Shown here: positions 1-64,000 of the stretch, in pieces
Position numbering within the stretch: the stretch's first letter is position 1
Layout: every line of letters starts with the position of its first letter
DNA from: an uncultured Chitinophagaceae bacterium
Lineage (GTDB): Bacteria > Bacteroidota > Ignavibacteria > UBA10030 > UBA8401
Length of the DNA stretch: 64,000 bases
Assembly: GCA_964409765.1 (NCBI GenBank)
Contig: CAYPEM010000007.1
Coordinates: forward strand, 12,033 to 76,032
Direction of reading: 5' to 3'
The notes under the pieces: generated by a model
Database searches by the model: none
The model's input: the letters and a program-made list of their open reading frames with translations, nothing else
Told to the model about the DNA's origin: nothing
Translations under genes and position numbers: made by a program

Positions 1-1
1 T

Positions 2-1483
2 GTTTTGGACGATGCGTGTAAATCCGGAGGACACTGTTTTTTACCGAAAGAGGAATTAGCCGAGCGATCAGCAGTTTTATTGAATGTGGATGAAGCAAAA
101 GTCGAACGGGCAGTTCATTCTGCAATTGAAACAGGATATCTTATCGGTGAAGGGGATGTCGTTTCACCTTTGAAATTATTCGAAGCAGAATCTTACTCTG
201 CAAAAAAACTTGCACAATTATTACATAAAGGTGAACGACCACTTGATAAGAAAAAGCTATATGCAGCTTTAGACCATATCGAACATCGCCATCATATTGA
301 ATTTGCGGAAAAACAACGGCTTGCAGTTGTTAGTGCTGTATTGAATCCAATTACTATTTTAACAGGCGGCCCAGGAACTGGAAAGACTCTGAGCGTCAAT
401 GGAATGATAGAACTAGCCGATGAACTTGGTATGCAATATGTTCTATGTGCACCAACAGGAAGAGCTGCAAAACGCCTTTCAGAAGTAAGTGAGAGGGAAG
501 CAAAGACAATACATCGGCTATTGGAATTCGATCCTAATAGCGGACAGTTTCGTCGAAACGATAATGACCCGATCGAAGCTGATATGGTGATCGTTGATGA
601 AGTATCCATGGTTGATACACAATTATTCGCCTCTTTACTTGCTGCAATGAAACCCGAAGCACAATTGGTTCTTGTCGGAGATGTTGATCAGTTGCCTTCA
701 GTTGGCCCGGGACAAGTATTGCGGGATCTGATTGATTCGAAATCTCTCTCAACGATTCGTTTGGATACGATCTTCCGTCAAGCTGAGAGGAGTTCCATTA
801 TTTCCAATTCTCATAAAATAAATCATGGCGGTGAACCGGAATTTGCTGACGATTTTCAATTTATAGACGCGGAAACACCAGAACAGATTCAGAATCATAT
901 TATTGGATTATGTTCAACAGTACTTCCTCAAAATTATCAATATGATCCGTTTACGGATATTCAGGTACTATCTCCAATGAATAATACTCCAAGCGGCGTA
1001 AAAGAACTGAATAAAAAATTACAACAGGTCTTGAACGGACGCTCTTCAATTTGTTGGCAGGGAAACGAGCGAAAGTTCCTTCATAGTGATAAAGTGATGC
1101 AAATTCGAAATAACTATGAGAAAGAGGTTTATAATGGGGATATTGGTAAAGTTATTGGTGTAGATAAAGAGGAGGGAAGATTATTCGTCAATTTTTATGG
1201 AAAAGATATCGAATATTCTTTCAACGATCTTGATGAACTTGTTCTTTCGTATGCGACAACGATACACAAAAGTCAGGGGAATGAGTTCAATGCAGTGGTC
1301 ATTCCATTGTCGATGTCTCACTTTATTATGCTGCAGAGGAATTTGATTTATACCGCTATTACAAGGGCTAAACAAAGAATATTTCTAGTGGGGCAAAGAA
1401 AAGCCCTTGCAATTGCAATTAATAATGCAAATACCCGTCAGCGAAATACGCAAATGATGAGAAGATTGCAGGCATTGTTATAA
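2..1483 (+). CDS. recD2: RecD2/YrrC-type SF1 DNA helicase, C-terminal ~490 aa (5' end outside window)
   Basis: Frame is open from the window edge. Walker A GGPGTGKT, Walker B-like MVIVDEVSMVD, LVGDVDQLPSVGPG, and C-terminal YATTIHKSQGNEF / TAITRAK helicase motifs. Confidence 0.85.
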   Translation, partial: VLDDACKSGGHCFLPKEELAERSAVLLNVDEAKVERAVHSAIETGYLIGEGDVVSPLKLFEAESYSAKKLAQLLHKGERPLDKKKLYAALDHIEHRHHIEFAEKQRLAVVSAVLNPITILTGGPGTGKTLSVNGMIELADELGMQYVLCAPTGRAAKRLSEVSEREAKTIHRLLEFDPNSGQFRRNDNDPIEADMVIVDEVSMVDTQLFASLLAAMKPEAQLVLVGDVDQLPSVGPGQVLRDLIDSKSLSTIRLDTIFRQAERSSIISNSHKINHGGEPEFADDFQFIDAETPEQIQNHIIGLCSTVLPQNYQYDPFTDIQVLSPMNNTPSGVKELNKKLQQVLNGRSSICWQGNERKFLHSDKVMQIRNNYEKEVYNGDIGKVIGVDKEEGRLFVNFYGKDIEYSFNDLDELVLSYATTIHKSQGNEFNAVVIPLSMSHFIMLQRNLIYTAITRAKQRIFLVGQRKALAIAINNANTRQRNTQMMRRLQALL

Positions 1484-1561
1484 TGATTCATAATTTCATA
1501 GCTTCTTGGTAATAGTTCCTTAACAGGGCATTCTTATATTTTAATAAAAAAAGGAGCTGTT

Positions 1562-1654
1562 ATGGAACACAAAGAACTTGTTTATTTCGCTTTAGCATGC
1601 TTATTTTTGTTAGCTACCTTATGGGATTCAAAGCGTTCCAATCGATCAATGTAA
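1562..1654 (+). CDS. Candidate 30-aa small membrane peptide (MEHKELVYFALACLFLLATLWDSKRSNRSM)
   Basis: AAGGAG at 1551-1556 lies 5 nt before ATG 1562. One hydrophobic helix plus a basic tail, with a hairpin and T-run downstream. Too short for the supplied ORF track. Confidence 0.4.
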   Translation: MEHKELVYFALACLFLLATLWDSKRSNRSM

Positions 1655-1684
1655 TTCAATCACTCTGAATATCCTGTTTTATCA

Positions 1685-1718
1685 CTCTACAGTGTAAACT
1701 GTAGCAGAGAGCTTTTTT
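1685..1718 (+). terminator. Candidate Rho-independent terminator after the small ORF
   Basis: CTACAGT (1687-1693) / ACTGTAG (1698-1704) stem with GTAA loop, extendable with a bulge, then TTTTTT at 1713-1718. Confidence 0.45.
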
Positions 1719-1782
1719 CTTTTCTCCTATTTTATTCCTGCCTATATTTACTCAATGGATTTCACATTGTATTGAGGTAATT

Positions 1783-2298
1783 ATGGAACGTTTATTCTCG
1801 CCTTGGCGGTCAAAATACATTTCGTCTTTTAAAAACGAAAAACCCGGAAAAGGGGAGTCATTATTCTCACGAATATTACGGGAGAAAAAAGATGGAAAAA
1901 ACCTTGTTTTAGTTAGAAAGAATCACTGTTTTGTTATGATGAATCTCTATCCATATAACAGCGGTCATTTAATGATTGTACCATACCAACAGACATCTCA
2001 ATTGAGTGATCTTTCAATTGAGGAAATGTCTGAAATCATGGAAACATCATCTGTCATGATTGAAATACTTAAAAAAGTTTTGAAACCGCATGGATTCAAC
2101 TTTGGAGCAAATCTGGGAAGAGCCGCCGGTGCAGGAGTTGATGATCATATCCATTTTCACATTGTTCCACGGTGGAATGGAGACACCAATTTTATGCCGA
2201 CACTTGGGAATGTGAAAGTTGTTTCTGAAGACATGAGATCGACATATAAAAAAATAAAAAATGAATTGAAATCCATAAAATCAAAAAAGATAAAATGA
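1783..2298 (+). CDS. HIT-family nucleotide hydrolase/transferase (Ap4A phosphorylase-like branch)
   Basis: Histidine triad HIHFHIVPRW; N-terminal SPWRSKYI typical of this HIT branch. Confidence 0.85.
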   Translation: MERLFSPWRSKYISSFKNEKPGKGESLFSRILREKKDGKNLVLVRKNHCFVMMNLYPYNSGHLMIVPYQQTSQLSDLSIEEMSEIMETSSVMIEILKKVLKPHGFNFGANLGRAAGAGVDDHIHFHIVPRWNGDTNFMPTLGNVKVVSEDMRSTYKKIKNELKSIKSKKIK

Positions 2299-3653
2299 AA
2301 AAAATCCTTTTCTTATTGGCCGGAATTTCATGTTGTCTTACTGCTCAGTCTTCTTATGTCAATATTGTTAATCAAATTAAAAACAAAGGTTTAGAAGAGC
2401 TGTACGCTTTTGAAATGCTTAAGGATTTAACTGGGAGTATCGGACACCGGTTGAGTGGTTCAAAGAACTATGAGAAGGCAGTAGTGTGGGGAAAAAAAAT
2501 GTTAAAGAATGTTGGAGCGGACTCAGTATGGTTAGAACCTGTAATGATTCCGCATTGGGTGAGAGGTCGAGAAAAAGCTTCTCTGAAGCTTGTTAATAAA
2601 AAGAAGATAGAATTGTCTATTTGTGCATTAGGCGGTAGTATAGGAACTCCAAAGAATGGAATTCAAGCAGAAGTGATTGAAGTGAAATCATTTGAAGATG
2701 TCAGAGGTTTAGGTAATAAAGCAAAAGGGAAAATATTGTTCTATAATCGTCCTTTTGATAGAACTAATATGAACCCATTCCGAGCGTATGGAGGAGCGGT
2801 GGATCAACGAACCACTGGTGCTATTGAAGCGGCAAAAGTTGGTGCTGTTGCAATTCTTATACGGTCAATAACACCTGCTTTGGATGATGAACCTCATACG
2901 GGGATGATGCGTTATGCTGATTCTGTTGCTCGCATACCGGCAGCCGCAATTAGTACGTTGGATGCAGAACTATTAAGCAAAGAATTAAAAGAAAGAAATG
3001 TTGCTTCAATCAACATTATATTAAGTTGTAAGACATTACCCGATCTCCTTTCGTATAATGTTATAGGCGAAATACGAGGATCCGAATTTCCCAATGAAAT
3101 AATTTTAGTGGGAGGACATTTGGATAGTTGGGACAAAGGTACCGGCGCTCATGATGATGGAAGCGGGGTCGTCCATAGTATTGAAGTTATTCGATTGATC
3201 AAAAACTTAAAAGTAAAGCCTAAACGCACTATTCGCGCAGTACTCTATGCCAACGAAGAGAATGGTTTGCGGGGTGGAATTGCATATGCAGCAAGACAGA
3301 ATAACATCATTGAAAAACATATTGCTGCAATTGAAAGCGATGCAGGAGGAACTTCACCAAGAGGTTTTGGTGTCAATACGGATTCAATAAGATTTGAAAA
3401 ACTACAGACGTATACTTCTTTACTTGAAAATGTAGGAGCAGGGAAATTTGGTAAAGGGGGAGGTGGTGCGGATATAAGCACTCTTGAACAATTTGGAACA
3501 GTTCGAATTGGACTCAATCCTGATCCGCAAAGATATTTTGATTATCACCATTCTCATAATGATACTATTGACAAAGTACATCCACGAGAATTAGAGTTAG
3601 GTGCTATTGCCATTGCGATACTATCATGGGTTATTTCACAAGACGGAATTTGA
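2295..3653 (+). CDS. Secreted M28-family aminopeptidase
   Basis: Signal peptide MKKILFLLAGISCCLTA. Zinc-ligand region GGHLDSWDKGTGAHDDGSG and NEENGLRG. ATGA overlap with the HIT gene. Confidence 0.85.
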   Translation: MKKILFLLAGISCCLTAQSSYVNIVNQIKNKGLEELYAFEMLKDLTGSIGHRLSGSKNYEKAVVWGKKMLKNVGADSVWLEPVMIPHWVRGREKASLKLVNKKKIELSICALGGSIGTPKNGIQAEVIEVKSFEDVRGLGNKAKGKILFYNRPFDRTNMNPFRAYGGAVDQRTTGAIEAAKVGAVAILIRSITPALDDEPHTGMMRYADSVARIPAAAISTLDAELLSKELKERNVASINIILSCKTLPDLLSYNVIGEIRGSEFPNEIILVGGHLDSWDKGTGAHDDGSGVVHSIEVIRLIKNLKVKPKRTIRAVLYANEENGLRGGIAYAARQNNIIEKHIAAIESDAGGTSPRGFGVNTDSIRFEKLQTYTSLLENVGAGKFGKGGGGADISTLEQFGTVRIGLNPDPQRYFDYHHSHNDTIDKVHPRELELGAIAIAILSWVISQDGI

Positions 3654-3676
3654 TTTCAACATTTTCTTATGATTAG

Positions 3677-3706
3677 ATGACGACTTATTGTCGTCATTTT
3701 TATTTT
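3677..3706 (+). terminator. Rho-independent terminator
   Basis: ATGACGAC / GTCGTCAT stem, TTATT loop, followed by TTTTTATTTT. Confidence 0.8.
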
Positions 3707-3725
3707 AAATAATTCTAAAATATGC

Positions 3726-3754
3726 TTGACATTATATAACTAATTAGTTATATT
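3726..3754 (+). promoter_or_regulatory. Sigma-70-type promoter of the MarR gene
   Basis: TTGACA (3726-3731), 17-nt spacer, TATATT (3749-3754). Confidence 0.6.
3734..3753. promoter_or_regulatory. 20-bp perfect palindrome, candidate MarR operator
   Basis: ATATAACTAA|TTAGTTATAT fills the spacer and overlaps the -10 hexamer. Confidence 0.6.
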
Positions 3755-3761
3755 TGAATTA

Positions 3762-4250
3762 GTGATAATTAAAACAGAGAGAACTAATTTGAAAACTACA
3801 GAAAAATATGGAAAAAACGCTGATTTGGCCATATCAATGTGGGTGAAATTGGCCAGAGCTTCAGACACACTTGCGAGATTAACTGCTAAAGATATAGACA
3901 GTTGTGGTTTGACTCCTCCGCAGTTCGGAGTTATTGAATCACTTGGGCATTTGGGACCGATGAAAATTGGGGAAATGTGTTCAAAAAAGATGATGAGTGG
4001 CGGAAATATTACCGTAGTCGTTGACAATTTGGAAAAAATGGGGATGGTTGAGCGTGTAAAGGCAAAAAATGATCGTCGGGCTTACGTGTTGCAATTAACT
4101 GAAAAAGGAAATGAGAAATTTAAGGAAATGTTTCCAAAACATGCTCTTTTTGTTGAAAACCTTGTTTGCTCAGCTCTAACAGAAATTGAACTAAATCAAT
4201 TATCAGCATTGTTGAAGAAATTAGGATTAGCATTGAAACAAAAATTATAA
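3762..4250 (+). CDS. MarR-family transcriptional repressor (MhqR-like by context)
   Basis: Winged-helix MarR layout (GNITVVVDNLEKMGMVERV..NDRRAYVLQLTEKG). Start uncertain: GTG 3762, TTG 3789 or ATG 3837. Confidence 0.85.
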   Translation: MIIKTERTNLKTTEKYGKNADLAISMWVKLARASDTLARLTAKDIDSCGLTPPQFGVIESLGHLGPMKIGEMCSKKMMSGGNITVVVDNLEKMGMVERVKAKNDRRAYVLQLTEKGNEKFKEMFPKHALFVENLVCSALTEIELNQLSALLKKLGLALKQKL

Positions 4251-4297
4251 TTCGTCACACAAATCACATTAATAAATTACCACAAAGGAGCCCCACA

Positions 4298-4873
4298 ATG
4301 AAAAAAATTCTTGTATTTCTAATCGCACTAGCAACATTTGGAACTGCACAAAACAAATGGAAGATTGAAAAATCACATAGTAATATCAATTTTTCAGTCT
4401 CACATCTGGTAGTTTCGGAAGTAACAGGCAAATTCAAAGAATTTTCAGGAACAATCGAAAGCGGGAAAGATGATTTTTCGGACATGAAAGTTGATATTGC
4501 GATCAAATCAAATAGTGTTGATACTGACGAGCCAAAACGAGATGGACATCTAAAAGGTCCGGATTTCTTCAACGCTGCTATTGACAGTATTGTTACATTC
4601 AGAAGCACAAAAGTTGAAAAAAACGGTGAAGGAAAATATAAAGTTACCGGTGATTTAACAATGCGAGGTGTAACAAAACAGGTGATTCTCGATGCTCTTT
4701 TAAAAGGAAAGACAAAAAGTCCATGGGGTCAGACAGTAGCTATCTTCAAATCGAGCACATCAATCAATCGTACCGAATGGGGGTTGAAATGGAATAAAGG
4801 TCTCGAAGCAGGTGGTTTGCTTGTTGGTGAGAATGTCGATCTAATATTCAATATTGAACTTATTCAAGGGTAA
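4298..4873 (+). CDS. yceI: YceI-family periplasmic polyisoprenoid-binding protein
   Basis: Signal peptide. WKIEKSHSNINFSVSHLVVSEVTGKF and LTMRGVTKQV are typical YceI motifs. AAAGGAG ribosome-binding site upstream. Confidence 0.9.
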   Translation: MKKILVFLIALATFGTAQNKWKIEKSHSNINFSVSHLVVSEVTGKFKEFSGTIESGKDDFSDMKVDIAIKSNSVDTDEPKRDGHLKGPDFFNAAIDSIVTFRSTKVEKNGEGKYKVTGDLTMRGVTKQVILDALLKGKTKSPWGQTVAIFKSSTSINRTEWGLKWNKGLEAGGLLVGENVDLIFNIELIQG

Positions 4874-4888
4874 ACATTCTAAGTGAAA

Positions 4889-4912
4889 TATCGAGACGCA
4901 TTATTCTCGATA
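4889..4912 (+). terminator. Hairpin after yceI, weak terminator candidate
   Basis: TATCGAGA / TCTCGATA 8-bp stem with 8-nt loop; only a modest T-rich tail. Confidence 0.4.
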
Positions 4913-5019
4913 CTAAATTTAAATGTTGAGCGTAACTTAACGAAGTTAGATGAACATACGAGCACCACATATTCATCGTGTTGGCACTTCAGAAAATTTA
5001 CGGAAAGCATCATACAACA

Positions 5020-5042
5020 CTGCGCTGCTTAAAGCAGCGCAG
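5020..5042 (+). other. GC-rich 9-bp hairpin upstream of the dioxygenase gene
   Basis: CTGCGCTGC-TTAAA-GCAGCGCAG with no T-run. It lies inside the N-terminal extension of ORF 4978 that I reject. Confidence 0.35.
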
Positions 5043-5082
5043 AAGTTGTTGCCCTAAGAAGCTACAATTGAGATTGCAAAAT

Positions 5083-6045
5083 ATGAAGAATAAAATTTTA
5101 GGAATTCACCACATTACAGCAATGGCGAGCGATGCTCAGCGTAATGTTGATTTTTATGTTTCGGTTCTTGGATTGAGATTTGTGAAAAAATCGATTAACC
5201 AGGATGCACCGGATGTGTACCATTTATACTATGGTGATGAAATCGGAAGTCCTGGGACGGCAATGACTTTTTTCCCTTTTGGAAGAGCGTCCCGCGGTAC
5301 ACGAGGGAACGGCGAAATATCAAGAGTTGGTTTTTCAGTTCCGACATCATCTTTGGATTTTTGGATAAGTCATCTTTCAAAGAAAGGGATTTCATTTTCC
5401 GGGCCAGAACAAAAATATGAAAATGACATTATCACCTTTCTGGATCCAGATGGAATGACGATAGAACTTGTCTTTAGTGACAAACAAACACTAAGATTTC
5501 CTTGGAAAAAAGGTCCGATTCCTATTGAAAATGCTATCCGTAATTTTTATGGCGTTACAATGAATCTTGCATCGTTGGAAGCATCAGCCGTAGTTCTTAA
5601 GGATGTTCTCGGATTTAAGTATGTTTTGCAGAATGGCAGTAAGCATCGTTTTATTATTGGCGAAGGGAGTGATGAAGCAGCTATTGATATTATTGTAGAT
5701 CCAAATATTCCTTCTGCACGTCAATCCGCCGGTTCTGTTCACCATATTGCCTGGAGAGTTAAGGATTTTAATGCACATGAAGAATGGCGGGAACATGTTG
5801 ATCAGCAAGGGCTTTCCCCAACGGAAGTGATTGATAGATTTTATTTTCACTCCATCTATTTCCGTGAACCTGGAGGGATATTATACGAAATTGCATCGGA
5901 TAGCCCAGGATTTACTGTTGATGAATCAGTTGAGGAACTTGGGACACACTTGATGCTTCCTCCTTGGTACGAAATTCATCGTGAGAAGATTGAACGTGCT
6001 TTACCGCCAATTTCAATTCCATTCTTTAAAAATAATTTGCCATGA
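5083..6045 (+). CDS. Two-domain VOC/glyoxalase-type ring-cleaving dioxygenase (MhqA/E/O-like)
   Basis: GIHHITAM at the N-terminus and SVHHIAWRV in the second domain. Start moved to ATG 5083 (MKNKILGIHH). Confidence 0.85.
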   Translation: MKNKILGIHHITAMASDAQRNVDFYVSVLGLRFVKKSINQDAPDVYHLYYGDEIGSPGTAMTFFPFGRASRGTRGNGEISRVGFSVPTSSLDFWISHLSKKGISFSGPEQKYENDIITFLDPDGMTIELVFSDKQTLRFPWKKGPIPIENAIRNFYGVTMNLASLEASAVVLKDVLGFKYVLQNGSKHRFIIGEGSDEAAIDIIVDPNIPSARQSAGSVHHIAWRVKDFNAHEEWREHVDQQGLSPTEVIDRFYFHSIYFREPGGILYEIASDSPGFTVDESVEELGTHLMLPPWYEIHREKIERALPPISIPFFKNNLP

Positions 6046-6713
6046 TTAGAGGATTACAAATCGTTTCAAAAGGAATCGCTCCTCATCATTCGTCAAAAAT
6101 ATTGACAGAAGGCGTTGAACTGTATAAAGCGAAATCTGTGATGATCATGATTCACGGTCGAGGGGCAACTGCAGAGAGTATTTTAGACCTTGCTCAATAT
6201 TTCATTGTTAACGATGTAACATACATTGCTCCTCAGGCAAATGGTGGAACGTGGTATCCGTATAGTTTTTTAATGCCCACTGAACAAAATGAGCCTGGAA
6301 TCACATCAGGGCTGCAAAGAATTTCTGAGATTGTCGATCACGTGGTGTCATTTGGAATTCCTGAACATAAGATAATGCTTTTAGGATTTTCACAGGGAGC
6401 ATGCCTCTCCTTAGAATGGACTGCACGAGGGAATAAAAAAATTGGAGCAGTTTTTGGTCTTAGCGGTGGATTGATTGGACCGAATGGAACGGTTCGGAAT
6501 TATCCGGGCACTTTGCAGAATACTTCAGTGTTCTTAGGGTGCAGTGATGTTGATTTCCATATTCCCAAAGAACGAGTTATTGAAAGCGCTGAAGTATTTA
6601 AAAAATTATATGCGACTGTCCTGATGAAATTATATCCGGATATGGGGCATACTGTAAATGATGATGAAATAGATAATATCATTACAATTATGAAGGATGT
6701 AGCAAGAAAATAA
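6042..6713 (+). CDS. Phospholipase/carboxylesterase-family alpha/beta hydrolase (MhqD-like)
   Basis: Nucleophile elbow GFSQGA; ~220 aa; ATGA overlap with the dioxygenase gene. Confidence 0.85.
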   Translation: MIRGLQIVSKGIAPHHSSKILTEGVELYKAKSVMIMIHGRGATAESILDLAQYFIVNDVTYIAPQANGGTWYPYSFLMPTEQNEPGITSGLQRISEIVDHVVSFGIPEHKIMLLGFSQGACLSLEWTARGNKKIGAVFGLSGGLIGPNGTVRNYPGTLQNTSVFLGCSDVDFHIPKERVIESAEVFKKLYATVLMKLYPDMGHTVNDDEIDNIITIMKDVARK

Positions 6714-7429
6714 TGTTTACAGTATATAAACAAAATGAAGTTGCGACAAACCATGAGCCTTGGGGAAGATCCATTGAGACTTTCTTTGGCTCTGATAATG
6801 AAAAATATTTAGGTTTTGGAAACCTTGTCCAATTGACACGAACAACGTTGAAGAATAGTGCAGACCGAGCTCCTATGCAGATGCACAAGAATATGGAAAT
6901 TGTTGATATTATTTTGGATGGATCTGCTGAATTTCAAGATAGTTTTGGACAATTATCATTTTTTCCATCAAATACTCTTCAAGTTTTATCGGCTGGCAGT
7001 GGAATATATCGTCGAGAATTAACCTCCGATGAGAAACCAGCAGAAATGATTCAATTGGGATTTTTACCTGATAAACTGAACCAACCCGTAATTAAAACAA
7101 AGGCGTTATTTGACCTACAGAAAAATAGAAATTCATTTGTGGAGTTGATTTCGCCGGCAAATGCGTCATCACTTACAATTCGCCAGCAAGCAGCGGTTTT
7201 GCTTGGAGAATTCGAAACAGATCAGCATATTGGATATGGTTTGAACAATAGTTTAGTTGGCTTATTCGTCTATATTGTTAAGGGAAAGGTCATCATCCAG
7301 AATAATATAATGCTGTCCGGTGAGGGTATAGGAATAACAGAAGAAGATCAAATAATAATGCATATTGCAGAACCATCAATAGTATTATTGATCGAACTTG
7401 AACTAATTAATCAATTGGAGAATTCATGA
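6713..7429 (+). CDS. Pirin/YhhW-like bicupin with a degenerate metal site
   Basis: Alignable along its length to E. coli YhhW as I recall it. MQMHKNMEI replaces THPHKDMEI and GIYRRE replaces GIRHSE. Confidence 0.7.
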   Translation: MFTVYKQNEVATNHEPWGRSIETFFGSDNEKYLGFGNLVQLTRTTLKNSADRAPMQMHKNMEIVDIILDGSAEFQDSFGQLSFFPSNTLQVLSAGSGIYRRELTSDEKPAEMIQLGFLPDKLNQPVIKTKALFDLQKNRNSFVELISPANASSLTIRQQAAVLLGEFETDQHIGYGLNNSLVGLFVYIVKGKVIIQNNIMLSGEGIGITEEDQIIMHIAEPSIVLLIELELINQLENS

Positions 7430-7722
7430 GAACATTTATGGTCGAAGTTCGTTTACCGTTCGATCCACCGCAGGAGTTTTTTGCGTTGATTCCATCTCAG
7501 CGGGCTATGGTAGTGGAGCTTTTGACAAAGAGGAAATTTTTAAGCTATACACTTGCAGCCGATCGTTCCAAAGTTTGGATCGTTATGTTAGCTGAATCCG
7601 AAGTTGATGCTCGTGAGATGCTTGAAAAACAACCAATGGATCAATATTTTAGTTATACATTTACAGAATTAATGTTTCACGATATGGCGGGAGCAATGTT
7701 CCCGGCGGTTTCATTGAATTAA
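7426..7722 (+). CDS. Small hypothetical protein (muconolactone-isomerase-like size and pattern, unverified)
   Basis: 98 aa; ATGA overlap with the pirin-like gene; no diagnostic motif. Confidence 0.5.
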   Translation: MRTFMVEVRLPFDPPQEFFALIPSQRAMVVELLTKRKFLSYTLAADRSKVWIVMLAESEVDAREMLEKQPMDQYFSYTFTELMFHDMAGAMFPAVSLN

Positions 7723-7727
7723 TTTGT

Positions 7728-8600
7728 ATGAACAGGAAAGAATTTCTGATTTTTGCAGCGGCTTTACCTTTTACTGAAAGCGTTATGAATCTTCACGAAT
7801 TTAAAAATTTGACCGATGATGCGAGCAAAACGGAGCGCATGCCTTTACTCTTCATAGGCCATGGTAATCCAATGAATGCCATCGAAGACAACAAGTTTAG
7901 CAATACCTGGAAAGATTTTGGAAAGACACTTCCTAAACCGAAGGCGATTCTTTCAGTGTCAGCACATTGGCTCACACGAGGAACTAAAGTTACGGCAATG
8001 GAAAAACCAAAAACAATTCATGATTTTGGCGGTTTTCCTGAAAAATTATTTGCACAGCAATATCCGGCACCGGGTGCACCGGAGCTTGCAAAAGAAACCA
8101 AAGCGCTTGTAGCTAAGCCACATATTATGCTGGATGATGATTGGGGATTTGATCACGGTACGTGGAGTGTGCTGATCCAAATGTTCCCAAAAGCAGATAT
8201 TCCAGTATTTCAACTTAGCATTGATTATAACCAATCAATGCAATATCATTTTGACATTGCACAACAGTTACAGGTTCTGCGTGAAAAAGGAGTTTTAATC
8301 ATCGGAAGCGGGAATATCGTTCATAATTTGCAGGCTGTAACATTTAATAGTAATAAACCGTACGATTGGGCAATAGAATTTGATGCAACTATTTCACAAT
8401 GGATTGAATCAGGAAATCACAAAGCAATTCTTGATTTTCAAAAGCTAGGAACTTTGGCAAATGCAGCTCATCCTACCTATGATCATTTTCTTCCGTTAAT
8501 GTATGTTCTTGGATTCCAACATAAAAAGGAAACACCCTCATTTTTTAATAATGATTTTGATATGAGCTCAGTTTCAATGAGATCAGTCATTTATCAATAA
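7728..8600 (+). CDS. ygiD: Class III extradiol dioxygenase, 4,5-DOPA dioxygenase family (YgiD-like)
   Basis: LFIGHGNPMNA, SAHW, DHGTWSVL and IIGSGNIVHNL motifs. Confidence 0.85.
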   Translation: MNRKEFLIFAAALPFTESVMNLHEFKNLTDDASKTERMPLLFIGHGNPMNAIEDNKFSNTWKDFGKTLPKPKAILSVSAHWLTRGTKVTAMEKPKTIHDFGGFPEKLFAQQYPAPGAPELAKETKALVAKPHIMLDDDWGFDHGTWSVLIQMFPKADIPVFQLSIDYNQSMQYHFDIAQQLQVLREKGVLIIGSGNIVHNLQAVTFNSNKPYDWAIEFDATISQWIESGNHKAILDFQKLGTLANAAHPTYDHFLPLMYVLGFQHKKETPSFFNNDFDMSSVSMRSVIYQ

Positions 8601-8625
8601 TTATTTTTAACCGAAGGAATTTTGT

Positions 8626-8650
8626 AAAGCCAGCATTTGCTGGCTTTTTT
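8626..8650. terminator. Bidirectional terminator between convergent genes
   Basis: AAAGCCAGCA / TGCTGGCTTT palindrome followed by TTTTTT; an A-run on the other side serves the minus strand. Confidence 0.75.
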
Positions 8651-10007
8651 ATTGGAAGTAAAGAACAATAAATGCTGAAATCCAACTTGTAAATAGCAAT
8701 AACGATATGATTGAGAATAAAACTATCTTAGGCTTTGTCATTGAATATGTTTTAAATCTCCATAATTCAAATGAATACACAGCCATTGCAATGATCAACG
8801 GCATTATTGGCAAACGAAATCGAGCAACACCAAAGAATATTAAATGACTGAAAACCCAAAACAAAACAATAAGTCGAATATAAAGCAAATATTGTTCCTT
8901 AGTTTCATTTGCGAAAATTAAACCCCATACTCCTGCCAGAATTACAATTACCGACAGAAAATGCAATCCGTATAACAATAAAGGATTGAATTCCCGATAA
9001 ACAAGAACGCTCCTTTGATAGTATTTCCATTCTGGCTTATATTCCATTGATTGCATCAATGAGAAATCTGGTTCAACAAAATGTGCAAATTTTAACATTA
9101 AAAGTTTCACTTCTGTAGCTGGATTATGCAGCAGAAAATTTAATCCTTCTTCGTACCCTACCTTTGAACGATTAAATTCTCCCATAACTTTTTCGAGGGG
9201 ATTATTCTGCAAAGTATATTTGAAAGCCCCGTTTGAAGTTGGATTATGTCCTATCCAAAAGTTGACTCCGCCATTACTTGTAATCGCATATTGATCGAAA
9301 AGTATTTTATTTCTTATCAACCACGGTGTAAGGAAAATAAGAAAACTAATAATAACGAGCATATGTCGTTTCAATGTTCCGTAGATGGACTGAGTACGTA
9401 TTGATTGCCAAATAAAAAAAATTACAATTATAATCATTGCATTTTGTCGTAGCAGAGTCAAAACTGCGAATACTATACCCAAACCAATCTTAGAAATCGC
9501 AGAATGTTCAAAATTTCGCCATGTAGACAACAAAATTGCGGTCAGAAAAAGAGTCGTAAAAAGGACCTCTGTCATTAACAGTGAGACATATAGCGCATTT
9601 CCAGGGAAAAAAGTATATACTGTGACCGCAAGATATCCTGTTGATTTTGAAAAAAAGCGAACACAAATCATAAATAATATTACACATGATAAAGTATCCG
9701 CAAAGGTTTGAATGATCTTAATAGGGAGAATTGTATCACCGAAAATACTGAATAGAAATGCTAAGAAAACCGGATAAAAAGGTGCACGATAAGCCGTTGG
9801 TTCACCCTCAAGACTAAATCCATTGCCATGATAGATAGATTGAGCTATTGCATAGTAATCCTTTTCGTCTTGAAGTAAGGGAGGCTGAAAGAAAATTATG
9901 ACTGCTAATCGAACGAATAATGCACATAGTATTATGAACATTATTGGGGAAAATACACTTTTTACTACTGTTGTCCGATCCATAGGCTTTGAATATAGCA
10001 AAAACAC
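8649..10007 (-). CDS. Polytopic membrane glycosyltransferase, GT39/ArnT-like (family 83/39 type)
   Basis: About 12 predicted hydrophobic segments. N-terminal DEKDYYAIAQSI..G and YRAPFYP resemble PMT/ArnT-type motifs. ATG 9983 is an alternative start. Confidence 0.7.
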   Translation of the reverse strand: MFLLYSKPMDRTTVVKSVFSPIMFIILCALFVRLAVIIFFQPPLLQDEKDYYAIAQSIYHGNGFSLEGEPTAYRAPFYPVFLAFLFSIFGDTILPIKIIQTFADTLSCVILFMICVRFFSKSTGYLAVTVYTFFPGNALYVSLLMTEVLFTTLFLTAILLSTWRNFEHSAISKIGLGIVFAVLTLLRQNAMIIIVIFFIWQSIRTQSIYGTLKRHMLVIISFLIFLTPWLIRNKILFDQYAITSNGGVNFWIGHNPTSNGAFKYTLQNNPLEKVMGEFNRSKVGYEEGLNFLLHNPATEVKLLMLKFAHFVEPDFSLMQSMEYKPEWKYYQRSVLVYREFNPLLLYGLHFLSVIVILAGVWGLIFANETKEQYLLYIRLIVLFWVFSHLIFFGVARFRLPIMPLIIAMAVYSFELWRFKTYSMTKPKIVLFSIISLLLFTSWISAFIVLYFQ

Positions 10008-10059
10008 TCATTGAAATCAGAGGAAAATTGTTGTAATTTAATAATACAAACAAAAACCG

Positions 10060-11445
10060 ATGACAATCTTATTAGAAACGTACAAAAAAGTCTTTAATCT
10101 CCTACATGATTTCGCATTTTTGGTAAATGGTTCTGCTGACATTATTGACGCTAATTCAAAAGTCATTCAACGGGGCTTCACCCATGCAAATCTCATCGAA
10201 TGTTTTTCAGACGAAAGTAAAAATCAGTTCAAAAGATCGTTACAGGATAAACCAGTTACCTTCAGAACTGATTTCTTTTTTTCTCTGAAGGATCATCTGT
10301 TCACTGAAGTAAATATTACGCCATTGAGTGTGGATCAAGAAGCGGTTTTTCTTGTCGTTGTAAAAGATATTACAGTTCAGCACGATAAAGAATTAGAACT
10401 CCTTCGCTTTTCTGAAGTGATTCATCGCACTGTAAACCCTATCCAAATAACCAACCCTGAAGGCAAAATAATTTATGTAAATCCCGCCTATGTGAATATA
10501 AGCGGATATTCCAGAGAAGAATTAATCGGAAAAAATCCAAGTGTGTTAAGCAGCGGTAAACATACAAGCGATTTTTGGAAAAAGGTCTGGGCAAAGATTC
10601 TTACCGGACAGCAATGGGTAGGGCAAATACAAAATAAACGGAAGTCAGGTGAGTTGTTCCATAGCGAACTTGTTATTTCGCCTATCGTTGATGAACAGAA
10701 AAAAGTAATTGGATTTATGGGAGCCCACAGAGATATCACTGAGCAGAAGAATCTAGAACGCCAGGTTGTTCGTTCACAGAAGATGGAAACATTTGGCACC
10801 CTTGCAGCGGGAATTGCTCATGAAGTAGGAAATCCATTGACTTCAATTTCTTCGCTCGTTCAATTAGTCCAACGACAATCCAGTGATGACTTTGTTCAAG
10901 AGAAACTTGAATTGGTAAAAAATCAGATCAATCGAATATCAAAAATTTTACGGGAACTCGTTGATTTTTCCAGACCATCTACTCATGATATCAAAGATGT
11001 CAGCGTCAATTTGATCTTGCGAGAGGCTCTTAACATCGTACAATACGGTAAAAAATCCCGTGCAACAGTATTTGATGTTGCATTGGAAGAGAACCTTCAA
11101 ATGGTTCATGCTGTACCGGACCAACTTCTGCAGGTATATTTGAATATCTTAATGAATGCTGTAGATGCATGCGAAGGAAAGCGAGGACAGATATTTGTTA
11201 CAAGTGCAGCACGGGGGGATTGTGTTGAAGCGGTCTTCAAGGATAATGGTTCGGGAATCTCAGAGAAAAATTTAGGGAAATTATTTGATCCATTCTTTAC
11301 AACTAAAGAAGTCGGCAAAGGTACAGGGCTTGGTCTTTGGGTGAGTTTAGGGATCGTGAGGAATTTTGGAGGAGACATTTTTGTCGAAAGTGAAGAGGGG
11401 AAAAGCACAACGTTTACAGTACGATTACCGGTAAAGGGAGCATAA
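10060..11445 (+). CDS. Cytoplasmic PAS-domain sensor histidine kinase (NtrB/AtoS-like)
   Basis: No transmembrane segment. PAS region, H-box AHEVGNPL, N-box NILMNAVDA, G-boxes DNGSGI and GTGLGL. Confidence 0.9.
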   Translation: MTILLETYKKVFNLLHDFAFLVNGSADIIDANSKVIQRGFTHANLIECFSDESKNQFKRSLQDKPVTFRTDFFFSLKDHLFTEVNITPLSVDQEAVFLVVVKDITVQHDKELELLRFSEVIHRTVNPIQITNPEGKIIYVNPAYVNISGYSREELIGKNPSVLSSGKHTSDFWKKVWAKILTGQQWVGQIQNKRKSGELFHSELVISPIVDEQKKVIGFMGAHRDITEQKNLERQVVRSQKMETFGTLAAGIAHEVGNPLTSISSLVQLVQRQSSDDFVQEKLELVKNQINRISKILRELVDFSRPSTHDIKDVSVNLILREALNIVQYGKKSRATVFDVALEENLQMVHAVPDQLLQVYLNILMNAVDACEGKRGQIFVTSAARGDCVEAVFKDNGSGISEKNLGKLFDPFFTTKEVGKGTGLGLWVSLGIVRNFGGDIFVESEEGKSTTFTVRLPVKGA

Positions 11446-12807
11446 ATGAAAAAAAAGATCTTGGTAGTTGATGATGAAGAGATTATTCGTGATTCGATTA
11501 GTTTTGTACTTGAAAAAGAAGGATATACCGTTCGAAAAGCAGAGAATGGCGCTGTTGCGTTAAAGATCTTGAATGAAGGATCGTTCGATCTGGTTATTAC
11601 TGATATTGAAATGCCGGAACTCCGCGGACCGGAATTATTGGAGAGGATTTCGGAACGATTTCCTCAGACCTTCGTCATTATCATCACGGCATATGCTTCA
11701 GTTGAAACCGCAATTGCGGCCATCCGAAAAGGTGCATACGATTATCTCCTAAAGCCGATCGAATTTGATGATCTTATTTTCCGTATAAAAAAATTATTTG
11801 ATTACAAAGAACTCGTCCTTGAAAATACACTTCTCCGACAAGAAGTGAACCGAAAATTCGATTTTTCATCCATCATAGGTCAAAGTGAAGCGATGAAAAA
11901 GATATTTGCAGACATTCAAAAAGTTGCGCCTACCGAAGGAACTGTGTTAATCACCGGAAAGAGCGGAACGGGGAAAGAACTCGTTGCTCGGGCAATACAT
12001 ACCCACAGCAGAAGAAGTAATAAACGGTTTATAGCGATCAACTGCGGAGCAATAGTAGAAACATTGTTCGAAAGCGAATTATTTGGACATAAAAAGGGTT
12101 CATTTACTGGTGCAACCAATGATAAAGACGGAGTTTTAAAAGCAGCGGAAGGAGGTACATTATTATTGGATGAAATTAGTGAAATGCCTCTTCAGCTACA
12201 GCCAAAATTATTGCGCGCGTTGGAACAACGAGAAATTACTCCTGTCGGCAGTAATGATGTGATTAATGTTAATGTACGGATAGTAGCAGCAACCAATAGA
12301 AATCTTAAAGATGAAATTGCAAAAGGAAAATTTCGTGAAGATCTGTTCTATCGTTTAAATGTTGTCGAAATCCATCTTCCGGAATTAAGTGAACGGTCTG
12401 AAGATATTCCATTGTTGGTAAATTCATTTATCACTAAATTCCGTGGTGAAATGGGAAAAGCGATCAAAGGGATATCTAATCAGGCCATGAGTGCGTTAGT
12501 CAATCACCAATGGAAAGGCCAGATCCGAGAGCTGCAAAATATCGTAGAACGCGCGATGATCTTTTGTGAAGCCGAAATGATTGATGTTCAGCATCTTCCC
12601 GAAGAATTACAAGCAAGTGCTCAGCTTTCTGTTATAGACTATTCTTCTCAATCTTTAAAAGATGCTGTTCATATGTTTGAACGTCGTTATATAGAACAAA
12701 AATTGAAACACCACAATGGAGATAAGGATAGAGTTGCAAAAGATCTGGGACTTAGTCTCTCAACATTGTATCGCAAATTTGAGGAACTTGGTATTCCTCT
12801 TAAATGA
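11446..12807 (+). CDS. Sigma-54-dependent response regulator (NtrC family)
   Basis: REC domain (VVDDEE .. ITDIEMP), AAA+ domain (GKSGTGKE, GSFTGA loop, LLLDEI), C-terminal Fis-type HTH. Directly abuts the kinase gene. Confidence 0.9.
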   Translation: MKKKILVVDDEEIIRDSISFVLEKEGYTVRKAENGAVALKILNEGSFDLVITDIEMPELRGPELLERISERFPQTFVIIITAYASVETAIAAIRKGAYDYLLKPIEFDDLIFRIKKLFDYKELVLENTLLRQEVNRKFDFSSIIGQSEAMKKIFADIQKVAPTEGTVLITGKSGTGKELVARAIHTHSRRSNKRFIAINCGAIVETLFESELFGHKKGSFTGATNDKDGVLKAAEGGTLLLDEISEMPLQLQPKLLRALEQREITPVGSNDVINVNVRIVAATNRNLKDEIAKGKFREDLFYRLNVVEIHLPELSERSEDIPLLVNSFITKFRGEMGKAIKGISNQAMSALVNHQWKGQIRELQNIVERAMIFCEAEMIDVQHLPEELQASAQLSVIDYSSQSLKDAVHMFERRYIEQKLKHHNGDKDRVAKDLGLSLSTLYRKFEELGIPLK

Positions 12808-12903
12808 TTGTCATTCGTTTTTCCCTGAGTATTTTGACTGGTGTAAACAAAAAAGTAAAATTAAACTAGAAATATTTAATCACCCGCACTTTAAGAGGTT
12901 ATA

Positions 12904-14742
12904 ATGGAAATTCCAAACTTTGTAAAAAATGAACGACTAAAACAATGGGTAAAAGAAATTGCCGCACTCACTAAACCAGATACAGTTTATTGGTGCGATG
13001 GCACTGAAAAAGAATATAATGAAATGTGTGATTTGATGGTAAAGAGCGGAACTTTCAAGAAACTCAATCCTGAAAAACGACCGAACAGTTATCTTGCTCT
13101 TTCCGACCCGTCAGATGTGGCAAGAGTTGAGGATCGAACGTTTATTTGCAGTAAACGTCGGTTGGATGCAGGCCCTACAAACAATTGGGTCGATCCAAAG
13201 GAAATGAAAAGAACACTGAATAAATTATTTGATGGATGCATGAGGGGCAGGACAATGTATATCATTCCATTCAGTATGGGACCACTAGGTTCAAAGATCG
13301 CTCATATTGGTGTTGAGATTTCGGATTCACCATATGTCGTTACAAACATGCGGATAATGACCAGAATGGGAAAAAAGGTTTATGATGTTCTTGGTGAACA
13401 CGGAGAATTTGTTCCGTGTGTACATTCAGTTGGTATGCCCTTAAGCGAAGGACAAAAAGATGTAGCCTGGCCATGCAATAAAGAACAAAAATATATAGTT
13501 CATTTCCCTGAAGAAAGAAGTATTTGGTCGTATGGAAGCGGATATGGAGGAAACGCGTTGCTTGGAAAGAAATGTTTTGCATTAAGGATTGCATCAGCTA
13601 TGGCGCGTGATGAAGGTTGGCTTGCAGAACATATGCTGATCCTGGGAGTGGAAAGTCCTGGAGGACAGAAAACATATGTTGCCGCTGCTTTTCCAAGTGC
13701 TTGTGGAAAAACAAACTTTGCTATGTTAATCCCGCCAAAATCTTTTTCAGGATGGAAAGTGACAACTGTTGGAGATGATATTGCCTGGATCAAACCAGGA
13801 CATGATGGACGACTTTATGCAATCAATCCTGAAGCAGGATATTTTGGTGTTGCTCCAGGTACTTCAGAGAAGACGAACCAGAATGCAATGGCTGCGATAA
13901 CGAAGAACACAATCTTCACTAATGTTGCATTAACCGGCGACGGAGACGTATGGTGGGAAGGGATGACGAAAACTCCTCCGGAGAAAGTAACTGATTGGCA
14001 GGGAAACCCTTGGACCCCTCATTCCGGTAAAAAAGCAGCACATCCAAATGCACGGTTTACTGCTCCGGCAAATCAATGTCCTTCAATTGATAAGGATTGG
14101 GAAAATCCGGAAGGTGTTCCAATTAGTGCATTTATTTTTGGAGGAAGACGGAGTACGACCATCCCATTGATCACACAGGCGATTAATTGGAATTTTGGTG
14201 TCTATATGGCTGCGACAATGGGTTCAGAGACTACTGCAGCCGCCGCAGGCGCAATTGGTGAGGTTCGACGTGATCCGTTTGCAATGCTGCCATTCTGTGG
14301 ATACCATATGGCCGATTATTTCAATCATTGGTTACAAATTGGTCGTGAAGTATACAATCCGCCGCGAATTTTTAATGTTAACTGGTTTAGAAAAGATGCT
14401 GAAGGAAATTTTCTCTGGCCTGGTTTTGGTGATAATATGCGTGTGCTCAAATGGGTAGTTGAAAGAGTTCATGGTCAAACATTTGCCATCGAAAGTCCAA
14501 TAGGTTGGATGCCGCGGTACGAAGATATGGATTTTACCGGATGGCATGATATTTCGCAAGAACAATTCTATGAATTAATGGCTGTTGATAAAGAATTATG
14601 GAAAAAAGAGATCCTATCGCACGAAGAACTTTTTATAAAACTGTACGACAGATTACCGAAAGAGTTTATGTTAATGCGAGATATGTTATTATCTCAACTC
14701 TGGCGATCACCGGAAAAATGGGAAATGGCTCCTGAAGTTTAG
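12904..14742 (+). CDS. pckG: Phosphoenolpyruvate carboxykinase (GTP)
   Basis: 612 aa; kinase-1a FPSACGKTN and [11 protein letters not shown] motifs. Confidence 0.95.
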
Positions 14743-14754
14743 TCTTTCCAACAA

Positions 14755-14781
14755 TAAAAATCCCGCTTCGGCGGGATTTTT
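14755..14781 (+). terminator. Rho-independent terminator of pckG
   Basis: ATCCCGC-TTCG-GCGGGAT followed by TTTTT. Confidence 0.85.
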
Positions 14782-14880
14782 CATTTCTCCCATGAATAAG
14801 AAACAATGTTCAGATTTCCCACCTTTGAAATAATTATCTTCTGAATCTGCTGAAAACTTCAATATTTTGGCTATTTCATA

Positions 14881-14896
14881 CGGTACACTCTTTGCT
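14881..14896 (+). promoter_or_regulatory. Candidate sigma-54 (-24/-12) promoter
   Basis: CGGTACACTCTTTGCT has GG-N10-GC spacing and a TTGCT -12 element, compared with consensus TGGCAC-N5-TTGCW. Confidence 0.4.
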
Positions 14897-15054
14897 TTTT
14901 AATGTTCCCAAACCAGAGGGGTACGTCAGTTTAAACCGCATATTCTTATTTCATATTGCTGTAAGATTAACTGCGGCTTCTTTTGTTAAATCACACTTAA
15001 ATTTCCAGACATTGTCATTACGTTAAAGACTCATAGTTTAAGAACGAATATTGT

Positions 15055-15369
15055 ATGGATTACATATACTTTAAAGAGAAATGGAAAGGATTTGTTACAG
15101 TAATGTCACCAGTTATTTATTCAGAAAAATCAGCTTCATTGCAAAGAGAATTTGGAAGATTTTTTATCGATCAACGTTGTGCCGGGTGCAAAAATTGTTT
15201 TTCGCTTGCTCCTGCAAATATTAGTTTTCAGTCAGTTGTAAACCGGTGTTCTGTTCTTCATCAACCATTAAGTGATGAAGAATTAACTTTATTGAAGAAA
15301 GCATATTCACAATGCCCGTACAAGGCATTTCACGATAAAGCTGATTTTATTGAAGAAGGAATGGATTAA
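15055..15369 (+). CDS. Small single-cluster ferredoxin-like protein
   Basis: CAGCKNC ... QCP gives a CxxCxxC..CP pattern. Alternative start at ATG 15103. Confidence 0.55.
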   Translation: MDYIYFKEKWKGFVTVMSPVIYSEKSASLQREFGRFFIDQRCAGCKNCFSLAPANISFQSVVNRCSVLHQPLSDEELTLLKKAYSQCPYKAFHDKADFIEEGMD

Positions 15370-15372
15370 CTA

Positions 15373-16743
15373 ATGTTTTCATCAATTGAAGCTGAGCAGC
15401 AACGTTCAACGGCATCTCACCACTCAGTAAATTCCGTCAGAACGGCAAAGATTAGTATCGAAGATGCTGCCCGGGTGATTCATTCCGGTGATAATGTTTA
15501 TGTAAGTGGAAATGCTGCTTCACCTAAAACATTCTTAACACATCTTGCAAAACGAAAGAATGAATTGACGGATGTATCGGTCTACCATTTATTATTAATG
15601 GGTGACGATCCATTTGGTGAAGATACAGATCGCAGACAAATTCGACATGTTTCTTTTTTTGTTGGAGGAGCTGATAGGAAAGCTATACAACAACACACAG
15701 CTGATTATATTCCTGTATTTTTAAGTGAAATCCCAGATCTTTTCTATCGGGATATTATTCCACTTGATGTTGTTTATGTTATGGTTTCACCTCCTAATGA
15801 AGATGGATACGTAAGTCTTGGAGTTGAATGTGCCGCTTCTAAAGCTGCGATAGAAAAAGGAAAGGTAGTTATTGCTCAAATAAACCAAGAGATGCCTTTT
15901 ACCTATGGTGAAACATTGGTACCTATCTCTAAACTCCATTATATCGTTGAACACGCTGAAGCATTGTGTCAACTAGAAAAACCGGCAGATGGCGACATTG
16001 AGAGGAAGATAGCTCGAATAATTTCTCCATTAATTGAAGATGAGTCCACCTTGCAACTGGGAATTGGCGGAATTCCAAATGCAATTATGAGTGCATTAGA
16101 AGGGAAAAAGAATCTAGGTGTTCACACTGAAATGTTTTCAGATGGACTGATGGAAATGATTCTTAAAGGGGTGATCACCAATAAAAAGAAGACCGTTCAT
16201 CCCGGAGTCTCTATTGCAACCTTTATCCTTGGCTCTAAAGAATTATATGAGTTTGTCAATAACAACAAAGAGATAAAACTTCTACCGACTGACGGTACAA
16301 ACAATCCATTTTTGATCTCACAAAATGATAAAATGGTCTCGATCAATTCTGCAATCGAAATTGATCTCAGTGGTCAGGTTTGCTCGGATTCGATTGGTAC
16401 ACAAATTTACAGCGGATTTGGCGGACAATTGGATTTCGTCCGTGGGGCGACTGCATCAAAAGGTGGGAAGGCAATTATTGCATTACCATCGATGACGAAA
16501 AATGGCAAATATTCCAGAATAGTTCCAACATTAAAGCAAGGTGCGGGAGTTGTAACGACGAGAGCTGATATTGATTATATAGCCACTGAGTACGGAATTG
16601 CTTCCCTGCGAGGGAAAACTCTTCGACAAAGGGCTGATGCATTGATTGCAATTGCTCATCCGGACAAACGACATGAACTCGAAGAATGGTTTCGGGTTTC
16701 ACAACAATCGCAACATTCAAAACAGGCAAAGGAAGGAATGTAA
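15373..16743 (+). CDS. Acetyl-CoA hydrolase/transferase family (4-hydroxybutyrate CoA-transferase-like)
   Basis: LQLGIGGIPNA, TEMFSDG and GFGGQLDF motifs; ~456 aa. Confidence 0.85.
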   Translation: MFSSIEAEQQRSTASHHSVNSVRTAKISIEDAARVIHSGDNVYVSGNAASPKTFLTHLAKRKNELTDVSVYHLLLMGDDPFGEDTDRRQIRHVSFFVGGADRKAIQQHTADYIPVFLSEIPDLFYRDIIPLDVVYVMVSPPNEDGYVSLGVECAASKAAIEKGKVVIAQINQEMPFTYGETLVPISKLHYIVEHAEALCQLEKPADGDIERKIARIISPLIEDESTLQLGIGGIPNAIMSALEGKKNLGVHTEMFSDGLMEMILKGVITNKKKTVHPGVSIATFILGSKELYEFVNNNKEIKLLPTDGTNNPFLISQNDKMVSINSAIEIDLSGQVCSDSIGTQIYSGFGGQLDFVRGATASKGGKAIIALPSMTKNGKYSRIVPTLKQGAGVVTTRADIDYIATEYGIASLRGKTLRQRADALIAIAHPDKRHELEEWFRVSQQSQHSKQAKEGM

Positions 16744-16973
16744 TGCCATTAGTTGAAAAAAAACTTACGGTGTTGATTGAAGAGCAGAAAGCCATCGAAG
16801 GTCTGTCCTATGAAGTGGAAAAGGTTCTTCATTATTATGAAGAACATCCTCAATATCCTTTAGATTATAAAAAACTCCGTGAACGAATTCAGGAAGTGAA
16901 TAAGCGATTATCAAATCTCCGGGAAGAAATGCAATATCTCGATGTTCAACAAAAGAAAGCGCTTTCTAAATAG
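16743..16973 (+). CDS. Hypothetical 76-aa coiled-coil protein
   Basis: TAATG overlap with the CoA-transferase stop. Charged heptad-like sequence. Start moved to ATG 16743. Confidence 0.45.
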   Translation: MPLVEKKLTVLIEEQKAIEGLSYEVEKVLHYYEEHPQYPLDYKKLRERIQEVNKRLSNLREEMQYLDVQQKKALSK

Positions 16974-16979
16974 AGGGTT

Positions 16980-17480
16980 ATGATAGAGATTAAAAAGATT
17001 CTTGTGACAACTGATTTATCAACTGCCTCACATTCTGCAATTGAATATGCTGCTTGGCTGTCCGGAAAAGAAAATGCATCCGTCACATTATTCTACAGTG
17101 TAGATAATCTTCCGACCGTTGCCTACCATACTGTTGATCTTACGTTTGATAAATTTAGAAGTGAAATTCTCCGGAATGAAAAGCAACGGTTACAGGAATA
17201 TGTTAAAAAAATTGAAGGCTTATTTCCCAATGCACTGAATACTGTTATCACAGAAGGAAATGCTGCGCAGTCGATCGTGCTTCATGCAAAGAAAGAAAAA
17301 TCGGATATAATTATCATGAGTACCCACGGTCGAACCGGTATCCAACACATACTTCTTGGAAGTGTTGCAGAACGTGTAGTGCGAACTGCTGAATGTCCTG
17401 TCTTAACGGTGAAATCTAAATTTCATATCAAATCATCTAGCATTAAAAATCTCAAGAAAAAAAATCCCTCTAAAAAATGA
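16980..17480 (+). CDS. Universal stress protein (UspA family)
   Basis: KKILVTTDLS, IIMSTHGRTG, LLGSVAERVVR and CPVLTV motifs. Confidence 0.85.
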   Translation: MIEIKKILVTTDLSTASHSAIEYAAWLSGKENASVTLFYSVDNLPTVAYHTVDLTFDKFRSEILRNEKQRLQEYVKKIEGLFPNALNTVITEGNAAQSIVLHAKKEKSDIIIMSTHGRTGIQHILLGSVAERVVRTAECPVLTVKSKFHIKSSSIKNLKKKNPSKK

Positions 17481-17832
17481 TATAAACACAAACTTCAGCA
17501 GAACTCGAATTAAAATATTTCAACCATTAAAGATTTTTATGGTAATTCTGAGAGTTCTATGAAATTTGCCCTTACGATTACACAAACGGTATTTAAAGTC
17601 TTAATTAAGTAATCTTCCATTTTTTTTAAAAAATCCTACCTTTTTGGTTAGATAATATTTCAAATTGACTAGAAATAACTCTAATATTAACTTAGTCTAT
17701 TGAAATTGCCAAAACATTCAATATTTACTCAAATTTTCATTTTGATTTAGTCTTGTAATACTTCTATTCATTTTATTGAAGTTTATTGTTTTTAGTGAGA
17801 TAATGATTTATATTTCTACTTATTCTTGAACT

Positions 17833-18531
17833 ATGGTTGCTGAAAACATTCAAAATATTAGGAAAAACATAGAAAAAACCTGTTTAAGTGTTGGTAGGGA
17901 TTTCTCAGATGTTAAATTAATCGCAGTTAGTAAGACTTTTACAGAGGAAATGGTTGCGGAAGCATTTAACTCAGGAACAACTGATTTTGGTGAAAATTAC
18001 GTTCAGGAATTGATTGATAAAAGAGACAAATTGCTCAAAAAGGAAATTCGCTGGCATTTTATTGGACATTTGCAGTCAAACAAAGTTAAGTACATTGCTG
18101 ATTGGATATATCTGATACATTCAGTTGATAGTGAGAGTTTGGCTTGTGAAATTCAGAAACGGGCTGAGAAAACAAATAGAATAATTGATATACTTGTTGA
18201 AGTGAATACCTCTGAAGAAGCGACAAAATTTGGAGTAAAACCAATAAATGCAATTGAACTATTAAAGAACATAGGTCAATTTCAAAATATCAATCTAAAA
18301 GGATTGATGACTATTGGTCCATTTACAAAAGATAAGAAAGCTTCTCGTGAATCGTTTCGATTATTGAAATCAATATTTGATGAAGCAAATAGAACAATAT
18401 TGGCAACGAAACCGATGATCGAACTTTCGATGGGAATGACCCACGATTATGAAGTCGCTATTGCTGAAGGTTCAACGATGGTGAGAATTGGGACTGCTAT
18501 ATTTGGTTCGCGAACTATCAACATCAATTAA
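17833..18531 (+). CDS. yggS: YggS/YlmE-family PLP-binding protein
   Basis: VKLIAVSKT (PLP lysine), HFIGHLQSNK, SMGMTHDY. Confidence 0.9.
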   Translation: MVAENIQNIRKNIEKTCLSVGRDFSDVKLIAVSKTFTEEMVAEAFNSGTTDFGENYVQELIDKRDKLLKKEIRWHFIGHLQSNKVKYIADWIYLIHSVDSESLACEIQKRAEKTNRIIDILVEVNTSEEATKFGVKPINAIELLKNIGQFQNINLKGLMTIGPFTKDKKASRESFRLLKSIFDEANRTILATKPMIELSMGMTHDYEVAIAEGSTMVRIGTAIFGSRTININ

Positions 18532-18543
18532 TTAGGAGGATCC

Positions 18544-19071
18544 ATGAAACTTACTCCACTTGATATAAAAAAACAAGAATTCAAAAAGGTACTTCGAGGG
18601 TTTGACACTGTGGAAGTAGATGCTTTTTTGGATACACTTTCGGCAGAATTTGCCGATCTGCAGAAACAGATCAAAGAGATGAGGGAACAGGCCATTGAAA
18701 GTGAAGTACAGCTTCGTGATTTCAAACAAAAAGAGCGCGATTTACAGCAGGTATTGATGCAGGCACAGGAAAATAGTTCGCGTACAATTGAAAACGCACG
18801 GAAAGAAGGGGAATTGATCATTCAGGAATCAGAGTTGAAAGCAAGCCAGATTCTCGATCATGCACGAATGGAAATCATGCGGGCAAAAGAAGAAGTAACG
18901 AACCTACGAGCAAAAAAGGAAGCACTTATCAGCAGACTGAAAGTTCTATTAAACTCCGAGGTTGAATTGATCAAAGCACTTGAAGCTGATGAAGAAATGA
19001 CCAGACGAGATCAAAGCCAGGGAACCGGCAGAGAACAATTTCAAATTGATGATGTCTTAAAACGATTATAA
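18544..19071 (+). CDS. divIVA: DivIVA-domain protein
   Basis: Canonical N-terminus [30 protein letters not shown] followed by coiled coil. Confidence 0.85.
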
Positions 19072-19892
19072 TGTCAACATTACGAGTTCAAATACAAGAT
19101 ACTTTAAAATTTCTTCGCACTAAAAATCAATCCAACCCAACAGTAGGCATTATTCTTGGGACAGGACTAGGTGGTTTAGTTAAAGAGATTAAGATTGAAA
19201 CAATCATTGATTATTCAGATATACCCCATTTTCCGGTTTCTACGGTAGAATCACATAAGGGAAAGTTGATCTTTGGAACTCTTGGGGGAAAAAATATCGT
19301 AGCGATGCAGGGACGTTTTCATTACTATGAAGGCTACACGATGCAGCAAGTTACATTTCCTGTTCGTGTAATGAAATTTCTTGGAGTGAAAACTTTGCTG
19401 ATATCAAATGCAGCCGGAGGAATGAATCCTTTGTTTTCCAAAGGGGACATCATGCTCATTGCAGATCATATCAATTTGCTTGGAGATAATCCATTAATTG
19501 GGCATAATGACGATGAATTAGGTCCTCGATTTCCAGATATGTCGGAACCATATTCAAAAGAGCTGATTACATTAGCAGAAAAGACTGCTCTCGATTTGAA
19601 GTTACGTTTACAAAAAGGGGTATTTGTAGCAGTTTCAGGTCCAAATTTAGAAACGCGCGCAGAATACCGTTTCCTACGTAGCATTGGAGCAGATGTTGTG
19701 GGAATGTCAACCGTTCCTGAAGTGATTGTTGCTGTTCATCAGTCAATGCAGGTTTTAGGATTCTCAATTATGACTGACGAATGTTTCCCCGATGCATTAA
19801 AACCAGTTTCATTGCAAGAAGTGATTGCAGTAGCAAATGAAGCAGAGCCAAAATTAACCGCAATTATGAAAGAAGTGGTAGCGAGATTATAG
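19071..19892 (+). CDS. punA: Purine nucleoside phosphorylase (trimeric PunA type)
   Basis: [17 protein letters not shown] and VGMSTVPEV motifs; TAATG overlap with divIVA. Confidence 0.9.
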
Positions 19893-22800
19893 ATGTTTAA
19901 AGAACTTACTGACAAGATAAATTATTCCGAAGTTGAAGAAGAAATTTTGAAATTTTGGGAAGAGAATAAAATTTTTGAAGAATCCATATCTTCACGAAAA
20001 GGGAAACCCCTGTACACTTTTTACGAAGGACCGCCGACGGCAAACGGACGTCCGGGCATTCATCATGTTATGGCAAGAACTCTGAAGGATGCATTCTGCC
20101 GATACAAAACAATGAGTGGTTTCCAGGTTCATCGTAAAGCTGGATGGGATACTCATGGTCTTCCGGTTGAAATTGAAGTAGAGAAACAGATCGGAATTAA
20201 ACATAAAGATGAAATAGTTGCATACGGTGTTGAGAAATTCAATACAGCATGCCGTGAGTCAGTTTGGAAGTATAAAGTCGATTGGGAAAAAATGACCCGA
20301 GAGATGGGATATTGGGTCGATCTCAATGATCCTTACGTGACTTTTCACAATAACTATATTGAATCGATTTGGTGGGCGCTGAAGCAGTATTACAACAAAG
20401 AGATGATCTATCGTGGATATAAGATCCAGCCGTATTGTCCGCGGTGTGAAACTCCGCTTTCGTCTCATGAAGTCGCCCTTGGATATAAGGATGTGAAAGA
20501 TCCAAGCGTGTACGTCAAAATGAAATTGAAGAATGAAATCAACACCCATTTTTTGGTGTGGACGACAACTCCTTGGACATTGATCTCCAATGTTGCCGTT
20601 GCTGTTCATCCAACGATCGATTATGTAAAAGTAGAATTGCTTGCCAGTGAAGGTGAAGAAACCAAACCTACCGGTGAATTTTTAATTCTTGCAAAAGCAC
20701 GACTGGAAGTGTTGAAAGAAAAATATTCCATAGTTTCTGAATTCAAAGGAAAGGATCTACTCGGTAAAGAATACGAACGTCTATTTAACTACCATGAAGT
20801 AAAAGAAAAAGGTTGGTACGTTGTTGAAGCAGATTTTGTTACGACCGATGATGGTTCAGGAATAGTTCACATGGCTCCGGCGTATGGCGAAGATGATTAT
20901 CAGATCTGCCGAAAATACAACCTCCCGACAATTCACCCCGTTAATAAATCGGGTGAGTTTGAAGATGCGGTGATAGATTTCAAAGGAAAATTTGTAAAAG
21001 ATGCTGATGCCGATATCATACAGAATTTAAAAGCACGCAATATACTCTATAAAAAAGAAGCATACCTTCATAGTTACCCGCATTGCTGGCGTTGTTCTTC
21101 ACCATTGTTGTATTATGCACGTGATTCATGGTATATCCGTACAACAGCATATTCGCAAAGAATGATTGAACTGAATAAACAGATCAATTGGATTCCTAAA
21201 GAAGTCGGTGAAGGGCGATTTGGAAATTGGCTCGAAGAGAATAAGGATTGGGCATTATCCCGAGACCGATATTGGGGAACACCACTTCCTATTTGGGTTT
21301 CGGAAGATATGAAGGAAATGAAATGTGTGGGAAGTTTTGAAGAGTTAGTTGGTGCTGAGTGGCTAGATGAGAACGGAAATCCAACGGGCAAGATCTTCAG
21401 CAAAGAAGATCTAAAGACGCTGGACCCGCATAAACCAACCGTTGATAAACTTGCGTTTAAAACTGCAAACGGAAAATATCTGAAACGGACACCGGAACTG
21501 ATTGATGTCTGGTTTGATTCCGGTGCAATGCCATTCGCTCAATGGCATTATCCATTTGAGAATAAGGAGATTTTTGACAGTGCATATCCGGCAGATTTTA
21601 TTTCGGAGGGCATCGATCAGACACGCGGTTGGTTCTATACGCTCCACTCAATAGGAACCTTTTTATTTGATAAACCTGCGTATAAGAATGTATTGGTTAA
21701 TGAATTGATCCTGGATAAGACTGGGCAGAAAATGTCCAAATCGAAAGGGAATACCGTAGATCCTTTTGCTTTGATTGCAAAGTACGGTGCCGATGCAACG
21801 CGATGGTATCTTGTATCGCAATCCCCGGTGTGGCGGACGACGTTATTCGATGAAGATGGGATCGGGGAAGTTCAAAGAAAATTTTTCAGTACACTTGTTA
21901 ATACATATTCGTTCTTCGCGTTATATGCAAATATCGATTCATTTGATTTCAACGAACCGGTCATTCCAATTTCAGAGCGGTCTGAAATAGACCGATGGAT
22001 CATTTCGTCATTGAATTCATTGATCAAAGAATATACACAATACATGAACGAATATGATCTTACGAAAGCCTCGCGTGCAATTACAGACTTTACACTTGAT
22101 CATCTTTCAAATTGGTATGTCCGTCGAAATCGACGTCGGTTCTGGAAAAGTGAAAAGGGAAAAGATAAAACAGCAGCATATCAAACATTATATGAATGTC
22201 TCGATGCAATTGTAAAAATGGCTGCGCCGATTGCTCCATTCTTATCTGATGAGATGTTCCGAAATTTAAATGGTGCTACGAAGAAGGAAAAAATTTCCTC
22301 GGTTCATTTAACTATGCTTCCTATAGTTAATCAATCAGCAATCGACCCTGCACTAGAGACTCGAATGGACCGTGCAATGAGAATCGTTGGATTGGTTCGC
22401 GCAATGCGGATGAAATCGAATTTAAAAGTTCGACAACCGCTTAAAAAAATTCTTATACCGGTAAAAGACCAGACGGAATATTTGTTGCTAAAATCGATTG
22501 AAGGAATTATCCTTGACGAGATCAATGTAAAAGAGGTCGATGCTAAGATCAATCAGGATATCATAAAATATAAGATCAAGGCAAATTTCAGGGTTTTAGG
22601 ATCGAAATATGGCAAAGCTACTGCAAAAGTAGCAGACTGTATTAAGCAATTCACAACGGATCAAATTACAAAAATTAATTCTGATGGGAAAATTGAAATT
22701 ATTGTTGAAGATAAACCGGTGACCATTGTGCTTGAAGATGTTGAGATCATTGCAGAAGAGATCAAGGGCTGGATGGTTGAATCTGATGGAAAGATTACTG

Positions 22801-23093
22801 TTGCGCTCGACACGGAGATCACGCCTGAACTGCGAGTTGAAGGATTTGCGCGTGAATTTGTCAGCCGCATTCAGAATCTTCGAAAAGACTCGGGATTGGA
22901 AGTTATTGATAGAATTGCAATAGCATTTAATTGCAGTGATCAACTGGCAGATGCACTTATAAAATCTACAGACTATATCAAGAATGAAACATTATCGGTA
23001 GAATTAACAAGAAAAGTACTTAATGGAAATGCCGTTAAAGAAGATATTAATGGTGAGCAATGTGAGATCAGTATTACCAAGGTGTTGAACTAA
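19893..23093 (+). CDS. ileS: Isoleucine--tRNA ligase (long type 2 form)
   Basis: 1066 aa. HIGH-region PGIHHVMAR, KMSKSKGN, editing-domain WTTTPWTL. Starts 1 nt after the PNP stop, leaving no leader. Confidence 0.97.
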   Translation: MFKELTDKINYSEVEEEILKFWEENKIFEESISSRKGKPLYTFYEGPPTANGRPGIHHVMARTLKDAFCRYKTMSGFQVHRKAGWDTHGLPVEIEVEKQIGIKHKDEIVAYGVEKFNTACRESVWKYKVDWEKMTREMGYWVDLNDPYVTFHNNYIESIWWALKQYYNKEMIYRGYKIQPYCPRCETPLSSHEVALGYKDVKDPSVYVKMKLKNEINTHFLVWTTTPWTLISNVAVAVHPTIDYVKVELLASEGEETKPTGEFLILAKARLEVLKEKYSIVSEFKGKDLLGKEYERLFNYHEVKEKGWYVVEADFVTTDDGSGIVHMAPAYGEDDYQICRKYNLPTIHPVNKSGEFEDAVIDFKGKFVKDADADIIQNLKARNILYKKEAYLHSYPHCWRCSSPLLYYARDSWYIRTTAYSQRMIELNKQINWIPKEVGEGRFGNWLEENKDWALSRDRYWGTPLPIWVSEDMKEMKCVGSFEELVGAEWLDENGNPTGKIFSKEDLKTLDPHKPTVDKLAFKTANGKYLKRTPELIDVWFDSGAMPFAQWHYPFENKEIFDSAYPADFISEGIDQTRGWFYTLHSIGTFLFDKPAYKNVLVNELILDKTGQKMSKSKGNTVDPFALIAKYGADATRWYLVSQSPVWRTTLFDEDGIGEVQRKFFSTLVNTYSFFALYANIDSFDFNEPVIPISERSEIDRWIISSLNSLIKEYTQYMNEYDLTKASRAITDFTLDHLSNWYVRRNRRRFWKSEKGKDKTAAYQTLYECLDAIVKMAAPIAPFLSDEMFRNLNGATKKEKISSVHLTMLPIVNQSAIDPALETRMDRAMRIVGLVRAMRMKSNLKVRQPLKKILIPVKDQTEYLLLKSIEGIILDEINVKEVDAKINQDIIKYKIKANFRVLGSKYGKATAKVADCIKQFTTDQITKINSDGKIEIIVEDKPVTIVLEDVEIIAEEIKGWMVESDGKITVALDTEITPELRVEGFAREFVSRIQNLRKDSGLEVIDRIAIAFNCSDQLADALIKSTDYIKNETLSVELTRKVLNGNAVKEDINGEQCEISITKVLN

Positions 23094-23120
23094 TTTATTG
23101 TCAATATTAAAAGGATTGCA

Positions 23121-23654
23121 ATGGCGAAAAAGACCGTAGTAAAAGCAAAATCCAAAACCAAAACAGTAAAAAAAGTTGTGCGGGCAAAACCTATACCGGT
23201 AAAAGCGAAAAAAACTGTCCTCAAACCTGTCAAGAAAAAAGTGATCAAAGGATATAGTGCAAGGGATCTGGAATTTTTCAAAAAACTGATTCTGGAGAAA
23301 CGAAAAGAGATCCTTGAAGAATTGATGATCTTAAAAGAAAGTATGATGGATGTTACTACCGGTGAGTATGCGAGTGAGAATTCCACGTATTCAACACACA
23401 TGGAACAAGGTACGGATGCCATGGAACGTGAAAAAACATTCCTGTTTGCTTCACGTGAGGGTAAGTTCCTGAATTACTTGGATGATGCACTTCGACGCAT
23501 TGAAAAAGGAACGTATGGCATTTGTCTTGATTGCATTGAAACCCCGCAAGAACATTGCAAAACATGTCCGCTGATTCCGAAAGAGCGTCTGGAAGCAGTA
23601 CCTCATGCTCAATTATGTGTGGAGTGCAAAACCCTGAAGAAGGGGATGATGTAA
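23121..23654 (+). CDS. DksA/TraR (YlyA-like) C4 zinc-finger protein with lysine-rich N-terminal extension
   Basis: CLDC...CVEC finger plus an extra CKTC pair. The first ~45 aa are K/V/A-rich (KAKSKTKTVKKVVRAKPIPVKAKK). Confidence 0.8.
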   Translation: MAKKTVVKAKSKTKTVKKVVRAKPIPVKAKKTVLKPVKKKVIKGYSARDLEFFKKLILEKRKEILEELMILKESMMDVTTGEYASENSTYSTHMEQGTDAMEREKTFLFASREGKFLNYLDDALRRIEKGTYGICLDCIETPQEHCKTCPLIPKERLEAVPHAQLCVECKTLKKGMM

Positions 23655-23656
23655 TC

Positions 23657-24259
23657 GTGAGAGTCCTATTTGTCACTTTGTTTATTGTTATTGCAGACCA
23701 ACTCACAAAGTTCATGATCAAAGGAATAGATATTCCTATGCTCGGAATCTCATTCCAAGGAATGCCGTTAGGAAATTCGATTCCGGTATTTGGAGATTTT
23801 CTTCGGATCACATTCATTGAGAATCCGGGCATGGCTTTTGGTATTGAAGTCGTTGATGGTAAGATCTTTCTTACGCTTTTTTCAATCTTAGCTAGTGTGG
23901 GGATATTGCTTTATCTTTACATAATGCGAAATGAAAAGATGTTGTTTCGTCTTTCACTGGCTCTCATTCTAGGCGGTGCGGTTGGTAATTTAATTGATAG
24001 AGTTTTTTATGGTGTCATCTACGGCGAATCTACACTATTTCATGGAAAAGTGGTCGATTTTATCGACGTCGATTTTTTCAATATTGATTTTTTAGGTTTT
24101 CAATTGTCGCGATTTTGGGTATTCAATATTGCTGACGCTTCTGTATCCATTGGGGTTATAATGATGTTATTGTTTCATCGATCATTTGTTGATCAAAATA
24201 ATCAACTTCCTGAAATACAACCATCAGAAACATCTTCTGAATCCACTCCATTGGTTTAA
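23657..24259 (+). CDS. lspA: Lipoprotein signal peptidase II
   Basis: IADQLTKF, ENPGMAFGI, GGAVGNLIDR and FNIADASV motifs. GTG 23657 chosen because the longer ORF overlaps the dksA-like gene. Confidence 0.85.
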   Translation: MRVLFVTLFIVIADQLTKFMIKGIDIPMLGISFQGMPLGNSIPVFGDFLRITFIENPGMAFGIEVVDGKIFLTLFSILASVGILLYLYIMRNEKMLFRLSLALILGGAVGNLIDRVFYGVIYGESTLFHGKVVDFIDVDFFNIDFLGFQLSRFWVFNIADASVSIGVIMMLLFHRSFVDQNNQLPEIQPSETSSESTPLV

Positions 24260-24283
24260 AATAATTTATTCTTCACTGATATA

Positions 24284-24311
24284 ATGCCCGCCGGAAGCGG
24301 GCATCTTTTTT
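24284..24311 (+). terminator. Rho-independent terminator
   Basis: ATGCCCGC-CGGAA-GCGGGCAT followed by CTTTTTT. Confidence 0.85.
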
Positions 24312-24324
24312 AGAAGTAGTAAAA

Positions 24325-25308
24325 ATGAAAAATCATTTTGAAATTCGAATTCCGCCGGGACAGACTAAAGAACGTCTGGATGTGTATTTAACTGCGCATA
24401 CCGAGAATGCAACAAGAAATAAGGTGCAGGAAGCGATCAAGAACGGCGAAGTTCTTGTGAATGGAAAGACCGTAAAACCAAGCTACGTAATTCTTGGAAA
24501 TGATCTCATTGAAATTAACCTGCAGCGCCCAGATCCTCCGGAAGTGAAGGCAGAAAATATTCCTTTGGAGATAGTGTATGAAGATGAATATTTATTGGTG
24601 GTGAACAAACCTGCTGGAATGGTAACTCATCCGGCTTATAAAAATTACTCGGGAACATTGGTCAATGCATTGATGCATCATTCCGAAACACTGTCGCATC
24701 TTCATGCCGAAGATGATGAAGAATTTGATATAGTCCGTCCGGGAATAGTCCATCGGCTTGATAAAGACACCAGCGGATTATTGGTTGTAGCCAAAGATGA
24801 AACATCACACCAAAAATTGGCAAAGCAATTTGCTGCAAAAACCTCAGAGCGGGAATATAATGCTATCGTGTGGGGAAAATTCAAACAGGAGACCGGGACA
24901 ATTGATGCTCCATTAGGGAGAAGTAAAAGCGATCGAAAGAAAGTAGCTGTTGTTGCAGATGGAAAGAATGCCGTTACTGAATATGAAGTGATCGAACAAT
25001 TCGACTATCTGTCTTTCGTAAAGCTCCATCTTCGCACCGGACGGACACATCAGATCCGCGTTCATCTTTCGCATATCCATCATCCGGTATTTGGGGATGA
25101 AACCTACGGTGGCAGAGAGATCGTTATAAGCGGAATTGAAGGGAAGAAGAAAGCAGAAGTGAAAAATCTGCTGGAAATGATGCCGCGCCAAGCACTTCAT
25201 GCAAAGAAACTCGGGTTTATCCACCCTACAACAAAAAAAATGATGCGTTTTGAAAGTGAACTTCCGGGAGATATGCAGAAAGTATTAACATTCTTAAGAA
25301 ATAAATAA
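24325..25308 (+). CDS. rluD: RluA-family 23S rRNA pseudouridine synthase (RluD-like)
   Basis: N-terminal S4 domain, catalytic HRLDKDTSGLL, and GRTHQIRVH. Confidence 0.9.
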   Translation: MKNHFEIRIPPGQTKERLDVYLTAHTENATRNKVQEAIKNGEVLVNGKTVKPSYVILGNDLIEINLQRPDPPEVKAENIPLEIVYEDEYLLVVNKPAGMVTHPAYKNYSGTLVNALMHHSETLSHLHAEDDEEFDIVRPGIVHRLDKDTSGLLVVAKDETSHQKLAKQFAAKTSEREYNAIVWGKFKQETGTIDAPLGRSKSDRKKVAVVADGKNAVTEYEVIEQFDYLSFVKLHLRTGRTHQIRVHLSHIHHPVFGDETYGGREIVISGIEGKKKAEVKNLLEMMPRQALHAKKLGFIHPTTKKMMRFESELPGDMQKVLTFLRNK

Positions 25309-25317
25309 TCAACAAGA

Positions 25318-26142
25318 TTATTTTTTCTGTAGTTCTAATGCCAATCGTTCTAAACTTGGGATATAATCCATAACGAACACTTCTTCGGTTTGTGTAAGGT
25401 TTACAGTAGGTGTAACTTCAATTTTTTTAAAAAGGCTGTTTGGTATTTCGCTTACTGTATTTACAATTCCAATTTTAATTCCCGGCGGGAATGCATTGCT
25501 GTATTCAGAAGTTATTATAGCATCACCCACTTTTACATCCAATGTTTTTGCTACATTTTTGAAAAGAAGAGTTTTACCGTCCCATGCAATAATTCCATCT
25601 ACACGGCTACGTTGAATTTTGGAACTTGCTCGAAAATCAACATTCACGATCATCTGTCCAATGGCATATCCGCCGCTCACGGCAACAATTCTGCCGATTA
25701 AGCCTTCACCCGTAACGATCGGATTTCCGATATGAATACTGTCGTTAGCACCAGCATCAATGGTCAAAGTATTTCTAAGAAGATTGAAGTTCTTTGCAAT
25801 AACTTTTGCGGATGTCAACTTTATCGCAGATGTTTCGCGCAGGGCAATCATTGAGCGGAGACGGATATTCTCCAATCGTGATTCCCGGAGTTGACTTACT
25901 TCATCCGCAAGGTTAACATTTATTTTTCGCAGCAACTCATTCTCGCGCTGTAGTGCGGTAAGATTAGGAAGGAAGGAAAATGTTTGTTGAATAACGCCTA
26001 ACGACCCAACTGTCAATGACCTGATCTGTCGAATTTGTGCATTATCATTGATCACAAGCAGTGCAAGTGACACTGAAACAAGCACAACCAACAACACATA
26101 TTCTTTGAAGAGAAAAAAATATTGATAAAGTCGTTGAATCAT
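25318..26142 (-). CDS. mreC: Rod shape-determining protein MreC
   Basis: N-terminal transmembrane segment, coiled coil, GLIGRI motif; immediately downstream of mreB. Confidence 0.85.
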   Translation of the reverse strand: MIQRLYQYFFLFKEYVLLVVLVSVSLALLVINDNAQIRQIRSLTVGSLGVIQQTFSFLPNLTALQRENELLRKINVNLADEVSQLRESRLENIRLRSMIALRETSAIKLTSAKVIAKNFNLLRNTLTIDAGANDSIHIGNPIVTGEGLIGRIVAVSGGYAIGQMIVNVDFRASSKIQRSRVDGIIAWDGKTLLFKNVAKTLDVKVGDAIITSEYSNAFPPGIKIGIVNTVSEIPNSLFKKIEVTPTVNLTQTEEVFVMDYIPSLERLALELQKK

Positions 26143-26148
26143 TGTCTG

Positions 26149-27174
26149 TTAGTAGCGTCTGCTGGTAAGAAGAACTTTTTGATATTTTTCCAAATTTTCA
26201 AGAACACGTCCGGTGCCCCGAACGACTGCAGTTAACGGATCTTCAGCGACGTGCACGGGAAGATTAGTCTCCAAACGAAGCCGTTCATCAAGTCCTTTGA
26301 TCAATGCCCCGCCGCCGGTCAGCATTATACCACGATCGAGAATATCAGACGCAAGTTCCGGTGGTGTCCTCTCCAATGTCATTTTGACGCCGTCGATAAT
26401 TGAAGAGATATTTTCATTCAACGCCTCTCTGATCTCAACCGAACTTGCTTCAGTTGTTTTTGGGATACCATTTACAAGATCACGGCCTTTCACTTGAATA
26501 GTCACTTCTTCTTTCATCGGCATAACGGATCCGACTTCACATTTGATCGCTTCAGCAGTTCGTTCTCCGATAAGGATGTTATGATTTTTTTTGAAAAATT
26601 GAATGATGGCATTGTTCAGTTCATCTCCGGCGATACGGATCGATTCTTCATTTACAATTCCCGAAAGAGCGATGACAGCAATTTCTGTTGTACCTCCGCC
26701 GATATCTACGATCATATTCCCAACCGGTGCTTCTACATCCAATCCAATTCCAATCGCAGCTGCCATCGGTTCTGCAATCAGATGAACTTCTTTTGCACCC
26801 GCATGTTCTGCAGAATCCCGCACAGCTCGCTTTTCAACTTCCGTGACTCCGCTCGGAACACACACAACAATTCGTCGGCTTGGCATCCAACTGGAATGAA
26901 TTTTTTTAATGAACTCGCGTAACATTCCTTCAGCAATTTCAAAATCTGCAATAACCCCATCGCGCATCGGACGGATTGTACGAATGTCGCGATGTGTTCT
27001 GCCGAGCATTTCACGAGCTTCGTTTCCGATGGCAACAATTTTTTTTGTATTGCGGTCAAACGCTACAATGGAAGGTTCGTTCAGCACAATGCCTTTACCC
27101 TTCATGTAGATAAGTGTGTTTGCCGTTCCTAAATCGATGGCGATGTCTGCCGAGAAATAATCTAATACACCCAT
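26149..27174 (-). CDS. mreB: Rod shape-determining protein MreB
   Basis: Actin-fold motifs DLGTANT, DIGGGTTE and LTGGGA. Confidence 0.97.
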   Translation of the reverse strand: MGVLDYFSADIAIDLGTANTLIYMKGKGIVLNEPSIVAFDRNTKKIVAIGNEAREMLGRTHRDIRTIRPMRDGVIADFEIAEGMLREFIKKIHSSWMPSRRIVVCVPSGVTEVEKRAVRDSAEHAGAKEVHLIAEPMAAAIGIGLDVEAPVGNMIVDIGGGTTEIAVIALSGIVNEESIRIAGDELNNAIIQFFKKNHNILIGERTAEAIKCEVGSVMPMKEEVTIQVKGRDLVNGIPKTTEASSVEIREALNENISSIIDGVKMTLERTPPELASDILDRGIMLTGGGALIKGLDERLRLETNLPVHVAEDPLTAVVRGTGRVLENLEKYQKVLLTSRRY

Positions 27175-27184
27175 AATAATTTTT

Positions 27185-28717
27185 TTAATGTTTAAAGTGA
27201 CGAATTCCAGTGAATATCATAGCAATGTTGTGATCATCAGCTGTTTGAATTACTTCGTTGTCTCGAATGGACCCGCCGGGTTGAATGACTGCCGTTGCAC
27301 CCGCACTTACTGCTTCTAACAACCCATCAGCAAAAGGGAAAAAAGCATCCGAAGCGACAACACTTCCTTGTAAGGATAGATTGCTTTCTTTAGCTTTCCA
27401 AACAGCGATTTTTGATGAATCAATCCGGGACATTTGACCCGCTCCGACAGCAAGCGTTCGGTCTTTAGCACCATATACGATTGCATTGGATTTTACATGT
27501 TTTGCAACTTTCCAGTTGAACATCATCGCCTCCATTTCATCAACTGTTGGCTGGCGTTTAGTTACAATTTTCAATTGCTCATTGGAAAGCTGAGCTAAAT
27601 CTTTTGATTGAACAAGCAATCCACCGGAAACGGAACGAATATCAAAGCCGTGTGATTTGGCTTTCAGAATTTGAACGATACGTCTATCTTTTTTCTTCAT
27701 CAGAAAATCAAGCACACCTGGTTCAAATGAAGGGGCGAGAATAATCTCTGTGAAAATCTCATTCATTGCTTCAGCTGCTTTCATATCTAGCGGTCGGTTG
27801 ACAGCAATAATTCCGCCAAAAGGAGCTTTTATATCGGTGGCGAATGCTTTGCGATATCCTTCGACAAGGGTTTCAGCACTGCCAACACCGCATGGATTGG
27901 TATGCTTAACTATAACAACTGTTGGTTTTTCAAATTCACCGACTAGAGCAACTGCAGCATTAGCATCAATGATATTATTAAATGAAAGTTCTTTCCCGTG
28001 TAATTTTTTAAATGACTCTTCATATTTCCCATATAATGCGGCTGATTGATGTGGATTTTCTCCGTATCGTAGATCCGCATATTTTTTTAATGAAATCGAG
28101 AATGTTTCTGTAAGTGTTTGATGTTCAGATGTACGTAAAAGATATGCAGAAATTGTTGAATCATAATGTGCGGTATGTTGGAAAACTTCTTTCGCTAATT
28201 CAAAACAGGTATCTTCACTGACACATCCATCCCGTTCTTTCAATTCCTTCAAAATAGATTCATATCTGTTATGATTGACAATCACAGCAGTAAATCGATA
28301 ATTTTTTGCAGCAGAGCGGAGCATCGTTGGACCGCCAATATCGATATTCTCAATTGCTTCTTCTAACGGAACATTCGGTTTTGCAATAGTCTCTTCAAAC
28401 GGATATAAATTTACTACAACAAGATCAATTGGTTGAATATTGTGTTGTTCCAACTGCTGGCGATGAGAAGGATTATCAAGCACTGCAAGTAATCCTGCAT
28501 GAACTGCTGGATGCAACGTCTTTACTCTTCCATCGAGTATTTCTGGAAAGCCAGTGATCTCTGAGATCTGTTTTGCTGGAATATTATTCGCTGTTAGTAG
28601 AGAATAAGTGCCGCCGGTGGAAATAATTTCTACATTTGCGCTATGTAATTCTTTTGCAAATTCAATGATTCCTTTTTTGTCTGATACACTGATAAGTGCG
28701 CGTTTGATCTTAAGCAA
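27185..28717 (-). CDS. purH: Bifunctional AICAR transformylase / IMP cyclohydrolase
   Basis: 510 aa; [13 protein letters not shown] and [10 protein letters not shown] motifs. Confidence 0.97.
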
Positions 28718-28735
28718 TATATATATCCCTTTATT

Positions 28736-29350
28736 TCAAAATTTTTCAGAAAACATTTTTATGACTGATGGAAGCAGTTCATGTTCAACTTGTAAAACTT
28801 TTGCTGCGAGAGTTTCAGGAGTTTCATTCTCTTCAATGTGTACCTTTTGCTGGCGAATAATAGATCCTTTATCATACTCTTCATTGACAAAGTGAACAGT
28901 TGCACCGGATTCTTTTTCTTTTGCTGCGATCACTGCAGAATGAACATACATTCCATACATCCCCTCGCCCCCGTATTTTGGAAGCAGTGCTGGGTGAATG
29001 TTGATGATGCGGTCTGGAAAAGCTCGTATGATCACCGGATCCATCTTTTTCATATACCCGGCTAACACAATAAAATTCACATTTCTCGAATGAAGTATCT
29101 GAAGAAGTTTTTCCTGAAACATTAAAGAATCAGAAAATTGACGCTGACTAATGTGAAATGCCGGAATATTAAATGATTGCGCAAGGGATAAAACACCGGA
29201 TGAAGAATTGTTACTGATAACAACAGCGATCGTTGCCGGAATTTTTTGATTAATGATTGCACGATAAAGTGCTTCAAAATTGGAGCCTCGACCGGATGCA
29301 AAAACAGCAATATTTAACACGTAAAAATTTCCTTCAACAGAGCAAAACAT
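28736..29350 (-). CDS. purN: Phosphoribosylglycinamide formyltransferase
   Basis: ASGRGSNF and NIHPALLPKYGG motifs. GTG at 29317 with a GAAGGA Shine-Dalgarno is a plausible alternative start. Confidence 0.9.
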   Translation of the reverse strand: MFCSVEGNFYVLNIAVFASGRGSNFEALYRAIINQKIPATIAVVISNNSSSGVLSLAQSFNIPAFHISQRQFSDSLMFQEKLLQILHSRNVNFIVLAGYMKKMDPVIIRAFPDRIINIHPALLPKYGGEGMYGMYVHSAVIAAKEKESGATVHFVNEEYDKGSIIRQQKVHIEENETPETLAAKVLQVEHELLPSVIKMFSEKF

Positions 29351-29395
29351 CTAAAATCAATACAAATGTAAGCACAAATGCACGGTTTGTCAATG

Positions 29396-29422
29396 AAAAG
29401 CAGTGAAAAATCACTGCTTTTT
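29396..29422 (-). terminator. Terminator after ldcA (palindromic, could act on both strands)
   Basis: AGCAGTGA-AAAA-TCACTGCT flanked by A-runs and T-runs. Confidence 0.7.
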
Positions 29423-29446
29423 CAATCTTTTTAGCAATTTTGCCGA

Positions 29447-30388
29447 CTACCGAACGCCAGACTCCATGAATGATAAATTATTTTTAGTTGTGTCAATTGT
29501 TGCACGAATACCGATAGGGATAGTTAATTTTTGAGGAACATGACCATATACAAGCCCAGTCACCACCGGCTTTTTTAAGTCAGCTAAATAATCATTCATG
29601 ACCTGCTCAGCGGTTAAGAAAGGTTTTGTGGTATCTGTTGCTTTCACATCAGTCAGTTCACACATGATAACACCGTTTGTATCCTTGAGAATGTTGGTTA
29701 TACGAAGCTGATTCATCATTCGATCAAATCGATAACTTTCTTCTTCGATCTCCTCAATGAATAACAAAGATTTCTTGAATGAAGGGAGGTATTTGCTGCC
29801 GGCAAGAGCAACGATCAATGAGAGATTTCCACCAAGAAGAATTCCTGAGGATTTTCCCTTAACTAGTGTCTGCAATTTTTTTCCAAGTGGGTTTTGTATA
29901 ACTCCCATTTTTTTTGTTGAAGTAATACAATCCCAAAAATGTTCCTCTGTGAAGGGATCAATGCCTTTGAACATTTCGACACCGGACATTGGTCCGGAAA
30001 ATGTCACAAGACTAGTTTTTTTAAAGATTGCTAATTGCAGTGCAGTGAGGTCGCTATAACCAACAAGAATTTTGGGATTATTTTTAATGACAGTATAATT
30101 CAAAAGAGGAAGTAAACGAGGTGTACCATATCCGCCACGAACAGCAATGATTGCTTTTATATCTTTGTCGGCAAACATTTCGTTGATATCATCAGCTCGT
30201 TCCTGATCTGTTCCTGCAAGATACCCATATACTTTGTGGACATTTTTTCCGAGTTTCACACGATATCCAAGCTTTTCTAGATATTCTGCACCTTTGGTGA
30301 TCTTTTCCGGTGTGCTTGGGGGACTGGCGGGAGCGATGATTCCTATGGTATCTCCCTTTTTAAGAGCGCGAGGTTTTATTGTTCTCAT
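29447..30388 (-). CDS. ldcA: LD-carboxypeptidase (peptidase S66)
   Basis: GYSDLT nucleophile motif and GHVPQKLTIPIG C-terminal motif. Confidence 0.85.
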   Translation of the reverse strand: MRTIKPRALKKGDTIGIIAPASPPSTPEKITKGAEYLEKLGYRVKLGKNVHKVYGYLAGTDQERADDINEMFADKDIKAIIAVRGGYGTPRLLPLLNYTVIKNNPKILVGYSDLTALQLAIFKKTSLVTFSGPMSGVEMFKGIDPFTEEHFWDCITSTKKMGVIQNPLGKKLQTLVKGKSSGILLGGNLSLIVALAGSKYLPSFKKSLLFIEEIEEESYRFDRMMNQLRITNILKDTNGVIMCELTDVKATDTTKPFLTAEQVMNDYLADLKKPVVTGLVYGHVPQKLTIPIGIRATIDTTKNNLSFMESGVR

Positions 30389-30390
30389 AA

Positions 30391-31212
30391 TTATTTTTTA
30401 ATTTCCATTACATGAAATGTGTAAACAACGTTGATTTCTACACCTTTTGAATTATCCGACGATGAAAAGTTCTTGATACCGAATAACAATAACGATAGAT
30501 CATCTGAAACACTTGTTTCAAGTCCAAGCTTTATATTTGATAAATGCCGGATTCCGTTTCCATCATGGCCTCTTCGTCCGGAAGATTGAAGATGCAGATC
30601 TGTTGTGGATCCGATGGGCAAAAGATATTCAATACCATAGATAAATACATCATGTTGTGAACTGACAAGAGTAGGGTCTCCAAGGATTCCAAGACCTGTA
30701 TTGATAGTCCATAAACCTACAAAATGTTTTTGAAATAATAACGATGAAAAGAAATTCATTTCGTCAATGCCAAGACCGGATTCATTACTTGCATTAGGAA
30801 GCTGAACTCCAAAACGAACCGAGAATCCTATTGATGAGGAGTATTCATTTAACACACTAAACTTTGTCCATAATGAAAAATCTCCAATATCAGCAGTCTG
30901 ATTATTGGTAGTTGTTATCCCAGAATTGAAAGCAGGTTGTCTCTTGGTAATGTCAAGAATGTTCAATAACGTTCCTTCTGTTTGGAGTTCAACAAATCCG
31001 CTAAGAGATATGCAGAACCGCAAATTACCCAATTTCCAAAGGCTACCTTCCAATCCGGAAAGAGGGAACGGTTGTTGAAGAAAACGAGCAGCTCCAAATT
31101 CTATTTGAGCATGGCCCGGATCAAGAAGGGTTGCGGTTTCAATAGCGTGAAGATGCTGTTGAGAAATTAGAATTGAAGGAAGGATACAGAGAAGAAGTAA
31201 GAATTTCTTCAA
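30391..31212 (-). CDS. Putative outer-membrane beta-barrel protein, function unknown
   Basis: TTG start with an AGGA ribosome-binding site, signal peptide KKFLLLLCILPSILISQ, and alternating-hydrophobic strands throughout. Confidence 0.5.
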   Translation of the reverse strand: MKKFLLLLCILPSILISQQHLHAIETATLLDPGHAQIEFGAARFLQQPFPLSGLEGSLWKLGNLRFCISLSGFVELQTEGTLLNILDITKRQPAFNSGITTTNNQTADIGDFSLWTKFSVLNEYSSSIGFSVRFGVQLPNASNESGLGIDEMNFFSSLLFQKHFVGLWTINTGLGILGDPTLVSSQHDVFIYGIEYLLPIGSTTDLHLQSSGRRGHDGNGIRHLSNIKLGLETSVSDDLSLLLFGIKNFSSSDNSKGVEINVVYTFHVMEIKK

Positions 31213-31232
31213 AATAATCCTGAATGAATATT

Positions 31233-31269
31233 ATAAAATAAAAACGCCGACAAATTTTTTGTCGGCGTT
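31233..31269 (-). terminator. Rho-independent terminator immediately after nuoF
   Basis: AACGCCGACA / TGTCGGCGTT stem. On the minus strand it is followed by TTTTATTTTAT. Confidence 0.8.
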
Positions 31270-31284
31270 ATGGTTATAGTAGAA

Positions 31285-32547
31285 TTAAGCAGTTTCTGTT
31301 TCTTTATGTTTTACTCGTTGTTCAAATTCTTCACGGAATCGCTTTACGAAACTTTGAACAGGCCATGCAGCAGCATCTCCAAGCGCACATATTGTATTTC
31401 CTTCGATCTGATTTGCAACAGTTACGAGCATATCAACATCTTCCGGACGTGCTTCGTAATGCTCAAAGCGATGAAGCATTTTTTCAAGCCAGCCAGTTCC
31501 TTCACGACATGGAGTACATTGTCCGCAAGATTCGTGATGATAGAAATGTGCGATACGTGCTAAGACTTTTACCAAGTCGGTATCTTCATCCATAACGATC
31601 AAACCCGCTGTACCAACGGATGAACCGGCTGCTTTTAATGAATCAGCATCCATATTCACGCCTTCAAGTTTTTCACCACGTAGTACCATTGTTGACGAAC
31701 CACCCGGGATGACAGCCTTGATTTTTTTTCCATTCAAAACACCACCGCCATATTGCGGATCATTGATCAATGTTAATAACGGAACACCTGTTGGAATTTC
31801 ATACACACCTGGTTGGTTAACATGACCGCTGATACCCACGAGAATTGGTCCAGGGTGTTTTGCAACTCCGATTTTAGAATACCACTCTGATCCTTTATTG
31901 ATAATGAGCGGGATATTCGTCATAGTTTCCACATTATTGATAGTGGTAGGTGCTGCCCACAATCCTTTTTGTGCCGGAAACGGTGGTTTCATTCGTGGGT
32001 AACCGCGGTCACCTTCAAGAGAGTTCATCAATGATGATTCCTCACCACAAATATATGCACCCGCACCTTTGTGGGTATAGATGTTTGTTGAGAATCCAGA
32101 ACCTAAAATATTTTCTCCAATATATCCCTTTGCATAAGCATCAGCCAATGCTTTATCAACCATTTTTATCCATTTACCGTATTCACCGCGGATGTAAATA
32201 TACGCCGCTGTAATTCCCATTGCATAACACCCAATGATAATTCCTTCGATCATCATATGCGGATTAAATTCAAAAATCTGACGGTCCTTAAATGTACCAG
32301 GTTCAGATTCATCTCCGTTTACCGCAAGATATTTTGGTTTATCATTACCCTTTGGCATAAATGACCATTTCATACCTGTTGGGAAACATGCGCCGCCCCG
32401 TCCTCGCAATCCGGATTTTTTTACCTCATCAATAACCTCGTCCGGTTTTATCGTCAGCACTTTTTTTAAAGCAGAATATCCGCCGTGCTGTTCGTAGATA
32501 TCGATCAAGTGATAATCTTTTATTTCAGGGAGAATATATTTTTCCAT
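31285..32547 (-). CDS. nuoF: NADH-quinone oxidoreductase subunit F
   Basis: GLRGRGGACFPTG (FMN/NADH site) and ESCGQCTPCREG (N3 cluster). Confidence 0.95.
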   Translation of the reverse strand: MEKYILPEIKDYHLIDIYEQHGGYSALKKVLTIKPDEVIDEVKKSGLRGRGGACFPTGMKWSFMPKGNDKPKYLAVNGDESEPGTFKDRQIFEFNPHMMIEGIIIGCYAMGITAAYIYIRGEYGKWIKMVDKALADAYAKGYIGENILGSGFSTNIYTHKGAGAYICGEESSLMNSLEGDRGYPRMKPPFPAQKGLWAAPTTINNVETMTNIPLIINKGSEWYSKIGVAKHPGPILVGISGHVNQPGVYEIPTGVPLLTLINDPQYGGGVLNGKKIKAVIPGGSSTMVLRGEKLEGVNMDADSLKAAGSSVGTAGLIVMDEDTDLVKVLARIAHFYHHESCGQCTPCREGTGWLEKMLHRFEHYEARPEDVDMLVTVANQIEGNTICALGDAAAWPVQSFVKRFREEFEQRVKHKETETA

Positions 32548-32580
32548 AAATTCACATTCAATACTTTTAAGGTCTGCTGA

Positions 32581-33045
32581 TTATTTCAAGCTTGCAAGTA
32601 ACTGTTCTGTTTTTTCTGGTGTAAGATGTTCGTGGTATTCTTCTCCGATTGCCAGCATTGGTGCCCCGCCGCATGCTCCCATACATTCAACTTCGCTGAT
32701 CGTGAATTTCCCATCCGGTGATGTGGAACCAAGTTTTGTTCCGCATGCTTTTTCTACTGCAGAGAGGATCCTGTCCGAACCGCGCAGCAAACAAGAAACG
32801 TTCGTGCAAACCTCGATATGATATTTCCCAAGCTTCTTGTCATTGTACATTGTGTAAAACGTAACAACACCCATAACATGGGCATACGGTACTCCAACAA
32901 GATCTCCGATATATTTCATCATCTCTTGAGAAATCCAGCCTTCTTGTTCTTGGGCAATCCATAGAATTGGAAGAAGTGCAGCTTTTTTAGCGGGATATTT
33001 TTTGAATAGTAATTCTACTTTTTGAAGATTCTCTTGATTAAGCAT
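32581..33045 (-). CDS. nuoE: NADH-quinone oxidoreductase subunit E
   Basis: 2Fe-2S cysteines in CTNVSCLLRG and CMGACGGAP. Confidence 0.93.
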   Translation of the reverse strand: MLNQENLQKVELLFKKYPAKKAALLPILWIAQEQEGWISQEMMKYIGDLVGVPYAHVMGVVTFYTMYNDKKLGKYHIEVCTNVSCLLRGSDRILSAVEKACGTKLGSTSPDGKFTISEVECMGACGGAPMLAIGEEYHEHLTPEKTEQLLASLK

Positions 33046-33114
33046 ATAAGGACTGATATGGATGAAAAAATTAAGCTACCAAAATGGTTCTCACTTTGGA
33101 AGTGTCTTTAATGA

Positions 33115-34371
33115 TTATTTGTCAGCTTCACCCATAACCGGATCGAGGCTTCCAAGCACAGCAACAATATCGGAGATCATTCCGCCTTCAACTAATTGAG
33201 CGGTTGATTGTAAATTCATGAACGAGGGAGAACGGATCTTTAACCTCCAGGGATGTCCTTCACCTCGTGATTGAATATAGAATCCGAGTTCACCTTTTGA
33301 TGCTTCAACGGCATGATAAATTTCACCAACCGGAGGATTCACTCCAAAATTGATGAGCATAAAGTCATGAATGAGTTCTTCCATTCGCGTATACACTTGT
33401 TCTTTTCGCGGAAGGACCTTTTTAGGCTCGTTTGCGTGCACAATACCGGTTGGCATTTTATCCAAGCACTGTTGAACAATTTTCACACTTTCTTTTACTT
33501 CATTCAATCGCACATAATATCGAGCCAGACAATCACCATCGTTGAGAACCGGAATATCAAAATCGAGTTCATTATAAATAAGATACGGCTGTGTTCTTCG
33601 AAGATCGTGTTCAAGTCCAACTGCCCGAATATTTGGACCACTCATTCCCATTGCAATAGCTTGTTCTTGCGAAATTACTCCTATACCATCCAACCGTTCA
33701 ACAAAAATTCTATTGGTATTCAACATGGTAATGCATTCGTTGAATTTTTCCGGGAACTGGTTAATGAATTCTTTGACAGCGATAATAACTTCTGGGGTCA
33801 TATCATGCGCCAGACCGCCAACACGAGTAAAACTTGTGGTAAAACGTGCACCAGTCAGCAATTCAAAAATATCGTACATCTTTTCACGTTCACGAAATGT
33901 CCATGTAAAGACAGTCAAAGCTCCAACATCCATTGCCAGCGCACCTATTCCCAACAAATGCGAAGAAATGCGAGCCATCTCAGAGATAATAGTTCGAATA
34001 TATTGTGCACGCCGTGGTGCTTCAATTCCTACAAGTTTCTCAACTGCAAGAACGTAAGCGGTATTGTTCATTAAAGGCGATAAGTAATCCAGGCGGTCTG
34101 TGTGAGGTATAAATTCGTGATAAGAAACATTCTCCGCTAGTTTTTCATAACCTCGATGGAGGTAGCCTAATTCAGGAATACAAGCAGCGACCGTTTCACC
34201 ATCCAACTTAATTAAAAGCCGTAATACACCATGGGTTGCAGGATGCTGCGGCCCCATGTTCAATATCATTTCATTATCAAGTGCATCATCAAAGTAGACG
34301 CTGGTATTTTTATTCTCAAGGGCGGCAAGAATCTTTTGCTGCCGAACATCCATTGCTTGTTCAATATTCAT
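33115..34371 (-). CDS. nuoD: NADH-quinone oxidoreductase subunit D
   Basis: 418 aa; NMGPQHPATHGVLRL and LGYLHRG motifs. Confidence 0.95.
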   Translation of the reverse strand: MNIEQAMDVRQQKILAALENKNTSVYFDDALDNEMILNMGPQHPATHGVLRLLIKLDGETVAACIPELGYLHRGYEKLAENVSYHEFIPHTDRLDYLSPLMNNTAYVLAVEKLVGIEAPRRAQYIRTIISEMARISSHLLGIGALAMDVGALTVFTWTFREREKMYDIFELLTGARFTTSFTRVGGLAHDMTPEVIIAVKEFINQFPEKFNECITMLNTNRIFVERLDGIGVISQEQAIAMGMSGPNIRAVGLEHDLRRTQPYLIYNELDFDIPVLNDGDCLARYYVRLNEVKESVKIVQQCLDKMPTGIVHANEPKKVLPRKEQVYTRMEELIHDFMLINFGVNPPVGEIYHAVEASKGELGFYIQSRGEGHPWRLKIRSPSFMNLQSTAQLVEGGMISDIVAVLGSLDPVMGEADK

Positions 34372-34400
34372 TATGTCAATGCTCTATTATAAAGAAGGAT

Positions 34401-34883
34401 TTATTTTCTGGGAAGCGGTATTGAATCAGGAACACCCATCATTGGAAAATCTTTTCTAAGAGGGAAGTATTCAAATTCTTCAGGCATATACATCCTGCGA
34501 AGATCATCATGTCCATCGAAAATGATCCCGAACATGTCATAGGTCTCACGTTCCGGCCAATTAGCCCCCGGCCAAACAGAAATTACGGAAGGACAATGCA
34601 AATCAGCTTCATCCACAAATACTTTCAGACGTATACGATGTTTATACGACAAGGAGTAAAGGTTATATATTACTTCAAAACGATTCTCCGGAGTATAGGC
34701 ATCTGCACCACAGATATCACTGCAATAATTGAATAATCCAGATTCATCATCTCTTAGGAATTCGCACACTTTCACAATATCTTCTTTTTTAATATGAAGA
34801 GTCGTCTCATTTCGAAATTCACGGATATCCAGAATGCTATTAGGGAGTTTTGATTTTAGTTTTTCTATGACGGTCGTTAGCAT
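34401..34883 (-). CDS. nuoC: NADH-quinone oxidoreductase subunit C
   Basis: ERETYDMFGIIFDGH motif. Start moved to ATG 34883 (MLTTVIEKL) to remove the overlap with nuoB. Confidence 0.9.
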   Translation of the reverse strand: MLTTVIEKLKSKLPNSILDIREFRNETTLHIKKEDIVKVCEFLRDDESGLFNYCSDICGADAYTPENRFEVIYNLYSLSYKHRIRLKVFVDEADLHCPSVISVWPGANWPERETYDMFGIIFDGHDDLRRMYMPEEFEYFPLRKDFPMMGVPDSIPLPRK

Positions 34884-34914
34884 ATTTGAAGGGTAATTCT
34901 GAATTGACAAAAAA

Positions 34915-35457
34915 TTAATTATTATTGATACCTTGGATCTGAAGAAGTTGTTGCTCCTGACGTTCAGCACTTACAGTCATCGGTGTGCTTTTGCTTTCAC
35001 CACGTTGGATCTTTTCTTGGATCATGAGCAACGCGTGAAGCAAGTTATCGGGACGAGGGGGGCATCCGGCTACATAGACATCAACCGGTAAAAACTGATC
35101 GATTCCTTGAACGACAGAATATGTTCTATACATCCCACCGGAGGATGTACAGGCTCCCATCGCAATCACCCATTTAGGATCCGGCATCTGATCATAAATC
35201 TTTCTGACAACTGTTGCCATTTTGTAGGTTGTTGTCCCGGCTACAATCAACAAGTCGGCTTGGCGTGGTGAGAACCGGAATACTTCAGCACCAAAACGAG
35301 CAACGTCGAATCTAGGCATTGCGAAAGCCATCATTTCTATTCCACAGCAAGAGATGCCAAGCGGCATCGGCCACAATGAGTTTTTTCGACACCAATTAAT
35401 TGCAGAATCTATTGTTGTGGTTAACGCTGTATCTCCCAGGGCATGCTCTAATCCCAT
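34915..35457 (-). CDS. nuoB: NADH-quinone oxidoreductase subunit B
   Basis: N2-cluster cysteines in [16 protein letters not shown] and GCPPRP. Confidence 0.95.
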
Positions 35458-35822
35458 TGTAACGCTCCTTTTTTCAGAATATAAATGTATCCGACAAATA
35501 AAATTAGGATGAATAAAATCATTTCGATATATCCAAACATACCCAGCGCTCTGAAATTCACTGCCCAGGGATATAAAAAGATCACCTCTATATCAAAGAG
35601 AATGAAAAGAACTGCGACCATATAATATTTTACTGAAAATCTTTCGCGCGCAGAATTTACCGGAGGCATTCCGCTTTCGTAGGTGGAAAGTTTTTCTTTA
35701 TTCGGACGATTTGGTCCGAGAAAGCGATGGAGTGTTAGAAACACAAGACCAAGTAATGCACTAACACCGAGCATGACGAAGATAGGAAGATAATTTTGCA
35801 TTTGGTTTAATATTGGGTGCAA
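35448..35822 (-). CDS. nuoA: NADH-quinone oxidoreductase subunit A
   Basis: 124 aa, three transmembrane segments, YESGMPP motif; overlaps the nuoB start. Confidence 0.9.
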
Positions 35823-36220
35823 AGAACAACAATTATATTAAAAGTTATCGAAAAAATGGTCTAAAGTCAATGTAAGGTTGTGAGGTCTGATTCACATCTC
35901 TTCATATATTTTTGAATCACATTCTAGATTTTTTTTTAACATTGTTTAATGGTTTATTTTTATAACACTTTTTCTTTGATGAATGAGTGATATTGCATTA
36001 ACAAATTACCTGCAGTTTATATTTTTTTATTGAGGGCTTTGTGGAAGTTTTATCAATGATGTTAAAAAAATTTCTATAACGGATTATGGGGGACAATAGA
36101 AAAATGATCCATTTATAACGGCAGTATGTGGCAATTGTCAAGCAATGAAGAAACTGATGAGACGGTGTCAAGTTATGTTTTATTACTATAAAGCACTCAA
36201 AAAAAGACTTAATTTTTTTC

Positions 36221-36249
36221 TTGACTTGAGTAGTATAACCCTCTATATT
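36221..36249 (+). promoter_or_regulatory. Sigma-70-type promoter upstream of nrdJ
   Basis: TTGACT (36221-36226), 17-nt spacer, TATATT (36244-36249). Implies a 5' leader of about 200 nt. Confidence 0.55.
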
Positions 36250-36458
36250 CGCTTGTAGTTAGAGTGAACATAGTTCTCACCGTACTATCAAATCGTTAAT
36301 AATATTAGCTTCACATAGTTTTTTCTCAGTAAAATGAGGAATTCGATATTTTTTTTCTTTTTATAACTCTAAAACAACTTTTTTTGAGTTACTCCAAAAT
36401 CAGACAATACACTATCAATTTTATAACACAGTTTTAATTAACAGGAGGACATAACCCA

Positions 36459-39200
36459 ATGAGTGACACAAAGGTAGCGGTAAAAGAAACTGCGACATCA
36501 CGAAAAACCGGGACTCAGGGGCTCACATTCGGTCGTTTTTTCACCAAGCAGGGTATTCATCCGTTTGATGAGATTGAATGGGAAATGAGAACCGCAGTAA
36601 TCACAAATGAAAAAGGGGAAAAGATTTTTGAACAGAAGAATGTTGAGATCCCAAAATCGTGGTCGATGACCGCTACAAATGTTGTTGTGTCAAAATATTT
36701 TCATGGACTTATTGGGACACCAGATCGTGAAACCAGCGTGCGACAGATCGTAGATCGTGTTGCAAAATCAACTGTGGCGTGGGGACGCAAACAAAAATAT
36801 TTTGCAACTGAACAAGATGCAGATATTTTCTATAGTGAATTATGTTTTATTCTTGTTAATCAATACATGGCTTTCAACAGCCCCGTTTGGTTCAACGTAG
36901 GTATAGAAGAGCGACCACAATGTTCAGCTTGTTTCATCAACTCTGTTCAAGACTCCATGGAATCAATTCTTGGGTTAGCCCGTACTGAAGGAATGCTCTT
37001 TAAATTTGGTTCTGGTACCGGTTCAAATCTCTCGACATTACGTTCTTCAAAAGAAGTTCTTGCCGGCGGGGGTACTGCTTCAGGACCGGTATCCTTTATG
37101 AAAGGTTTTGATGCGTTTGCCGGCGTTATAAAATCAGGTGGAAAAACTCGCCGCGCTGCAAAGATGGTCATTCTCAATGTTGATCATCCGGATGTGGTGG
37201 ATTTTATTAACTGCAAAGCTGTGGAAGAGAAAAAAGCCTGGGCGTTGATCGATGCTGGATATAATGGAGGATTCAATGTTCCTGGTGGGGCATATGACTC
37301 TATCTCATATCAGAATGCAAATCATTCGGTTCGTGTAACTGATGATTTCATGAAAGCAGTCCTTGAAGATAAAGAATGGCAAACGAAGTCGATCAAGGGA
37401 GGAAAACCGGTTGATACATTCCGCGCCCGTGATCTTATGAGACAAATTTCTGAAGCTGCGTGGTTATGCGGAGATCCGGGAATGCAGTTCGATACAACAG
37501 TAAATGCATGGCATACATCCTCAAATACAGCTCGCATCAATGCGTCGAATCCGTGCAGCGAATATATGTATCTAGATGATTCAGCATGTAACCTTGCATC
37601 TCTCAATTTGATGAAGTTCCGTACTGATGATGGTGAGTTTAATGTTGAAGCTTTCAAATTCGCAGTTGATATAACGATCACAGCACAAGAAATCTTTGTA
37701 GACAATGCAAGTTATCCGACACCAATGATCGAAAAAAATAGTCATGATTATCGTCCACTCGGTTTGGGTTACGCAAACCTTGGTGCGTTATTGATGGCTC
37801 GCGGTTTAGCATATGATAGTGAATCTGGTCGCGAATATGCAGCAGCAATTACTTCGTTGATGTGCGGAGAAGCGTATGCCCAGTCATCACGAATAGCTAA
37901 AGAAATGGGACCGTTCAAAGGATATGCTGTCAATCGTGAACCGATGCTGAATGTAATGAATAAGCATAGTGTTCATGCAGATAAAATCTCTCAGCAATAT
38001 GTTCCAAGCCAATTATGGGAAGCTTCCAGCACTTCGTGGAAAGAAGCAATTGAACTTGGAAAAGAATCCGGATACCGCAACGGACAAGCTACCGTGCTTG
38101 CACCAACCGGCACCATCGGATTTATGATGGACTGCGACACCACCGGTGTTGAACCCGATATCGCTCTCGTGAAATACAAAAAACTCGTCGGCGGCGGAAT
38201 GATGAAGATCGTCAATCAGACAGTTCCTGAAGCGCTTCGTAAGCTTAATTATGACAGCGAGCAGATCGAACATATCATTTCCTACATTGATAAGAATGAT
38301 ACAATAGAAGGGGCACCGTTCCTGAAGGAAGAACATCTATCGGTATTTGATTGTGCATTCAAACCATCAAAAGGAAAACGTTCTATTCAATATATGGGAC
38401 ATATCAAAATGATGGGTGCAACACAACCGTTCCTTTCCGGTGCAATTTCCAAAACAGTGAATATGCCGAGTGAAGTGACACCCGATGAAATTATGCAGGC
38501 GTATGTTGAATCGTGGAAACTCGGTTTAAAAGCTGTTGCAGTCTATCGTGACGGATGCAAACGCACACAACCTCTTTCGACTTCGTTAGACAGCGATAAA
38601 AAGAAAGAAGAGAAAAAAACGGAAATACGTCTTGCACGTCGCCGATTACCGGCAGAACGCAAAGCTTATACCCATAAGTTCAGCATTGCCGGTCATGAAG
38701 GATATATCACCGCCGGCATGTATGAAGATGGTTTACCGGGTGAAGTTTTCATCACGATGTCGAAAGAAGGTTCAACGCTTTCCGGTATGATGGATGCGTT
38801 TGCAACTTCGATTTCCATAGCACTTCAATACGGTGTTCCGGTAAAAGTGCTTGTGGATAAATTCTCGCATATGCGGTTTGAACCTTCAGGGTTCACACAG
38901 AATCCCGAGATTCCGATCGCAAAATCGATCTGCGATTATATCTTCCGCTGGTTAGGGATTAAATTCCTGCCGAAGGATGAACAGCCGATCAATGTTGTTG
39001 CTGAATCAATGGTATTAGAAACACCGAAAGTTGAATCCCGCGTTGTTGAAACAATGGCTGCAGCGGCAGAACGGGGAGAAAAATACGTATTCCAAACACA
39101 GGCAGATGCACCGCCGTGCCATGAATGCGGAAGTTTGATGATCCGTTCGGGTGCATGCTATAAATGCACGCAATGTGGTTCGACTTCAGGCTGCTCATAA
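36459..39200 (+). CDS. nrdJ: Class II (adenosylcobalamin-dependent) ribonucleotide reductase
   Basis: 913 aa. Active-site NPCSEY, TGVEPD, and C-terminal zinc ribbon CHECGSLMIRSGACYKCTQCG. AGGAGG ribosome-binding site. Confidence 0.93.
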   Translation: MSDTKVAVKETATSRKTGTQGLTFGRFFTKQGIHPFDEIEWEMRTAVITNEKGEKIFEQKNVEIPKSWSMTATNVVVSKYFHGLIGTPDRETSVRQIVDRVAKSTVAWGRKQKYFATEQDADIFYSELCFILVNQYMAFNSPVWFNVGIEERPQCSACFINSVQDSMESILGLARTEGMLFKFGSGTGSNLSTLRSSKEVLAGGGTASGPVSFMKGFDAFAGVIKSGGKTRRAAKMVILNVDHPDVVDFINCKAVEEKKAWALIDAGYNGGFNVPGGAYDSISYQNANHSVRVTDDFMKAVLEDKEWQTKSIKGGKPVDTFRARDLMRQISEAAWLCGDPGMQFDTTVNAWHTSSNTARINASNPCSEYMYLDDSACNLASLNLMKFRTDDGEFNVEAFKFAVDITITAQEIFVDNASYPTPMIEKNSHDYRPLGLGYANLGALLMARGLAYDSESGREYAAAITSLMCGEAYAQSSRIAKEMGPFKGYAVNREPMLNVMNKHSVHADKISQQYVPSQLWEASSTSWKEAIELGKESGYRNGQATVLAPTGTIGFMMDCDTTGVEPDIALVKYKKLVGGGMMKIVNQTVPEALRKLNYDSEQIEHIISYIDKNDTIEGAPFLKEEHLSVFDCAFKPSKGKRSIQYMGHIKMMGATQPFLSGAISKTVNMPSEVTPDEIMQAYVESWKLGLKAVAVYRDGCKRTQPLSTSLDSDKKKEEKKTEIRLARRRLPAERKAYTHKFSIAGHEGYITAGMYEDGLPGEVFITMSKEGSTLSGMMDAFATSISIALQYGVPVKVLVDKFSHMRFEPSGFTQNPEIPIAKSICDYIFRWLGIKFLPKDEQPINVVAESMVLETPKVESRVVETMAAAAERGEKYVFQTQADAPPCHECGSLMIRSGACYKCTQCGSTSGCS

Positions 39201-39235
39201 GTTTTAGCCACAGAAAACACAGAGAAGTAAATAAA

Positions 39236-39268
39236 AAACGCCGAGACAGAAATGTCCTCGGCGTTTTT
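39236..39268 (+). terminator. Rho-independent terminator of nrdJ
   Basis: ACGCCGAG / CTCGGCGT stem followed by TTTTTG. Confidence 0.75.
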
Positions 39269-39287
39269 GCGTTTAAAAAAATAACAC

Positions 39288-39316
39288 TTGACTTTAGAGT
39301 TTTGTATGTTTAATAT
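39288..39316 (+). promoter_or_regulatory. Sigma-70-type promoter of the GbsR-like regulator / lipid cluster
   Basis: TTGACT (39288-39293), 17-nt spacer, TAATAT (39311-39316). Confidence 0.55.
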
Positions 39317-39317
39317 T

Positions 39318-39333
39318 TTCTGAACATTCAGAA
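39318..39333. promoter_or_regulatory. Palindromic operator candidate at the transcription start region
   Basis: TTCTGAA-CA-TTCAGAA lies 1 nt after the -10 hexamer. GAACAT is also directly repeated. Confidence 0.5.
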
Positions 39334-39350
39334 CATAAGGAGTTGCACTG

Positions 39351-39842
39351 ATGCATAAACTTACCGCGCAGCAGAAATTGTTCGTTGAAGAATTTGGAAA
39401 TCTGTATGCATCGTACGGCTTCAAGCGGATGAACGGATTGATCATCGGACTCCTCCTTACGACTCCTGAAGCACTCTCTCTCGGTGAAATCTGCCGTCTT
39501 CTTAACCGCAGCAAAGGTCTTATCTCCGAAGCAACCCGCCGTCTTAATTCACTTGGATTCATTAAAAAAAGCAGCGGTGCAGACAGCAGAAAAGATTATT
39601 ACGTTGCGGACGATGAGATTTTCATCAATGTATTCCACTTCAACATGGGAACTGTCCGAAAGAATCTCTCTCTTGCAGAAACATTCCTCAATCAATTGAG
39701 CAATGATAAATCACCTGAGCAGAAGCGTTGGAGAGAAAATCTTGCAATGATGGAAATCTTCTATGAACACATGAATGATTTCTACAAGGAGTTCGATACA
39801 GTTTGGCGTAAAAAAAAGAAAGCATTATACCGATCTAAATAG
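39351..39842 (+). CDS. GbsR/MarR-family (COG1510-type) transcriptional regulator
   Basis: FVEEFGNLYASYGFKRMNGLIIGLLL...LSLGEICRLLNRSKGLISEATRRLNSLGFI matches the GbsR-type winged-helix N-terminus. Confidence 0.75.
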   Translation: MHKLTAQQKLFVEEFGNLYASYGFKRMNGLIIGLLLTTPEALSLGEICRLLNRSKGLISEATRRLNSLGFIKKSSGADSRKDYYVADDEIFINVFHFNMGTVRKNLSLAETFLNQLSNDKSPEQKRWRENLAMMEIFYEHMNDFYKEFDTVWRKKKKALYRSK

Positions 39843-39860
39843 ATAGACAGGAAGAATATT

Positions 39861-40601
39861 ATGAGATTAAAAGATAAAGTAGCTGTTATTACCGGCGCAG
39901 GTCAAGGAATTGGAAAAACAACCGCATTACTTTTTTCACAGGAAGGAGCTTCGATTGTTGTTGCAGATATCAACGAATCTCAGGCACAAGCAACAGCAAA
40001 TGAAATTACTACGAACGGCGGTAAGGCAATTGTTGTGAAAGTGAATGTTGCAAGCCTTAAGGAATGCGATCAGTTGGCAAAAACTATAATTGAGAAATTT
40101 GGGAAGGTTGATATACTGATCAACAATGCCGGCATCACCCGTGATGCAACGCTTGCAAAAATGACCGAGGAACAATTCGACCAAGTGATCAGTGTGAACT
40201 TAAAAGGGGTCTTCAATATGACCAAAGCGATCACACCATTCATGGTCGAAAAAGGTTATGGGAAAGTGGTCAACACATCGAGCGTTGTCGGTCTGTATGG
40301 AAATTTCGGTCAAACGAATTATGTCGCAACAAAAGCAGGAGTGATCGGAATGACTAAAGTGTGGGCGCGTGAATTCGGCAGAAAAGGGATCACTGTGAAT
40401 GCAGTGGCACCGGGATTCATTGCGACGGATATGATCGCAACAGTTCCGGAAAAGGTAATCACTGGGATTAAAGAACGAACTCCTTTACAGAGGCTCGGAG
40501 AACCGATCGATATTGCCAATGCATATCTTTTTCTGTCATCAGATGAATCGGCATTCATATCGGGGATTATATTGAGTGTTGACGGAGGAATGGTCTGGTA
40601 G
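39861..40601 (+). CDS. fabG: 3-oxoacyl-ACP reductase (classical SDR, FabG-like)
   Basis: TGAGQGIG, NNAGI and YVATKAG motifs; 246 aa. Confidence 0.85.
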   Translation: MRLKDKVAVITGAGQGIGKTTALLFSQEGASIVVADINESQAQATANEITTNGGKAIVVKVNVASLKECDQLAKTIIEKFGKVDILINNAGITRDATLAKMTEEQFDQVISVNLKGVFNMTKAITPFMVEKGYGKVVNTSSVVGLYGNFGQTNYVATKAGVIGMTKVWAREFGRKGITVNAVAPGFIATDMIATVPEKVITGIKERTPLQRLGEPIDIANAYLFLSSDESAFISGIILSVDGGMVW

Positions 40602-40611
40602 ACAATTAACA

Positions 40612-41646
40612 ATGAACAATTTACAGAGTACAGAAGAAAAATATAGAATGCGAAAAGCTAAAATTATTGCAACAGGTCATTACGCACCGGAACGAGTCGT
40701 TCCCAATTCATACTTCAACGATCTTTATAATGAGGATGTTGATACCTTCCTGAAGGCAAATCGGAATATTTATGAGAGGCGGTATGCTTCTGATTCTCAA
40801 GTGACTTCCGATCTTGTCGTTGAAGCCGCTAAAAAAGCATTAACAGCTGCACAACTTCAACCGAAAGATTTAAACCTTATCATCGTAGCATCGGATACTC
40901 CGGATTACATCTCACCTTCAACAGCATCGGTCGTGCAATATAAACTTGGAGCGGTGAATGCCGGTACATTTGATATCAACACTGCGTGTGCAGGTTTTGT
41001 GACTGCCGTGGATGTTGCATCGAAATTCATTGTCAGCGATGACCAATATAAGTATGTGCTTGTGATCGGTGGTTATTTGATGAGTCGATATTTGGACTTT
41101 TCCGATAAGAAAATTGCAACATTATTTGCCGATGGTGCTGGTGCAGCAATTCTTGCTCCTTCCAATGACGATACAGGAGTTCTTCGAACGAAATTATTTA
41201 CCGACGGACAGTATCACGACTACATGGGAATTTATGGCGGAGGAACTGCAATCAAAATTACGGAACAAGCGATTGCCAACAAAGATCATTTGCTTCGGTT
41301 TGCAAAAAAAATTCCAATAGAAACTAATGCAACATACTGGCCTCGATTTATCAAAGAAGTTGCTGAAGGAATCCACCAACCAATCTCAGCTATTGATAAA
41401 TTCTTTTTTACACAGATCAATATCAATAGTATCAACCAAACTCTCGACACATTCAATTTGTCGCATGAAAAATCACATAATGTGATGAATAAATATGGAT
41501 ACACTGGAAGTGCTGCAATTGGAATGGCTTTATCTGATGCAGTAGAACATCACATTCTGAAAAAAAACGATTTAATTTTCCTTGTCGGTTCAGGCGGTGG
41601 AATGGCAATGGCAGTTTCGGCAATTCGTTGGGCTTATGATACTTAA
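40612..41646 (+). CDS. KAS III (FabH)-like thiolase-fold protein, retains Cys but lacks the catalytic His and Asn
   Basis: NTACAGF (Cys) and FADGAGAAIL are conserved. FFTQIN replaces PHQAN and GYTGSAA replaces GNTSAAS. Start at ATG 40612. Confidence 0.85.
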   Translation: MNNLQSTEEKYRMRKAKIIATGHYAPERVVPNSYFNDLYNEDVDTFLKANRNIYERRYASDSQVTSDLVVEAAKKALTAAQLQPKDLNLIIVASDTPDYISPSTASVVQYKLGAVNAGTFDINTACAGFVTAVDVASKFIVSDDQYKYVLVIGGYLMSRYLDFSDKKIATLFADGAGAAILAPSNDDTGVLRTKLFTDGQYHDYMGIYGGGTAIKITEQAIANKDHLLRFAKKIPIETNATYWPRFIKEVAEGIHQPISAIDKFFFTQININSINQTLDTFNLSHEKSHNVMNKYGYTGSAAIGMALSDAVEHHILKKNDLIFLVGSGGGMAMAVSAIRWAYDT

Positions 41647-41688
41647 TAGAATTTTTTCAAATATATGCTCTCATAAAACAGTTCAATT

Positions 41689-42915
41689 ATGGTGACAACA
41701 AAAAACAGAGGATTGATCCTGGCAGTAATCGCAGCTGCGCTTGGATACTTTGTCGATCTTTATGACATCGTATTGTTCGGTGTGGTACGAATCGCAAGTC
41801 TGAAGGATATCGGAATCGTAGGTGATGAGCTGATCTCTAAAGGAATATTGTTGTTGAATCTTCAGATGATAGGGATGTTGATTGGCGGAGTTGTCTGGGG
41901 GATCATCGGAGACAAACTCGGAAGAAAAGTTGCGTTGATTTCTACGATAGCATTGTATTCTTTAGCGAATATTTTGAATGGGTTCGTCACTGACATCAAC
42001 ACATATGCTGTTTTACGATTTATTGCCGGCTTTGGACTTGCTGGTGAACTTGGAGCAGGAATTACATTGGTCGCTGAAATTCTTCCCAAACAATTTCGAG
42101 GATACGGAACAACAGTCATTTCATTTCTCGGATTAGTTGGTGCGTTAACAGCTTCGTTTGTGGGAAGTTCTTATGATTGGCGGGTGGCGTACTTTGTAGG
42201 TGGGGCAATGGGTTTGCTTGTTCTTGCATTGAGAATTTTCGCACTTCGAGAATCTGAGATGTTTGAAGAGCAAAAAAAATCAACTCATAAACGGGGTGAC
42301 ATCCTTATCCTCTTTAAATCAAGAACTTTGATGCTGAAATTTTTAGCGGTGATTGCAGTCGGAATTCCGATCTGGTATGTTTCCGGAATTGTCATCACGT
42401 TCTCTCCGGAATTTGGTTCAGCACTTAATCTATCCAGAGCAATTACTGCTGCAGAGACATTAAAATGGCAGGCTATCGGTTTGGCGATAGGAAGCGGTTT
42501 GAGCGGAATTGTTAGCGAGATGATCAAGAATAGAAAGAAGGTTGTTTGGTTCTGTTTTATTCTTATGTCGATACTTACGGTTTATACTTTGAAAATGGTC
42601 AATGCCAGCGCAGATCTTTTTATGGTAGTGATCCTCGTAGTCGGACTCGGACAGGGATATTGGACAGTGTTTTTAACAATGGCAGCAGAGAATTTTGGAA
42701 CAAATATCCGCGCTACCGTTGCAACGTCGGTACCAAATTTTGTACGCTCGATGGTCGTTCCAATGTCGTTGTGGCTGAATGTGATCCGTCATGATGTCGG
42801 GCTCATCAACGGAGCATTGTTGATCGGTGGAATTGTTTTTACGGTTGCATCCATTTCGCTCTATTCATTAAAAGAAACGTATGGACAAGAGATCAATTAC
42901 ATAGATAAAGCCTAA
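41689..42915 (+). CDS. MFS transporter
   Basis: About 12 transmembrane segments; motif-A-like GDKLGRKV. Confidence 0.85.
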   Translation: MVTTKNRGLILAVIAAALGYFVDLYDIVLFGVVRIASLKDIGIVGDELISKGILLLNLQMIGMLIGGVVWGIIGDKLGRKVALISTIALYSLANILNGFVTDINTYAVLRFIAGFGLAGELGAGITLVAEILPKQFRGYGTTVISFLGLVGALTASFVGSSYDWRVAYFVGGAMGLLVLALRIFALRESEMFEEQKKSTHKRGDILILFKSRTLMLKFLAVIAVGIPIWYVSGIVITFSPEFGSALNLSRAITAAETLKWQAIGLAIGSGLSGIVSEMIKNRKKVVWFCFILMSILTVYTLKMVNASADLFMVVILVVGLGQGYWTVFLTMAAENFGTNIRATVATSVPNFVRSMVVPMSLWLNVIRHDVGLINGALLIGGIVFTVASISLYSLKETYGQEINYIDKA

Positions 42916-42932
42916 AGCATAAATTTAATTTC

Positions 42933-44483
42933 ATGAACGATATCAAGAATACTCATCATAATTCGATACGAACTCAATGGCTTGAACGATGGGCGCAGTA
43001 TTCCTCCTCCAAGATTGGAATATTGGACGATGATAACGGTATTTCATATTCGTATTCAGAAATGTATTCGATTGCAAACCGCATCTCACATTCTTTGCAA
43101 TATGAGTATGACATTCATCCTGGAGATCGTATTGCAGTATTATCGATGAATACGATCGAGTATCTTTTCCTCTATTTTGCAACGCAACAGATCGGTGCTA
43201 TACTTGTCCCTGTTAATTATCGTTTAGCGGCACGAGAAATCGAATTCATTTTGGAAGATTGCTCATCAAAATTATTGATCTATCAAGATGAATACCGTTT
43301 GGTACTATCGCACATATCTGAGAAAGTGTTGCCGAATAAACAATTGCTTATCCGCTCAAAAGATAGTCAGAGCCTTGCGGCAATCATCAGTAATAAATCC
43401 TTATCTGGCGAGAGAATTGAATTTACTCCGGCATTCACTGATCCATGTATGATCCTGTATACTTCCGGAACAACAGGAAAACCAAAAGGTGCACTGATCA
43501 CCAATGAAATGGTCTTTTGGAATTCGATCAATACCGAACTTCGTTTGAATATAACGAGCAATGATGTCACGCTTACTTTTGCCCCATTCTTTCATACCGG
43601 CGGATGGCATGTATTAACGACACCGTTCATTCACCATGGAGCGAAAATTATTTTCCTTCAATCATTCAATGCGGAACGGATCGTAGAATTATGTGATGCT
43701 GAAAAGGTGACCGTGTTATTCGGCGTGCCAACGATGATGAAGATGATGTCTGAAACAAAATCATTTCCATTAACCTCCTTTGAATCTGTCCGTTTTGCAA
43801 TCGTCGGTGGAGAACCGATGCCGATCCCGCAGATCGAGCTATGGCAAAAAAAAGGAGTTCCGATCCGACAAGGATTTGGTTTGACCGAAGTCGGCCCAAA
43901 TTGTTTCTCGCTTCCCGAAGAAGATGCAATTCGAAAAAAAGGCTCGATAGGTTTTCCAAACTTTTATATAGAGACAAAAATTGTCGACGATTCAGGGAAT
44001 GAAGTGGGAATGAATCAACCGGGAGAGCTGCTGATGAAATCTCCTGTTGTGACTCCTGGATACTGGAACAATGTGAAATCAACTGCCGATGCAATACACG
44101 ATGGCTGGTTCCATACGGGTGATATCGTACGAAAAGACGAAGAAGGGTATTATTACGTTGTTGATCGAAAGAAAGATATGTTCATCAGTGGGGCAGAAAA
44201 TGTTTATCCGGCGGAGATCGAACATTTACTCTATTCTAATCCTAACGTTGCAGAAGTTGCCGTCATTGGAGTACCGGATGCTCAATGGGGAGAAGTGGGA
44301 AAGGCATTCATCGTCTTAAAAAAAGAAATGTCAGTTTCAGCAGAGGAGATGAGAGAATTTTGTCTGGGTAAGATAGCGAAATTCAAGATCCCTAAATATT
44401 TCGAGTTCATTCAAGAGTTGCCAAAAGGACACAGCGGGAAAATATTAAAACGTGCTTTAAAAGATCTTCACCAATCACCATAA
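42933..44483 (+). CDS. AMP-forming acyl-CoA/acyl-ACP ligase (ANL superfamily)
   Basis: YTSGTTGKPKG, GEL, TGDIV and GKILKR motifs. Confidence 0.9.
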   Translation: MNDIKNTHHNSIRTQWLERWAQYSSSKIGILDDDNGISYSYSEMYSIANRISHSLQYEYDIHPGDRIAVLSMNTIEYLFLYFATQQIGAILVPVNYRLAAREIEFILEDCSSKLLIYQDEYRLVLSHISEKVLPNKQLLIRSKDSQSLAAIISNKSLSGERIEFTPAFTDPCMILYTSGTTGKPKGALITNEMVFWNSINTELRLNITSNDVTLTFAPFFHTGGWHVLTTPFIHHGAKIIFLQSFNAERIVELCDAEKVTVLFGVPTMMKMMSETKSFPLTSFESVRFAIVGGEPMPIPQIELWQKKGVPIRQGFGLTEVGPNCFSLPEEDAIRKKGSIGFPNFYIETKIVDDSGNEVGMNQPGELLMKSPVVTPGYWNNVKSTADAIHDGWFHTGDIVRKDEEGYYYVVDRKKDMFISGAENVYPAEIEHLLYSNPNVAEVAVIGVPDAQWGEVGKAFIVLKKEMSVSAEEMREFCLGKIAKFKIPKYFEFIQELPKGHSGKILKRALKDLHQSP

Positions 44484-44523
44484 TTCACAACATCACCAAC
44501 AATAAATTCCTTAAGGAGGATTT

Positions 44524-45060
44524 ATGAAAAAACAACTTCTGTTACTTGCTGCAATTGCACTGTTCATCGCTGTTGGATGTAAAAAAGAGGATGATGCTGT
44601 TGTTACACCAACAGCAACAGATCCGATCGTTGCCGTATGGGTTTCTGAGGGCTTGAATGTTCCATTCGGACTTCGCAGCGCACCATTTAAAGTGAAAAAG
44701 ATCGTTGCTACGTTCAATTCGAACAAATCGTACACCGTTGTTCAAACAGACAGCGCGAATGTCCAAACGACATTCACCGGAACCATCACCACAAATGAAT
44801 CTGCGAACACTGATACTGCATCTGCTTCGTTGACCAAAGGTGCAAAGATCAACAACATTGTTGCAAATCAAGCCACTCCTTCCGCTGTAACTTCGACTGG
44901 TATTTTTGCGATCAGCGGTGCAAATATGACCTATGAGATCATACAGACCACCCCTGCATTGGCAGGAGTTTCAGCTCCGACAGCAGCCGGTGGTTTTGGC
45001 AGCACAACAATTGCAGGAGTAAAGTATTCTATCTATGTTCAAAAATATGTAAAGCAATAA
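44524..45060 (+). CDS. Lipoprotein of unknown function
   Basis: Lipobox LFIAVGC, T/A/S-rich mature part, AAGGAGG ribosome-binding site. Confidence 0.6.
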   Translation: MKKQLLLLAAIALFIAVGCKKEDDAVVTPTATDPIVAVWVSEGLNVPFGLRSAPFKVKKIVATFNSNKSYTVVQTDSANVQTTFTGTITTNESANTDTASASLTKGAKINNIVANQATPSAVTSTGIFAISGANMTYEIIQTTPALAGVSAPTAAGGFGSTTIAGVKYSIYVQKYVKQ

Positions 45061-45070
45061 TTTTCCATTC

Positions 45071-45103
45071 AAACCCGTGAGATTCTAAAGATCTCACGGG
45101 TTT
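45071..45103 (+). terminator. 13-bp hairpin between the lipoprotein and OMP genes (terminator or attenuator)
   Basis: AAACCCGTGAGAT-TCTAAAG-ATCTCACGGGTTT with only a weak T-tail. Confidence 0.55.
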
Positions 45104-45122
45104 CTTATTAAAGGAAGAAGTT

Positions 45123-46697
45123 ATGAAAACTTCAAAGTTCCTAATCCAAAGTTCAATACTATTCATATTAAGTCTTACATTATTTGCACAGGATAGTTCA
45201 TCGTTCTTTGACCGATCAAAGCGAATATCAGACCCAAAACCACAGGAGTTCCGATTTATCGGTTACTGGTTTACCCGTGGTACAGCATCAGATGTTGCGC
45301 CAACCAATGAGTTATTACGAGGACAGATTATCGGACGATTGTTTGGACCGAACACTACAAATACATCTGCCAAAACATCATCATTCGTTGAACAGCGGTT
45401 TGTTCCTATGTTCATTTATTCACCATCGATTCTTGATGGCGTTGCCACATTTCGAAGCTTATTTAAGATTGATATGACGTGGGGGGATGCTTCGTATGGA
45501 ACTGGAGGAAATGTTGGAGGAGGTATCAATGCCGGGCAAGTAAATTTGCAAACGCTTCTTGCCAATGTAGATATACATCCGACAGACGCACAATGGAATG
45601 TAGTGATTGGATTACAAAGAATATTTGATAATGTGCGTGATCCTAATGTGTCAGCAGTGAGTACGGCGCAGACAAGCGGATACAAACTCGCTTATTTTGG
45701 TACGCAGGGAGTTGGTATCAGTGTGTTTGGTTATTTAAATAAGGAAATACAAATGCGGGCGGGATATTATCAGTTGTATGAGAATACAATTCAAGAAGAT
45801 GATGATGTTGCATTATGGATGTTTGATGTTGAATCGCGAGTTACTGATAGATTAGAACTTGGAGCAGATGCATGGTTTACTTGGGATCGGGGAAAGAACG
45901 GCGGAGGAATTTCAGTTTTGGGTCAAGGGTTGAATAGCACTCTCGCGGAGTATAATGGTGCAACACGATTAAGTTTTCCATCATCTAAATATGAAGCGAA
46001 CATCGGCTGGCTTGGTTCACACGCGTCATATAATCGAGACTTTGCTACAGGTCGATGGTGGGCTGATGCTTTTGTGATGGCAAATATCGGAACGATTGAC
46101 ACTGTTGGTGCGTCAGGCAAAAAATATTATGCGGATATTTTTGGCGTTGCGGCAAATGGTTCCGTTAATTATAAGTATGGACAAACTGTAAATGATCGAA
46201 TAACATTTGAAGCAATATATACGACCGGTGATAAGAATGGCGCGGCCGATAAAACGGTAAATAGTGTTATTACGGGAAACGTCTATGGTTCGCCGACTGC
46301 AATTTATAGTAATCATAGAGCGTTGTTACTTTTTCCAGATGCAAAAGTAGTTAATAGATATTATTCAAGTGTGCACGATATTTCTAATATGGGACTTGGA
46401 GTCACAGGAATATTTCTTAATGCTTCCCATGATCTTGTCCCAAATAAAATCATGATAAAAGTTGGCGGTGCAACCGCTCTTTCAAATATGGCACCGACAG
46501 GAGGTGGAAACTTAGTCGGCACAGAAGTTAATGTTGAAGCTCAATATACCTATAAGGTTTTTCTTACATTCGGCGCCAGTGCTGGTTATTTGAAACTCGG
46601 TGATTTTTACGACAGTCCGGCAGTAACATATAATAATTCACGCCCCTCTCATGATCCGTGGGTATTTTTTCTCAATATGATGTGGTTAATGTTCTAA
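45123..46697 (+). CDS. Putative outer-membrane beta-barrel protein (porin/uptake-channel-like), family unknown
   Basis: Signal peptide ..LTLFAQ, abundant aromatic-girdle/G-rich strands, C-terminal aromatic MMWLMF beta-signal. Confidence 0.55.
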   Translation: MKTSKFLIQSSILFILSLTLFAQDSSSFFDRSKRISDPKPQEFRFIGYWFTRGTASDVAPTNELLRGQIIGRLFGPNTTNTSAKTSSFVEQRFVPMFIYSPSILDGVATFRSLFKIDMTWGDASYGTGGNVGGGINAGQVNLQTLLANVDIHPTDAQWNVVIGLQRIFDNVRDPNVSAVSTAQTSGYKLAYFGTQGVGISVFGYLNKEIQMRAGYYQLYENTIQEDDDVALWMFDVESRVTDRLELGADAWFTWDRGKNGGGISVLGQGLNSTLAEYNGATRLSFPSSKYEANIGWLGSHASYNRDFATGRWWADAFVMANIGTIDTVGASGKKYYADIFGVAANGSVNYKYGQTVNDRITFEAIYTTGDKNGAADKTVNSVITGNVYGSPTAIYSNHRALLLFPDAKVVNRYYSSVHDISNMGLGVTGIFLNASHDLVPNKIMIKVGGATALSNMAPTGGGNLVGTEVNVEAQYTYKVFLTFGASAGYLKLGDFYDSPAVTYNNSRPSHDPWVFFLNMMWLMF

Positions 46698-46710
46698 GAA
46701 AGGAGTGCAT

Positions 46711-47655
46711 ATGAAAAAGTCATTATTATTTTTAGTTACTCTTTTCTTCATTGGATGTTCAGGAGGTTTTGTGTACAAAGAGTCGCCGGCATTAGAATTT
46801 TCGGATTTTGATTACGGATTCAAATCAAATAGTGTACATGTCAATGGGATCAACATCAGCTACATCGATGAAGGGAAGGGAGAGCAGACAATTATTCTTG
46901 TTCATGGTCTTGCTAGTAACGGAGGTTTTTGGCGGTACAATATTGCAGAGCTTTCAAAACACTGTCGAGTGATCGCTGTTGATCTTCCGGGATATGGAAA
47001 ATCAGATAAAGGAGTTTATCCTTTCACAATGTCCTTCTACGCTGATATCATCAGCGGATTACTGACTCAATTGAACATTTCTAAAGTTGTCTATGTTGGT
47101 CATTCAATGGGGGGACAAATTGGGATTCATTTCTCTTTCCGACACAAAGATCAAATGGATAAACTAATCCTTGTTGCTCCTGCTGGCATTGAACCATTCA
47201 CACGAGGTGATGGCGATTGGTTGAAGAGTGTGATGACGATCGATTTTGTAAAGAAAACTCCTGAGGATAGAATCCGCGCAAATCTAGCGCTAAATTTCTA
47301 TTCGTACGATGATAAATATGAATGGATGGTTGAGGAGCGTACACGAATGGCAAAGGCAAAAGATTTTGAAGATTTTTGTTATGCTGTGATACGTTCAGTA
47401 CATGGGATGCTGGACGAACCAACGACAAAAAGATTGAAAGATATTACCGTTCCGACTCATGTTATTTTTGGAAAGAATGATGGCCTCATTCCTAACCCAA
47501 TTTTGCACGGAGGATCATCACGTGAAATCGCAAAAATTGCAGAAGAATCTATACCAAATGTTACTGTGACATTTATATCAGACGCCGGGCATATGGTGCA
47601 AATGGAAAAATCTTCCGAAGTAAATAATGCGATTTTACGAATATTACGGCGTTAA
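46711..47655 (+). CDS. Alpha/beta hydrolase, probably a lipoprotein
   Basis: Lipobox LFFIGC, HGLASNG, nucleophile elbow GHSMGG, C-terminal DAGHMV. AAAGGAG lies 5 nt before ATG 46711. Confidence 0.85.
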   Translation: MKKSLLFLVTLFFIGCSGGFVYKESPALEFSDFDYGFKSNSVHVNGINISYIDEGKGEQTIILVHGLASNGGFWRYNIAELSKHCRVIAVDLPGYGKSDKGVYPFTMSFYADIISGLLTQLNISKVVYVGHSMGGQIGIHFSFRHKDQMDKLILVAPAGIEPFTRGDGDWLKSVMTIDFVKKTPEDRIRANLALNFYSYDDKYEWMVEERTRMAKAKDFEDFCYAVIRSVHGMLDEPTTKRLKDITVPTHVIFGKNDGLIPNPILHGGSSREIAKIAEESIPNVTVTFISDAGHMVQMEKSSEVNNAILRILRR

Positions 47656-47685
47656 TTAACTCAACGGTTCAACTGAATTTATTTT

Positions 47686-47719
47686 AAAAACTGCCGATAA
47701 TATTATAACGGCAGTTTTT
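47686..47719 (+). terminator. Rho-independent terminator
   Basis: AAAAACTGCCG / CGGCAGTTTTT stem with a 12-nt AT loop. Confidence 0.8.
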
Positions 47720-47799
47720 CTATTTCCTCCTTTCTGGATACTTTTTCTCAATAAGGAATTTTGTATCTTTCTTTGAAGAAAATGAGAGGAGTAAGAATC

Positions 47800-48828
47800 A
47801 TGAACAACCAATTACCGGTTACTTCGAAACAATTTGAAGTAGTGAAGAGTATTGAAGGATTTGTTGAAGAGAATCTTTCGAAGTTGTTAAAACCGATTTC
47901 GGAAAGCTGGCAGCCGAATGATCTACTTCCGGATATGCGTGCGGAAAATTGGCGTGAACAGATCACTGAATTTCGCCAGCGTGCAAAAGAGTTAACCGAT
48001 GAAGTTCTGGTTGTTCTTGTTGGTGATATGGTAACGGAAGAGGCCTTGCCAAGTTACCAGACCTGGCTCAATAGATTTGATGGGATTAAAGATCTAACCG
48101 GAGACAGTCCGTCGCCATGGGCTAAATGGAGCCGAGGATGGACTGCTGAAGAAAATCGTCATGGCGATCTGTTGAATAAATACTTGTATCTTACCGGTCG
48201 TGTGGATATGCGGTCGGTGGAAACCACTGTCCATCATCTGATCACGAACGGGTTTAATACTAATTCCGGAAACGATCCGTATCTGGGATTTATTTATACA
48301 TCCTTTCAAGAACGTGCAACAAAAATATCTCATCGTAATGTCGGAATCCTTGCCAAGCGTTGCGGCGACGAACATCTCCATAAGATCTGCGGATTGATCG
48401 CTGGAGATGAAGCACGACATGAAAAAGCGTATAAACTTTTTATGTCAAAAATATTCGAAGTAGATCCGGGGAATGCCGTATTGGCATTCGCCAATATGAT
48501 GAAGAACAAAGTAACGATGCCGGCAAGTTTAATGAGTGACGGTAAAGATCATGATATCTTTTCCAAGTTCTCCAATGTGGCGCAACGAATTGGAGTCTAT
48601 ACGGCAAAAGATTATGCAAGTATCATTGCGGCATTAGTTGAAGAATGGAAAGTCGAAACCCTCAGCGGTCTTTCCGATGTATCGGCAAAAGCTCAGGATT
48701 ATTTAAGTACGCTTTCTCAACGATACGAAAAAGTTGCAGAGCGTTTAACGATCACCGGTTCACCAAAGTTCAGCTGGATCTTCGATCGTGAAATTGTGCT
48801 TGATACACCTAAAATTCAAATGATATAG
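47800..48828 (+). CDS. Soluble acyl-ACP desaturase (di-iron, plant/actinobacterial type)
   Basis: Both di-iron motifs are intact: TAEENRHGDLL and AGDEARHEKAY. Start at ATG 47800, preceded by GAGAGGAG. Confidence 0.85.
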   Translation: MNNQLPVTSKQFEVVKSIEGFVEENLSKLLKPISESWQPNDLLPDMRAENWREQITEFRQRAKELTDEVLVVLVGDMVTEEALPSYQTWLNRFDGIKDLTGDSPSPWAKWSRGWTAEENRHGDLLNKYLYLTGRVDMRSVETTVHHLITNGFNTNSGNDPYLGFIYTSFQERATKISHRNVGILAKRCGDEHLHKICGLIAGDEARHEKAYKLFMSKIFEVDPGNAVLAFANMMKNKVTMPASLMSDGKDHDIFSKFSNVAQRIGVYTAKDYASIIAALVEEWKVETLSGLSDVSAKAQDYLSTLSQRYEKVAERLTITGSPKFSWIFDREIVLDTPKIQMI

Positions 48829-48839
48829 TTTCGAGAACT

Positions 48840-49043
48840 ATGAATTCAGTTGAAAAAACAAATTCTATTTGCCCGAAATGTAATTCGACATTTGAATGCG
48901 GTATTTCCACAGGAAATAATTCTTGCTGGTGTTTTGCTCATCAAGCACTTTTATCGTCCAAGTATGGTGATCGATGTTTTTGTGAACACTGTCTTACAGA
49001 GTTAATAGAACAACAAAATGTGCGGGAAGAGAAATTAAACTAA
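48840..49043 (+). CDS. Cysteine-rich CWC-family small protein
   Basis: CPKCNSTFEC...SCWCF...CFCEHC pattern; 67 aa. Confidence 0.7.
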   Translation: MNSVEKTNSICPKCNSTFECGISTGNNSCWCFAHQALLSSKYGDRCFCEHCLTELIEQQNVREEKLN

Positions 49044-49059
49044 TTGTTATTTGATACCT

Positions 49060-49425
49060 ATGAAAAAAGCTCTTGTTGTTGACGATTCTGAGGCGAACAG
49101 AATGCTTCTAGGTGCATTTCTCACCAAATTAAATCTATCGGTTGAGTATGCTGAAGATGGGGATGAAGCGGTTCATAAATTTCTTCAACTGCAGCCCGAC
49201 GTTGTCTTTATCGATCAAATTATGCCCACGAAAAATGGGGCAATTGCTTTGCGAGAGATGAAAAACAACAATGAAGACTTCATTGGATTTTTGATGTCCT
49301 CATATACAGACCGGGACCAAATAAAAAAGATTGTTGAAGAATCTCATGCGCAAGAATTTGTCCCAAAACCGATTGTTTTTGAAACCATACAAATATTGAT
49401 GAAGAAGTATCGTATCATTCCATAA
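49060..49425 (+). CDS. Single-domain CheY-like response regulator (REC0)
   Basis: VVDDS, phosphoacceptor VFIDQIMP, LMSS, and FVPKP (Lys-Pro with an aromatic residue at -3). Confidence 0.85.
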   Translation: MKKALVVDDSEANRMLLGAFLTKLNLSVEYAEDGDEAVHKFLQLQPDVVFIDQIMPTKNGAIALREMKNNNEDFIGFLMSSYTDRDQIKKIVEESHAQEFVPKPIVFETIQILMKKYRIIP

Positions 49426-49486
49426 TTTGAAATTCACAGATCAAAAAAAATAATAAGGCCTTTAAAAAAGCAAACCAGATTCTTTC

Positions 49487-49515
49487 TTGCTTAACATCCC
49501 TTTTATTCATACTAT
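49487..49515 (+). promoter_or_regulatory. Weak sigma-70-like promoter candidate ahead of REC1
   Basis: TTGCTT, 17-nt spacer, TACTAT. Confidence 0.3.
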
Positions 49516-49545
49516 CTGCACACAATTTCATATTTAGATATATCC

Positions 49546-49911
49546 ATGAAAAAAGCACTAATTGTTGATGATTCTGCATATAACAGAACTTTGCTGAATG
49601 CCATTCTTCGGAAAAAAGGGTTGATAGTTGAAACCTCTGATAATGGGGAAGATGCAGTGACAAAATTCACCGCCGGACAACCCGATATCGTTTTTTTGGA
49701 TTATATTATGCCAAAAAAATCAGGAATTGAAGCACTGGCAGAGATGAAAAAAATTAAACCGGAATTTATCGGCATTATGCTGACTTCAATTTCCGGAGCT
49801 GAGGATGTTCAAGCAGCAAAAGCAGCTGGAGCAAATGGTTATATATTAAAACCGTATGAAGCAGAAAAAATCTATGAAGTGTTAAGAAAACATCATCTCA
49901 TTGAAGAATAA
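49546..49911 (+). CDS. Single-domain CheY-like response regulator (REC1)
   Basis: IVDDS, VFLDYIMP, MLTS and GYILKPY motifs. Confidence 0.9.
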   Translation: MKKALIVDDSAYNRTLLNAILRKKGLIVETSDNGEDAVTKFTAGQPDIVFLDYIMPKKSGIEALAEMKKIKPEFIGIMLTSISGAEDVQAAKAAGANGYILKPYEAEKIYEVLRKHHLIEE

Positions 49912-50240
49912 TGGTACCCAATTACGCTTGTCCAACTTGCAATAAAAAATATTTCGATCCGCCTTTTCTCTGCACCGATTGCGGAACGGAAATGGGATGG
50001 AAGTGTTCCTCATGTAACCACGGAAACCCATTGGTGTACCGACGGTGCGGCAAATGCGCAATGCCAATTCCAATGGTGATTGCAGCGATGATCAAAGAAG
50101 GAAAACAATTACGTATCATTAATATCCCTCAATACAGCGAAAGTGATATCAGCGAGTTGCTGGAAGAGGGTGAACGCCTCGTAGCCAAAAAAGAAATTCA
50201 AACTCTCACCCAAGCGGATCTCGATAAACTTTTCGAATAG
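49911..50240 (+). CDS. Double-zinc-ribbon protein with C-terminal TQADLDKLFE tail (DZR1)
   Basis: Four CxxC pairs in the first ~50 aa. TAATG overlap with REC1, and the stop lies 3 nt before the ATPase1 start. Confidence 0.7.
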   Translation: MVPNYACPTCNKKYFDPPFLCTDCGTEMGWKCSSCNHGNPLVYRRCGKCAMPIPMVIAAMIKEGKQLRIINIPQYSESDISELLEEGERLVAKKEIQTLTQADLDKLFE

Positions 50241-50243
50241 CCT

Positions 50244-51947
50244 ATGTTTAACCGCGAAGATCTTCAATTCCGAGATTACTGTATCACCAATAAAATCCTT
50301 TCAGAAGAACGCTGGAAACAGTTTGTTGATACCGCCAATAATTACGGGATGAACGAAGGTTTTTCTAAAGCGCTCATTGAATTCAAATTTTTTACTCCGG
50401 AAGAACTCGTCAGTCATATTGGAAAAGCATTTACGCTTCCGGTGATGAAATTATATGCTGAGACAAACTCTGCTCCGCATGAGATACTCTCTATCACATT
50501 CATACGAAAACATCGGGTGATTCCGATGTTCCTGTTCGGGAATGAACTGACTATTGCATTCATTGATCCGCCTTATAAATCTGTTTTGGATGAACTCGCA
50601 AAACTCACACAAAAAAAGATTGTTCCAGTGATCTCTGCGGCACCGGATTTTGATGAGACCTTGAAAATTCAACAAGGCGGGTTTGACGAATTAAAAAGGA
50701 TCGCAAGTGCCATCGACATTCAAAAATTTGATGTCGTTCGTACGGGTGAAAAAGAAGTAGATCGTTTGGAAAAGATTGGTGAGTTTCCTCCGATGATAGA
50801 ATTGGTTGATGAGATATTCCTAAGGGCAATAAAAATTGGGGCTAGCGATATCCACGTTGAACCATTTGAGGAGGAAATACGACTCCGTTTTCGTTTGGAT
50901 GGTGTATTGCAGCGTGTTGCCTCGTTTCCTCATAAGATTGCAGAAGGTATGGCCGCGGTGATCAAAACCAAAGCGGACATGGATATCTTTGAAAAGAAGA
51001 AACCACAAGATGGTCGTATCTCGCTGACACTTGAAACACGATCATTTGATCTTCGGGTAAATTCACTTCCGACAGTGAATGGTGAAAAAATTGTGCTGCG
51101 GATTCTGAATAAAACATCCATCAATAAAAAGATCAATGACCTTGGACTTGCTACGCACAACCTTGCGATGCTGGAGCATTTGCTGACCCAGCCTAATGGA
51201 TTATTGCTTGTTACAGGCCCGACCGGAAGTGGAAAAAGTACGACATTGTATGCGGCAGTAAATCATATTAAAAATGTTGAAAAGAATATTGTAACGGTAG
51301 AAAATCCTGTTGAATACCTGGTTGACACAGTCAATCAAGTGAATGTCGATCCCGATCGCGATCTTACTTTTGCAAACGCATTGCGAGCTATTTTGCGTCA
51401 AGATCCGGATGTTGCGTTGGTGGGAGAAATTCGCGATACCGAAACCGGAATTATTGCAACGGAAGCAGCCTTAACCGGACATTTAGTGTTAAGCACACTC
51501 CATACCAATGATGCAGTGGGTGCAATTCCCCGGTTGATCAATATGGGTGTTCCGTCATATTGGCTTGCTCCGGCTTTGATCGGAGTTCTTGCACAACGAT
51601 TGGTACGGAAGATCTGCGAGCATTGCAAAGATGAATATCAGCCGACTGATGAAGTATTTTACAAGGCAGGATTAAGCAGTCTTTCCGGTCGAGCTCCATT
51701 TTTCCGCGGCACAGGATGTAAAAAATGTAATTTCCAGGGATTTAGCGGACGACTTGCAATCCATGAAGTATTTATTGTCAATGAAGAAATTCAAAACCTG
51801 ATTTATCAAAACGAAACCACTACAAAGATCCGTGATGCAGCAATAAAAAGCGGATTCCGTGATCTTCGTTTTGACGGTCTGAAAAAAGTAATAGCTGGCC
51901 TGACGACTTTAGAAGAGATTCACCGGGTAACCCGTTCAACGTTGTAA
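50244..51947 (+). CDS. GspE/PilB-family secretion-type ATPase (paralog 1, all catalytic boxes intact)
   Basis: T2SSE N-domain, Walker A GPTGSGKST, Asp box TVENPVEY, Walker B ALVGEIRD, His box TGHLVLSTLHTNDA, tetracysteine CEHC..CKKC. Confidence 0.92.
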   Translation: MFNREDLQFRDYCITNKILSEERWKQFVDTANNYGMNEGFSKALIEFKFFTPEELVSHIGKAFTLPVMKLYAETNSAPHEILSITFIRKHRVIPMFLFGNELTIAFIDPPYKSVLDELAKLTQKKIVPVISAAPDFDETLKIQQGGFDELKRIASAIDIQKFDVVRTGEKEVDRLEKIGEFPPMIELVDEIFLRAIKIGASDIHVEPFEEEIRLRFRLDGVLQRVASFPHKIAEGMAAVIKTKADMDIFEKKKPQDGRISLTLETRSFDLRVNSLPTVNGEKIVLRILNKTSINKKINDLGLATHNLAMLEHLLTQPNGLLLVTGPTGSGKSTTLYAAVNHIKNVEKNIVTVENPVEYLVDTVNQVNVDPDRDLTFANALRAILRQDPDVALVGEIRDTETGIIATEAALTGHLVLSTLHTNDAVGAIPRLINMGVPSYWLAPALIGVLAQRLVRKICEHCKDEYQPTDEVFYKAGLSSLSGRAPFFRGTGCKKCNFQGFSGRLAIHEVFIVNEEIQNLIYQNETTTKIRDAAIKSGFRDLRFDGLKKVIAGLTTLEEIHRVTRSTL

Positions 51948-51963
51948 TTATTGTGATCATATT

Positions 51964-52353
51964 ATGAAAATTGAAGATGTTTCTGTATTAGTTGTCGACG
52001 ACTCCGATCATATTCGGACTTTGTTTGCGATGACGCTAAAAAAAATGGGAATCAAAAATGTGCATTATGCTGCAGATGGTGCAGAGGGTCTACTCCGATT
52101 CAATAATGATAAACCAACCATTACATTTTTGGATAATATGCTGCCAAAACTTTCAGGTATGGAAGTGTTGAAAGAGATACGAGCAGTAAAATCCGATGCG
52201 ATTGTCGTCATTGTCTCAGCGGTATCAAGCATCGAAGTAGTTCAGGAAGCGAAAAGGAGAGGGGCGAGCTATTATCTTGTGAAACCATACATGCCATCAA
52301 AAATTGTTGAAATCATACAAAAGTTATTGACCCTTGAAGGGAGTGCAATATGA
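51964..52353 (+). CDS. Single-domain CheY-like response regulator (REC2)
   Basis: VVDDSD, TFLDNMLP, IVSA and SYYLVKPY motifs. Confidence 0.9.
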   Translation: MKIEDVSVLVVDDSDHIRTLFAMTLKKMGIKNVHYAADGAEGLLRFNNDKPTITFLDNMLPKLSGMEVLKEIRAVKSDAIVVIVSAVSSIEVVQEAKRRGASYYLVKPYMPSKIVEIIQKLLTLEGSAI

Positions 52354-52670
52354 TATGTACTTCATGTGGAAATGATAATCCACGAACAACACCCGAATGC
52401 ATCAGTTGTGGAAACAAATTAACGGTGATCCGCTGCAAATGCGGTTTCTTCAATTCATTAATGGATTCGTACTGCGGATCCTGCGGTAAGCAATTGATGA
52501 AATCAAATACGATATCGCGTACGCAGCGGTTTGAATCGATCTCGACAATAGCATCACCATTTACCGAGCAGGAATTAATGCGCATCGTTGAAGTGAATCA
52601 GATGCAAAATCATCTGGAACAAAACACCAACATGGTGTCACAAAATGATATTGATAAACTTTTTGAGTAA
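52350..52670 (+). CDS. Double-zinc-ribbon protein with C-terminal SQNDIDKLFE tail (DZR2)
   Basis: CTSC, CISC, CKC and CGSC pairs. ATGA overlap with REC2, and the stop lies 3 nt before the ATPase2 start. Confidence 0.7.
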   Translation: MICTSCGNDNPRTTPECISCGNKLTVIRCKCGFFNSLMDSYCGSCGKQLMKSNTISRTQRFESISTIASPFTEQELMRIVEVNQMQNHLEQNTNMVSQNDIDKLFE

Positions 52671-52673
52671 GTT

Positions 52674-54368
52674 ATGATCAGAGATGAAGATGTTCGACTA
52701 TCAAAATTCCTCTTTACCAAAGGATATATCGATAAGTTAAAGTTTGATAAGTTCCACAGGATCATGAATGAACCTGATGGCAAACAATGTGTTGAAGTAT
52801 TAATAGATGCAATGGGGGTAAATGACGAAATTGTCGCAACGGCAATCTCGGAAGAATTCAAGATACCCTATGTCAACCTCTCCTCTTCAATAATCACTCT
52901 CAATAGTCCATCCCTAAAAGATGAATTCCTAAAAAAATACCAGGCGCTTCCCATCATTCGCAGCGGTGTGGAACTTACAGTCGCATTCATAAATCCGCCG
53001 TATAAGGATGTTGTCGATGAAATGCGTCGTGATTCAAAAGTATTCGTTGTTCCGGTTGCTGTTAGACGCTCTGCGTTTGATGCGATAACTAAAAAAGTTC
53101 ATGTTGAGGAAGTTGATGAGTATCAACAAATACCATCAAAGTTTCAGCTGGATATGATCGATACCCGTAAGCGATCGAAGGAAAAAATAAATGAACTAAT
53201 GAAGTCCGGGAAACTGCCCAATGCCGATGTATTGATCGATGAGATCCTCATTACCGCGATCAAAAATGGTGCTACGGATATTTATTTTGAACCGATGGAA
53301 CAGGAATTTCGCGTACGGTATAATATCGACAGCGTTCTTGAACATGCAGTGTCGTTACCAAAAGAAATGACCGAAGCGTTATGCAATGTTATGCGGTCCC
53401 GCGGCAGTCTTAATATGTTTGAAAAAAAGAAACCTCAAGATGGACGGTATTCGTCAAATTACGGCAAATTCCATTTTGACATGCGCGTTAGCACACTACC
53501 GACTGTTGAGGGGGAACGATTTTCAGTTCGAATCCTAAAAAAGAATAACAGAGCTGTTGATATTAATGATATTGGTCTCTCACCGGAGAATTTGTCACTG
53601 GTTCGTTATCTGCTCAATCGTCCTCGCGGATTGCTCGTTATAGCCGGGCCGTCTGCCGCGGGTAAAACAACGACCGTCTACGGATGTATGAATGAACTGA
53701 AGGATTCTCAAAAAAACATCATTACCGTTGAAAATCCTGTGGAGTACCGTCTTGAATTTGCAAGCCAAGTCCAGGTGGATGTTGATCAGAAAATGGATTA
53801 TGCATCTTCAATGAGAGCGGTGCTTCGGCAACATCCCGATTTGATCTTCCTTGGAGAAATTCGAGATGCTGAGGCTGGAAGTGCAGCTGCAGAAGCAGCG
53901 CTGACGGGAACAATGGTTGTAACAACAATTCTTTCCAGTGATGCGCTGTCATGCATTCCCCGAATGACAAATTTTGGAATTCCACCGTCATGGCTGGCTC
54001 AAACATTAAACGGAATCATCTATCAGCAATTAGTTCGTAAAATTTGCAATCATTGCCGAGAAAGTTATAAACCGACAAAGCATATGTTAAATGCTGCCGG
54101 GTTGAATCAATTGGAGGATTCAATTTTATTGTACCGCGGCAGCGGCTGTGAAGTGTGCGGTGGAGATGGATATTTGGGAAGAACGGCAATCCATGAGATT
54201 TTAGTTGTCGATGAAGATCTCAAAGATTTGATCTTTCATCAAGCATCACCCGTTAAAGTGAAAGAAGTTGCTACCAAAAAAGGTTTTGAAACCATCCGGT
54301 TTGATGCGGTAAAAAAACTTGTTTCAGGTGTCATTGCACTGGAAGAATATCTGCGAGTACTTGGTTAA
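52674..54368 (+). CDS. GspE/PilB-family ATPase paralog 2 with degenerate His box
   Basis: Walker A GPSAAGKTT, TVENPVEY, FLGEIRD, and CNHC..CEVC. TGTMVVTTILSSDA replaces the His box. Confidence 0.9.
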   Translation: MIRDEDVRLSKFLFTKGYIDKLKFDKFHRIMNEPDGKQCVEVLIDAMGVNDEIVATAISEEFKIPYVNLSSSIITLNSPSLKDEFLKKYQALPIIRSGVELTVAFINPPYKDVVDEMRRDSKVFVVPVAVRRSAFDAITKKVHVEEVDEYQQIPSKFQLDMIDTRKRSKEKINELMKSGKLPNADVLIDEILITAIKNGATDIYFEPMEQEFRVRYNIDSVLEHAVSLPKEMTEALCNVMRSRGSLNMFEKKKPQDGRYSSNYGKFHFDMRVSTLPTVEGERFSVRILKKNNRAVDINDIGLSPENLSLVRYLLNRPRGLLVIAGPSAAGKTTTVYGCMNELKDSQKNIITVENPVEYRLEFASQVQVDVDQKMDYASSMRAVLRQHPDLIFLGEIRDAEAGSAAAEAALTGTMVVTTILSSDALSCIPRMTNFGIPPSWLAQTLNGIIYQQLVRKICNHCRESYKPTKHMLNAAGLNQLEDSILLYRGSGCEVCGGDGYLGRTAIHEILVVDEDLKDLIFHQASPVKVKEVATKKGFETIRFDAVKKLVSGVIALEEYLRVLG

Positions 54369-54390
54369 CCTAATTCACTAATCGCAAATT

Positions 54391-54419
54391 AAAGGACGCA
54401 GAGTGAATGCGTCCTTTTT
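54391..54419 (+). terminator. Rho-independent terminator closing the REC/DZR/ATPase array
   Basis: AAAGGACGCA-GAGTGAA-TGCGTCCTTT followed by TT. Confidence 0.85.
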
Positions 54420-54433
54420 ATTTACTACCAACA

Positions 54434-55378
54434 ATGAACAGAACAGATCGATTATTTGCCATTCTTCTTAACATTCAATCCAATGCACGTGTACGTGCAG
54501 AAGATCTGGCTGCAAGATTTGATATAACAAAACGAACTGTCTATCGAGATATTTCTGCACTCATTGAGGCTGATGTTCCGATCATAGGAAAAGCGGGAGA
54601 AGGTTATTCAATCGAAGATGGTTATTTCCTTCCGCCCGTCAGTTTTACCAAGGCTGAAGCGTTACTGTTGATTCTTGGAGCCGATGCAGTAGGGCAGCAT
54701 TTTGATGCGCAGTATAAAAAGGCTGCGCGATCAGCAGAAAATAAAATTCAAGCATCCCTTTCCAAAGATCTCAAGAAGGAAGTAGCGTACTTAAAAAGCT
54801 ACATCAGTTTTTTCTCTGGAATCAACAGCGGAAAAGGAACATTGAACGATGCGATGCAGAAAATTCGTCGCGGCATTATAGAAAAGAAGAGCCTTGCATT
54901 TCGGTACTTCAAACGATATTCCGATACCACCGAACCTATGGTTCGGGAAGTCGATCCGTATGCACTGACAAACTTTTATGGCAATTGGGCAATGTCCGGT
55001 TATGACCATTTAAGGAACGATCTACGGATGTTCCGCCTGGACAGAATGGAAGCGGTGTTGGTGACAAGCAAATCGTTTGAGCGTCCGAAGAATTTTCGCT
55101 TTTCACAACTGGCAAAGGAAGATCAATCTATAAAGACATTGTATCAAGTGAAGATTGCGAAAGATATTTTCCGTTGGGTAAAAGAACAACCTCCGTATAA
55201 GATCATTAAAACACAAACCCTAAAGAAACATATTCTTCTCACTATTGAATCTTCGAATGAAAATTCACTCGTCACATGGCTTCTGCGATGGGGAGACAAA
55301 GCTGAAGCTGTTTCTCCCACAGCATTCCGTGAGAATATCAAGACCACTCTCGCAAGACTTCTAGAAGTCTACGAATAA
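54434..55378 (+). CDS. YafY-type HTH-WYL transcriptional regulator
   Basis: MNRTDRLFAILLNIQS..RAEDLAARFDITKRTVYRDISAL, followed by a WYL-type central domain. Start moved past the terminator. Confidence 0.85.
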   Translation: MNRTDRLFAILLNIQSNARVRAEDLAARFDITKRTVYRDISALIEADVPIIGKAGEGYSIEDGYFLPPVSFTKAEALLLILGADAVGQHFDAQYKKAARSAENKIQASLSKDLKKEVAYLKSYISFFSGINSGKGTLNDAMQKIRRGIIEKKSLAFRYFKRYSDTTEPMVREVDPYALTNFYGNWAMSGYDHLRNDLRMFRLDRMEAVLVTSKSFERPKNFRFSQLAKEDQSIKTLYQVKIAKDIFRWVKEQPPYKIIKTQTLKKHILLTIESSNENSLVTWLLRWGDKAEAVSPTAFRENIKTTLARLLEVYE

Positions 55379-55417
55379 AATCTCCCTATTTGTAACTATA
55401 CATTAGCCAATTCCTGC

Positions 55418-55433
55418 TGACATAGGGTTGTCA
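55418..55433. promoter_or_regulatory. Short inverted repeat, possible operator
   Basis: TGACA-N6-TGTCA between the WYL gene and the GyrI-like gene. Confidence 0.25.
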
Positions 55434-55583
55434 CACTTCTTTGGTAGATTTGTATTGTCGTTACGAACAAATCACAGGAAAGAAATATGACACTCGTTAA
55501 AATTCCATTGTTCATAGCATTTCTCATTCGAAAAATTTCGATTGGGATCACCATACATTACAATAACAGACAAAAGGTTTGGT

Positions 55584-56195
55584 ATGAAAAAAATTGATTA
55601 TAAAAAAGAACTACACTCGCTGTATGCTCCCTCAGCCAAAGAGATTTCCATTGTTGACGTATCGGATATGAACTACCTTATGATTGACGGAAAGGGTGAC
55701 CCAAATAAGGTTAAGGAATTCGGCGAAGCGATTGAAGCATTGTACGCTGTTTCATACACAATGAAATTTATGATAAAGAAAGGTACGCCCGGAATGGATT
55801 ACAGTGTTCTGCCGTTGGAAGGATTGTGGTGGGTGCCGAACATGGAAGAGTTTAGTGCACTGCGCAAAGATGATTGGCTCTGGACCGCAATGATTATGCA
55901 GCCGGAAATGATAACGAAAGAGGTTTTCCAAGATGCTATTGTATCTGTACGTAAGAAAAAGAATCTTGCGGCAATTGAAAAGTTGAGATTTGAGTCGTAC
56001 GAAGAAGGGAAATGCGCCCAGATATTGTACATTGGTCCGTACAGCGGCGAGGCTCCGACCATTGCACGGTTACATGAATTTATCACTCACAGCGGACGCA
56101 GGCTGACCGGAAAACATCACGAAATTTATTTGAACGATCCGCGGAAAACGGTACCCGAAAAACTTAAAACAATCATCCGTCAGCCGCTGATGTGA
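55584..56195 (+). CDS. GyrI-like small-molecule-binding domain protein
   Basis: About 200 aa; YLMIDGKGDPN .. LEGLWW .. QILYIGPY pattern, as I recall for GyrI-like/SbmC-fold proteins next to YafY regulators. Confidence 0.65.
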   Translation: MKKIDYKKELHSLYAPSAKEISIVDVSDMNYLMIDGKGDPNKVKEFGEAIEALYAVSYTMKFMIKKGTPGMDYSVLPLEGLWWVPNMEEFSALRKDDWLWTAMIMQPEMITKEVFQDAIVSVRKKKNLAAIEKLRFESYEEGKCAQILYIGPYSGEAPTIARLHEFITHSGRRLTGKHHEIYLNDPRKTVPEKLKTIIRQPLM

Positions 56196-56230
56196 GTTTG
56201 TAGAATCGGTTTCAAAATTACATAGCTATT

Positions 56231-56327
56231 GTCATTGCGAGCCGTTCTTTGGCGAAGCCTGCCTGACCGGCAGGCAGGCAATCTCGCTTTTTCTTCTTAA
56301 AGGAAAGATTGCTTCGGTCGCATTGAC
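56231..56327. repeat. GC-rich nested palindromic intergenic element
   Basis: Inverted pair of a ~22-nt unit: GTCATTGCGAG..CGAAGC..GCAATCT versus the reverse complement of AGATTGCTTCGGTCGCATTGAC. The forward copy carries an inserted 9-bp hairpin, GCCTGCCTG-ACCGG-CAGGCAGGC, at 56257-56279. Confidence 0.6.
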
Positions 56328-56382
56328 CACAGTTTTTATTTGATCTCTAAAAAATATTATTCACCTAAACAACAAAAATAAA

Positions 56383-56916
56383 ATGAACGAACGGAAAGTG
56401 ATTTTGTACATTGCAATGAGTCTTGACGGATATATTGCCCGTCAAGACGGAGATATCGATTGGCTCTCCATGGTTGAACAGTCCGGAGAAGATTATGGAT
56501 ATGGTGAATTCATCAAAACGATCGATACGGTTATCCTGGGGAGAAAGACGTACGATAAAGTACTGACGTTTGGAATTGGATTCCCGCACGCCGAGAAGGA
56601 GTGTTATGTCATCACGAGAAAGGAGATACCGCCGCAGGAGAAAATTATTTTTTACAATAAAGGCATAAAGGATTTGATTAACGGGCTAAAAAATAAAACA
56701 GGAAAGAATATTTTTGTGGATGGCGGTGCAGAGATCGTTAATGAATTGATGAGGGAACATTTATTTGATGAATATATTATTTCGATCATTCCAATAATAC
56801 TTGGAGATGGAATTCGTTTGTTCAACGGATCGCGGCCCGAAGAAAAAATAATAATGCTTAATTCAAAGCAGTATGAATCGGGTTTACTGCAGATTCATTA
56901 TCGCAAAGCTCAATAA
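56383..56916 (+). CDS. RibD C-terminal / dihydrofolate-reductase-like family protein
   Basis: ILYIAMSLDGYIARQDGDIDWL, VILGRKTY and FVDGGAEIV motifs. Confidence 0.8.
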   Translation: MNERKVILYIAMSLDGYIARQDGDIDWLSMVEQSGEDYGYGEFIKTIDTVILGRKTYDKVLTFGIGFPHAEKECYVITRKEIPPQEKIIFYNKGIKDLINGLKNKTGKNIFVDGGAEIVNELMREHLFDEYIISIIPIILGDGIRLFNGSRPEEKIIMLNSKQYESGLLQIHYRKAQ

Positions 56917-56944
56917 ATCGTATTAATTACATTAAGGAGAAACT

Positions 56945-57319
56945 ATGGAAACACTAACGCCAAATATTTTTGTGCATGATATAAATCGAACTATTGAATT
57001 CTATTCAATGCTCGGATTCACAGTTACTCTGTCCGTTCCTGAAAAAGGTGATTTTGACTGGGTAATGATGACCAATGGTGCTGTGACAATGATGTTTCAA
57101 ACTTTTGAAAGTCTTGGAACGGAATTGCCCGATGTGAAACGAACGAATGGCGGGTCGTTGATTCTCTACATCAAAATGAAACAGATTCGCTCCTTTTTTG
57201 AATCGCTTAAAGCAAATGTCCACGTGATTCAAGAACTACACAAAACCTTCTACGGTGCAACTGAATTCGCAATCAAAGATTGCAATGACTATATTTTGAC
57301 ATTTGCAGAAGATGAATAA
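56945..57319 (+). CDS. VOC (glyoxalase/bleomycin-resistance) family protein
   Basis: 124 aa single VOC module (FYSMLGF .. FAIKDCNDYILTF). Confidence 0.75.
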   Translation: METLTPNIFVHDINRTIEFYSMLGFTVTLSVPEKGDFDWVMMTNGAVTMMFQTFESLGTELPDVKRTNGGSLILYIKMKQIRSFFESLKANVHVIQELHKTFYGATEFAIKDCNDYILTFAEDE

Positions 57320-57344
57320 AATATTTTAACGAAAAGGAAAACCA

Positions 57345-57905
57345 ATGAACAACCATCGATGCGCGTGGGCTGGAACTGATCCGCTCTACAATTTATATCA
57401 TGACAAAGAGTGGGGCGTTCCGGTTCATAATGAAAGGAAGTTATTCGAAATGCTGAATCTTGAGGGGGCACAGGCGGGACTGAGTTGGATTACAATTCTT
57501 CGCAAACGGGAAAATTACCGAAAAGCATTCGACAATTTTGACCCGAAGAAGATTGTGAAATACAATGCGAAAAAAATCTCATCGCTGATGAAGAATGAAG
57601 GAATCGTTCGAAATCGACTCAAGATCCATTCTGTTATCTCGAATGCAAAAGCATTTTTAGAAGTGCAGAAGGAATTCGGGAGTTTCGACAAGTATATTTG
57701 GCAATTTGTAGGTAGGAAACCGATCATCAACAAGCGAAAATCAATTAAGGATATTCCGCCAAAAACAACAGAAGCAGAAAGTATGAGCAAAGATTTAAAA
57801 AAGCGCGGATTTCGATTTGTTGGCCCGACAATTTGTTACGCTTTTATGCAAGCCTGCGGTTTGGTGAATGATCATGAAGTGAAGTGCTTTCGATATAAAC
57901 AATGA
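57345..57905 (+). CDS. tag: DNA-3-methyladenine glycosylase I
   Basis: RCAWAGTDPLYNLYHDKEWGVP, LEGAQAGLSW, and the zinc-snap cysteines/histidines. Confidence 0.92.
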   Translation: MNNHRCAWAGTDPLYNLYHDKEWGVPVHNERKLFEMLNLEGAQAGLSWITILRKRENYRKAFDNFDPKKIVKYNAKKISSLMKNEGIVRNRLKIHSVISNAKAFLEVQKEFGSFDKYIWQFVGRKPIINKRKSIKDIPPKTTEAESMSKDLKKRGFRFVGPTICYAFMQACGLVNDHEVKCFRYKQ

Positions 57906-57959
57906 TGATGAAATAATCTGCTTTTCTTGAAACTCTCCAAAAAATTGCGCATTTTCAAA

Positions 57960-57988
57960 TAGGGACGTCACATGCGTCCCTATTTTTT
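57960..57988 (+). terminator. Rho-independent terminator abutting the hisB start codon
   Basis: TAGGGACG-TCACATG-CGTCCCTA followed by TTTTTT, ending 3 nt before ATG 57992. Confidence 0.8.
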
Positions 57989-57991
57989 CTT

Positions 57992-58576
57992 ATGCGAAAA
58001 GCCAAAATTAAACGAAAAACCAAAGAAACTGATATTGCTGTCTCCGTTGAACTGAATGGAAGCGGAAAATCTTCCATCAATACCGGTATTGGATTCCTCG
58101 ACCACATGCTCGACCTGTTTGCCAAGCATGGAATGTTCGATCTAACTGTTATTTGCAAAGGCGATCTCCACGTAGATGACCACCATACAACGGAAGATGT
58201 CGGTATTGCAATGGCAAAAGCATTTACCGATGCTCTTGGTGATAAAAAAGGAATTGCCCGATACGGAATGTCGTATGTTCCGATGGATGAATCTCTTGCC
58301 CGATGTGTGGTTGATCTGAGCGGTCGTTCTGCGCTGGTTTTTCATGCAGAATTCAACAGGAAAAAAGTCGGCGACCTTTCAACGGAGATGATTGAACATT
58401 TCTTTCTCTCTTTTGCCGAAAATTTAAAAGCCAACATTCATATTGAAGTGTTGTACGGAAAGAATACCCATCATAAAATAGAAGCTATTTATAAATCTTT
58501 CGCGCGTGCTATGCGTCAGGCGTGTGAAGTTGATCCGAGAGTAAAAGGAGTTCTTTCCACTAAAGGAAAGCTCTAA
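57992..58576 (+). CDS. hisB: Imidazoleglycerol-phosphate dehydratase (monofunctional)
   Basis: RKTKETDI, DDHHTTED and GKNTHHKIEA motifs. Confidence 0.95.
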   Translation: MRKAKIKRKTKETDIAVSVELNGSGKSSINTGIGFLDHMLDLFAKHGMFDLTVICKGDLHVDDHHTTEDVGIAMAKAFTDALGDKKGIARYGMSYVPMDESLARCVVDLSGRSALVFHAEFNRKKVGDLSTEMIEHFFLSFAENLKANIHIEVLYGKNTHHKIEAIYKSFARAMRQACEVDPRVKGVLSTKGKL

Positions 58577-58585
58577 AAGCAATTG

Positions 58586-58630
58586 ATAATTAACAATGGA
58601 TAATTAATAATATTCTTCATTGTTAATTAT
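58586..58630. repeat. AT-rich 13-bp perfect inverted repeat between hisB and hisH
   Basis: ATAATTAACAATG (58586-58598) and CATTGTTAATTAT (58618-58630). Confidence 0.5.
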
Positions 58631-58647
58631 TCATTATTAATTGGACT

Positions 58648-59244
58648 ATGATTGGTATAATAGATTATCATTTAAATAATTTACGATCGGTTCAAAAAGC
58701 GTTTGAGAAGGTGGGTGTAGAATCATTCATTTCGGATAGTGCTGTTGAACTTCGGAAGGCAGACAAATTAGTTCTTCCTGGTGTTGGTGCATTCGGTCAA
58801 GCGATGCAGAATTTACAGTTACTTGGTTTAGACAATGTAGTAAAAGAGCATACGGTGTCAGGAAAATATCTTTTGGGAATTTGCCTTGGAATGCAATTGC
58901 TCTTTACAAAGAGTTATGAGTTGGGTGAATTCAATGGGTTGAATTTGGTGAATGGTGAAGTAAAAGTGTTTCCTTCAACCGTTAAAGTTCCGCACATGGG
59001 ATGGAATCAAGTGGAGATTATTCGAAAATCCCCGATCTTGAAAAACGTAGAGGAGAAAAGCTTTGTGTATTTTGTTCATTCGTATTTTGTAAAACCAACA
59101 GAGAATGTGACGCTGACGCAGACAGAGTATGGTTTCAAATTTACATCCATTATTGAGCAAAAAAATATCTTTGGGATTCAATTTCATCCTGAAAAAAGTC
59201 AAACGACTGGTTTGCAATTATTAAAAAATTTTTCTGAATTATAA
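58648..59244 (+). CDS. hisH: Imidazole glycerol phosphate synthase, glutamine amidotransferase subunit
   Basis: GICLGMQLL (catalytic Cys) and GIQFHPEKS. Confidence 0.95.
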   Translation: MIGIIDYHLNNLRSVQKAFEKVGVESFISDSAVELRKADKLVLPGVGAFGQAMQNLQLLGLDNVVKEHTVSGKYLLGICLGMQLLFTKSYELGEFNGLNLVNGEVKVFPSTVKVPHMGWNQVEIIRKSPILKNVEEKSFVYFVHSYFVKPTENVTLTQTEYGFKFTSIIEQKNIFGIQFHPEKSQTTGLQLLKNFSEL

Positions 59245-60008
59245 TGCTTCTTATCTTACCAGCAATTGACATTAAAGACGGACGATGTGTCCGTTTAGTT
59301 CAAGGTGTTTCCGGCACGGAAAAGATCTATTCCGATGATCCGGTGCAGATGGCAATTCTGTGGCGCGGTGAAAATGCGAAAACGATCCATGTCGTTGATC
59401 TTGATGGAGCATTCGGCGGAGAGATGAAGAATCTTGATGTACTTCGAAGGATGATGAAAGCAGTTGATATTCCAATCCAAATCGGCGGTGGAATTCGCAC
59501 GTATGAACAGGTGAAACAGTTATTTGAAATTGGAGTCTATCGAGTTGTTCTTGGCACAGCGGCAATTGACGATCCGGAACTGGTGACAAAGTGTATAAAA
59601 GATTTTGGTGCACGTAAAATAGTTGTCGGCATTGATGCTAAGAATGGCGTTGTGATGACCAAGGGATGGAAAGAGAATACAGGCATCGAAGCGGTCTCTC
59701 TTGCTTTAAACATGAAAGCACTTGGAGTCTGCCGTGTTGTGTATACAGATATTTCCCGGGATGGAATGCTCACCGGTCCAAACTTTGAAGCAATGCAAAT
59801 TATGGCTCAAAAAACCGGATTAAAAATTACTGCGTCCGGTGGTGTATCGGGATATCAGGATCTGGTCAAATTACAGGAATTGGAAAAGTACGGAGTCGAT
59901 TCTGTCATAGTTGGAAAAGCGCTTTATGAGAATAGATTCTCATGCCAAGCGTTATGGAGAGCAAATGAACAAGAACTGGATGATCTAGGACCGACGAGAA
60001 GAATATAG
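59244..60008 (+). CDS. hisA: ProFAR isomerase
   Basis: LPAIDIKDGRCVRL, VVDLDGA and YTDISRDG motifs. Confidence 0.95.
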   Translation: MLLILPAIDIKDGRCVRLVQGVSGTEKIYSDDPVQMAILWRGENAKTIHVVDLDGAFGGEMKNLDVLRRMMKAVDIPIQIGGGIRTYEQVKQLFEIGVYRVVLGTAAIDDPELVTKCIKDFGARKIVVGIDAKNGVVMTKGWKENTGIEAVSLALNMKALGVCRVVYTDISRDGMLTGPNFEAMQIMAQKTGLKITASGGVSGYQDLVKLQELEKYGVDSVIVGKALYENRFSCQALWRANEQELDDLGPTRRI

Positions 60009-60767
60009 ATGCTTGCAAAACGGATTATTCCTTGTTTAGATGTCGATAAAGGCAGAGTTGTTAAAGGGACAAACTTTCTTGAATTAGTTGATGCCGGTGA
60101 TCCGATAGAACAGGCAAAGTTTTATGATAAAGAAGGTGCCGATGAACTGATCTTTCTTGACATCACGGCGTCATCCGACAATCGTTCGACAATGATCGAT
60201 GTTGTGAGAAGAACCGCGGAAGAAGTATCTATTCCTTTTACTATTGGCGGTGGGATTAGAACAACGGATGAAATGCGTGAAATGCTGAGAAGCGGAGCTG
60301 ATAAAGTGAGCATTAATACCGCTGCGGTAAAAAATCCGCAGCTCATTAATGATGGAGCGGAGAATTATGGCGTACAGTGTATGGTTGTGGCGATTGATGC
60401 AAAAAAAGTGATGAATAATAAATGGAAAGTATTTATCCACGGTGGACGAACCGAAACAAAATTAGACGTAATTGAATGGGCGCAGGAATGTGAAGAGCGG
60501 GGTGCGGGTGAGATCATGCTGACCAGTATGGATCGAGATGGAACACAAGACGGCTATGATATTGCCTTGCTGAAAAAAGTAACGAACTCCGTGAGAATTC
60601 CGGTGATTGCAAGCGGAGGTGCAGGAACACTGGAACATTTGTATGACGCTTTCAATCTTGCGGATGTTGATGCCGTTCTCGCAGCATCGATTTTTCATTT
60701 CCGGCAATTTACAATTACACAAGCAAAAGAATTTTTACGGTCAAAAAATATTTTAGTGAGAATATAA
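60009..60767 (+). CDS. hisF: Imidazole glycerol phosphate synthase, cyclase subunit
   Basis: [14 protein letters not shown] and [15 protein letters not shown] motifs. Confidence 0.97.
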
Positions 60768-60786
60768 GGTGTTTCTAACCTTGCAT

Positions 60787-60850
60787 CCTTCGACGCAGCC
60801 GCGACAATCATTCAGAGCAAGCGAAGCGTGTCGAAGAAGATTGTCGCGGC
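60787..60850. repeat. GC-rich structured element inside the his operon (hisF-hisI spacer)
   Basis: 12-bp perfect inverted repeat GCCGCGACAATC (60798-60809) / GATTGTCGCGGC (60839-60850), plus alternative CTTCGAC/GTCGAAG pairing. Shares CGAAGC and CAATC/GATTG cores with the 56.2-kb element. Confidence 0.6.
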
Positions 60851-60889
60851 TTTGCTCAGGATGACTTTTTGTTTCGATGAAAGACTATT

Positions 60890-61279
60890 ATGAAATTATT
60901 GGACGAAGTAAAATATGATTCCAACGGACTTATTCCGGCAATAGCGCAGGATGATAAGAGTGGTGATATTTTAATGATGGCGTGGATGAATCGTGAAAGT
61001 CTGGAAGAAACAGTGAAAACTAACCGTGCAGTGTATTTTAGCCGTTCACGTAAAAAGTTATGGCGCAAAGGAGAAGAATCCGGAAATGTGCAGGAAGTAA
61101 AATCCATCCATATCGATTGTGATAATGATGTGATCCTTCTCCGGGTTCATCAGGTCGGTGAAGCAGCATGTCATACAGGACATCGAACATGTTTCTATCG
61201 TGAAGTGACTGACGCGGGAAATAGTTACCAAGAGAAGAGCGATATCATGTTCAATCCTAAGGAAGTGTATAAAAAATGA
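60890..61279 (+). CDS. hisI: Phosphoribosyl-AMP cyclohydrolase (monofunctional, no HisE domain)
   Basis: [24 protein letters not shown] and CHTGHRTCF motifs; 129 aa. Confidence 0.9.
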
Positions 61280-62181
61280 AAATAACCGTCATTGGACATT
61301 TTTGCGTCGATCTGTTTCACCGATTGGATGGAACAGAAGAAAAAAAATTTGGAGGAATATTCCACTCAGTTGCTGCGTTGGCTAATATAGCTGCAGACCG
61401 TGATACAATTTATCCAGTGTTTGGCGTGGGTGAGGCAGAATTCAATGAAGTGAAAAGTGTGCTTGCTCAATACAAGAATATAGACGACAGCGGAATTTTT
61501 CAATCGCCCGGTGAATCAAATTGTGTTCATTATTTTGATGACAACCCAAATGAGTGTTCGGCCCATATTGCAAAACCGATCCCATTTTCTCATATAAAAA
61601 AATATTTGAATGTGGATGGCGTGTATATCAATATGATTTCCGGCAAGGATATTACCATTGATACAATGGATGAGATCCGTTTGGAAGTTCGCGGTAAGAA
61701 ATGTCCGATCCATTTTGATATGCATTGTTTGACTTTGAGCGTGAATGAGGATGGAACCCGAACGAGTACACCAATGGCAGACTGGCGGCGATGGTGTTTC
61801 ATGACGGACAGTGTTCAGATGAATGAAGTAGAAGCAGCCGGAATTTCCGTGGAACATTTCAACGACGAACTTCTTGCCAAACAAATGATTCCGCTGATGG
61901 TGAAAGCATTCATCATTACCCGTGGTGCAAAAGGTGCAACGCTCTATCAGGAAGAGCATAAACAATTATTGGAAACCGAGATTGCAAGCGAAGCAAATCC
62001 CAACCCTGTTTCTACTATCGGATCGGGAGATATCTTTGGTGTCTCATTTCTGTATGCATATTTGAAAAAGAAGAATTATTTTGACGCTGCAACATTTGCC
62101 GAAAAAAGTTCAGCACACAGTACGAAATTTTCTTTGGAAGAGAAGCATGTGCAGTTGAAAGCGATGAGAGAGTTGTTATGA
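61276..62181 (+). CDS. PfkB/ribokinase-family carbohydrate or nucleoside kinase
   Basis: C-terminal TIGSGDIFG signature; ATGA overlap with hisI. Confidence 0.8.
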
Positions 62182-63089
62182 AGCGAGTGCTGGTGTGCGG
62201 CAGCAACGGATTGCTTGGACAACGGCTGGCATTAGTCTTAGACGGTGAATCTGAGTATGAAGTCCTTCACACCTCACATCATCGTTCTTTTGTGAGCGAA
62301 CAGAATTTATTCGACTACACACAGTTGGATATTTCAAATCGCAGCGATGTGAAGAGTCTAATCTCTAGTTACCGGCCAGATATTGTCTTGAATGCTGCTG
62401 CAATGGCAAACGTCGATCATTGTGAGAAAGAACGAGAACAAGCCTGGAAAATGAACGTAACAGGAGTTGAACATCTTGTTGAAGTATGCAGAAGGATCGA
62501 CGCAAAACTGATCCACGTTTCGACCGATTATGTCTTTGATGGAAAATTGGGGAACTACAAAGAAGAGGATCGAGCGAATCCTGTTAATTATTACGGCAAG
62601 ACGAAGTTGGCGGGAGAGAATGTCATCATTTCAAGCGGAATTCGGTATGTGATTTTTCGGACGATTCTCCTGTATGGAATCGGCGTCCACGTGAAGAATA
62701 ATTTTGCATTATGGGTGATCAATAACCTTAATGAGGGAAAGCAGATACGTTGTGTTGAGGACCAGATCAGTAATCCAACGCATGTGAACGATCTTGCAAT
62801 GGCTATGAAGAATGTGATTGAAAAAAATGCCGGCGGTATGTTCCATATTTCAGGTCCGGAAAAGGTCAGCCGATATGATTTTGCATTGAAAATTGCAGAG
62901 ATTTTTGGATTTGACAAATCACTGATTATAAGAGTGAAGACTTCAGACCTCGAACAACGTGCGGTTCGTCCAATGAACACAACATTTAATATTGAGAAAG
63001 CGAAGAAACAACTTCACTATAGTCCAATGAGCTTAACGCAGGGATTGATGATGATGCAGCAAGATCTTACCGGAATCCATCTGAATTAA
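62178..63089 (+). CDS. rfbD: RmlD-family NAD(P)-dependent reductase (dTDP-4-dehydrorhamnose reductase-like)
   Basis: VCGSNGLLG, STDYVFDG and YGKTKLAGE motifs; ATGA overlap with the pfkB-like gene. Confidence 0.8.
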   Translation: MKRVLVCGSNGLLGQRLALVLDGESEYEVLHTSHHRSFVSEQNLFDYTQLDISNRSDVKSLISSYRPDIVLNAAAMANVDHCEKEREQAWKMNVTGVEHLVEVCRRIDAKLIHVSTDYVFDGKLGNYKEEDRANPVNYYGKTKLAGENVIISSGIRYVIFRTILLYGIGVHVKNNFALWVINNLNEGKQIRCVEDQISNPTHVNDLAMAMKNVIEKNAGGMFHISGPEKVSRYDFALKIAEIFGFDKSLIIRVKTSDLEQRAVRPMNTTFNIEKAKKQLHYSPMSLTQGLMMMQQDLTGIHLN

Positions 63090-63090
63090 T

Positions 63091-63891
63091 ATGAAAAAAA
63101 TTCTCTTCATTCCATTAGTACTTACAGCAGCGTTATATGTTGCGTCATGTTCATCGTCGGAAAAAACCAGTACTCTTGCTGATTCCTTAAAGACCTCTCC
63201 GAATATAATAACGAGTCAATTTAAGATGCTATCAGTAAATGCTCTTCACGGACTCAAAGAAAAGAGTGATGTCAAACAGTTTGCTGACTGGATAAAATCG
63301 ACAGGAGCGGAAGTTGTGACGGTGCAGCAGATCGAACGGGCGACCGAATCAAAACCGGGATTTGATGCATACAGTGAATTGTTAAGACGATTGGATATGC
63401 GCGGAACATTTTCGAAGGCAAGGTATTTTCAAGGGTGGGATTCCGGCAATGCATTATTTTGTCTCTATCCAATATTGCAATCCAATGTCTTCATGCTGCC
63501 GACTGGCAAGGGAAAAGTGCGCCGTGCAATGTCGTTTGGAGTGTTTGAAATGGGATTAAGTTCTTTAGCGTTCGGTTCTGCTGATCTGGATGATGAAGAG
63601 CTTTCGGAACGGACAAAACAGGTGCATGAGATATTGTCGATACAAAAATCGATGAAAGAATATCCGATGATCATCGGCGGTAATTTTGGCGAATCATCAA
63701 AAGGAAAAACTGCTGCAAAAATGGCAGAGCAATATTTCTGTGCAAATGGTGTAACTGAACAGACTATCGGATTAGAGCAACACATTTATGTTCCATCGAA
63801 CGGGAAAATGAAAGTGATTTCTGCTGAAAAAAAACATTTCAAACCTTTCAATACAACCGGAATTTTCGTTACCATTGAAGTAACACAATAA
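63091..63891 (+). CDS. Lipoprotein with EEP (endonuclease/exonuclease/phosphatase)-like pattern and substituted catalytic positions
   Basis: Lipobox LYVASC. LSVNALHG, VVTVQQI, GNALF and GGNFG mirror EEP motifs, but with Q for E and N for D. Confidence 0.45.
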   Translation: MKKILFIPLVLTAALYVASCSSSEKTSTLADSLKTSPNIITSQFKMLSVNALHGLKEKSDVKQFADWIKSTGAEVVTVQQIERATESKPGFDAYSELLRRLDMRGTFSKARYFQGWDSGNALFCLYPILQSNVFMLPTGKGKVRRAMSFGVFEMGLSSLAFGSADLDDEELSERTKQVHEILSIQKSMKEYPMIIGGNFGESSKGKTAAKMAEQYFCANGVTEQTIGLEQHIYVPSNGKMKVISAEKKHFKPFNTTGIFVTIEVTQ

Positions 63892-63908
63892 AGACTAAAA
63901 GGAATCGC

Positions 63909-64000
63909 ATGATAGATATTAAAGTTATTCGCGAACAAACAGAACTTGTAAAGAACGGCATTAAGGCAAAAAATGCCGAAGATAATATTGATGCCATTCT
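63909..64000 (+). CDS. serS: Seryl-tRNA synthetase, N-terminal 30 codons (continues beyond window)
   Basis: MIDIKVIREQTELVKNGIKAKNAEDNIDAI matches the conserved SerS N-terminal arm. AAGGA ribosome-binding site. Confidence 0.8.
   Translation, partial: MIDIKVIREQTELVKNGIKAKNAEDNIDAI

Follow-up and report, generated by a model that had tools for sequence, protein, structure and literature searches.

A duplicated receiver, double-zinc-ribbon and PilB/GspE-type ATPase gene module with a putative FliM_N-like adaptor

Gene organization of the locus

The window analysed here, a 64,000-nucleotide stretch of DNA, contains seven plus-strand genes in a row (ORF list): the receiver gene REC0, the triplet REC1-DZR1-ATPase1 and the triplet REC2-DZR2-ATPase2. 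The CWC gene of the same list (48840-49043, plus strand) precedes REC0. Reading of the sequence places a one-base TAATG overlap between REC1 and DZR1, a 3-nt gap between DZR1 and ATPase1, 16 nt between ATPase1 and REC2, an ATGA overlap between REC2 and DZR2, and a 3-nt gap between DZR2 and ATPase2; this packing of the REC, DZR and ATPase genes is tight enough for translational coupling. The unit is closed by an intrinsic-terminator-like hairpin on the plus strand (54391-54417; 10 pairs, 5 of them G-C, then a T run). ORF list, sequence reading and hairpin thus bear out the original prediction of seven same-strand genes with these junctions and a single terminator. An HTH-WYL-WCX regulator (54434-55378, plus strand; Pfam HTH_11, WYL and WCX) follows as a lineage-specific neighbour outside the core module, and its start was set at 54434 because the ATG at 54407 falls within the terminator hairpin. 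This regulator is located 3' of the module in most sister genomes and is absent from three more distant relatives (L021-L023) and from other clades.

The three receivers are CheY-like. REC0 (49060-49425; Pfam Response_reg, 65.5 bits) stands alone as an extra, unpaired member of the locus, carries the residues D12, D13, D57, S87, F106 and K109, and has orthologues in sister genomes that lie either before or after both triplets. An alternative TTG start of REC0 is present at 49051. REC1 of module 1 (49546-49911; Response_reg, 89.2 bits), whose top NCBIfam match is CheY_Halo (98.7 bits), contains D12, D13, D57 (in FLDYIMP, 49693-49713), T87, Y106 and K109-P110. Similarly, REC2 of module 2 (51964-52353; Response_reg, 84 bits) contains D12, D13, D57 (52126-52146), S87, Y106 and K109. 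The phospho-acceptor set (D12, D13, D57, T/S87, Y/F106 and K109-P110) is complete in all module receivers.

The second gene of each triplet encodes a small double-zinc-ribbon protein. DZR1 (49911-50240) has 109 residues and four Cys pairs (49929-50057), and DZR2 (52350-52670) has 106 residues with its Cys pairs at 52356-52484. Their Pfam DZR scores, 19.6 and 23.9, remain below the gathering cut-off of 27.3. The wider family, which comprises more than 100 clusters at 50% identity, shares an architecture of two zinc ribbons, a disordered linker and a conserved C-terminal helix; in the AlphaFold2 model of DZR2, confident ribbons span residues 1-50, disorder spans residues 53-67, and helices span residues 73-93 and 98-104. 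No model for this family was found in NCBIfam, PADLOC or the PDB, and the source annotations read "hypothetical protein".

The third gene encodes a PilB/GspE-family ATPase. ATPase1 (50244-51947; 567 aa; T2SSE 424.6 bits, MshEN 39.6 bits) has the Walker A motif GPTGSGKST (51216-51242), the His box LTGHLVLSTLHTNDA (51471-51515) and CxxC motifs at residues 458 and 492. Its paralogue ATPase2 (52674-54368; 564 aa; T2SSE 325.2 bits, MshEN 30.7 bits) has the Walker A motif GPSAAGKTT (53646-53672) and the His box LTGTMVVTTILSSDA (53901-53945), in which T and L replace the equivalents of H413 and H420 of Geobacter PilB. The role of these His-box histidines in Geobacter PilB has been described, and H420 touches the gamma-phosphate of the nucleotide (PMC5424180). 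ATPase1, like all DZR-linked ATPases tested, scores below both the PilB and the GspE equivalog cut-offs.

All three positions of the triplet had been proposed to be paralogous between the copies, and the comparisons support this: the ATPases are 39% identical (E 6e-154), the DZR proteins are approximately 20-30% identical (E 2e-6), and REC1 and REC2 share 43% and 28% identity, respectively, with REC0.

The proposed lack of a histidine kinase at the locus also holds. The seven-gene locus contains no kinase gene, and elsewhere in the window a single histidine kinase (10060-11445) occurs, together with an NtrC-type partner regulator. Likewise, no pilus or secretion structural gene was found in the 64 kb, which was covered by Pfam searches (25.3-46.7 and 48.8-55.4 kb), by inspection of translations by eye (0-25 kb) and by synteny (55-64 kb), and the prepilin motif G[FM][TS]L[IV]E is absent from every frame of the window. 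This agrees with the earlier statement that GspF/PilC, pilin, prepilin peptidase, secretin and PilMNOPQ genes are missing here. The translations inspected between 0 and 25 kb correspond to a helicase, a peptidase, the histidine kinase/NtrC pair, PEPCK, IleRS, LspA and similar proteins, and the 55-64 kb region was judged to hold his genes by synteny with annotated relatives.

Conservation and duplication of the module

The survey of relatives covered 78 non-identical DZR genes at approximately 65 loci and started from DZR rather than from the ATPases; nearly all of these sequences come from MAGs or metagenomes with weak taxonomic labels. The metagenome sample within it consists of the best 80 of 264 confirmed relatives among the 600 matches listed for a single pattern, and about half of its members are full-length. 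Of the 70 DZR genes with sufficient sequence on their 3' side, 67 are followed directly by an MshEN+T2SSE ATPase. Split by lineage, these are 39/39 cases from the same lineage and 28/31 from other clades; the corresponding figures for an adjacent receiver are 36/36 and 10/16. Most DZR genes without an adjacent receiver have a REC-GGDEF protein, a kinase or a receiver 0.5-2 kb away. Across 140 neighbouring ORFs of 12 related loci, the only recurring families are Response_reg, T2SSE, MshEN and DZR; no platform, pilin or secretin family recurred, and none of the loci showed such a gene. Seen from the DZR side, a DZR gene hardly ever lacks a neighbouring gene for one subfamily of PilB/GspE-type hexameric ATPases, and in most cases the pair is joined by a single-domain CheY-like receiver with all residues needed for phosphorylation.

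The triplet occurs twice in all 18 species-level MAGs of this lineage found to carry DZR1, whose orthologues share 61-96% identity, and three times in one of them (L020). The duplication is also present in the more distant relatives L021-L023, where other genes flank it, and approximately 40 metagenomic loci of quite different G+C, drawn from the best 80 of 264 relatives, extend the conservation further. A Thermodesulfovibrio MAG contributes one further DZR family member outside the surveyed loci. The module is real, occurs widely and recurs in at least two bacterial phyla. Restriction of the triplet to this genome, or a constant embedding of related loci in complete T4P/T2SS operons, would have overturned the original prediction, and neither was observed. 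The proposed duplication of a whole module is also supported: copy-1 and copy-2 orthologues cluster by copy and not by genome, from which the duplication is inferred to be old. Wherever the duplication occurs, copy 2 has lost both His-box histidines; the loss is confined to copies 2 and 3. On the other hand, no catalytic motif is missing from ATPase1 or from any single-copy relative, and these proteins also retain the tetracysteine site and the full N-terminal GSPII/MshEN domain.

Signalling proteins adjoin some related modules. Hpt+HATPase_c kinases are located beside the module in L025 and L061, and in L039 and L040 the gene immediately 5' of DZR encodes a HATPase_c protein. The Hpt-type histidine kinases beside the module belong to high-GC relatives. 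In L042 and L088 the arrangement is REC-DZR-CheX, with the CheX phosphatase in place of the ATPase and no ATPase in view.

The DZR C-terminal motif and related systems

DZR1 ends in LTQADLDKLFE (50205-50237, plus strand), and the same conserved motif is present in DZR2 as VSQNDIDKLFE (52635-52667, plus strand), where the AlphaFold2 model shows it as the terminal helix, preceded by the disordered linker and a longer helix. In 116 family members the consensus is [ST]Q-x-D-[IL]-D-x-L-F, with Q invariant and D and F nearly invariant. The motif resembles ILSQAEIDALL within E. coli FliM_N (MGDSILSQAEIDALL), which scored 18.3 bits with the DZR family PSSM, compared with a maximum of 12.5 over 19,042 background 11-mers of the window proteome. 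In the flagellar switch, the motor-associated protein FliM (and FliY) binds CheY~P, a phosphorylated receiver of a single domain, through a short amphipathic peptide, LSQ-x-E-I-D-A-L-L. The DZR tail has the matching pattern [LV][ST]Q-x-D-[IL]-D-K-L-F. On the receiver side, Y106 and K109-P110 are conserved in the module, as are hydrophobic side chains at positions 95, 103 and 108. However, of the three named FliM_N contacts of CheY, only Y106 is conserved, while K91 and K119 are replaced by S/A/N and V/I. Moreover, the DZR peptide is C-terminal on a zinc-ribbon protein whereas that of FliM is N-terminal on a switch protein, the motor is a PilB/GspE-type ATPase rather than the flagellar C-ring, and there are no binding data for DZR docking.

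Output-less single-domain or tandem receivers that control the extension ATPase post-translationally are known: Xanthomonas EmvR and DrdR bind PilB directly and respectively repress and enhance its ATPase activity, and Synechocystis PATAN-REC PixG/PixH and PilG/PilH belong to the same group. In these systems, however, no zinc-ribbon partner has been reported, a fixed operon with the ATPase is not apparent in the literature examined, and the controlled ATPase is a canonical PilB that serves a known pilus. Since receiver control of PilB is thus already described, only the zinc-ribbon adaptor and the module remain new from the earlier claim of an undescribed system; full-text literature searches and a 2024 review of PilB cofactors yielded no description of a zinc-ribbon partner of PilB/GspE. 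In PilB-PilZ-FimX of Xanthomonas and Pseudomonas, PilZ (approximately 110-120 aa) is likewise an obligatory ATPase partner that contacts the N-terminal domain and links it to a signalling protein, but it has a PilZ fold and the protein it connects to is a c-di-GMP sensor, whereas DZR has zinc ribbons, no PilZ domain and a linked phospho-receiver. The N-terminal MshEN family (PF05157) is shared with c-di-GMP ATPases of the MshE/PilB2/PilF type, and a clade with the order DZR-ATPase-REC keeps the tandem 24-residue c-di-GMP motif intact; in contrast, its residues are absent from the window ATPases and from all copies in the lineage, which would leave phosphorylation as the remaining input. PilT/PilU-type pairs also place two paralogous hexameric ATPases side by side, and by conjecture one may depend on the other, but both module ATPases are of the extension type (PilB/GspE-like) and ATPase2, without its His-box histidines, lacks the full catalytic set.

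Proposed mechanism and alternatives

The best reading, to which we give about an even chance, is that the locus carries two self-contained modules, each combining signalling with a motor, and that DZR tethers the phosphorylated receiver to a phosphorylation-controlled ATPase; the adaptor role of DZR is an inference and has not been demonstrated. A histidine kinase, presumably encoded elsewhere in this lineage and next to the module (Hpt-type) in high-GC relatives, would phosphorylate the receiver, which may then dock on the DZR C-terminal helix as CheY~P does on FliM, while the zinc-ribbon head and middle helix would hold the ATPase. The tethered receiver could switch hexamer activity or its engagement with the membrane platform. 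ATPase1 is predicted to be catalytically canonical. ATPase2 would more probably act as a slow or regulatory partner, whether it forms its own hexamer or shares one with ATPase1, and REC0, as a third receiver, may serve as a phosphate sink or antagonist. The most likely output would be type IV filament assembly (pilus or pseudopilus) by putative machinery elsewhere in the genome. Support for the proposed phosphorylation control is only indirect and comes from the complete phospho-acceptor set and from the linked Hpt kinases and CheX in relatives.

A possible, although rather unlikely, alternative is that DZR serves the ATPase as a dedicated cofactor or chaperone with a structural role, as PilZ does at the N1 domain of Xanthomonas PilB, and is no receiver adaptor. 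Its C-terminal helix would then bind the ATPase, and the receiver would act on the ATPase directly. The adjacency of DZR is stricter to the ATPase than to the receiver, CheY K91 and K119 are not conserved, EmvR and DrdR bind PilB without an adaptor, and the small protein PilZ stabilises the PilB N-terminal domain. In addition, the motif is retained in loci without an adjacent receiver (L030, L039 and L040), so it could bind the ATPase or a kinase. The match to FliM_N, better than for any other window-proteome 11-mer, nevertheless favours receiver docking, as do L042 and L088, where DZR retains the motif beside a receiver and CheX. Furthermore, the zinc-ribbon halves of DZR1 and DZR2 are strongly diverged while the motif is constant, a pattern consistent with ribbons that each suit one particular ATPase and with docking of the motif on a generic CheY surface. 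Counting against the tethering model, no natural fusion of DZR to REC or to the ATPase came to light.

The output is a separate matter, and we regard it as improbable that the ATPases drive no filament machine and form a cytoplasmic signalling or remodelling device, with platform genes truly absent rather than unlinked. A precedent is M. xanthus PilB, reported as a signalling protein in exopolysaccharide control (PMC5544727). Such a device would agree with the sub-cut-off equivalog scores, with the lost His box of ATPase2 and with the absence of T2SSF, PilM/N/O, pilin, peptidase and secretin genes from the window and, as recurring families, from the 12 related loci. That absence, however, concerns only the window and these loci and not the genomes as a whole, and PilB genes are often unlinked from other pil genes. 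The catalytic set kept by ATPase1 and its single-copy relatives also speaks for a filament motor, and the GSPII/MshEN domain that they retain is the part docking PilB/GspE onto PilM/PilC or GspL.

The WYL neighbour might hint at an arrangement that arose by accident in one lineage or that belongs to a mobile or defence island, given that HTH-WYL-WCX regulators often accompany defence systems and the local one matches PADLOC WYL models. This is scarcely credible, and comparison with the relatives in effect refutes it: apart from trivial P-loop/REC similarity, the module proteins have no matches to defence families, the flanks consist of syntenic housekeeping genes, base composition is flat across the locus, and the module recurs in unrelated neighbourhoods, across G+C classes and without the WYL gene.

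Organization and conservation of the module

REC0 (49060-49425) is followed on the plus strand by two tandem triplets, namely REC1 (49546-49911), DZR1 (109 aa, 49911-50240) and ATPase1 (567 aa, 50244-51947), and then REC2 (51964-52353), DZR2 (106 aa, 52350-52670) and ATPase2 (564 aa, 52674-54368). The three receivers match Pfam Response_reg, the two ATPases match both T2SSE and MshEN, and the two DZR proteins, each with four Cys pairs, score 19.6 and 23.9 on Pfam DZR (PF12773), under its gathering cut-off of 27.3. The junctions of the original prediction could be read directly from the sequence: a TAATG overlap, 3 nt, 16 nt between the triplets, an ATGA overlap and 3 nt. Its claim that the triplets are paralogous at all positions also holds, with ATPases that are 39% identical and DZR proteins that are about 20-30% identical. 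ORFs on the minus strand within the module genes are short shadows, and the G+C content is flat over the locus. Upstream, the plus-strand gene of a 67-aa Cys-rich CWC protein (PF14375, 48840-49043) is separated by 11 nt from the acyl-ACP desaturase gene that precedes it and by 16 nt from REC0, and it is conserved there in sister genomes at 38-63% identity. Downstream, a hairpin of 10 pairs and a T run (54391-54417) are followed on the same strand by the gene of an HTH-WYL-WCX regulator, within the locus region 48.8-55.4 kb. The longest ORF of this regulator begins at 54407, within the terminator hairpin; translation more probably starts at the ATG at 54434 (MNRTDRLF...). Scanning the window for Rfam families and tRNAs gave none of either. 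No promoter was assigned, because sigma-70 sites were no more common in the sequence than in its shuffled counterpart (17 versus 20.8).

Scanning one genome per species with the DZR1 alignment retrieved 18 MAGs labelled Bacteroidota, Ignavibacteriae or 'Chitinophagaceae', and all 18 carry the order REC1-DZR1-ATPase1-REC2-DZR2-ATPase2, with REC0 before or after the triplets and usually the WYL gene next. In L021 and L022 (loci of GCA_021796215.1) and in L023, another related locus, the duplication is kept and the neighbours are quite different. Together with metagenome loci of other clades, these genomes answer the doubt whether the module is conserved outside the genome studied here: it is. 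In all duplicated genomes compared, the copy-1 proteins are closest to copy 1 of the window and the copy-2 proteins to copy 2, which argues that the duplication is old. One locus, L020:9615-16906 (JACFMZ010000025.1, MAG BROCD011), has three tandem triplets rather than two. The third DZR protein of this locus has lost its first ribbon, though its second ribbon, middle helix and tail motif are retained, and the third ATPase is missing the His-box histidines.

The gene context was then counted in metagenome loci found with the pattern D[RK][FY]CGGCG, using the best 80 of 264 confirmed relatives among the first 600 matches, about half of the 80 being full-length family members. Domains were mapped with frame-independent HMMs, and the 78 modules counted comprise all non-identical DZR genes. 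The check set in the original prediction, whether DZR homologs always stand beside a GspE-like ATPase, came out nearly without exception, with an ATPase downstream in 39/39 cases of the window lineage and 28/31 of other clades. This MshEN+T2SSE ATPase starts about 10-170 nt downstream of DZR, and a receiver lies either directly upstream (REC-DZR-ATPase) or directly downstream (DZR-ATPase-REC). A constant receiver neighbour, the other part of that check, was borne out where both flanks are visible in the window lineage (36/36) but in only 10 of the 16 modules of other clades. Five of the six exceptions have a signalling gene in view: in L031 and L032, a receiver 0.5 kb downstream together with an upstream REC-GGDEF protein; a receiver 2 kb upstream in L091; and, in L039 and L040, a HATPase_c kinase directly preceding DZR (L039:34-1236, L040:65-571), with no receiver visible. 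Only L030 shows no receiver, kinase or REC-GGDEF protein.

Three DZR genes have no ATPase after them. Two of these loci, L042:200-1349 and L088:585-1746, read REC, DZR and a CheX-family phosphatase (PF13690, 32-35 bits, above the cut-off), so that CheX occupies the usual position of the ATPase. The third, L078:288-2590, is the only clear outlier; behind its DZR gene come a GNAT acetyltransferase and then a DUF4388(PATAN)-DnaJ-TPR protein. PATAN domains occur in cyanobacterial regulators that bind PilB. Among 140 ORFs around 12 diverse loci, the recurring Pfam families were Response_reg (13), T2SSE (10), MshEN (10) and DZR (8). None of the families that recur in these ORFs is that of a platform, pilin, secretin, peptidase or alignment protein, which places these loci outside complete T4P/T2SS operons.

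Features of the receivers and ATPases

REC0, REC1, REC2 and 70 relatives share D12, D13, D57, T/S87, K109 and an aromatic residue at position 106, with no output domain, and K109-P110 is present in every module receiver. The three window proteins meet the criteria of CheY-like single-domain response regulators. An assignment to chemotaxis CheY proper was rejected, with REC1 scoring 98.7 on CheY_Halo (cut-off 200) and 52.4 on PRK10610 (cut-off 189); there are no che genes in the window.

Neither ATPase reaches the equivalog cut-off for PilB or for GspE. On the PilB model TIGR02538 (cut-off 675.65 bits), ATPase1 scores 543.7 and ATPase2 410.9, and nine DZR-linked ATPases of other clades reach 436-638; on the GspE model TIGR02533 (cut-off 630.25 bits), the values are 525.4 and 403.5 for the window pair and 427-604 for DZR-linked relatives, all of them under the cut-off. 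ATPase1 is about equally near V. cholerae EpsE/GspE (397 bits) and Geobacter PilB (373 bits). It does satisfy the criteria of the PilB/GspE clade (Pfam T2SSE): the Walker A motif is GPTGSGKST, the Asp box is VENPVE, Walker B/Glu and the His box read DPDVALVGEIRD and LTGHLVLSTLHTNDA, and the C-terminal tetracysteine site has its CxxC pairs at residues 458 and 492. All single-copy relatives are, like ATPase1, canonical in Walker A, Asp box, Walker B/Glu and His box.

ATPase2 has all of these clade motifs except the His box, which is LTGTMVVTTILSSDA and lacks both histidines, numbered H413 and H420 in G. metallireducens PilB. Wherever the duplication occurs, copy 2 shows this conserved loss, and so does copy 3 of the three-triplet locus; the Walker lysine and the catalytic glutamate are kept in these copies. 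In Geobacter PilB, the second His-box histidine touches the gamma-phosphate, and the His box has been proposed to mediate inter-subunit cooperativity; activity is abolished when the box is mutated (PMC5424180). The conserved paralogue without a His box is a natural test case for the role of this element in the ATPase family. In L002/L018:7475-9169 (GCA_964596155.1), the copy-1 ATPase is degenerate too (GPPGSGKSS, AEHPVA, DADVAFVSEISD and LTGTLILGTLNANDA), and neither ATPase of that pair looks catalytically canonical.

The MshEN domain is detected in the window ATPases, but the c-di-GMP motif is unmatched in ATPase1, ATPase2 and all copies of the same lineage. The tandem 24-residue MshEN motif was reportedly defined by Wang et al. 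in 2016 as RLGxx[LVI][LVI]xxG[LVI][LVI]xxxxLxxxLxxQ. It is intact in tandem in the ATPase N-termini of L037, L066 and L080, three loci of the DZR-ATPase-REC clade. As judged by this motif, the window-lineage ATPases have lost the putative c-di-GMP site.

The DZR family and its FliM_N-like tail

The four CxxC/CxC pairs are found family-wide and are modelled as two ribbons. The AlphaFold2 model of DZR2, built on a 16-sequence alignment (mean pLDDT 74.5), has confident ribbons at residues 1-50, a disordered linker at 53-67, a helix at 73-93 and a short terminal helix at 98-104, which is the conserved tail motif. A HMMER search of 1.84 billion representative proteins with the DZR profile gave 201 matches below 1e-10. 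Among the best 150 of these, 112 are end-to-end matches of 100-147 aa, from low-GC and high-GC organisms, and 110 of the 112 end in a Q-x-x-[IL]-D-x-L-F type motif. The remaining 38 long matches are unrelated multi-ribbon proteins, and no natural DZR-ATPase or DZR-REC fusion was found among them. Across 116 aligned members, all eight cysteines of the ribbons and the motif's Q are invariant or nearly so, and the motif's D and F are nearly invariant. Searching with this alignment added two distant DZR members and no more that were usable for gene context.

No Pfam or NCBIfam model covers the family beyond the generic zinc ribbon, and it has no name and no structure. Its members are labelled 'hypothetical protein' or, wrongly, 'amidophosphoribosyltransferase'. 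Two cluster look-ups, in which taxonomy was sparse, gave a Thermodesulfovibrio MAG (Nitrospirota) as the only named organism. A profile search of the PDB with the family returned generic zinc ribbons only. A weak, ribbon-only match was to the ribbon of Sulfolobus ArnA, an archaellum regulator (5a8i_A, E = 7.7e-4); it is probably generic, and no homology of function is taken from it. ComF-like genes with DZR_2 and phosphoribosyltransferase domains directly follow the second ATPase at L021:13684-14370 and L022:6615-7301, and this domain pairing explains the mistaken label on some DZR proteins. Such a neighbour is possibly a hint of DNA uptake, or a coincidence.

The tail motif, [LV]-[ST]-Q-x-[DE]-[IL]-D-x-L-F, is patterned like the CheY-binding peptide at the N-terminus of E. 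coli FliM, MGDSILSQAEIDALL, and the DZR tails fit the FliM_N pattern LSQ-x-E-I-D-A-L-L. ILSQAEIDALL reaches 18.3 bits on a PSSM of these tails, a score that none of 19,042 other 11-mers from the window proteins attains (best, 12.5 bits). The CheY residues named as FliM_N contacts are kept in the module receivers at Y106 and not at K91 and K119. The likeness of tail and FliM_N is a resemblance of sequence, without binding data.

The neighbourhood of the module in other clades contains further phosphorylation genes. Hpt+HATPase_c kinases without HisKA adjoin the module in the high-GC loci L025 and L061 (L025:4663-6660; L061:2-1714 and 4285-6252), L061 having in addition a HATPase_c+REC hybrid kinase. 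No CheW domain was found in the Hpt+HATPase_c kinases. The CheX loci point the same way, as an independent link of the DZR family to CheY-type signalling. In some clades, the module adjoins diguanylate cyclases or a PilZ-REC protein: a REC-GGDEF protein upstream (L032:8994-10004), a GAF-PAS-GGDEF protein downstream (L091:4606-6867) and a PilZ-REC protein nearby (L080:384-1064).

Proposed mechanism and the possible partner machine

Based on the results presented above, the module is confirmed as first noted, and its reading as a phosphorylation-controlled ATPase unit is supported in the main line, with the mechanism inferred. The comparative data establish a joint function of DZR and this ATPase subfamily, with a CheY-like receiver as a usual part of the unit. 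The simplest mechanism would have DZR as a tethering adaptor, for which there are no binding data: its ribbons and middle helix would rest on the ATPase, its tail helix would hold the phosphorylated receiver, and phosphorylation would thereby switch ATPase activity or platform engagement. In the main rival explanation, DZR is a structural cofactor like PilZ, its tail binds the ATPase, and the receiver acts directly. The persistence of the tail motif in loci without a receiver speaks for such a cofactor; the match to FliM_N and the loci with REC-DZR-CheX speak for the adaptor. DZR1 and DZR2 give no Pfam match to a PilZ domain or a REC-PAS-GGDEF-EAL architecture of the PilZ/FimX cofactor type.

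What the ATPases drive is a related question. Their N-terminal docking domain is intact, which points to a type IV filament machine whose genes lie elsewhere. On the other hand, platform genes are consistently absent near the module, both in the window and around the 12 related loci, and a role outside filaments remains open. As originally noted, the 64-kb window has no PilC/GspF platform, pilin or pseudopilin, prepilin peptidase, alignment protein or secretin, and a prepilin-type motif occurs in no frame of it. Pfam searches of all ORFs at 25-47 kb gave MreBC, purine, nuo, ribonucleotide reductase and fatty-acid genes. By their translations, the genes of the first 25 kb encode a RecD-like helicase, a peptidase, dioxygenases, PEPCK, IleRS, LspA, RluD and a PAS histidine kinase with an NtrC-type regulator, and the last 9 kb are his genes, judged by synteny with annotated relatives. 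A defence island was considered and rejected: the module proteins give only weak partial PADLOC matches (SduA, mad8, 19-25 bits). The neighbouring regulator matches PADLOC WYL.

Control of PilB-family ATPases by receivers is already known. EmvR and DrdR are PilB-binding receivers that repress or enhance ATPase activity, and cyanobacterial PATAN-type receivers act on PilB likewise. What is new here is the adaptor family, the fixed three-gene module and the conserved paralogue without a His box. A zinc-ribbon partner of PilB, GspE or MshE was not found described in the open-access literature, in bioRxiv or in a 2024 review of PilB cofactors, which covers PilZ, FimX, CpiA, phage peptides and c-di-GMP; a description elsewhere is possible. 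A wider proposal, which we offer tentatively and think somewhat more apt to fail than to hold, is that DZR proteins are widespread, unrecognised receptors of phosphorylated CheY. A FliM_N-like helix on a zinc-ribbon adaptor would then link two-component or chemosensory phosphorylation directly into PilB/GspE-type ATPases, a third kind of output for CheY in addition to the flagellar switch and the archaellum CheF adaptor, and in the duplicated version the His-box-less pseudo-ATPase would be a regulatory partner of the active motor.

Signal routes from chemosensory and two-component systems to type IV filament motors are known piecemeal and from few model organisms (PilG/PilH, PixG-type, EmvR/DrdR). 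If the proposal is true, the docking mode of FliM has been reused outside flagella, and a small, easily synthesised adaptor that bears a recognisable CheY-docking peptide and is encoded beside its ATPase and receiver offers a simple reconstitutable system, in which three proteins with acetyl phosphate or BeF3- suffice to study the phosphorylation control of a PilB/GspE-type hexamer. Defining the DZR family would also improve the annotation of more than a hundred protein clusters and flag 'orphan' PilB-like ATPases as signalling-controlled.

Elsewhere in the window, a class II (B12-dependent) ribonucleotide reductase gene (36459-39200) is preceded by 636 nt of non-coding sequence (35823-36458), in which no Rfam family, the cobalamin riboswitch included, reaches its gathering score. 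Pfam gave nothing at E <= 1e-4 for three sizeable ORFs, 30391-31212 (273 aa), 44524-45060 (178 aa) and 45123-46697 (524 aa). The longest of these proteins begins with what resembles a signal peptide, and sister genomes encode it upstream of the module with 75-78% identity.

Follow-up and report, generated by a model that had tools for sequence, protein, structure and literature searches.

Candidate CheY-docking tails on two zinc-ribbon proteins encoded between CheY-like receivers and PilB/GspE-like ATPases

Two receiver, zinc-ribbon and ATPase modules in the window

The window, i.e., the whole stretch of 64,000 nucleotides that was analysed, encodes on its forward strand a duplicated module composed of a stand-alone CheY-like receiver, a putative double zinc-ribbon protein (DZR) and a PilB/GspE-like secretion ATPase. 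The first copy consists of REC-B (49546-49911; 121 aa; Pfam Response_reg, E = 2.6e-25), DZR1 (49911-50240; 109 aa; Cys pairs 7/10, 21/24, 32/35 and 46/49) and ATPase1 (50244-51947; 567 aa; Pfam T2SSE, E = 3.4e-127, together with MshEN), and the second of REC-C (51964-52353; 129 aa; Response_reg, E = 1.1e-23), DZR2 (52350-52670; 106 aa; Cys pairs 3/6, 17/20, 29/31 and 42/45) and ATPase2 (52674-54368; 564 aa; T2SSE, E = 5.5e-97), a paralogue of ATPase1. According to the open reading frame list and its translations, DZR1 ends in ...EIQTLTQADLDKLFE and DZR2 in ...NTNMVSQNDIDKLFE. Another stand-alone CheY-like receiver, REC-A (49051-49425; 124 aa; Response_reg, E = 6.5e-18), lies upstream of both copies; in relatives it is found downstream of ATPase2, and in locus L003 its ortholog sits after ATPase2.

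That each DZR gene directly follows and overlaps a stand-alone receiver gene, as an earlier sequence-only reading of this DNA had claimed, was borne out at both junctions. The TAA stop codon of REC-B (49909-49911) shares one nucleotide with the start of DZR1 at 49911, and the stop codon of REC-C (52351-52353) forms a 4-nt ATGA overlap with DZR2, which starts at 52350. Through these overlaps REC-B and DZR1, as well as REC-C and DZR2, are predicted to be translationally coupled. In both modules, three nucleotides separate the DZR stop codon from the ATPase start. Scanning of the window ORFs revealed no genes for pili, secretion or chemotaxis, and the flanks of related loci carried no pilus or T2SS genes.

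The DZR proteins scored 19.6 (DZR1) and 23.9 bits against the Pfam DZR model (PF12773), below its cut-off of 27.3, with four CxxC-type pairs present; PF12773 is listed for many relatives in precomputed Pfam annotations, and Foldseek matches were to single RanBP2-type fingers only. AlphaFold2 modelled residues 1-50 of DZR2 with a pLDDT of about 90, followed by a linker (pLDDT about 57) and helices at 73-93 and 98-104 (pTM 0.42), the tail forming a short terminal helix of moderate confidence beyond the low-confidence linker. This predicted shape of confident ribbons, loose linker and terminal helix is as expected of a tethered docking peptide. Two phosphatase assignments were ruled out. DZR1 and DZR2 gave no Pfam match to CheZ (PF04344) at E ≤ 0.1 and lack its four-helix bundle and DxxxQ motif, 50 of their 106-109 residues being zinc ribbon; nor are they CheC/CheX/FliY phosphatases, having no Pfam or NCBIfam match to these and no CheC-like fold with ExxN.

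The C-terminal tail and its counterparts in FliM and CheZ

The tails LTQADLDKLFE of DZR1 (residues 99-109; 50205-50237) and VSQNDIDKLFE of DZR2 (residues 96-106; 52635-52667) were read from the translations as previously described; the coordinates first quoted, 50208-50237 and 52638-52667, cover TQADLDKLFE and SQNDIDKLFE, the codons of the L and V before them beginning at 50205 and 52635. The claim that nothing but the tail is strongly conserved outside the Cys-rich N-termini did not hold, since a second, weaker FliM-like amphipathic motif aligns between the paralogs, PQYSESDISELLE in DZR1 and SPFTEQELMRIVE in DZR2. It comprises QYSESDISELL in DZR1 (residues 74-84; 50130-50162) and FTEQELMRIV in DZR2 (residues 71-80; 52560-52589) and recurs family-wide as Q-[YLF]-[ST]-x-x-[ED]-[IL]-x-E-L-[LI].

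An exhaustive profile search returned 2893 matches at E ≤ 1e-3. The family comprises about 90 clusters (50% identity) of proteins of 100-125 aa, in which four CxxC pairs are followed by a linker, the internal motif and a tail of the form [LV]-[ST]-Q-x-[DE]-[ILV]-D-x-[LI]-F at or near the C-terminus. Among the best 150 of the 2893 matches, 93 representative sequences carried both the four CxxC pairs and the tail, which in nearly all of them lay 0-12 residues from the end. DZR1 has ten full-length orthologs (67-95% identity) and DZR2 has 36 homologs; in 20 orthologs of the latter, Q98, D100, I101, D102, K103, L104 and F105 of the tail as well as F71, E75, L76 and M77 of the internal motif are invariant. 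Judged from these profile matches, DZR1 and DZR2 belong to a widespread, undescribed and unnamed family. Conservation of the tail reaches well past the two paralogs: in an alignment of 91 sequences with a mean column identity of 29%, its Q and F are invariant and its D and I/L nearly so, and against that background the likeness of the tails is more than chance.

Peptides that dock CheY have been described in the flagellar switch and in CheZ. The resemblance of the DZR tails to the FliM N-terminus and the CheZ C-terminus, to which the sequence-only reading had pointed, agreed with the peptides of Escherichia coli MG1655 (FliM 5-15, ILSQAEIDALL; CheZ C-terminus, VASQDQVDDLLDSLGF), with a tail matrix and with CheZ homologs identified by Pfam. 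FliM residues L6, Q8, I11, D12, L14 and L15 contact A90, I95, A99, Y106, V108, K119 and K122 of CheY (PMC3774744, Table 3). It is with these six residues that the six near-invariant positions of the tail (hydrophobic, Q, I/L/V, D, L/I and F) align, giving the consensus hydrophobic-x-Q-x-x-I/L-D-x-L-L/F at the CheY-contacting positions, while the variable tail positions align with FliM positions that are not listed there as contacts. A matrix built from the 93 family tails only gave FliM 5-15 a score of 16.5 bits, reached by about 2 of some 2,690 unrelated ORFs, and CheZ 199-209 (VASQDQVDDLL) 7.3 bits, roughly the top 1%. In each of the two E. coli proteins the best-scoring window was the CheY-binding peptide (PMC7750401; PMC9126983).

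The correspondence with CheZ extends to identity. A genome scan with the tail pattern recovered about 30 proteins ending in SQDDIDKLF[GDE], and all four that were checked individually passed Pfam CheZ; one Pfam-verified CheZ with this ending is encoded in a CheR-REC-REC-CheZ cluster of a Bacteroidetes/Chlorobi-group MAG. Such endings of alphaproteobacterial and FCB-group CheZ are indistinguishable from DZR tails. As in the DZR proteins, the CheZ motif (E. coli ~199-214) lies at the extreme C-terminus behind a flexible linker and the partner gene is an adjoining stand-alone CheY-like receiver, whereas the DZR peptide is carried by a double zinc ribbon in place of the phosphatase bundle and its gene is coupled to that of a secretion-type ATPase. 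Compared to the FliM/FliY peptide, which belongs to the flagellar C-ring, the DZR peptide is C-terminal instead of N-terminal and ends in Phe instead of Leu, and flagellar genes are absent here; the proposed likeness is functional, in that both would recruit CheY-P to a motor. Convergent instances of the tail motif are also found within unrelated proteins, e.g., Bradyrhizobium LeuD.

Receivers, gene neighbourhood and ATPases

All three receivers pass Pfam Response_reg; the best NCBIfam match of REC-B is CheY_Halo, below its cut-off. When mapped onto CheY, they contain D57, T/S87, I/V95, A103 and K109, with T87, Y106, L108, K115 and K122 in REC-B and S87, Y106, V108, K115 and K122 in REC-C, while in REC-A the Tyr106 column is occupied by Phe and position 108 by Pro. 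An aromatic switch residue is thus retained in each of them, as had been pointed out from the letters alone, and the residues present are those expected of a phosphorylatable single-domain receiver with a hydrophobic alpha4-beta5-alpha5 pocket. In contrast to CheY, module receivers have V, I or L in place of Lys119, the basic residue that pairs with the motif Asp, and keep K122 and a Lys at 115 instead; hence, the polar part of the interface cannot equal that of CheY and FliM.

Among metagenome loci, a receiver gene lies immediately upstream of DZR in 42 of 47 and a T2SSE ATPase gene immediately downstream in 48 of 49. The receiver and DZR genes usually overlap by 1-4 nt, and the ATPase starts, near-universally, 0-21 nt downstream of DZR. 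This order recurs in distant relatives, where CheX, REC-GGDEF or a histidine kinase is sometimes encoded next to it. Since the ATPase is at least as constant as the receiver, gene order alone cannot assign the partner of the tail. In a side branch of 13 loci that retain the ribbons and the tail, the neighbours are RecN, a GNAT acetyltransferase and a DUF4388/DnaJ/TPR protein, and neither a receiver nor an ATPase lies nearby.

Covariation points to the receiver. Over 55 REC-DZR pairs, the tail I/L/V position and receiver residue 108 in beta5, on the alpha4-beta5-alpha5 face, formed the single outlier (z 4.7; next 2.8), a value that reflects few independent events and that relatedness can inflate. 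A tail L was paired with L108 in 21 of 21 cases, and the DZR2-type clade showed a reciprocal swap, tail I with V108 (9 pairs) versus tail V with I108 (4 pairs). In the ATPase control no column stood out (top z 3.6, 3.6 and 3.6 over 352 columns).

In ATPase1 the Walker A, Asp box, Walker B, His box and tetracysteine motifs are all canonical, making up a complete T2SSE catalytic core. An assignment as PilB or GspE equivalog was rejected, with NCBIfam scores of 543.7 (cut-off 675.65) and 525.4 (cut-off 630.25), respectively, and no linked platform, pilin or secretin genes among the window ORFs scanned. The c-di-GMP-binding MshEN signature, two tandem 24-residue motifs RLGxx(L/V/I)(L/V/I)xxG(L/V/I)(L/V/I)xxxxLxxxLxxQ, was found in neither strict nor relaxed form in the two window ATPases. 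Relatives with REC-GGDEF upstream, plus locus L125, are the only ones with two relaxed copies and are in this respect like MshE-type ATPases, from which the window ATPases differ by the loss of both glycines and the glutamine of each motif. Among ATPases with a stand-alone upstream receiver, 0 of 41 had the motif pair.

A proposed link from receiver to motor ATPase

Taken together, we consider it fairly probable, and supported though not proven, that DZR1 and DZR2 are adaptors whose tail docks the upstream receiver while the rest of the protein holds the PilB/GspE-like ATPase; the probable role of the family as a whole is to connect CheY-like receivers with motor ATPases of the pilus type. The tail would be a putative CheY-docking motif of the FliM-N/CheZ-C type on a flexible linker, most likely binding the alpha4-beta5-alpha5 face of REC-B in the case of DZR1 and of REC-C in the case of DZR2, probably when the receiver is phosphorylated. 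DZR is most likely kept on the downstream hexameric ATPase by its zinc ribbons, its internal amphipathic helix or both, so that receiver phosphorylation may gate the activity or location of this enzyme, whatever it drives. Where relatives combine a fusion of receiver and GGDEF cyclase with an ATPase whose MshEN is intact, the adaptor could set the cyclase beside its receptor. Since in the window the module is duplicated, the cyclase absent and MshEN decayed, we propose that control here would be by phosphorylation alone. A more general formulation, a widespread and as yet unnamed signalling module of bacteria in which a zinc-ribbon adaptor of about 110 aa brings a CheY-like receiver, or that of a REC-GGDEF cyclase, onto an orphan PilB/MshE-like ATPase by means of a CheZ/FliM-type peptide, is put forward only tentatively.

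The closeness of DZR to the ATPase gene could also reflect a role as accessory ATPase subunit, the tail, with or without the internal helix, binding the ATPase, e.g., at its N-terminal GSPII/MshEN domain, and the receiver working via another surface, so that the likeness to FliM and CheZ would be convergence of a short acidic amphipathic helix. It agrees with the ATPase being the most constant neighbour (48/49, 0-21 nt downstream), with the absence of K119 from the module receivers and with the recurrence of short acidic amphipathic motifs in unrelated LeuD and PopZ-like proteins. However, the tail covaries with receiver residue 108 and with no outstanding ATPase column, and the match to the FliM contacts spans six positions, which goes beyond mere composition. 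Moreover, one locus (L127) has the order REC-DZR-REC without any T2SSE ATPase and in another (L130) a DZR-tail protein is found beside a CheX-like ORF with nothing else related, making the accessory role rather unlikely in our view. The latter locus would instead suit a DZR that binds the phosphorylated receiver as a sink or sequestering factor, or as a tether delivering REC~P to a phosphatase such as CheX, without any adaptor role, and that tunes signalling much as the C-terminal peptide of CheZ raises local CheY-P. An identical peptide does tether CheY-P for dephosphorylation in CheZ (PMC7750401), and CheX is encoded as a separate gene in some relatives (L126- and L131-type clusters). Against such a role, which we hold to be distinctly improbable, the DZR proteins lack both the CheZ DxxxQ bundle and the CheC/CheX ExxN, most clusters, including those of the window, contain no phosphatase gene, and the near-universal spacing of 0-21 nt before the ATPase makes a function connected with that enzyme more plausible.

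There is very little to recommend the tail as an EIDALL-type motif for a MinD/FlhG-like ATPase, or as an intramolecular structural helix without partner. The FliM/FliY motif EIDALL comes up in the literature on FlhG, a flagellar regulator that Schuhmacher et al. reportedly found in 2015 to bind it directly, and AlphaFold2 does predict the tail as a helix with moderate confidence; yet neither the window nor the related loci examined contain a MinD/FlhG-like gene, fixed intramolecular packing is disfavoured by the pTM of 0.42 and by the low confidence of the linker, and surface polar residues, Q and D, that stay invariant across such divergent sequences suggest a partner outside the protein.

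The adaptor reading has parallels in systems that act on related motors. In the archaeal CheY-CheF-archaellum pathway the logic is the same, a CheY-like receiver acting through a small adaptor on a motor ATPase of the type IV pilus/T2SS family (PMC9126983), whereas CheF has no sequence relationship with the bacterial DZR and grips CheY near the phosphorylation site, not at alpha4-alpha5. PilB cofactors, namely PilZ-FimX-PilB and the PATAN-CheY proteins PixG/PixE that bind PilB1/PilC in Synechocystis, likewise place a PilB-type ATPase under the control of second-messenger or phosphorylation signals (PMC11656802; bioRxiv 10.1101/2021.06.11.447907; PMC11181946). Neither a zinc-ribbon protein nor a docking peptide of the CheZ/FliM type is involved in any of them, and no such factor is mentioned in a 2024 review of PilB cofactors; the ATPases studied here, moreover, are not located beside pilus genes.

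If the adaptor reading is true, the module would provide a concrete route from two-component phosphorylation to the pilus/secretion-type ATPase motor family, and a bacterial counterpart of the archaeal link. We know of no two-component phosphorylation link to this motor family in such bacteria. The DZR proteins would then form a new family whose members, numbering in the hundreds, occur in Bacteroidota, Nitrospirota and high-G+C lineages, and the tail motif would be a searchable signature for new CheY targets. The variant with REC-GGDEF and intact MshEN would be a device delivering c-di-GMP locally to its MshEN receptor, and is a candidate case of physically channelled c-di-GMP signalling.

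The second ATPase of the window departs from the first in its catalytic core. ATPase2 keeps Walker A (GPSAAGKT) and Walker B, and both of its His-box histidines are replaced (TGTMVVTTILSSDA versus TGHLVLSTLHTNDA in ATPase1), a loss common to its orthologs in loci L001 and L003. Together with the duplication of the module, this raises the possibility of a regulatory pseudo-ATPase or of a mixed hexamer.

Operon layout and two conserved segments of the DZR proteins

The REC-DZR-ATPase module of the window was called as a tightly packed operon with all genes on the + strand, consisting of the stand-alone CheY-like receivers REC-A (49051-49425) and REC-B (49546-49911), the small zinc-ribbon protein DZR1 (49911-50240), the PilB/GspE-like ATPase1 (50244-51947), the receiver REC-C (51964-52353), the second zinc-ribbon protein DZR2 (52350-52670) and ATPase2 (52674-54368), with a gene for a WYL-type regulator next. 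All three receivers passed the Pfam Response_reg model and both ATPases passed T2SSE and MshEN; zinc-ribbon models matched DZR1 and DZR2 near or below threshold. The DZR genes do overlap the receiver genes upstream of them, as originally noticed, REC-B/DZR1 by 1 nt (TAATG) and REC-C/DZR2 by 4 nt (ATGA), and in both DZR/ATPase pairs 3 nt separate the DZR stop codon from the ATPase start. Besides the module, no pilus, secretion or chemotaxis genes were found among 29 window ORFs scanned with Pfam, a set that contains the 20 largest ORFs not belonging to the module. No kinase gene adjoins the module in the window, and the only other two-component pair among the ORFs scanned is a PAS histidine kinase with an NtrC-type sigma-54 response regulator (10060-12807). 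Directly upstream of REC-A lies a gene for a Cys-rich CWC protein of 67 aa (48840-49043; Pfam PF14375), which was absent from the relatives' loci examined.

DZR1 and DZR2 are about 30% identical and were correctly read as ending in LTQADLDKLFE and VSQNDIDKLFE, respectively. Close homologs (13 for DZR1 and 36 for DZR2) came only from uncultured Bacteroidota, and within each set this C-terminal tail was kept as a nearly invariant Q-x-[DE]-[IL]-D-[KST]-[LM]-F. The sequence-only reading had also held that the tail is the sole conserved segment outside the cysteines, which needs correcting, since an internal motif between zinc ribbons and tail aligned without gaps in both homolog sets, as PQY[ST]ExxIxELLE in DZR1 (50130-50162) and xF[ST]E[QE]ELMxI in DZR2 (52560-52589). 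Across the family the internal motif reads Q-[YLF]-[ST]-x-x-[ED]-[IL]-x-E-L-[LI]; its hydrophobic residues are spaced as in the FliM peptide, whose Q and D it lacks, and it might serve either as an additional, weaker site for a receiver or as an ATPase contact.

An exhaustive profile search gave 2893 matches at E<=1e-3. Of the top 150 representatives, taken from clusters at 50% identity, about 90 were proteins of 100-125 aa sharing, from N to C, four CxxC pairs, a variable linker, the internal motif, some 15-20 residues and the tail, which takes the form [LVI]-[ST]-Q-[DE]-[DE]-[ILV]-D-x-[LI]-F and ends 0-12 residues before the C-terminus. The tail Q and F were invariant in an alignment of 91 sequences with a mean column identity of 29%. 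Named sources of the family include Bacteroidota, one Thermodesulfovibrio MAG and one deltaproteobacterial MAG, and the C-terminal half of the DZR proteins is covered by no Pfam or NCBIfam model.

Likeness of the tail to the CheY-binding peptides of FliM and CheZ

The tail is a peptide of a known kind, that of the FliM N-terminus and the CheZ C-terminus, which are the CheY-P-binding regions of these proteins (PMC7750401; PMC9126983). The resemblance to both held when the E. coli MG1655 sequences (FliM N-terminus MGDSILSQAEIDALLN; CheZ C-terminus VASQDQVDDLLDSLGF) were scored with a matrix built solely from 93 family tails, which placed its best FliM window at residues 5-15 (16.5 bits) and its best CheZ window at residues 199-209 (7.3 bits). 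In a background of about 2,700 ORFs of the fetched loci, with 13 family members and a probable second CheZ paralog (L080) set aside, about two unrelated ORFs scored 16.5 bits or more and about 1% scored at least 7.3 bits. FliM contacts CheY through L6, Q8, I11, D12, L14 and residue 16, and the CheY side is made up of A90, I95, A99, Y106, V108, K119 and K122 (PMC3774744, Table 3). With the alignment anchored on Q, the FliM contact residues coincided with near-invariant tail columns and FliM L15 with the invariant F, and S7, A9, E10 and A13, non-contacts in that table, aligned with more variable columns.

A scan of a genome collection with the pattern [LVIMF][ST]Q[DE]D[LIV]D[KNSR]LF served as positive control, and the matches listed were mostly putative LeuD proteins of Bradyrhizobium and CheZ, together with at least one DZR ortholog. 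Apart from the LeuD class, the matches listed included at least about 30 alpha- and betaproteobacterial proteins of 170-310 aa with the C-terminus ...GPQxxGxxSQDDIDKLF[GDE]. Four of four SQDDIDKLF-ending proteins that were checked exceeded the Pfam CheZ gathering score, the catalytic motif being FQD(L/I)TGQ in the proteobacterial examples and a variant, VQDITSQQ, in the protein of the FCB group. The CheZ of a Bacteroidetes/Chlorobi-group MAG (L067) ends in SQDDIDKLFNQNS and is encoded in a CheR-REC-REC-CheZ cluster. Since the checked CheZ proteins end in SQDDIDKLF, the exact DZR tail is thus the peptide carried by bona fide CheY-P phosphatases at their CheY-P-binding position. CheZ homologs of a Terasakiella MAG (L064) and of locus L097 have 2-5 tandem copies of SQDDIDxLF with low-complexity linkers between them, which would allow several CheY-P to be captured simultaneously.

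The putative LeuD proteins, represented by internal RVSQEDLDKLFDD in Bradyrhizobium, are a false-positive class of the tail-pattern scan. These housekeeping proteins of about 200 aa, which by sequence recognition only we take to be the isopropylmalate dehydratase small subunit (LeuD), carry RV[ST]Q[DE]DLDKLFDD internally and were seen in L005, L011, L018 and about 50 other Bradyrhizobium and alphaproteobacterial loci. Hence, folded proteins too can give rise to the motif internally, and searches by pattern should be filtered by position. MSQDDLDKLFD was likewise found internally, in an acidic linker, in a protein of L017 and in look-alikes of L021, L031, L034, L037, L057, L066 and other loci, the sources being Roseibium, Stappia and Pseudovibrio. 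The L017 protein matches Pfam DUF2497, the PopZ family, and proteins of this type might use the motif to bring a CheY- or DivK-like receiver to the cell pole.

Other identities of the DZR tail were rejected. A beta-clamp motif was considered since one side branch of the family adjoins RecN; the clamp-binding consensus QL[SD]LF places Q and F within five residues, whereas the span is eight residues in the DZR tail. Neither the FtsZ C-terminal peptide nor a ClpX/SspB-type tag fitted the tail consensus, and a role of DZR as a CheZ or CheC/CheX phosphatase was rejected because the catalytic motif is absent. A phmmer search of the tail (26 residues) against PDB sequences gave no match, the query being too short.

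Neighbouring genes, covariation and the partner of the tail

The six-gene module REC-DZR-ATPase-REC-DZR-ATPase is repeated in contigs of two relatives, L001 and L003, with a third receiver gene after ATPase2 in L003. Distant members have single modules, ordered DZR-ATPase-REC in L125, REC-GGDEF, DZR, ATPase, CheX, REC in L126 and L131, and, in L128, L129 and the P0228 contig, REC-DZR-ATPase behind a histidine kinase gene that is transcribed divergently (a HATPase_c gene in L128 and L129). L127, which is without a secretion ATPase, has REC, DZR, a 65-aa ORF, a weak GAF/HATPase_c/REC protein and REC, and in L130 a DZR-tail protein adjoins a weak CheX-like ORF. When metagenomes were scanned with a pattern specific to the family, 120 loci emerged, 69 of them with a clear ORF combining DZR and tail. 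When neighbouring genes were scanned with HMMs from alignments made in this analysis, and the side branch was left out, a receiver lay directly upstream on the same strand in 42/47 loci with enough flank and a T2SSE ATPase directly downstream in 48/49. The side branch comprises 13 high-G+C loci (L141, L154, L168, L176, L186, L189, L200, L213, L215, L229, L230, L231 and L250), in which the tail reads GVSQSEIDGLFENILDEE... and is extended by an acidic stretch, the internal motif is missing and the gene is invariably flanked by RecN on one side and, on the other, by a GNAT acetyltransferase and a DUF4388(PATAN)/DnaJ/TPR protein. Receiver and ATPase genes were absent near the side-branch genes in all 13 loci, showing that ribbons and tail can occur together in a protein that has neither neighbour.

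The ATPase is thus a more constant neighbour of DZR than the receiver, which favours the possibility that the tail binds the ATPase. Since gene order cannot decide the partner of the tail, covariation was examined in 55 unique REC-DZR pairs with average-product correction (about 12 x 103 column pairs). The sole outlier linked the tail I/L/V position, equivalent to FliM I11, with receiver residue 108 on beta5 (z 4.7, next 2.8). Tail Leu pairs with Leu108 in 21/21 cases across several receiver sub-clades, tail Val with Ile or Met and tail Ile mostly with Val or Thr, and the DZR2-type clade contains a reciprocal swap, tail Ile/Val108 (9 pairs) versus tail Val/Ile108 (4 pairs). This covariation, which reflects few independent events, is suggestive of direct packing of the tail on the alpha4-beta5-alpha5 face. 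In contrast, the same analysis of the tail against 352 ATPase columns had a smooth top (z 3.6, 3.6, 3.6) and no outlier. We consider binding of the tail to the ATPase unlikely.

The best-supported reading, and in our view a probable one, is that DZR is an adaptor between a phosphorylated receiver and the ATPase. Observed in its favour were a conserved tail motif that is identical with CheZ termini, the conserved gene order and the covariation. A kinase encoded outside the window would phosphorylate the upstream receiver (in some relatives a histidine kinase adjoins the module); the alpha4-beta5-alpha5 face of the receiver would bind the DZR tail, presumably in a phosphorylation-dependent manner; and the DZR protein would be held on the ATPase by its ribbons and/or internal helix, a contact through which ATPase output may be set. 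That DZR is instead a sink or tether without adaptor function appears rather improbable, and we give very little credence to the tail having other partners or none.

In all module receivers the position of CheY Lys119, the partner of FliM Asp12, is V, I or L, so charge pairing in this interface cannot be the same as in CheY-FliM; lysines at 122 and 115 are conserved. At the Tyr106 column REC-A carries Phe and at 108 Pro, and its alpha4 is longer by one inserted residue. It may bind no tail at all, and might serve as a competitor or antagonist. REC-A-type genes lie at the module start or the module end, depending on the genome.

AlphaFold2 (87-sequence alignment) predicted DZR2 with confident zinc ribbons (residues 1-50, pLDDT ~90) followed by a linker of low confidence (pLDDT ~57) and two helices, one spanning the internal motif (73-93) and a short one at the end (98-104); the pTM of 0.42 indicates no fixed overall arrangement. 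The prediction, made of DZR2 alone, puts the tail nowhere else with confidence, in keeping with the docking role first proposed for it, and the model has the expected look of a tethered docking peptide. A Foldseek search of the model against the PDB returned only single RanBP2-type zinc fingers, none at E below 0.5.

The literature searched held nothing relevant on a double zinc ribbon with PilB or on the tail motif, nor was a zinc-ribbon carrier of a FliM/CheZ-type peptide, or its coupling to a PilB/GspE-like ATPase, found there. Functionally, the nearest counterparts are the archaeal CheY-CheF-archaellum link (PMC9126983), the PilZ-FimX-PilB complex (PMC11656802) and cyanobacterial PATAN-CheY regulators binding PilB1 (bioRxiv 10.1101/2021.06.11.447907; PMC11181946); unlike the DZR proteins, these systems use neither the tail motif nor a zinc ribbon.

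The two ATPases and c-di-GMP

All catalytic motifs are present in ATPase1, where the His box is TGHLVLSTLHTNDA, compared with TGTMVVTTILSSDA in ATPase2, in which both histidines are replaced and Walker A and Walker B are kept. The His-box loss is common to three orthologs (window 52674-54368, L001 10326-12020 and L003 10326-12020), and ATPase2 may be a regulatory pseudo-ATPase or a mixed-hexamer partner. Both ATPases fell below the NCBIfam cut-offs for PilB and GspE.

The ATPase N-termini of the window (50244-50570 and 52674-53000) were compared with those of L125, L126, L131, L143, L197, L207 and L233 for the 24-residue MshEN c-di-GMP motif (defined in PMC5013675). A relaxed form of the motif occurs twice in L125 and in 5/6 ATPases of relatives that have a receiver-GGDEF fusion upstream, the exception being L126, where the ATPase gene call apparently starts too late. 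The motif pair was found in 0/41 ATPases with a stand-alone upstream receiver, those of the window included. Control by c-di-GMP in the window was rejected because its MshEN motifs are degenerate, and the DZR family appears to come in two forms, one using c-di-GMP and one relying on phosphorylation alone.
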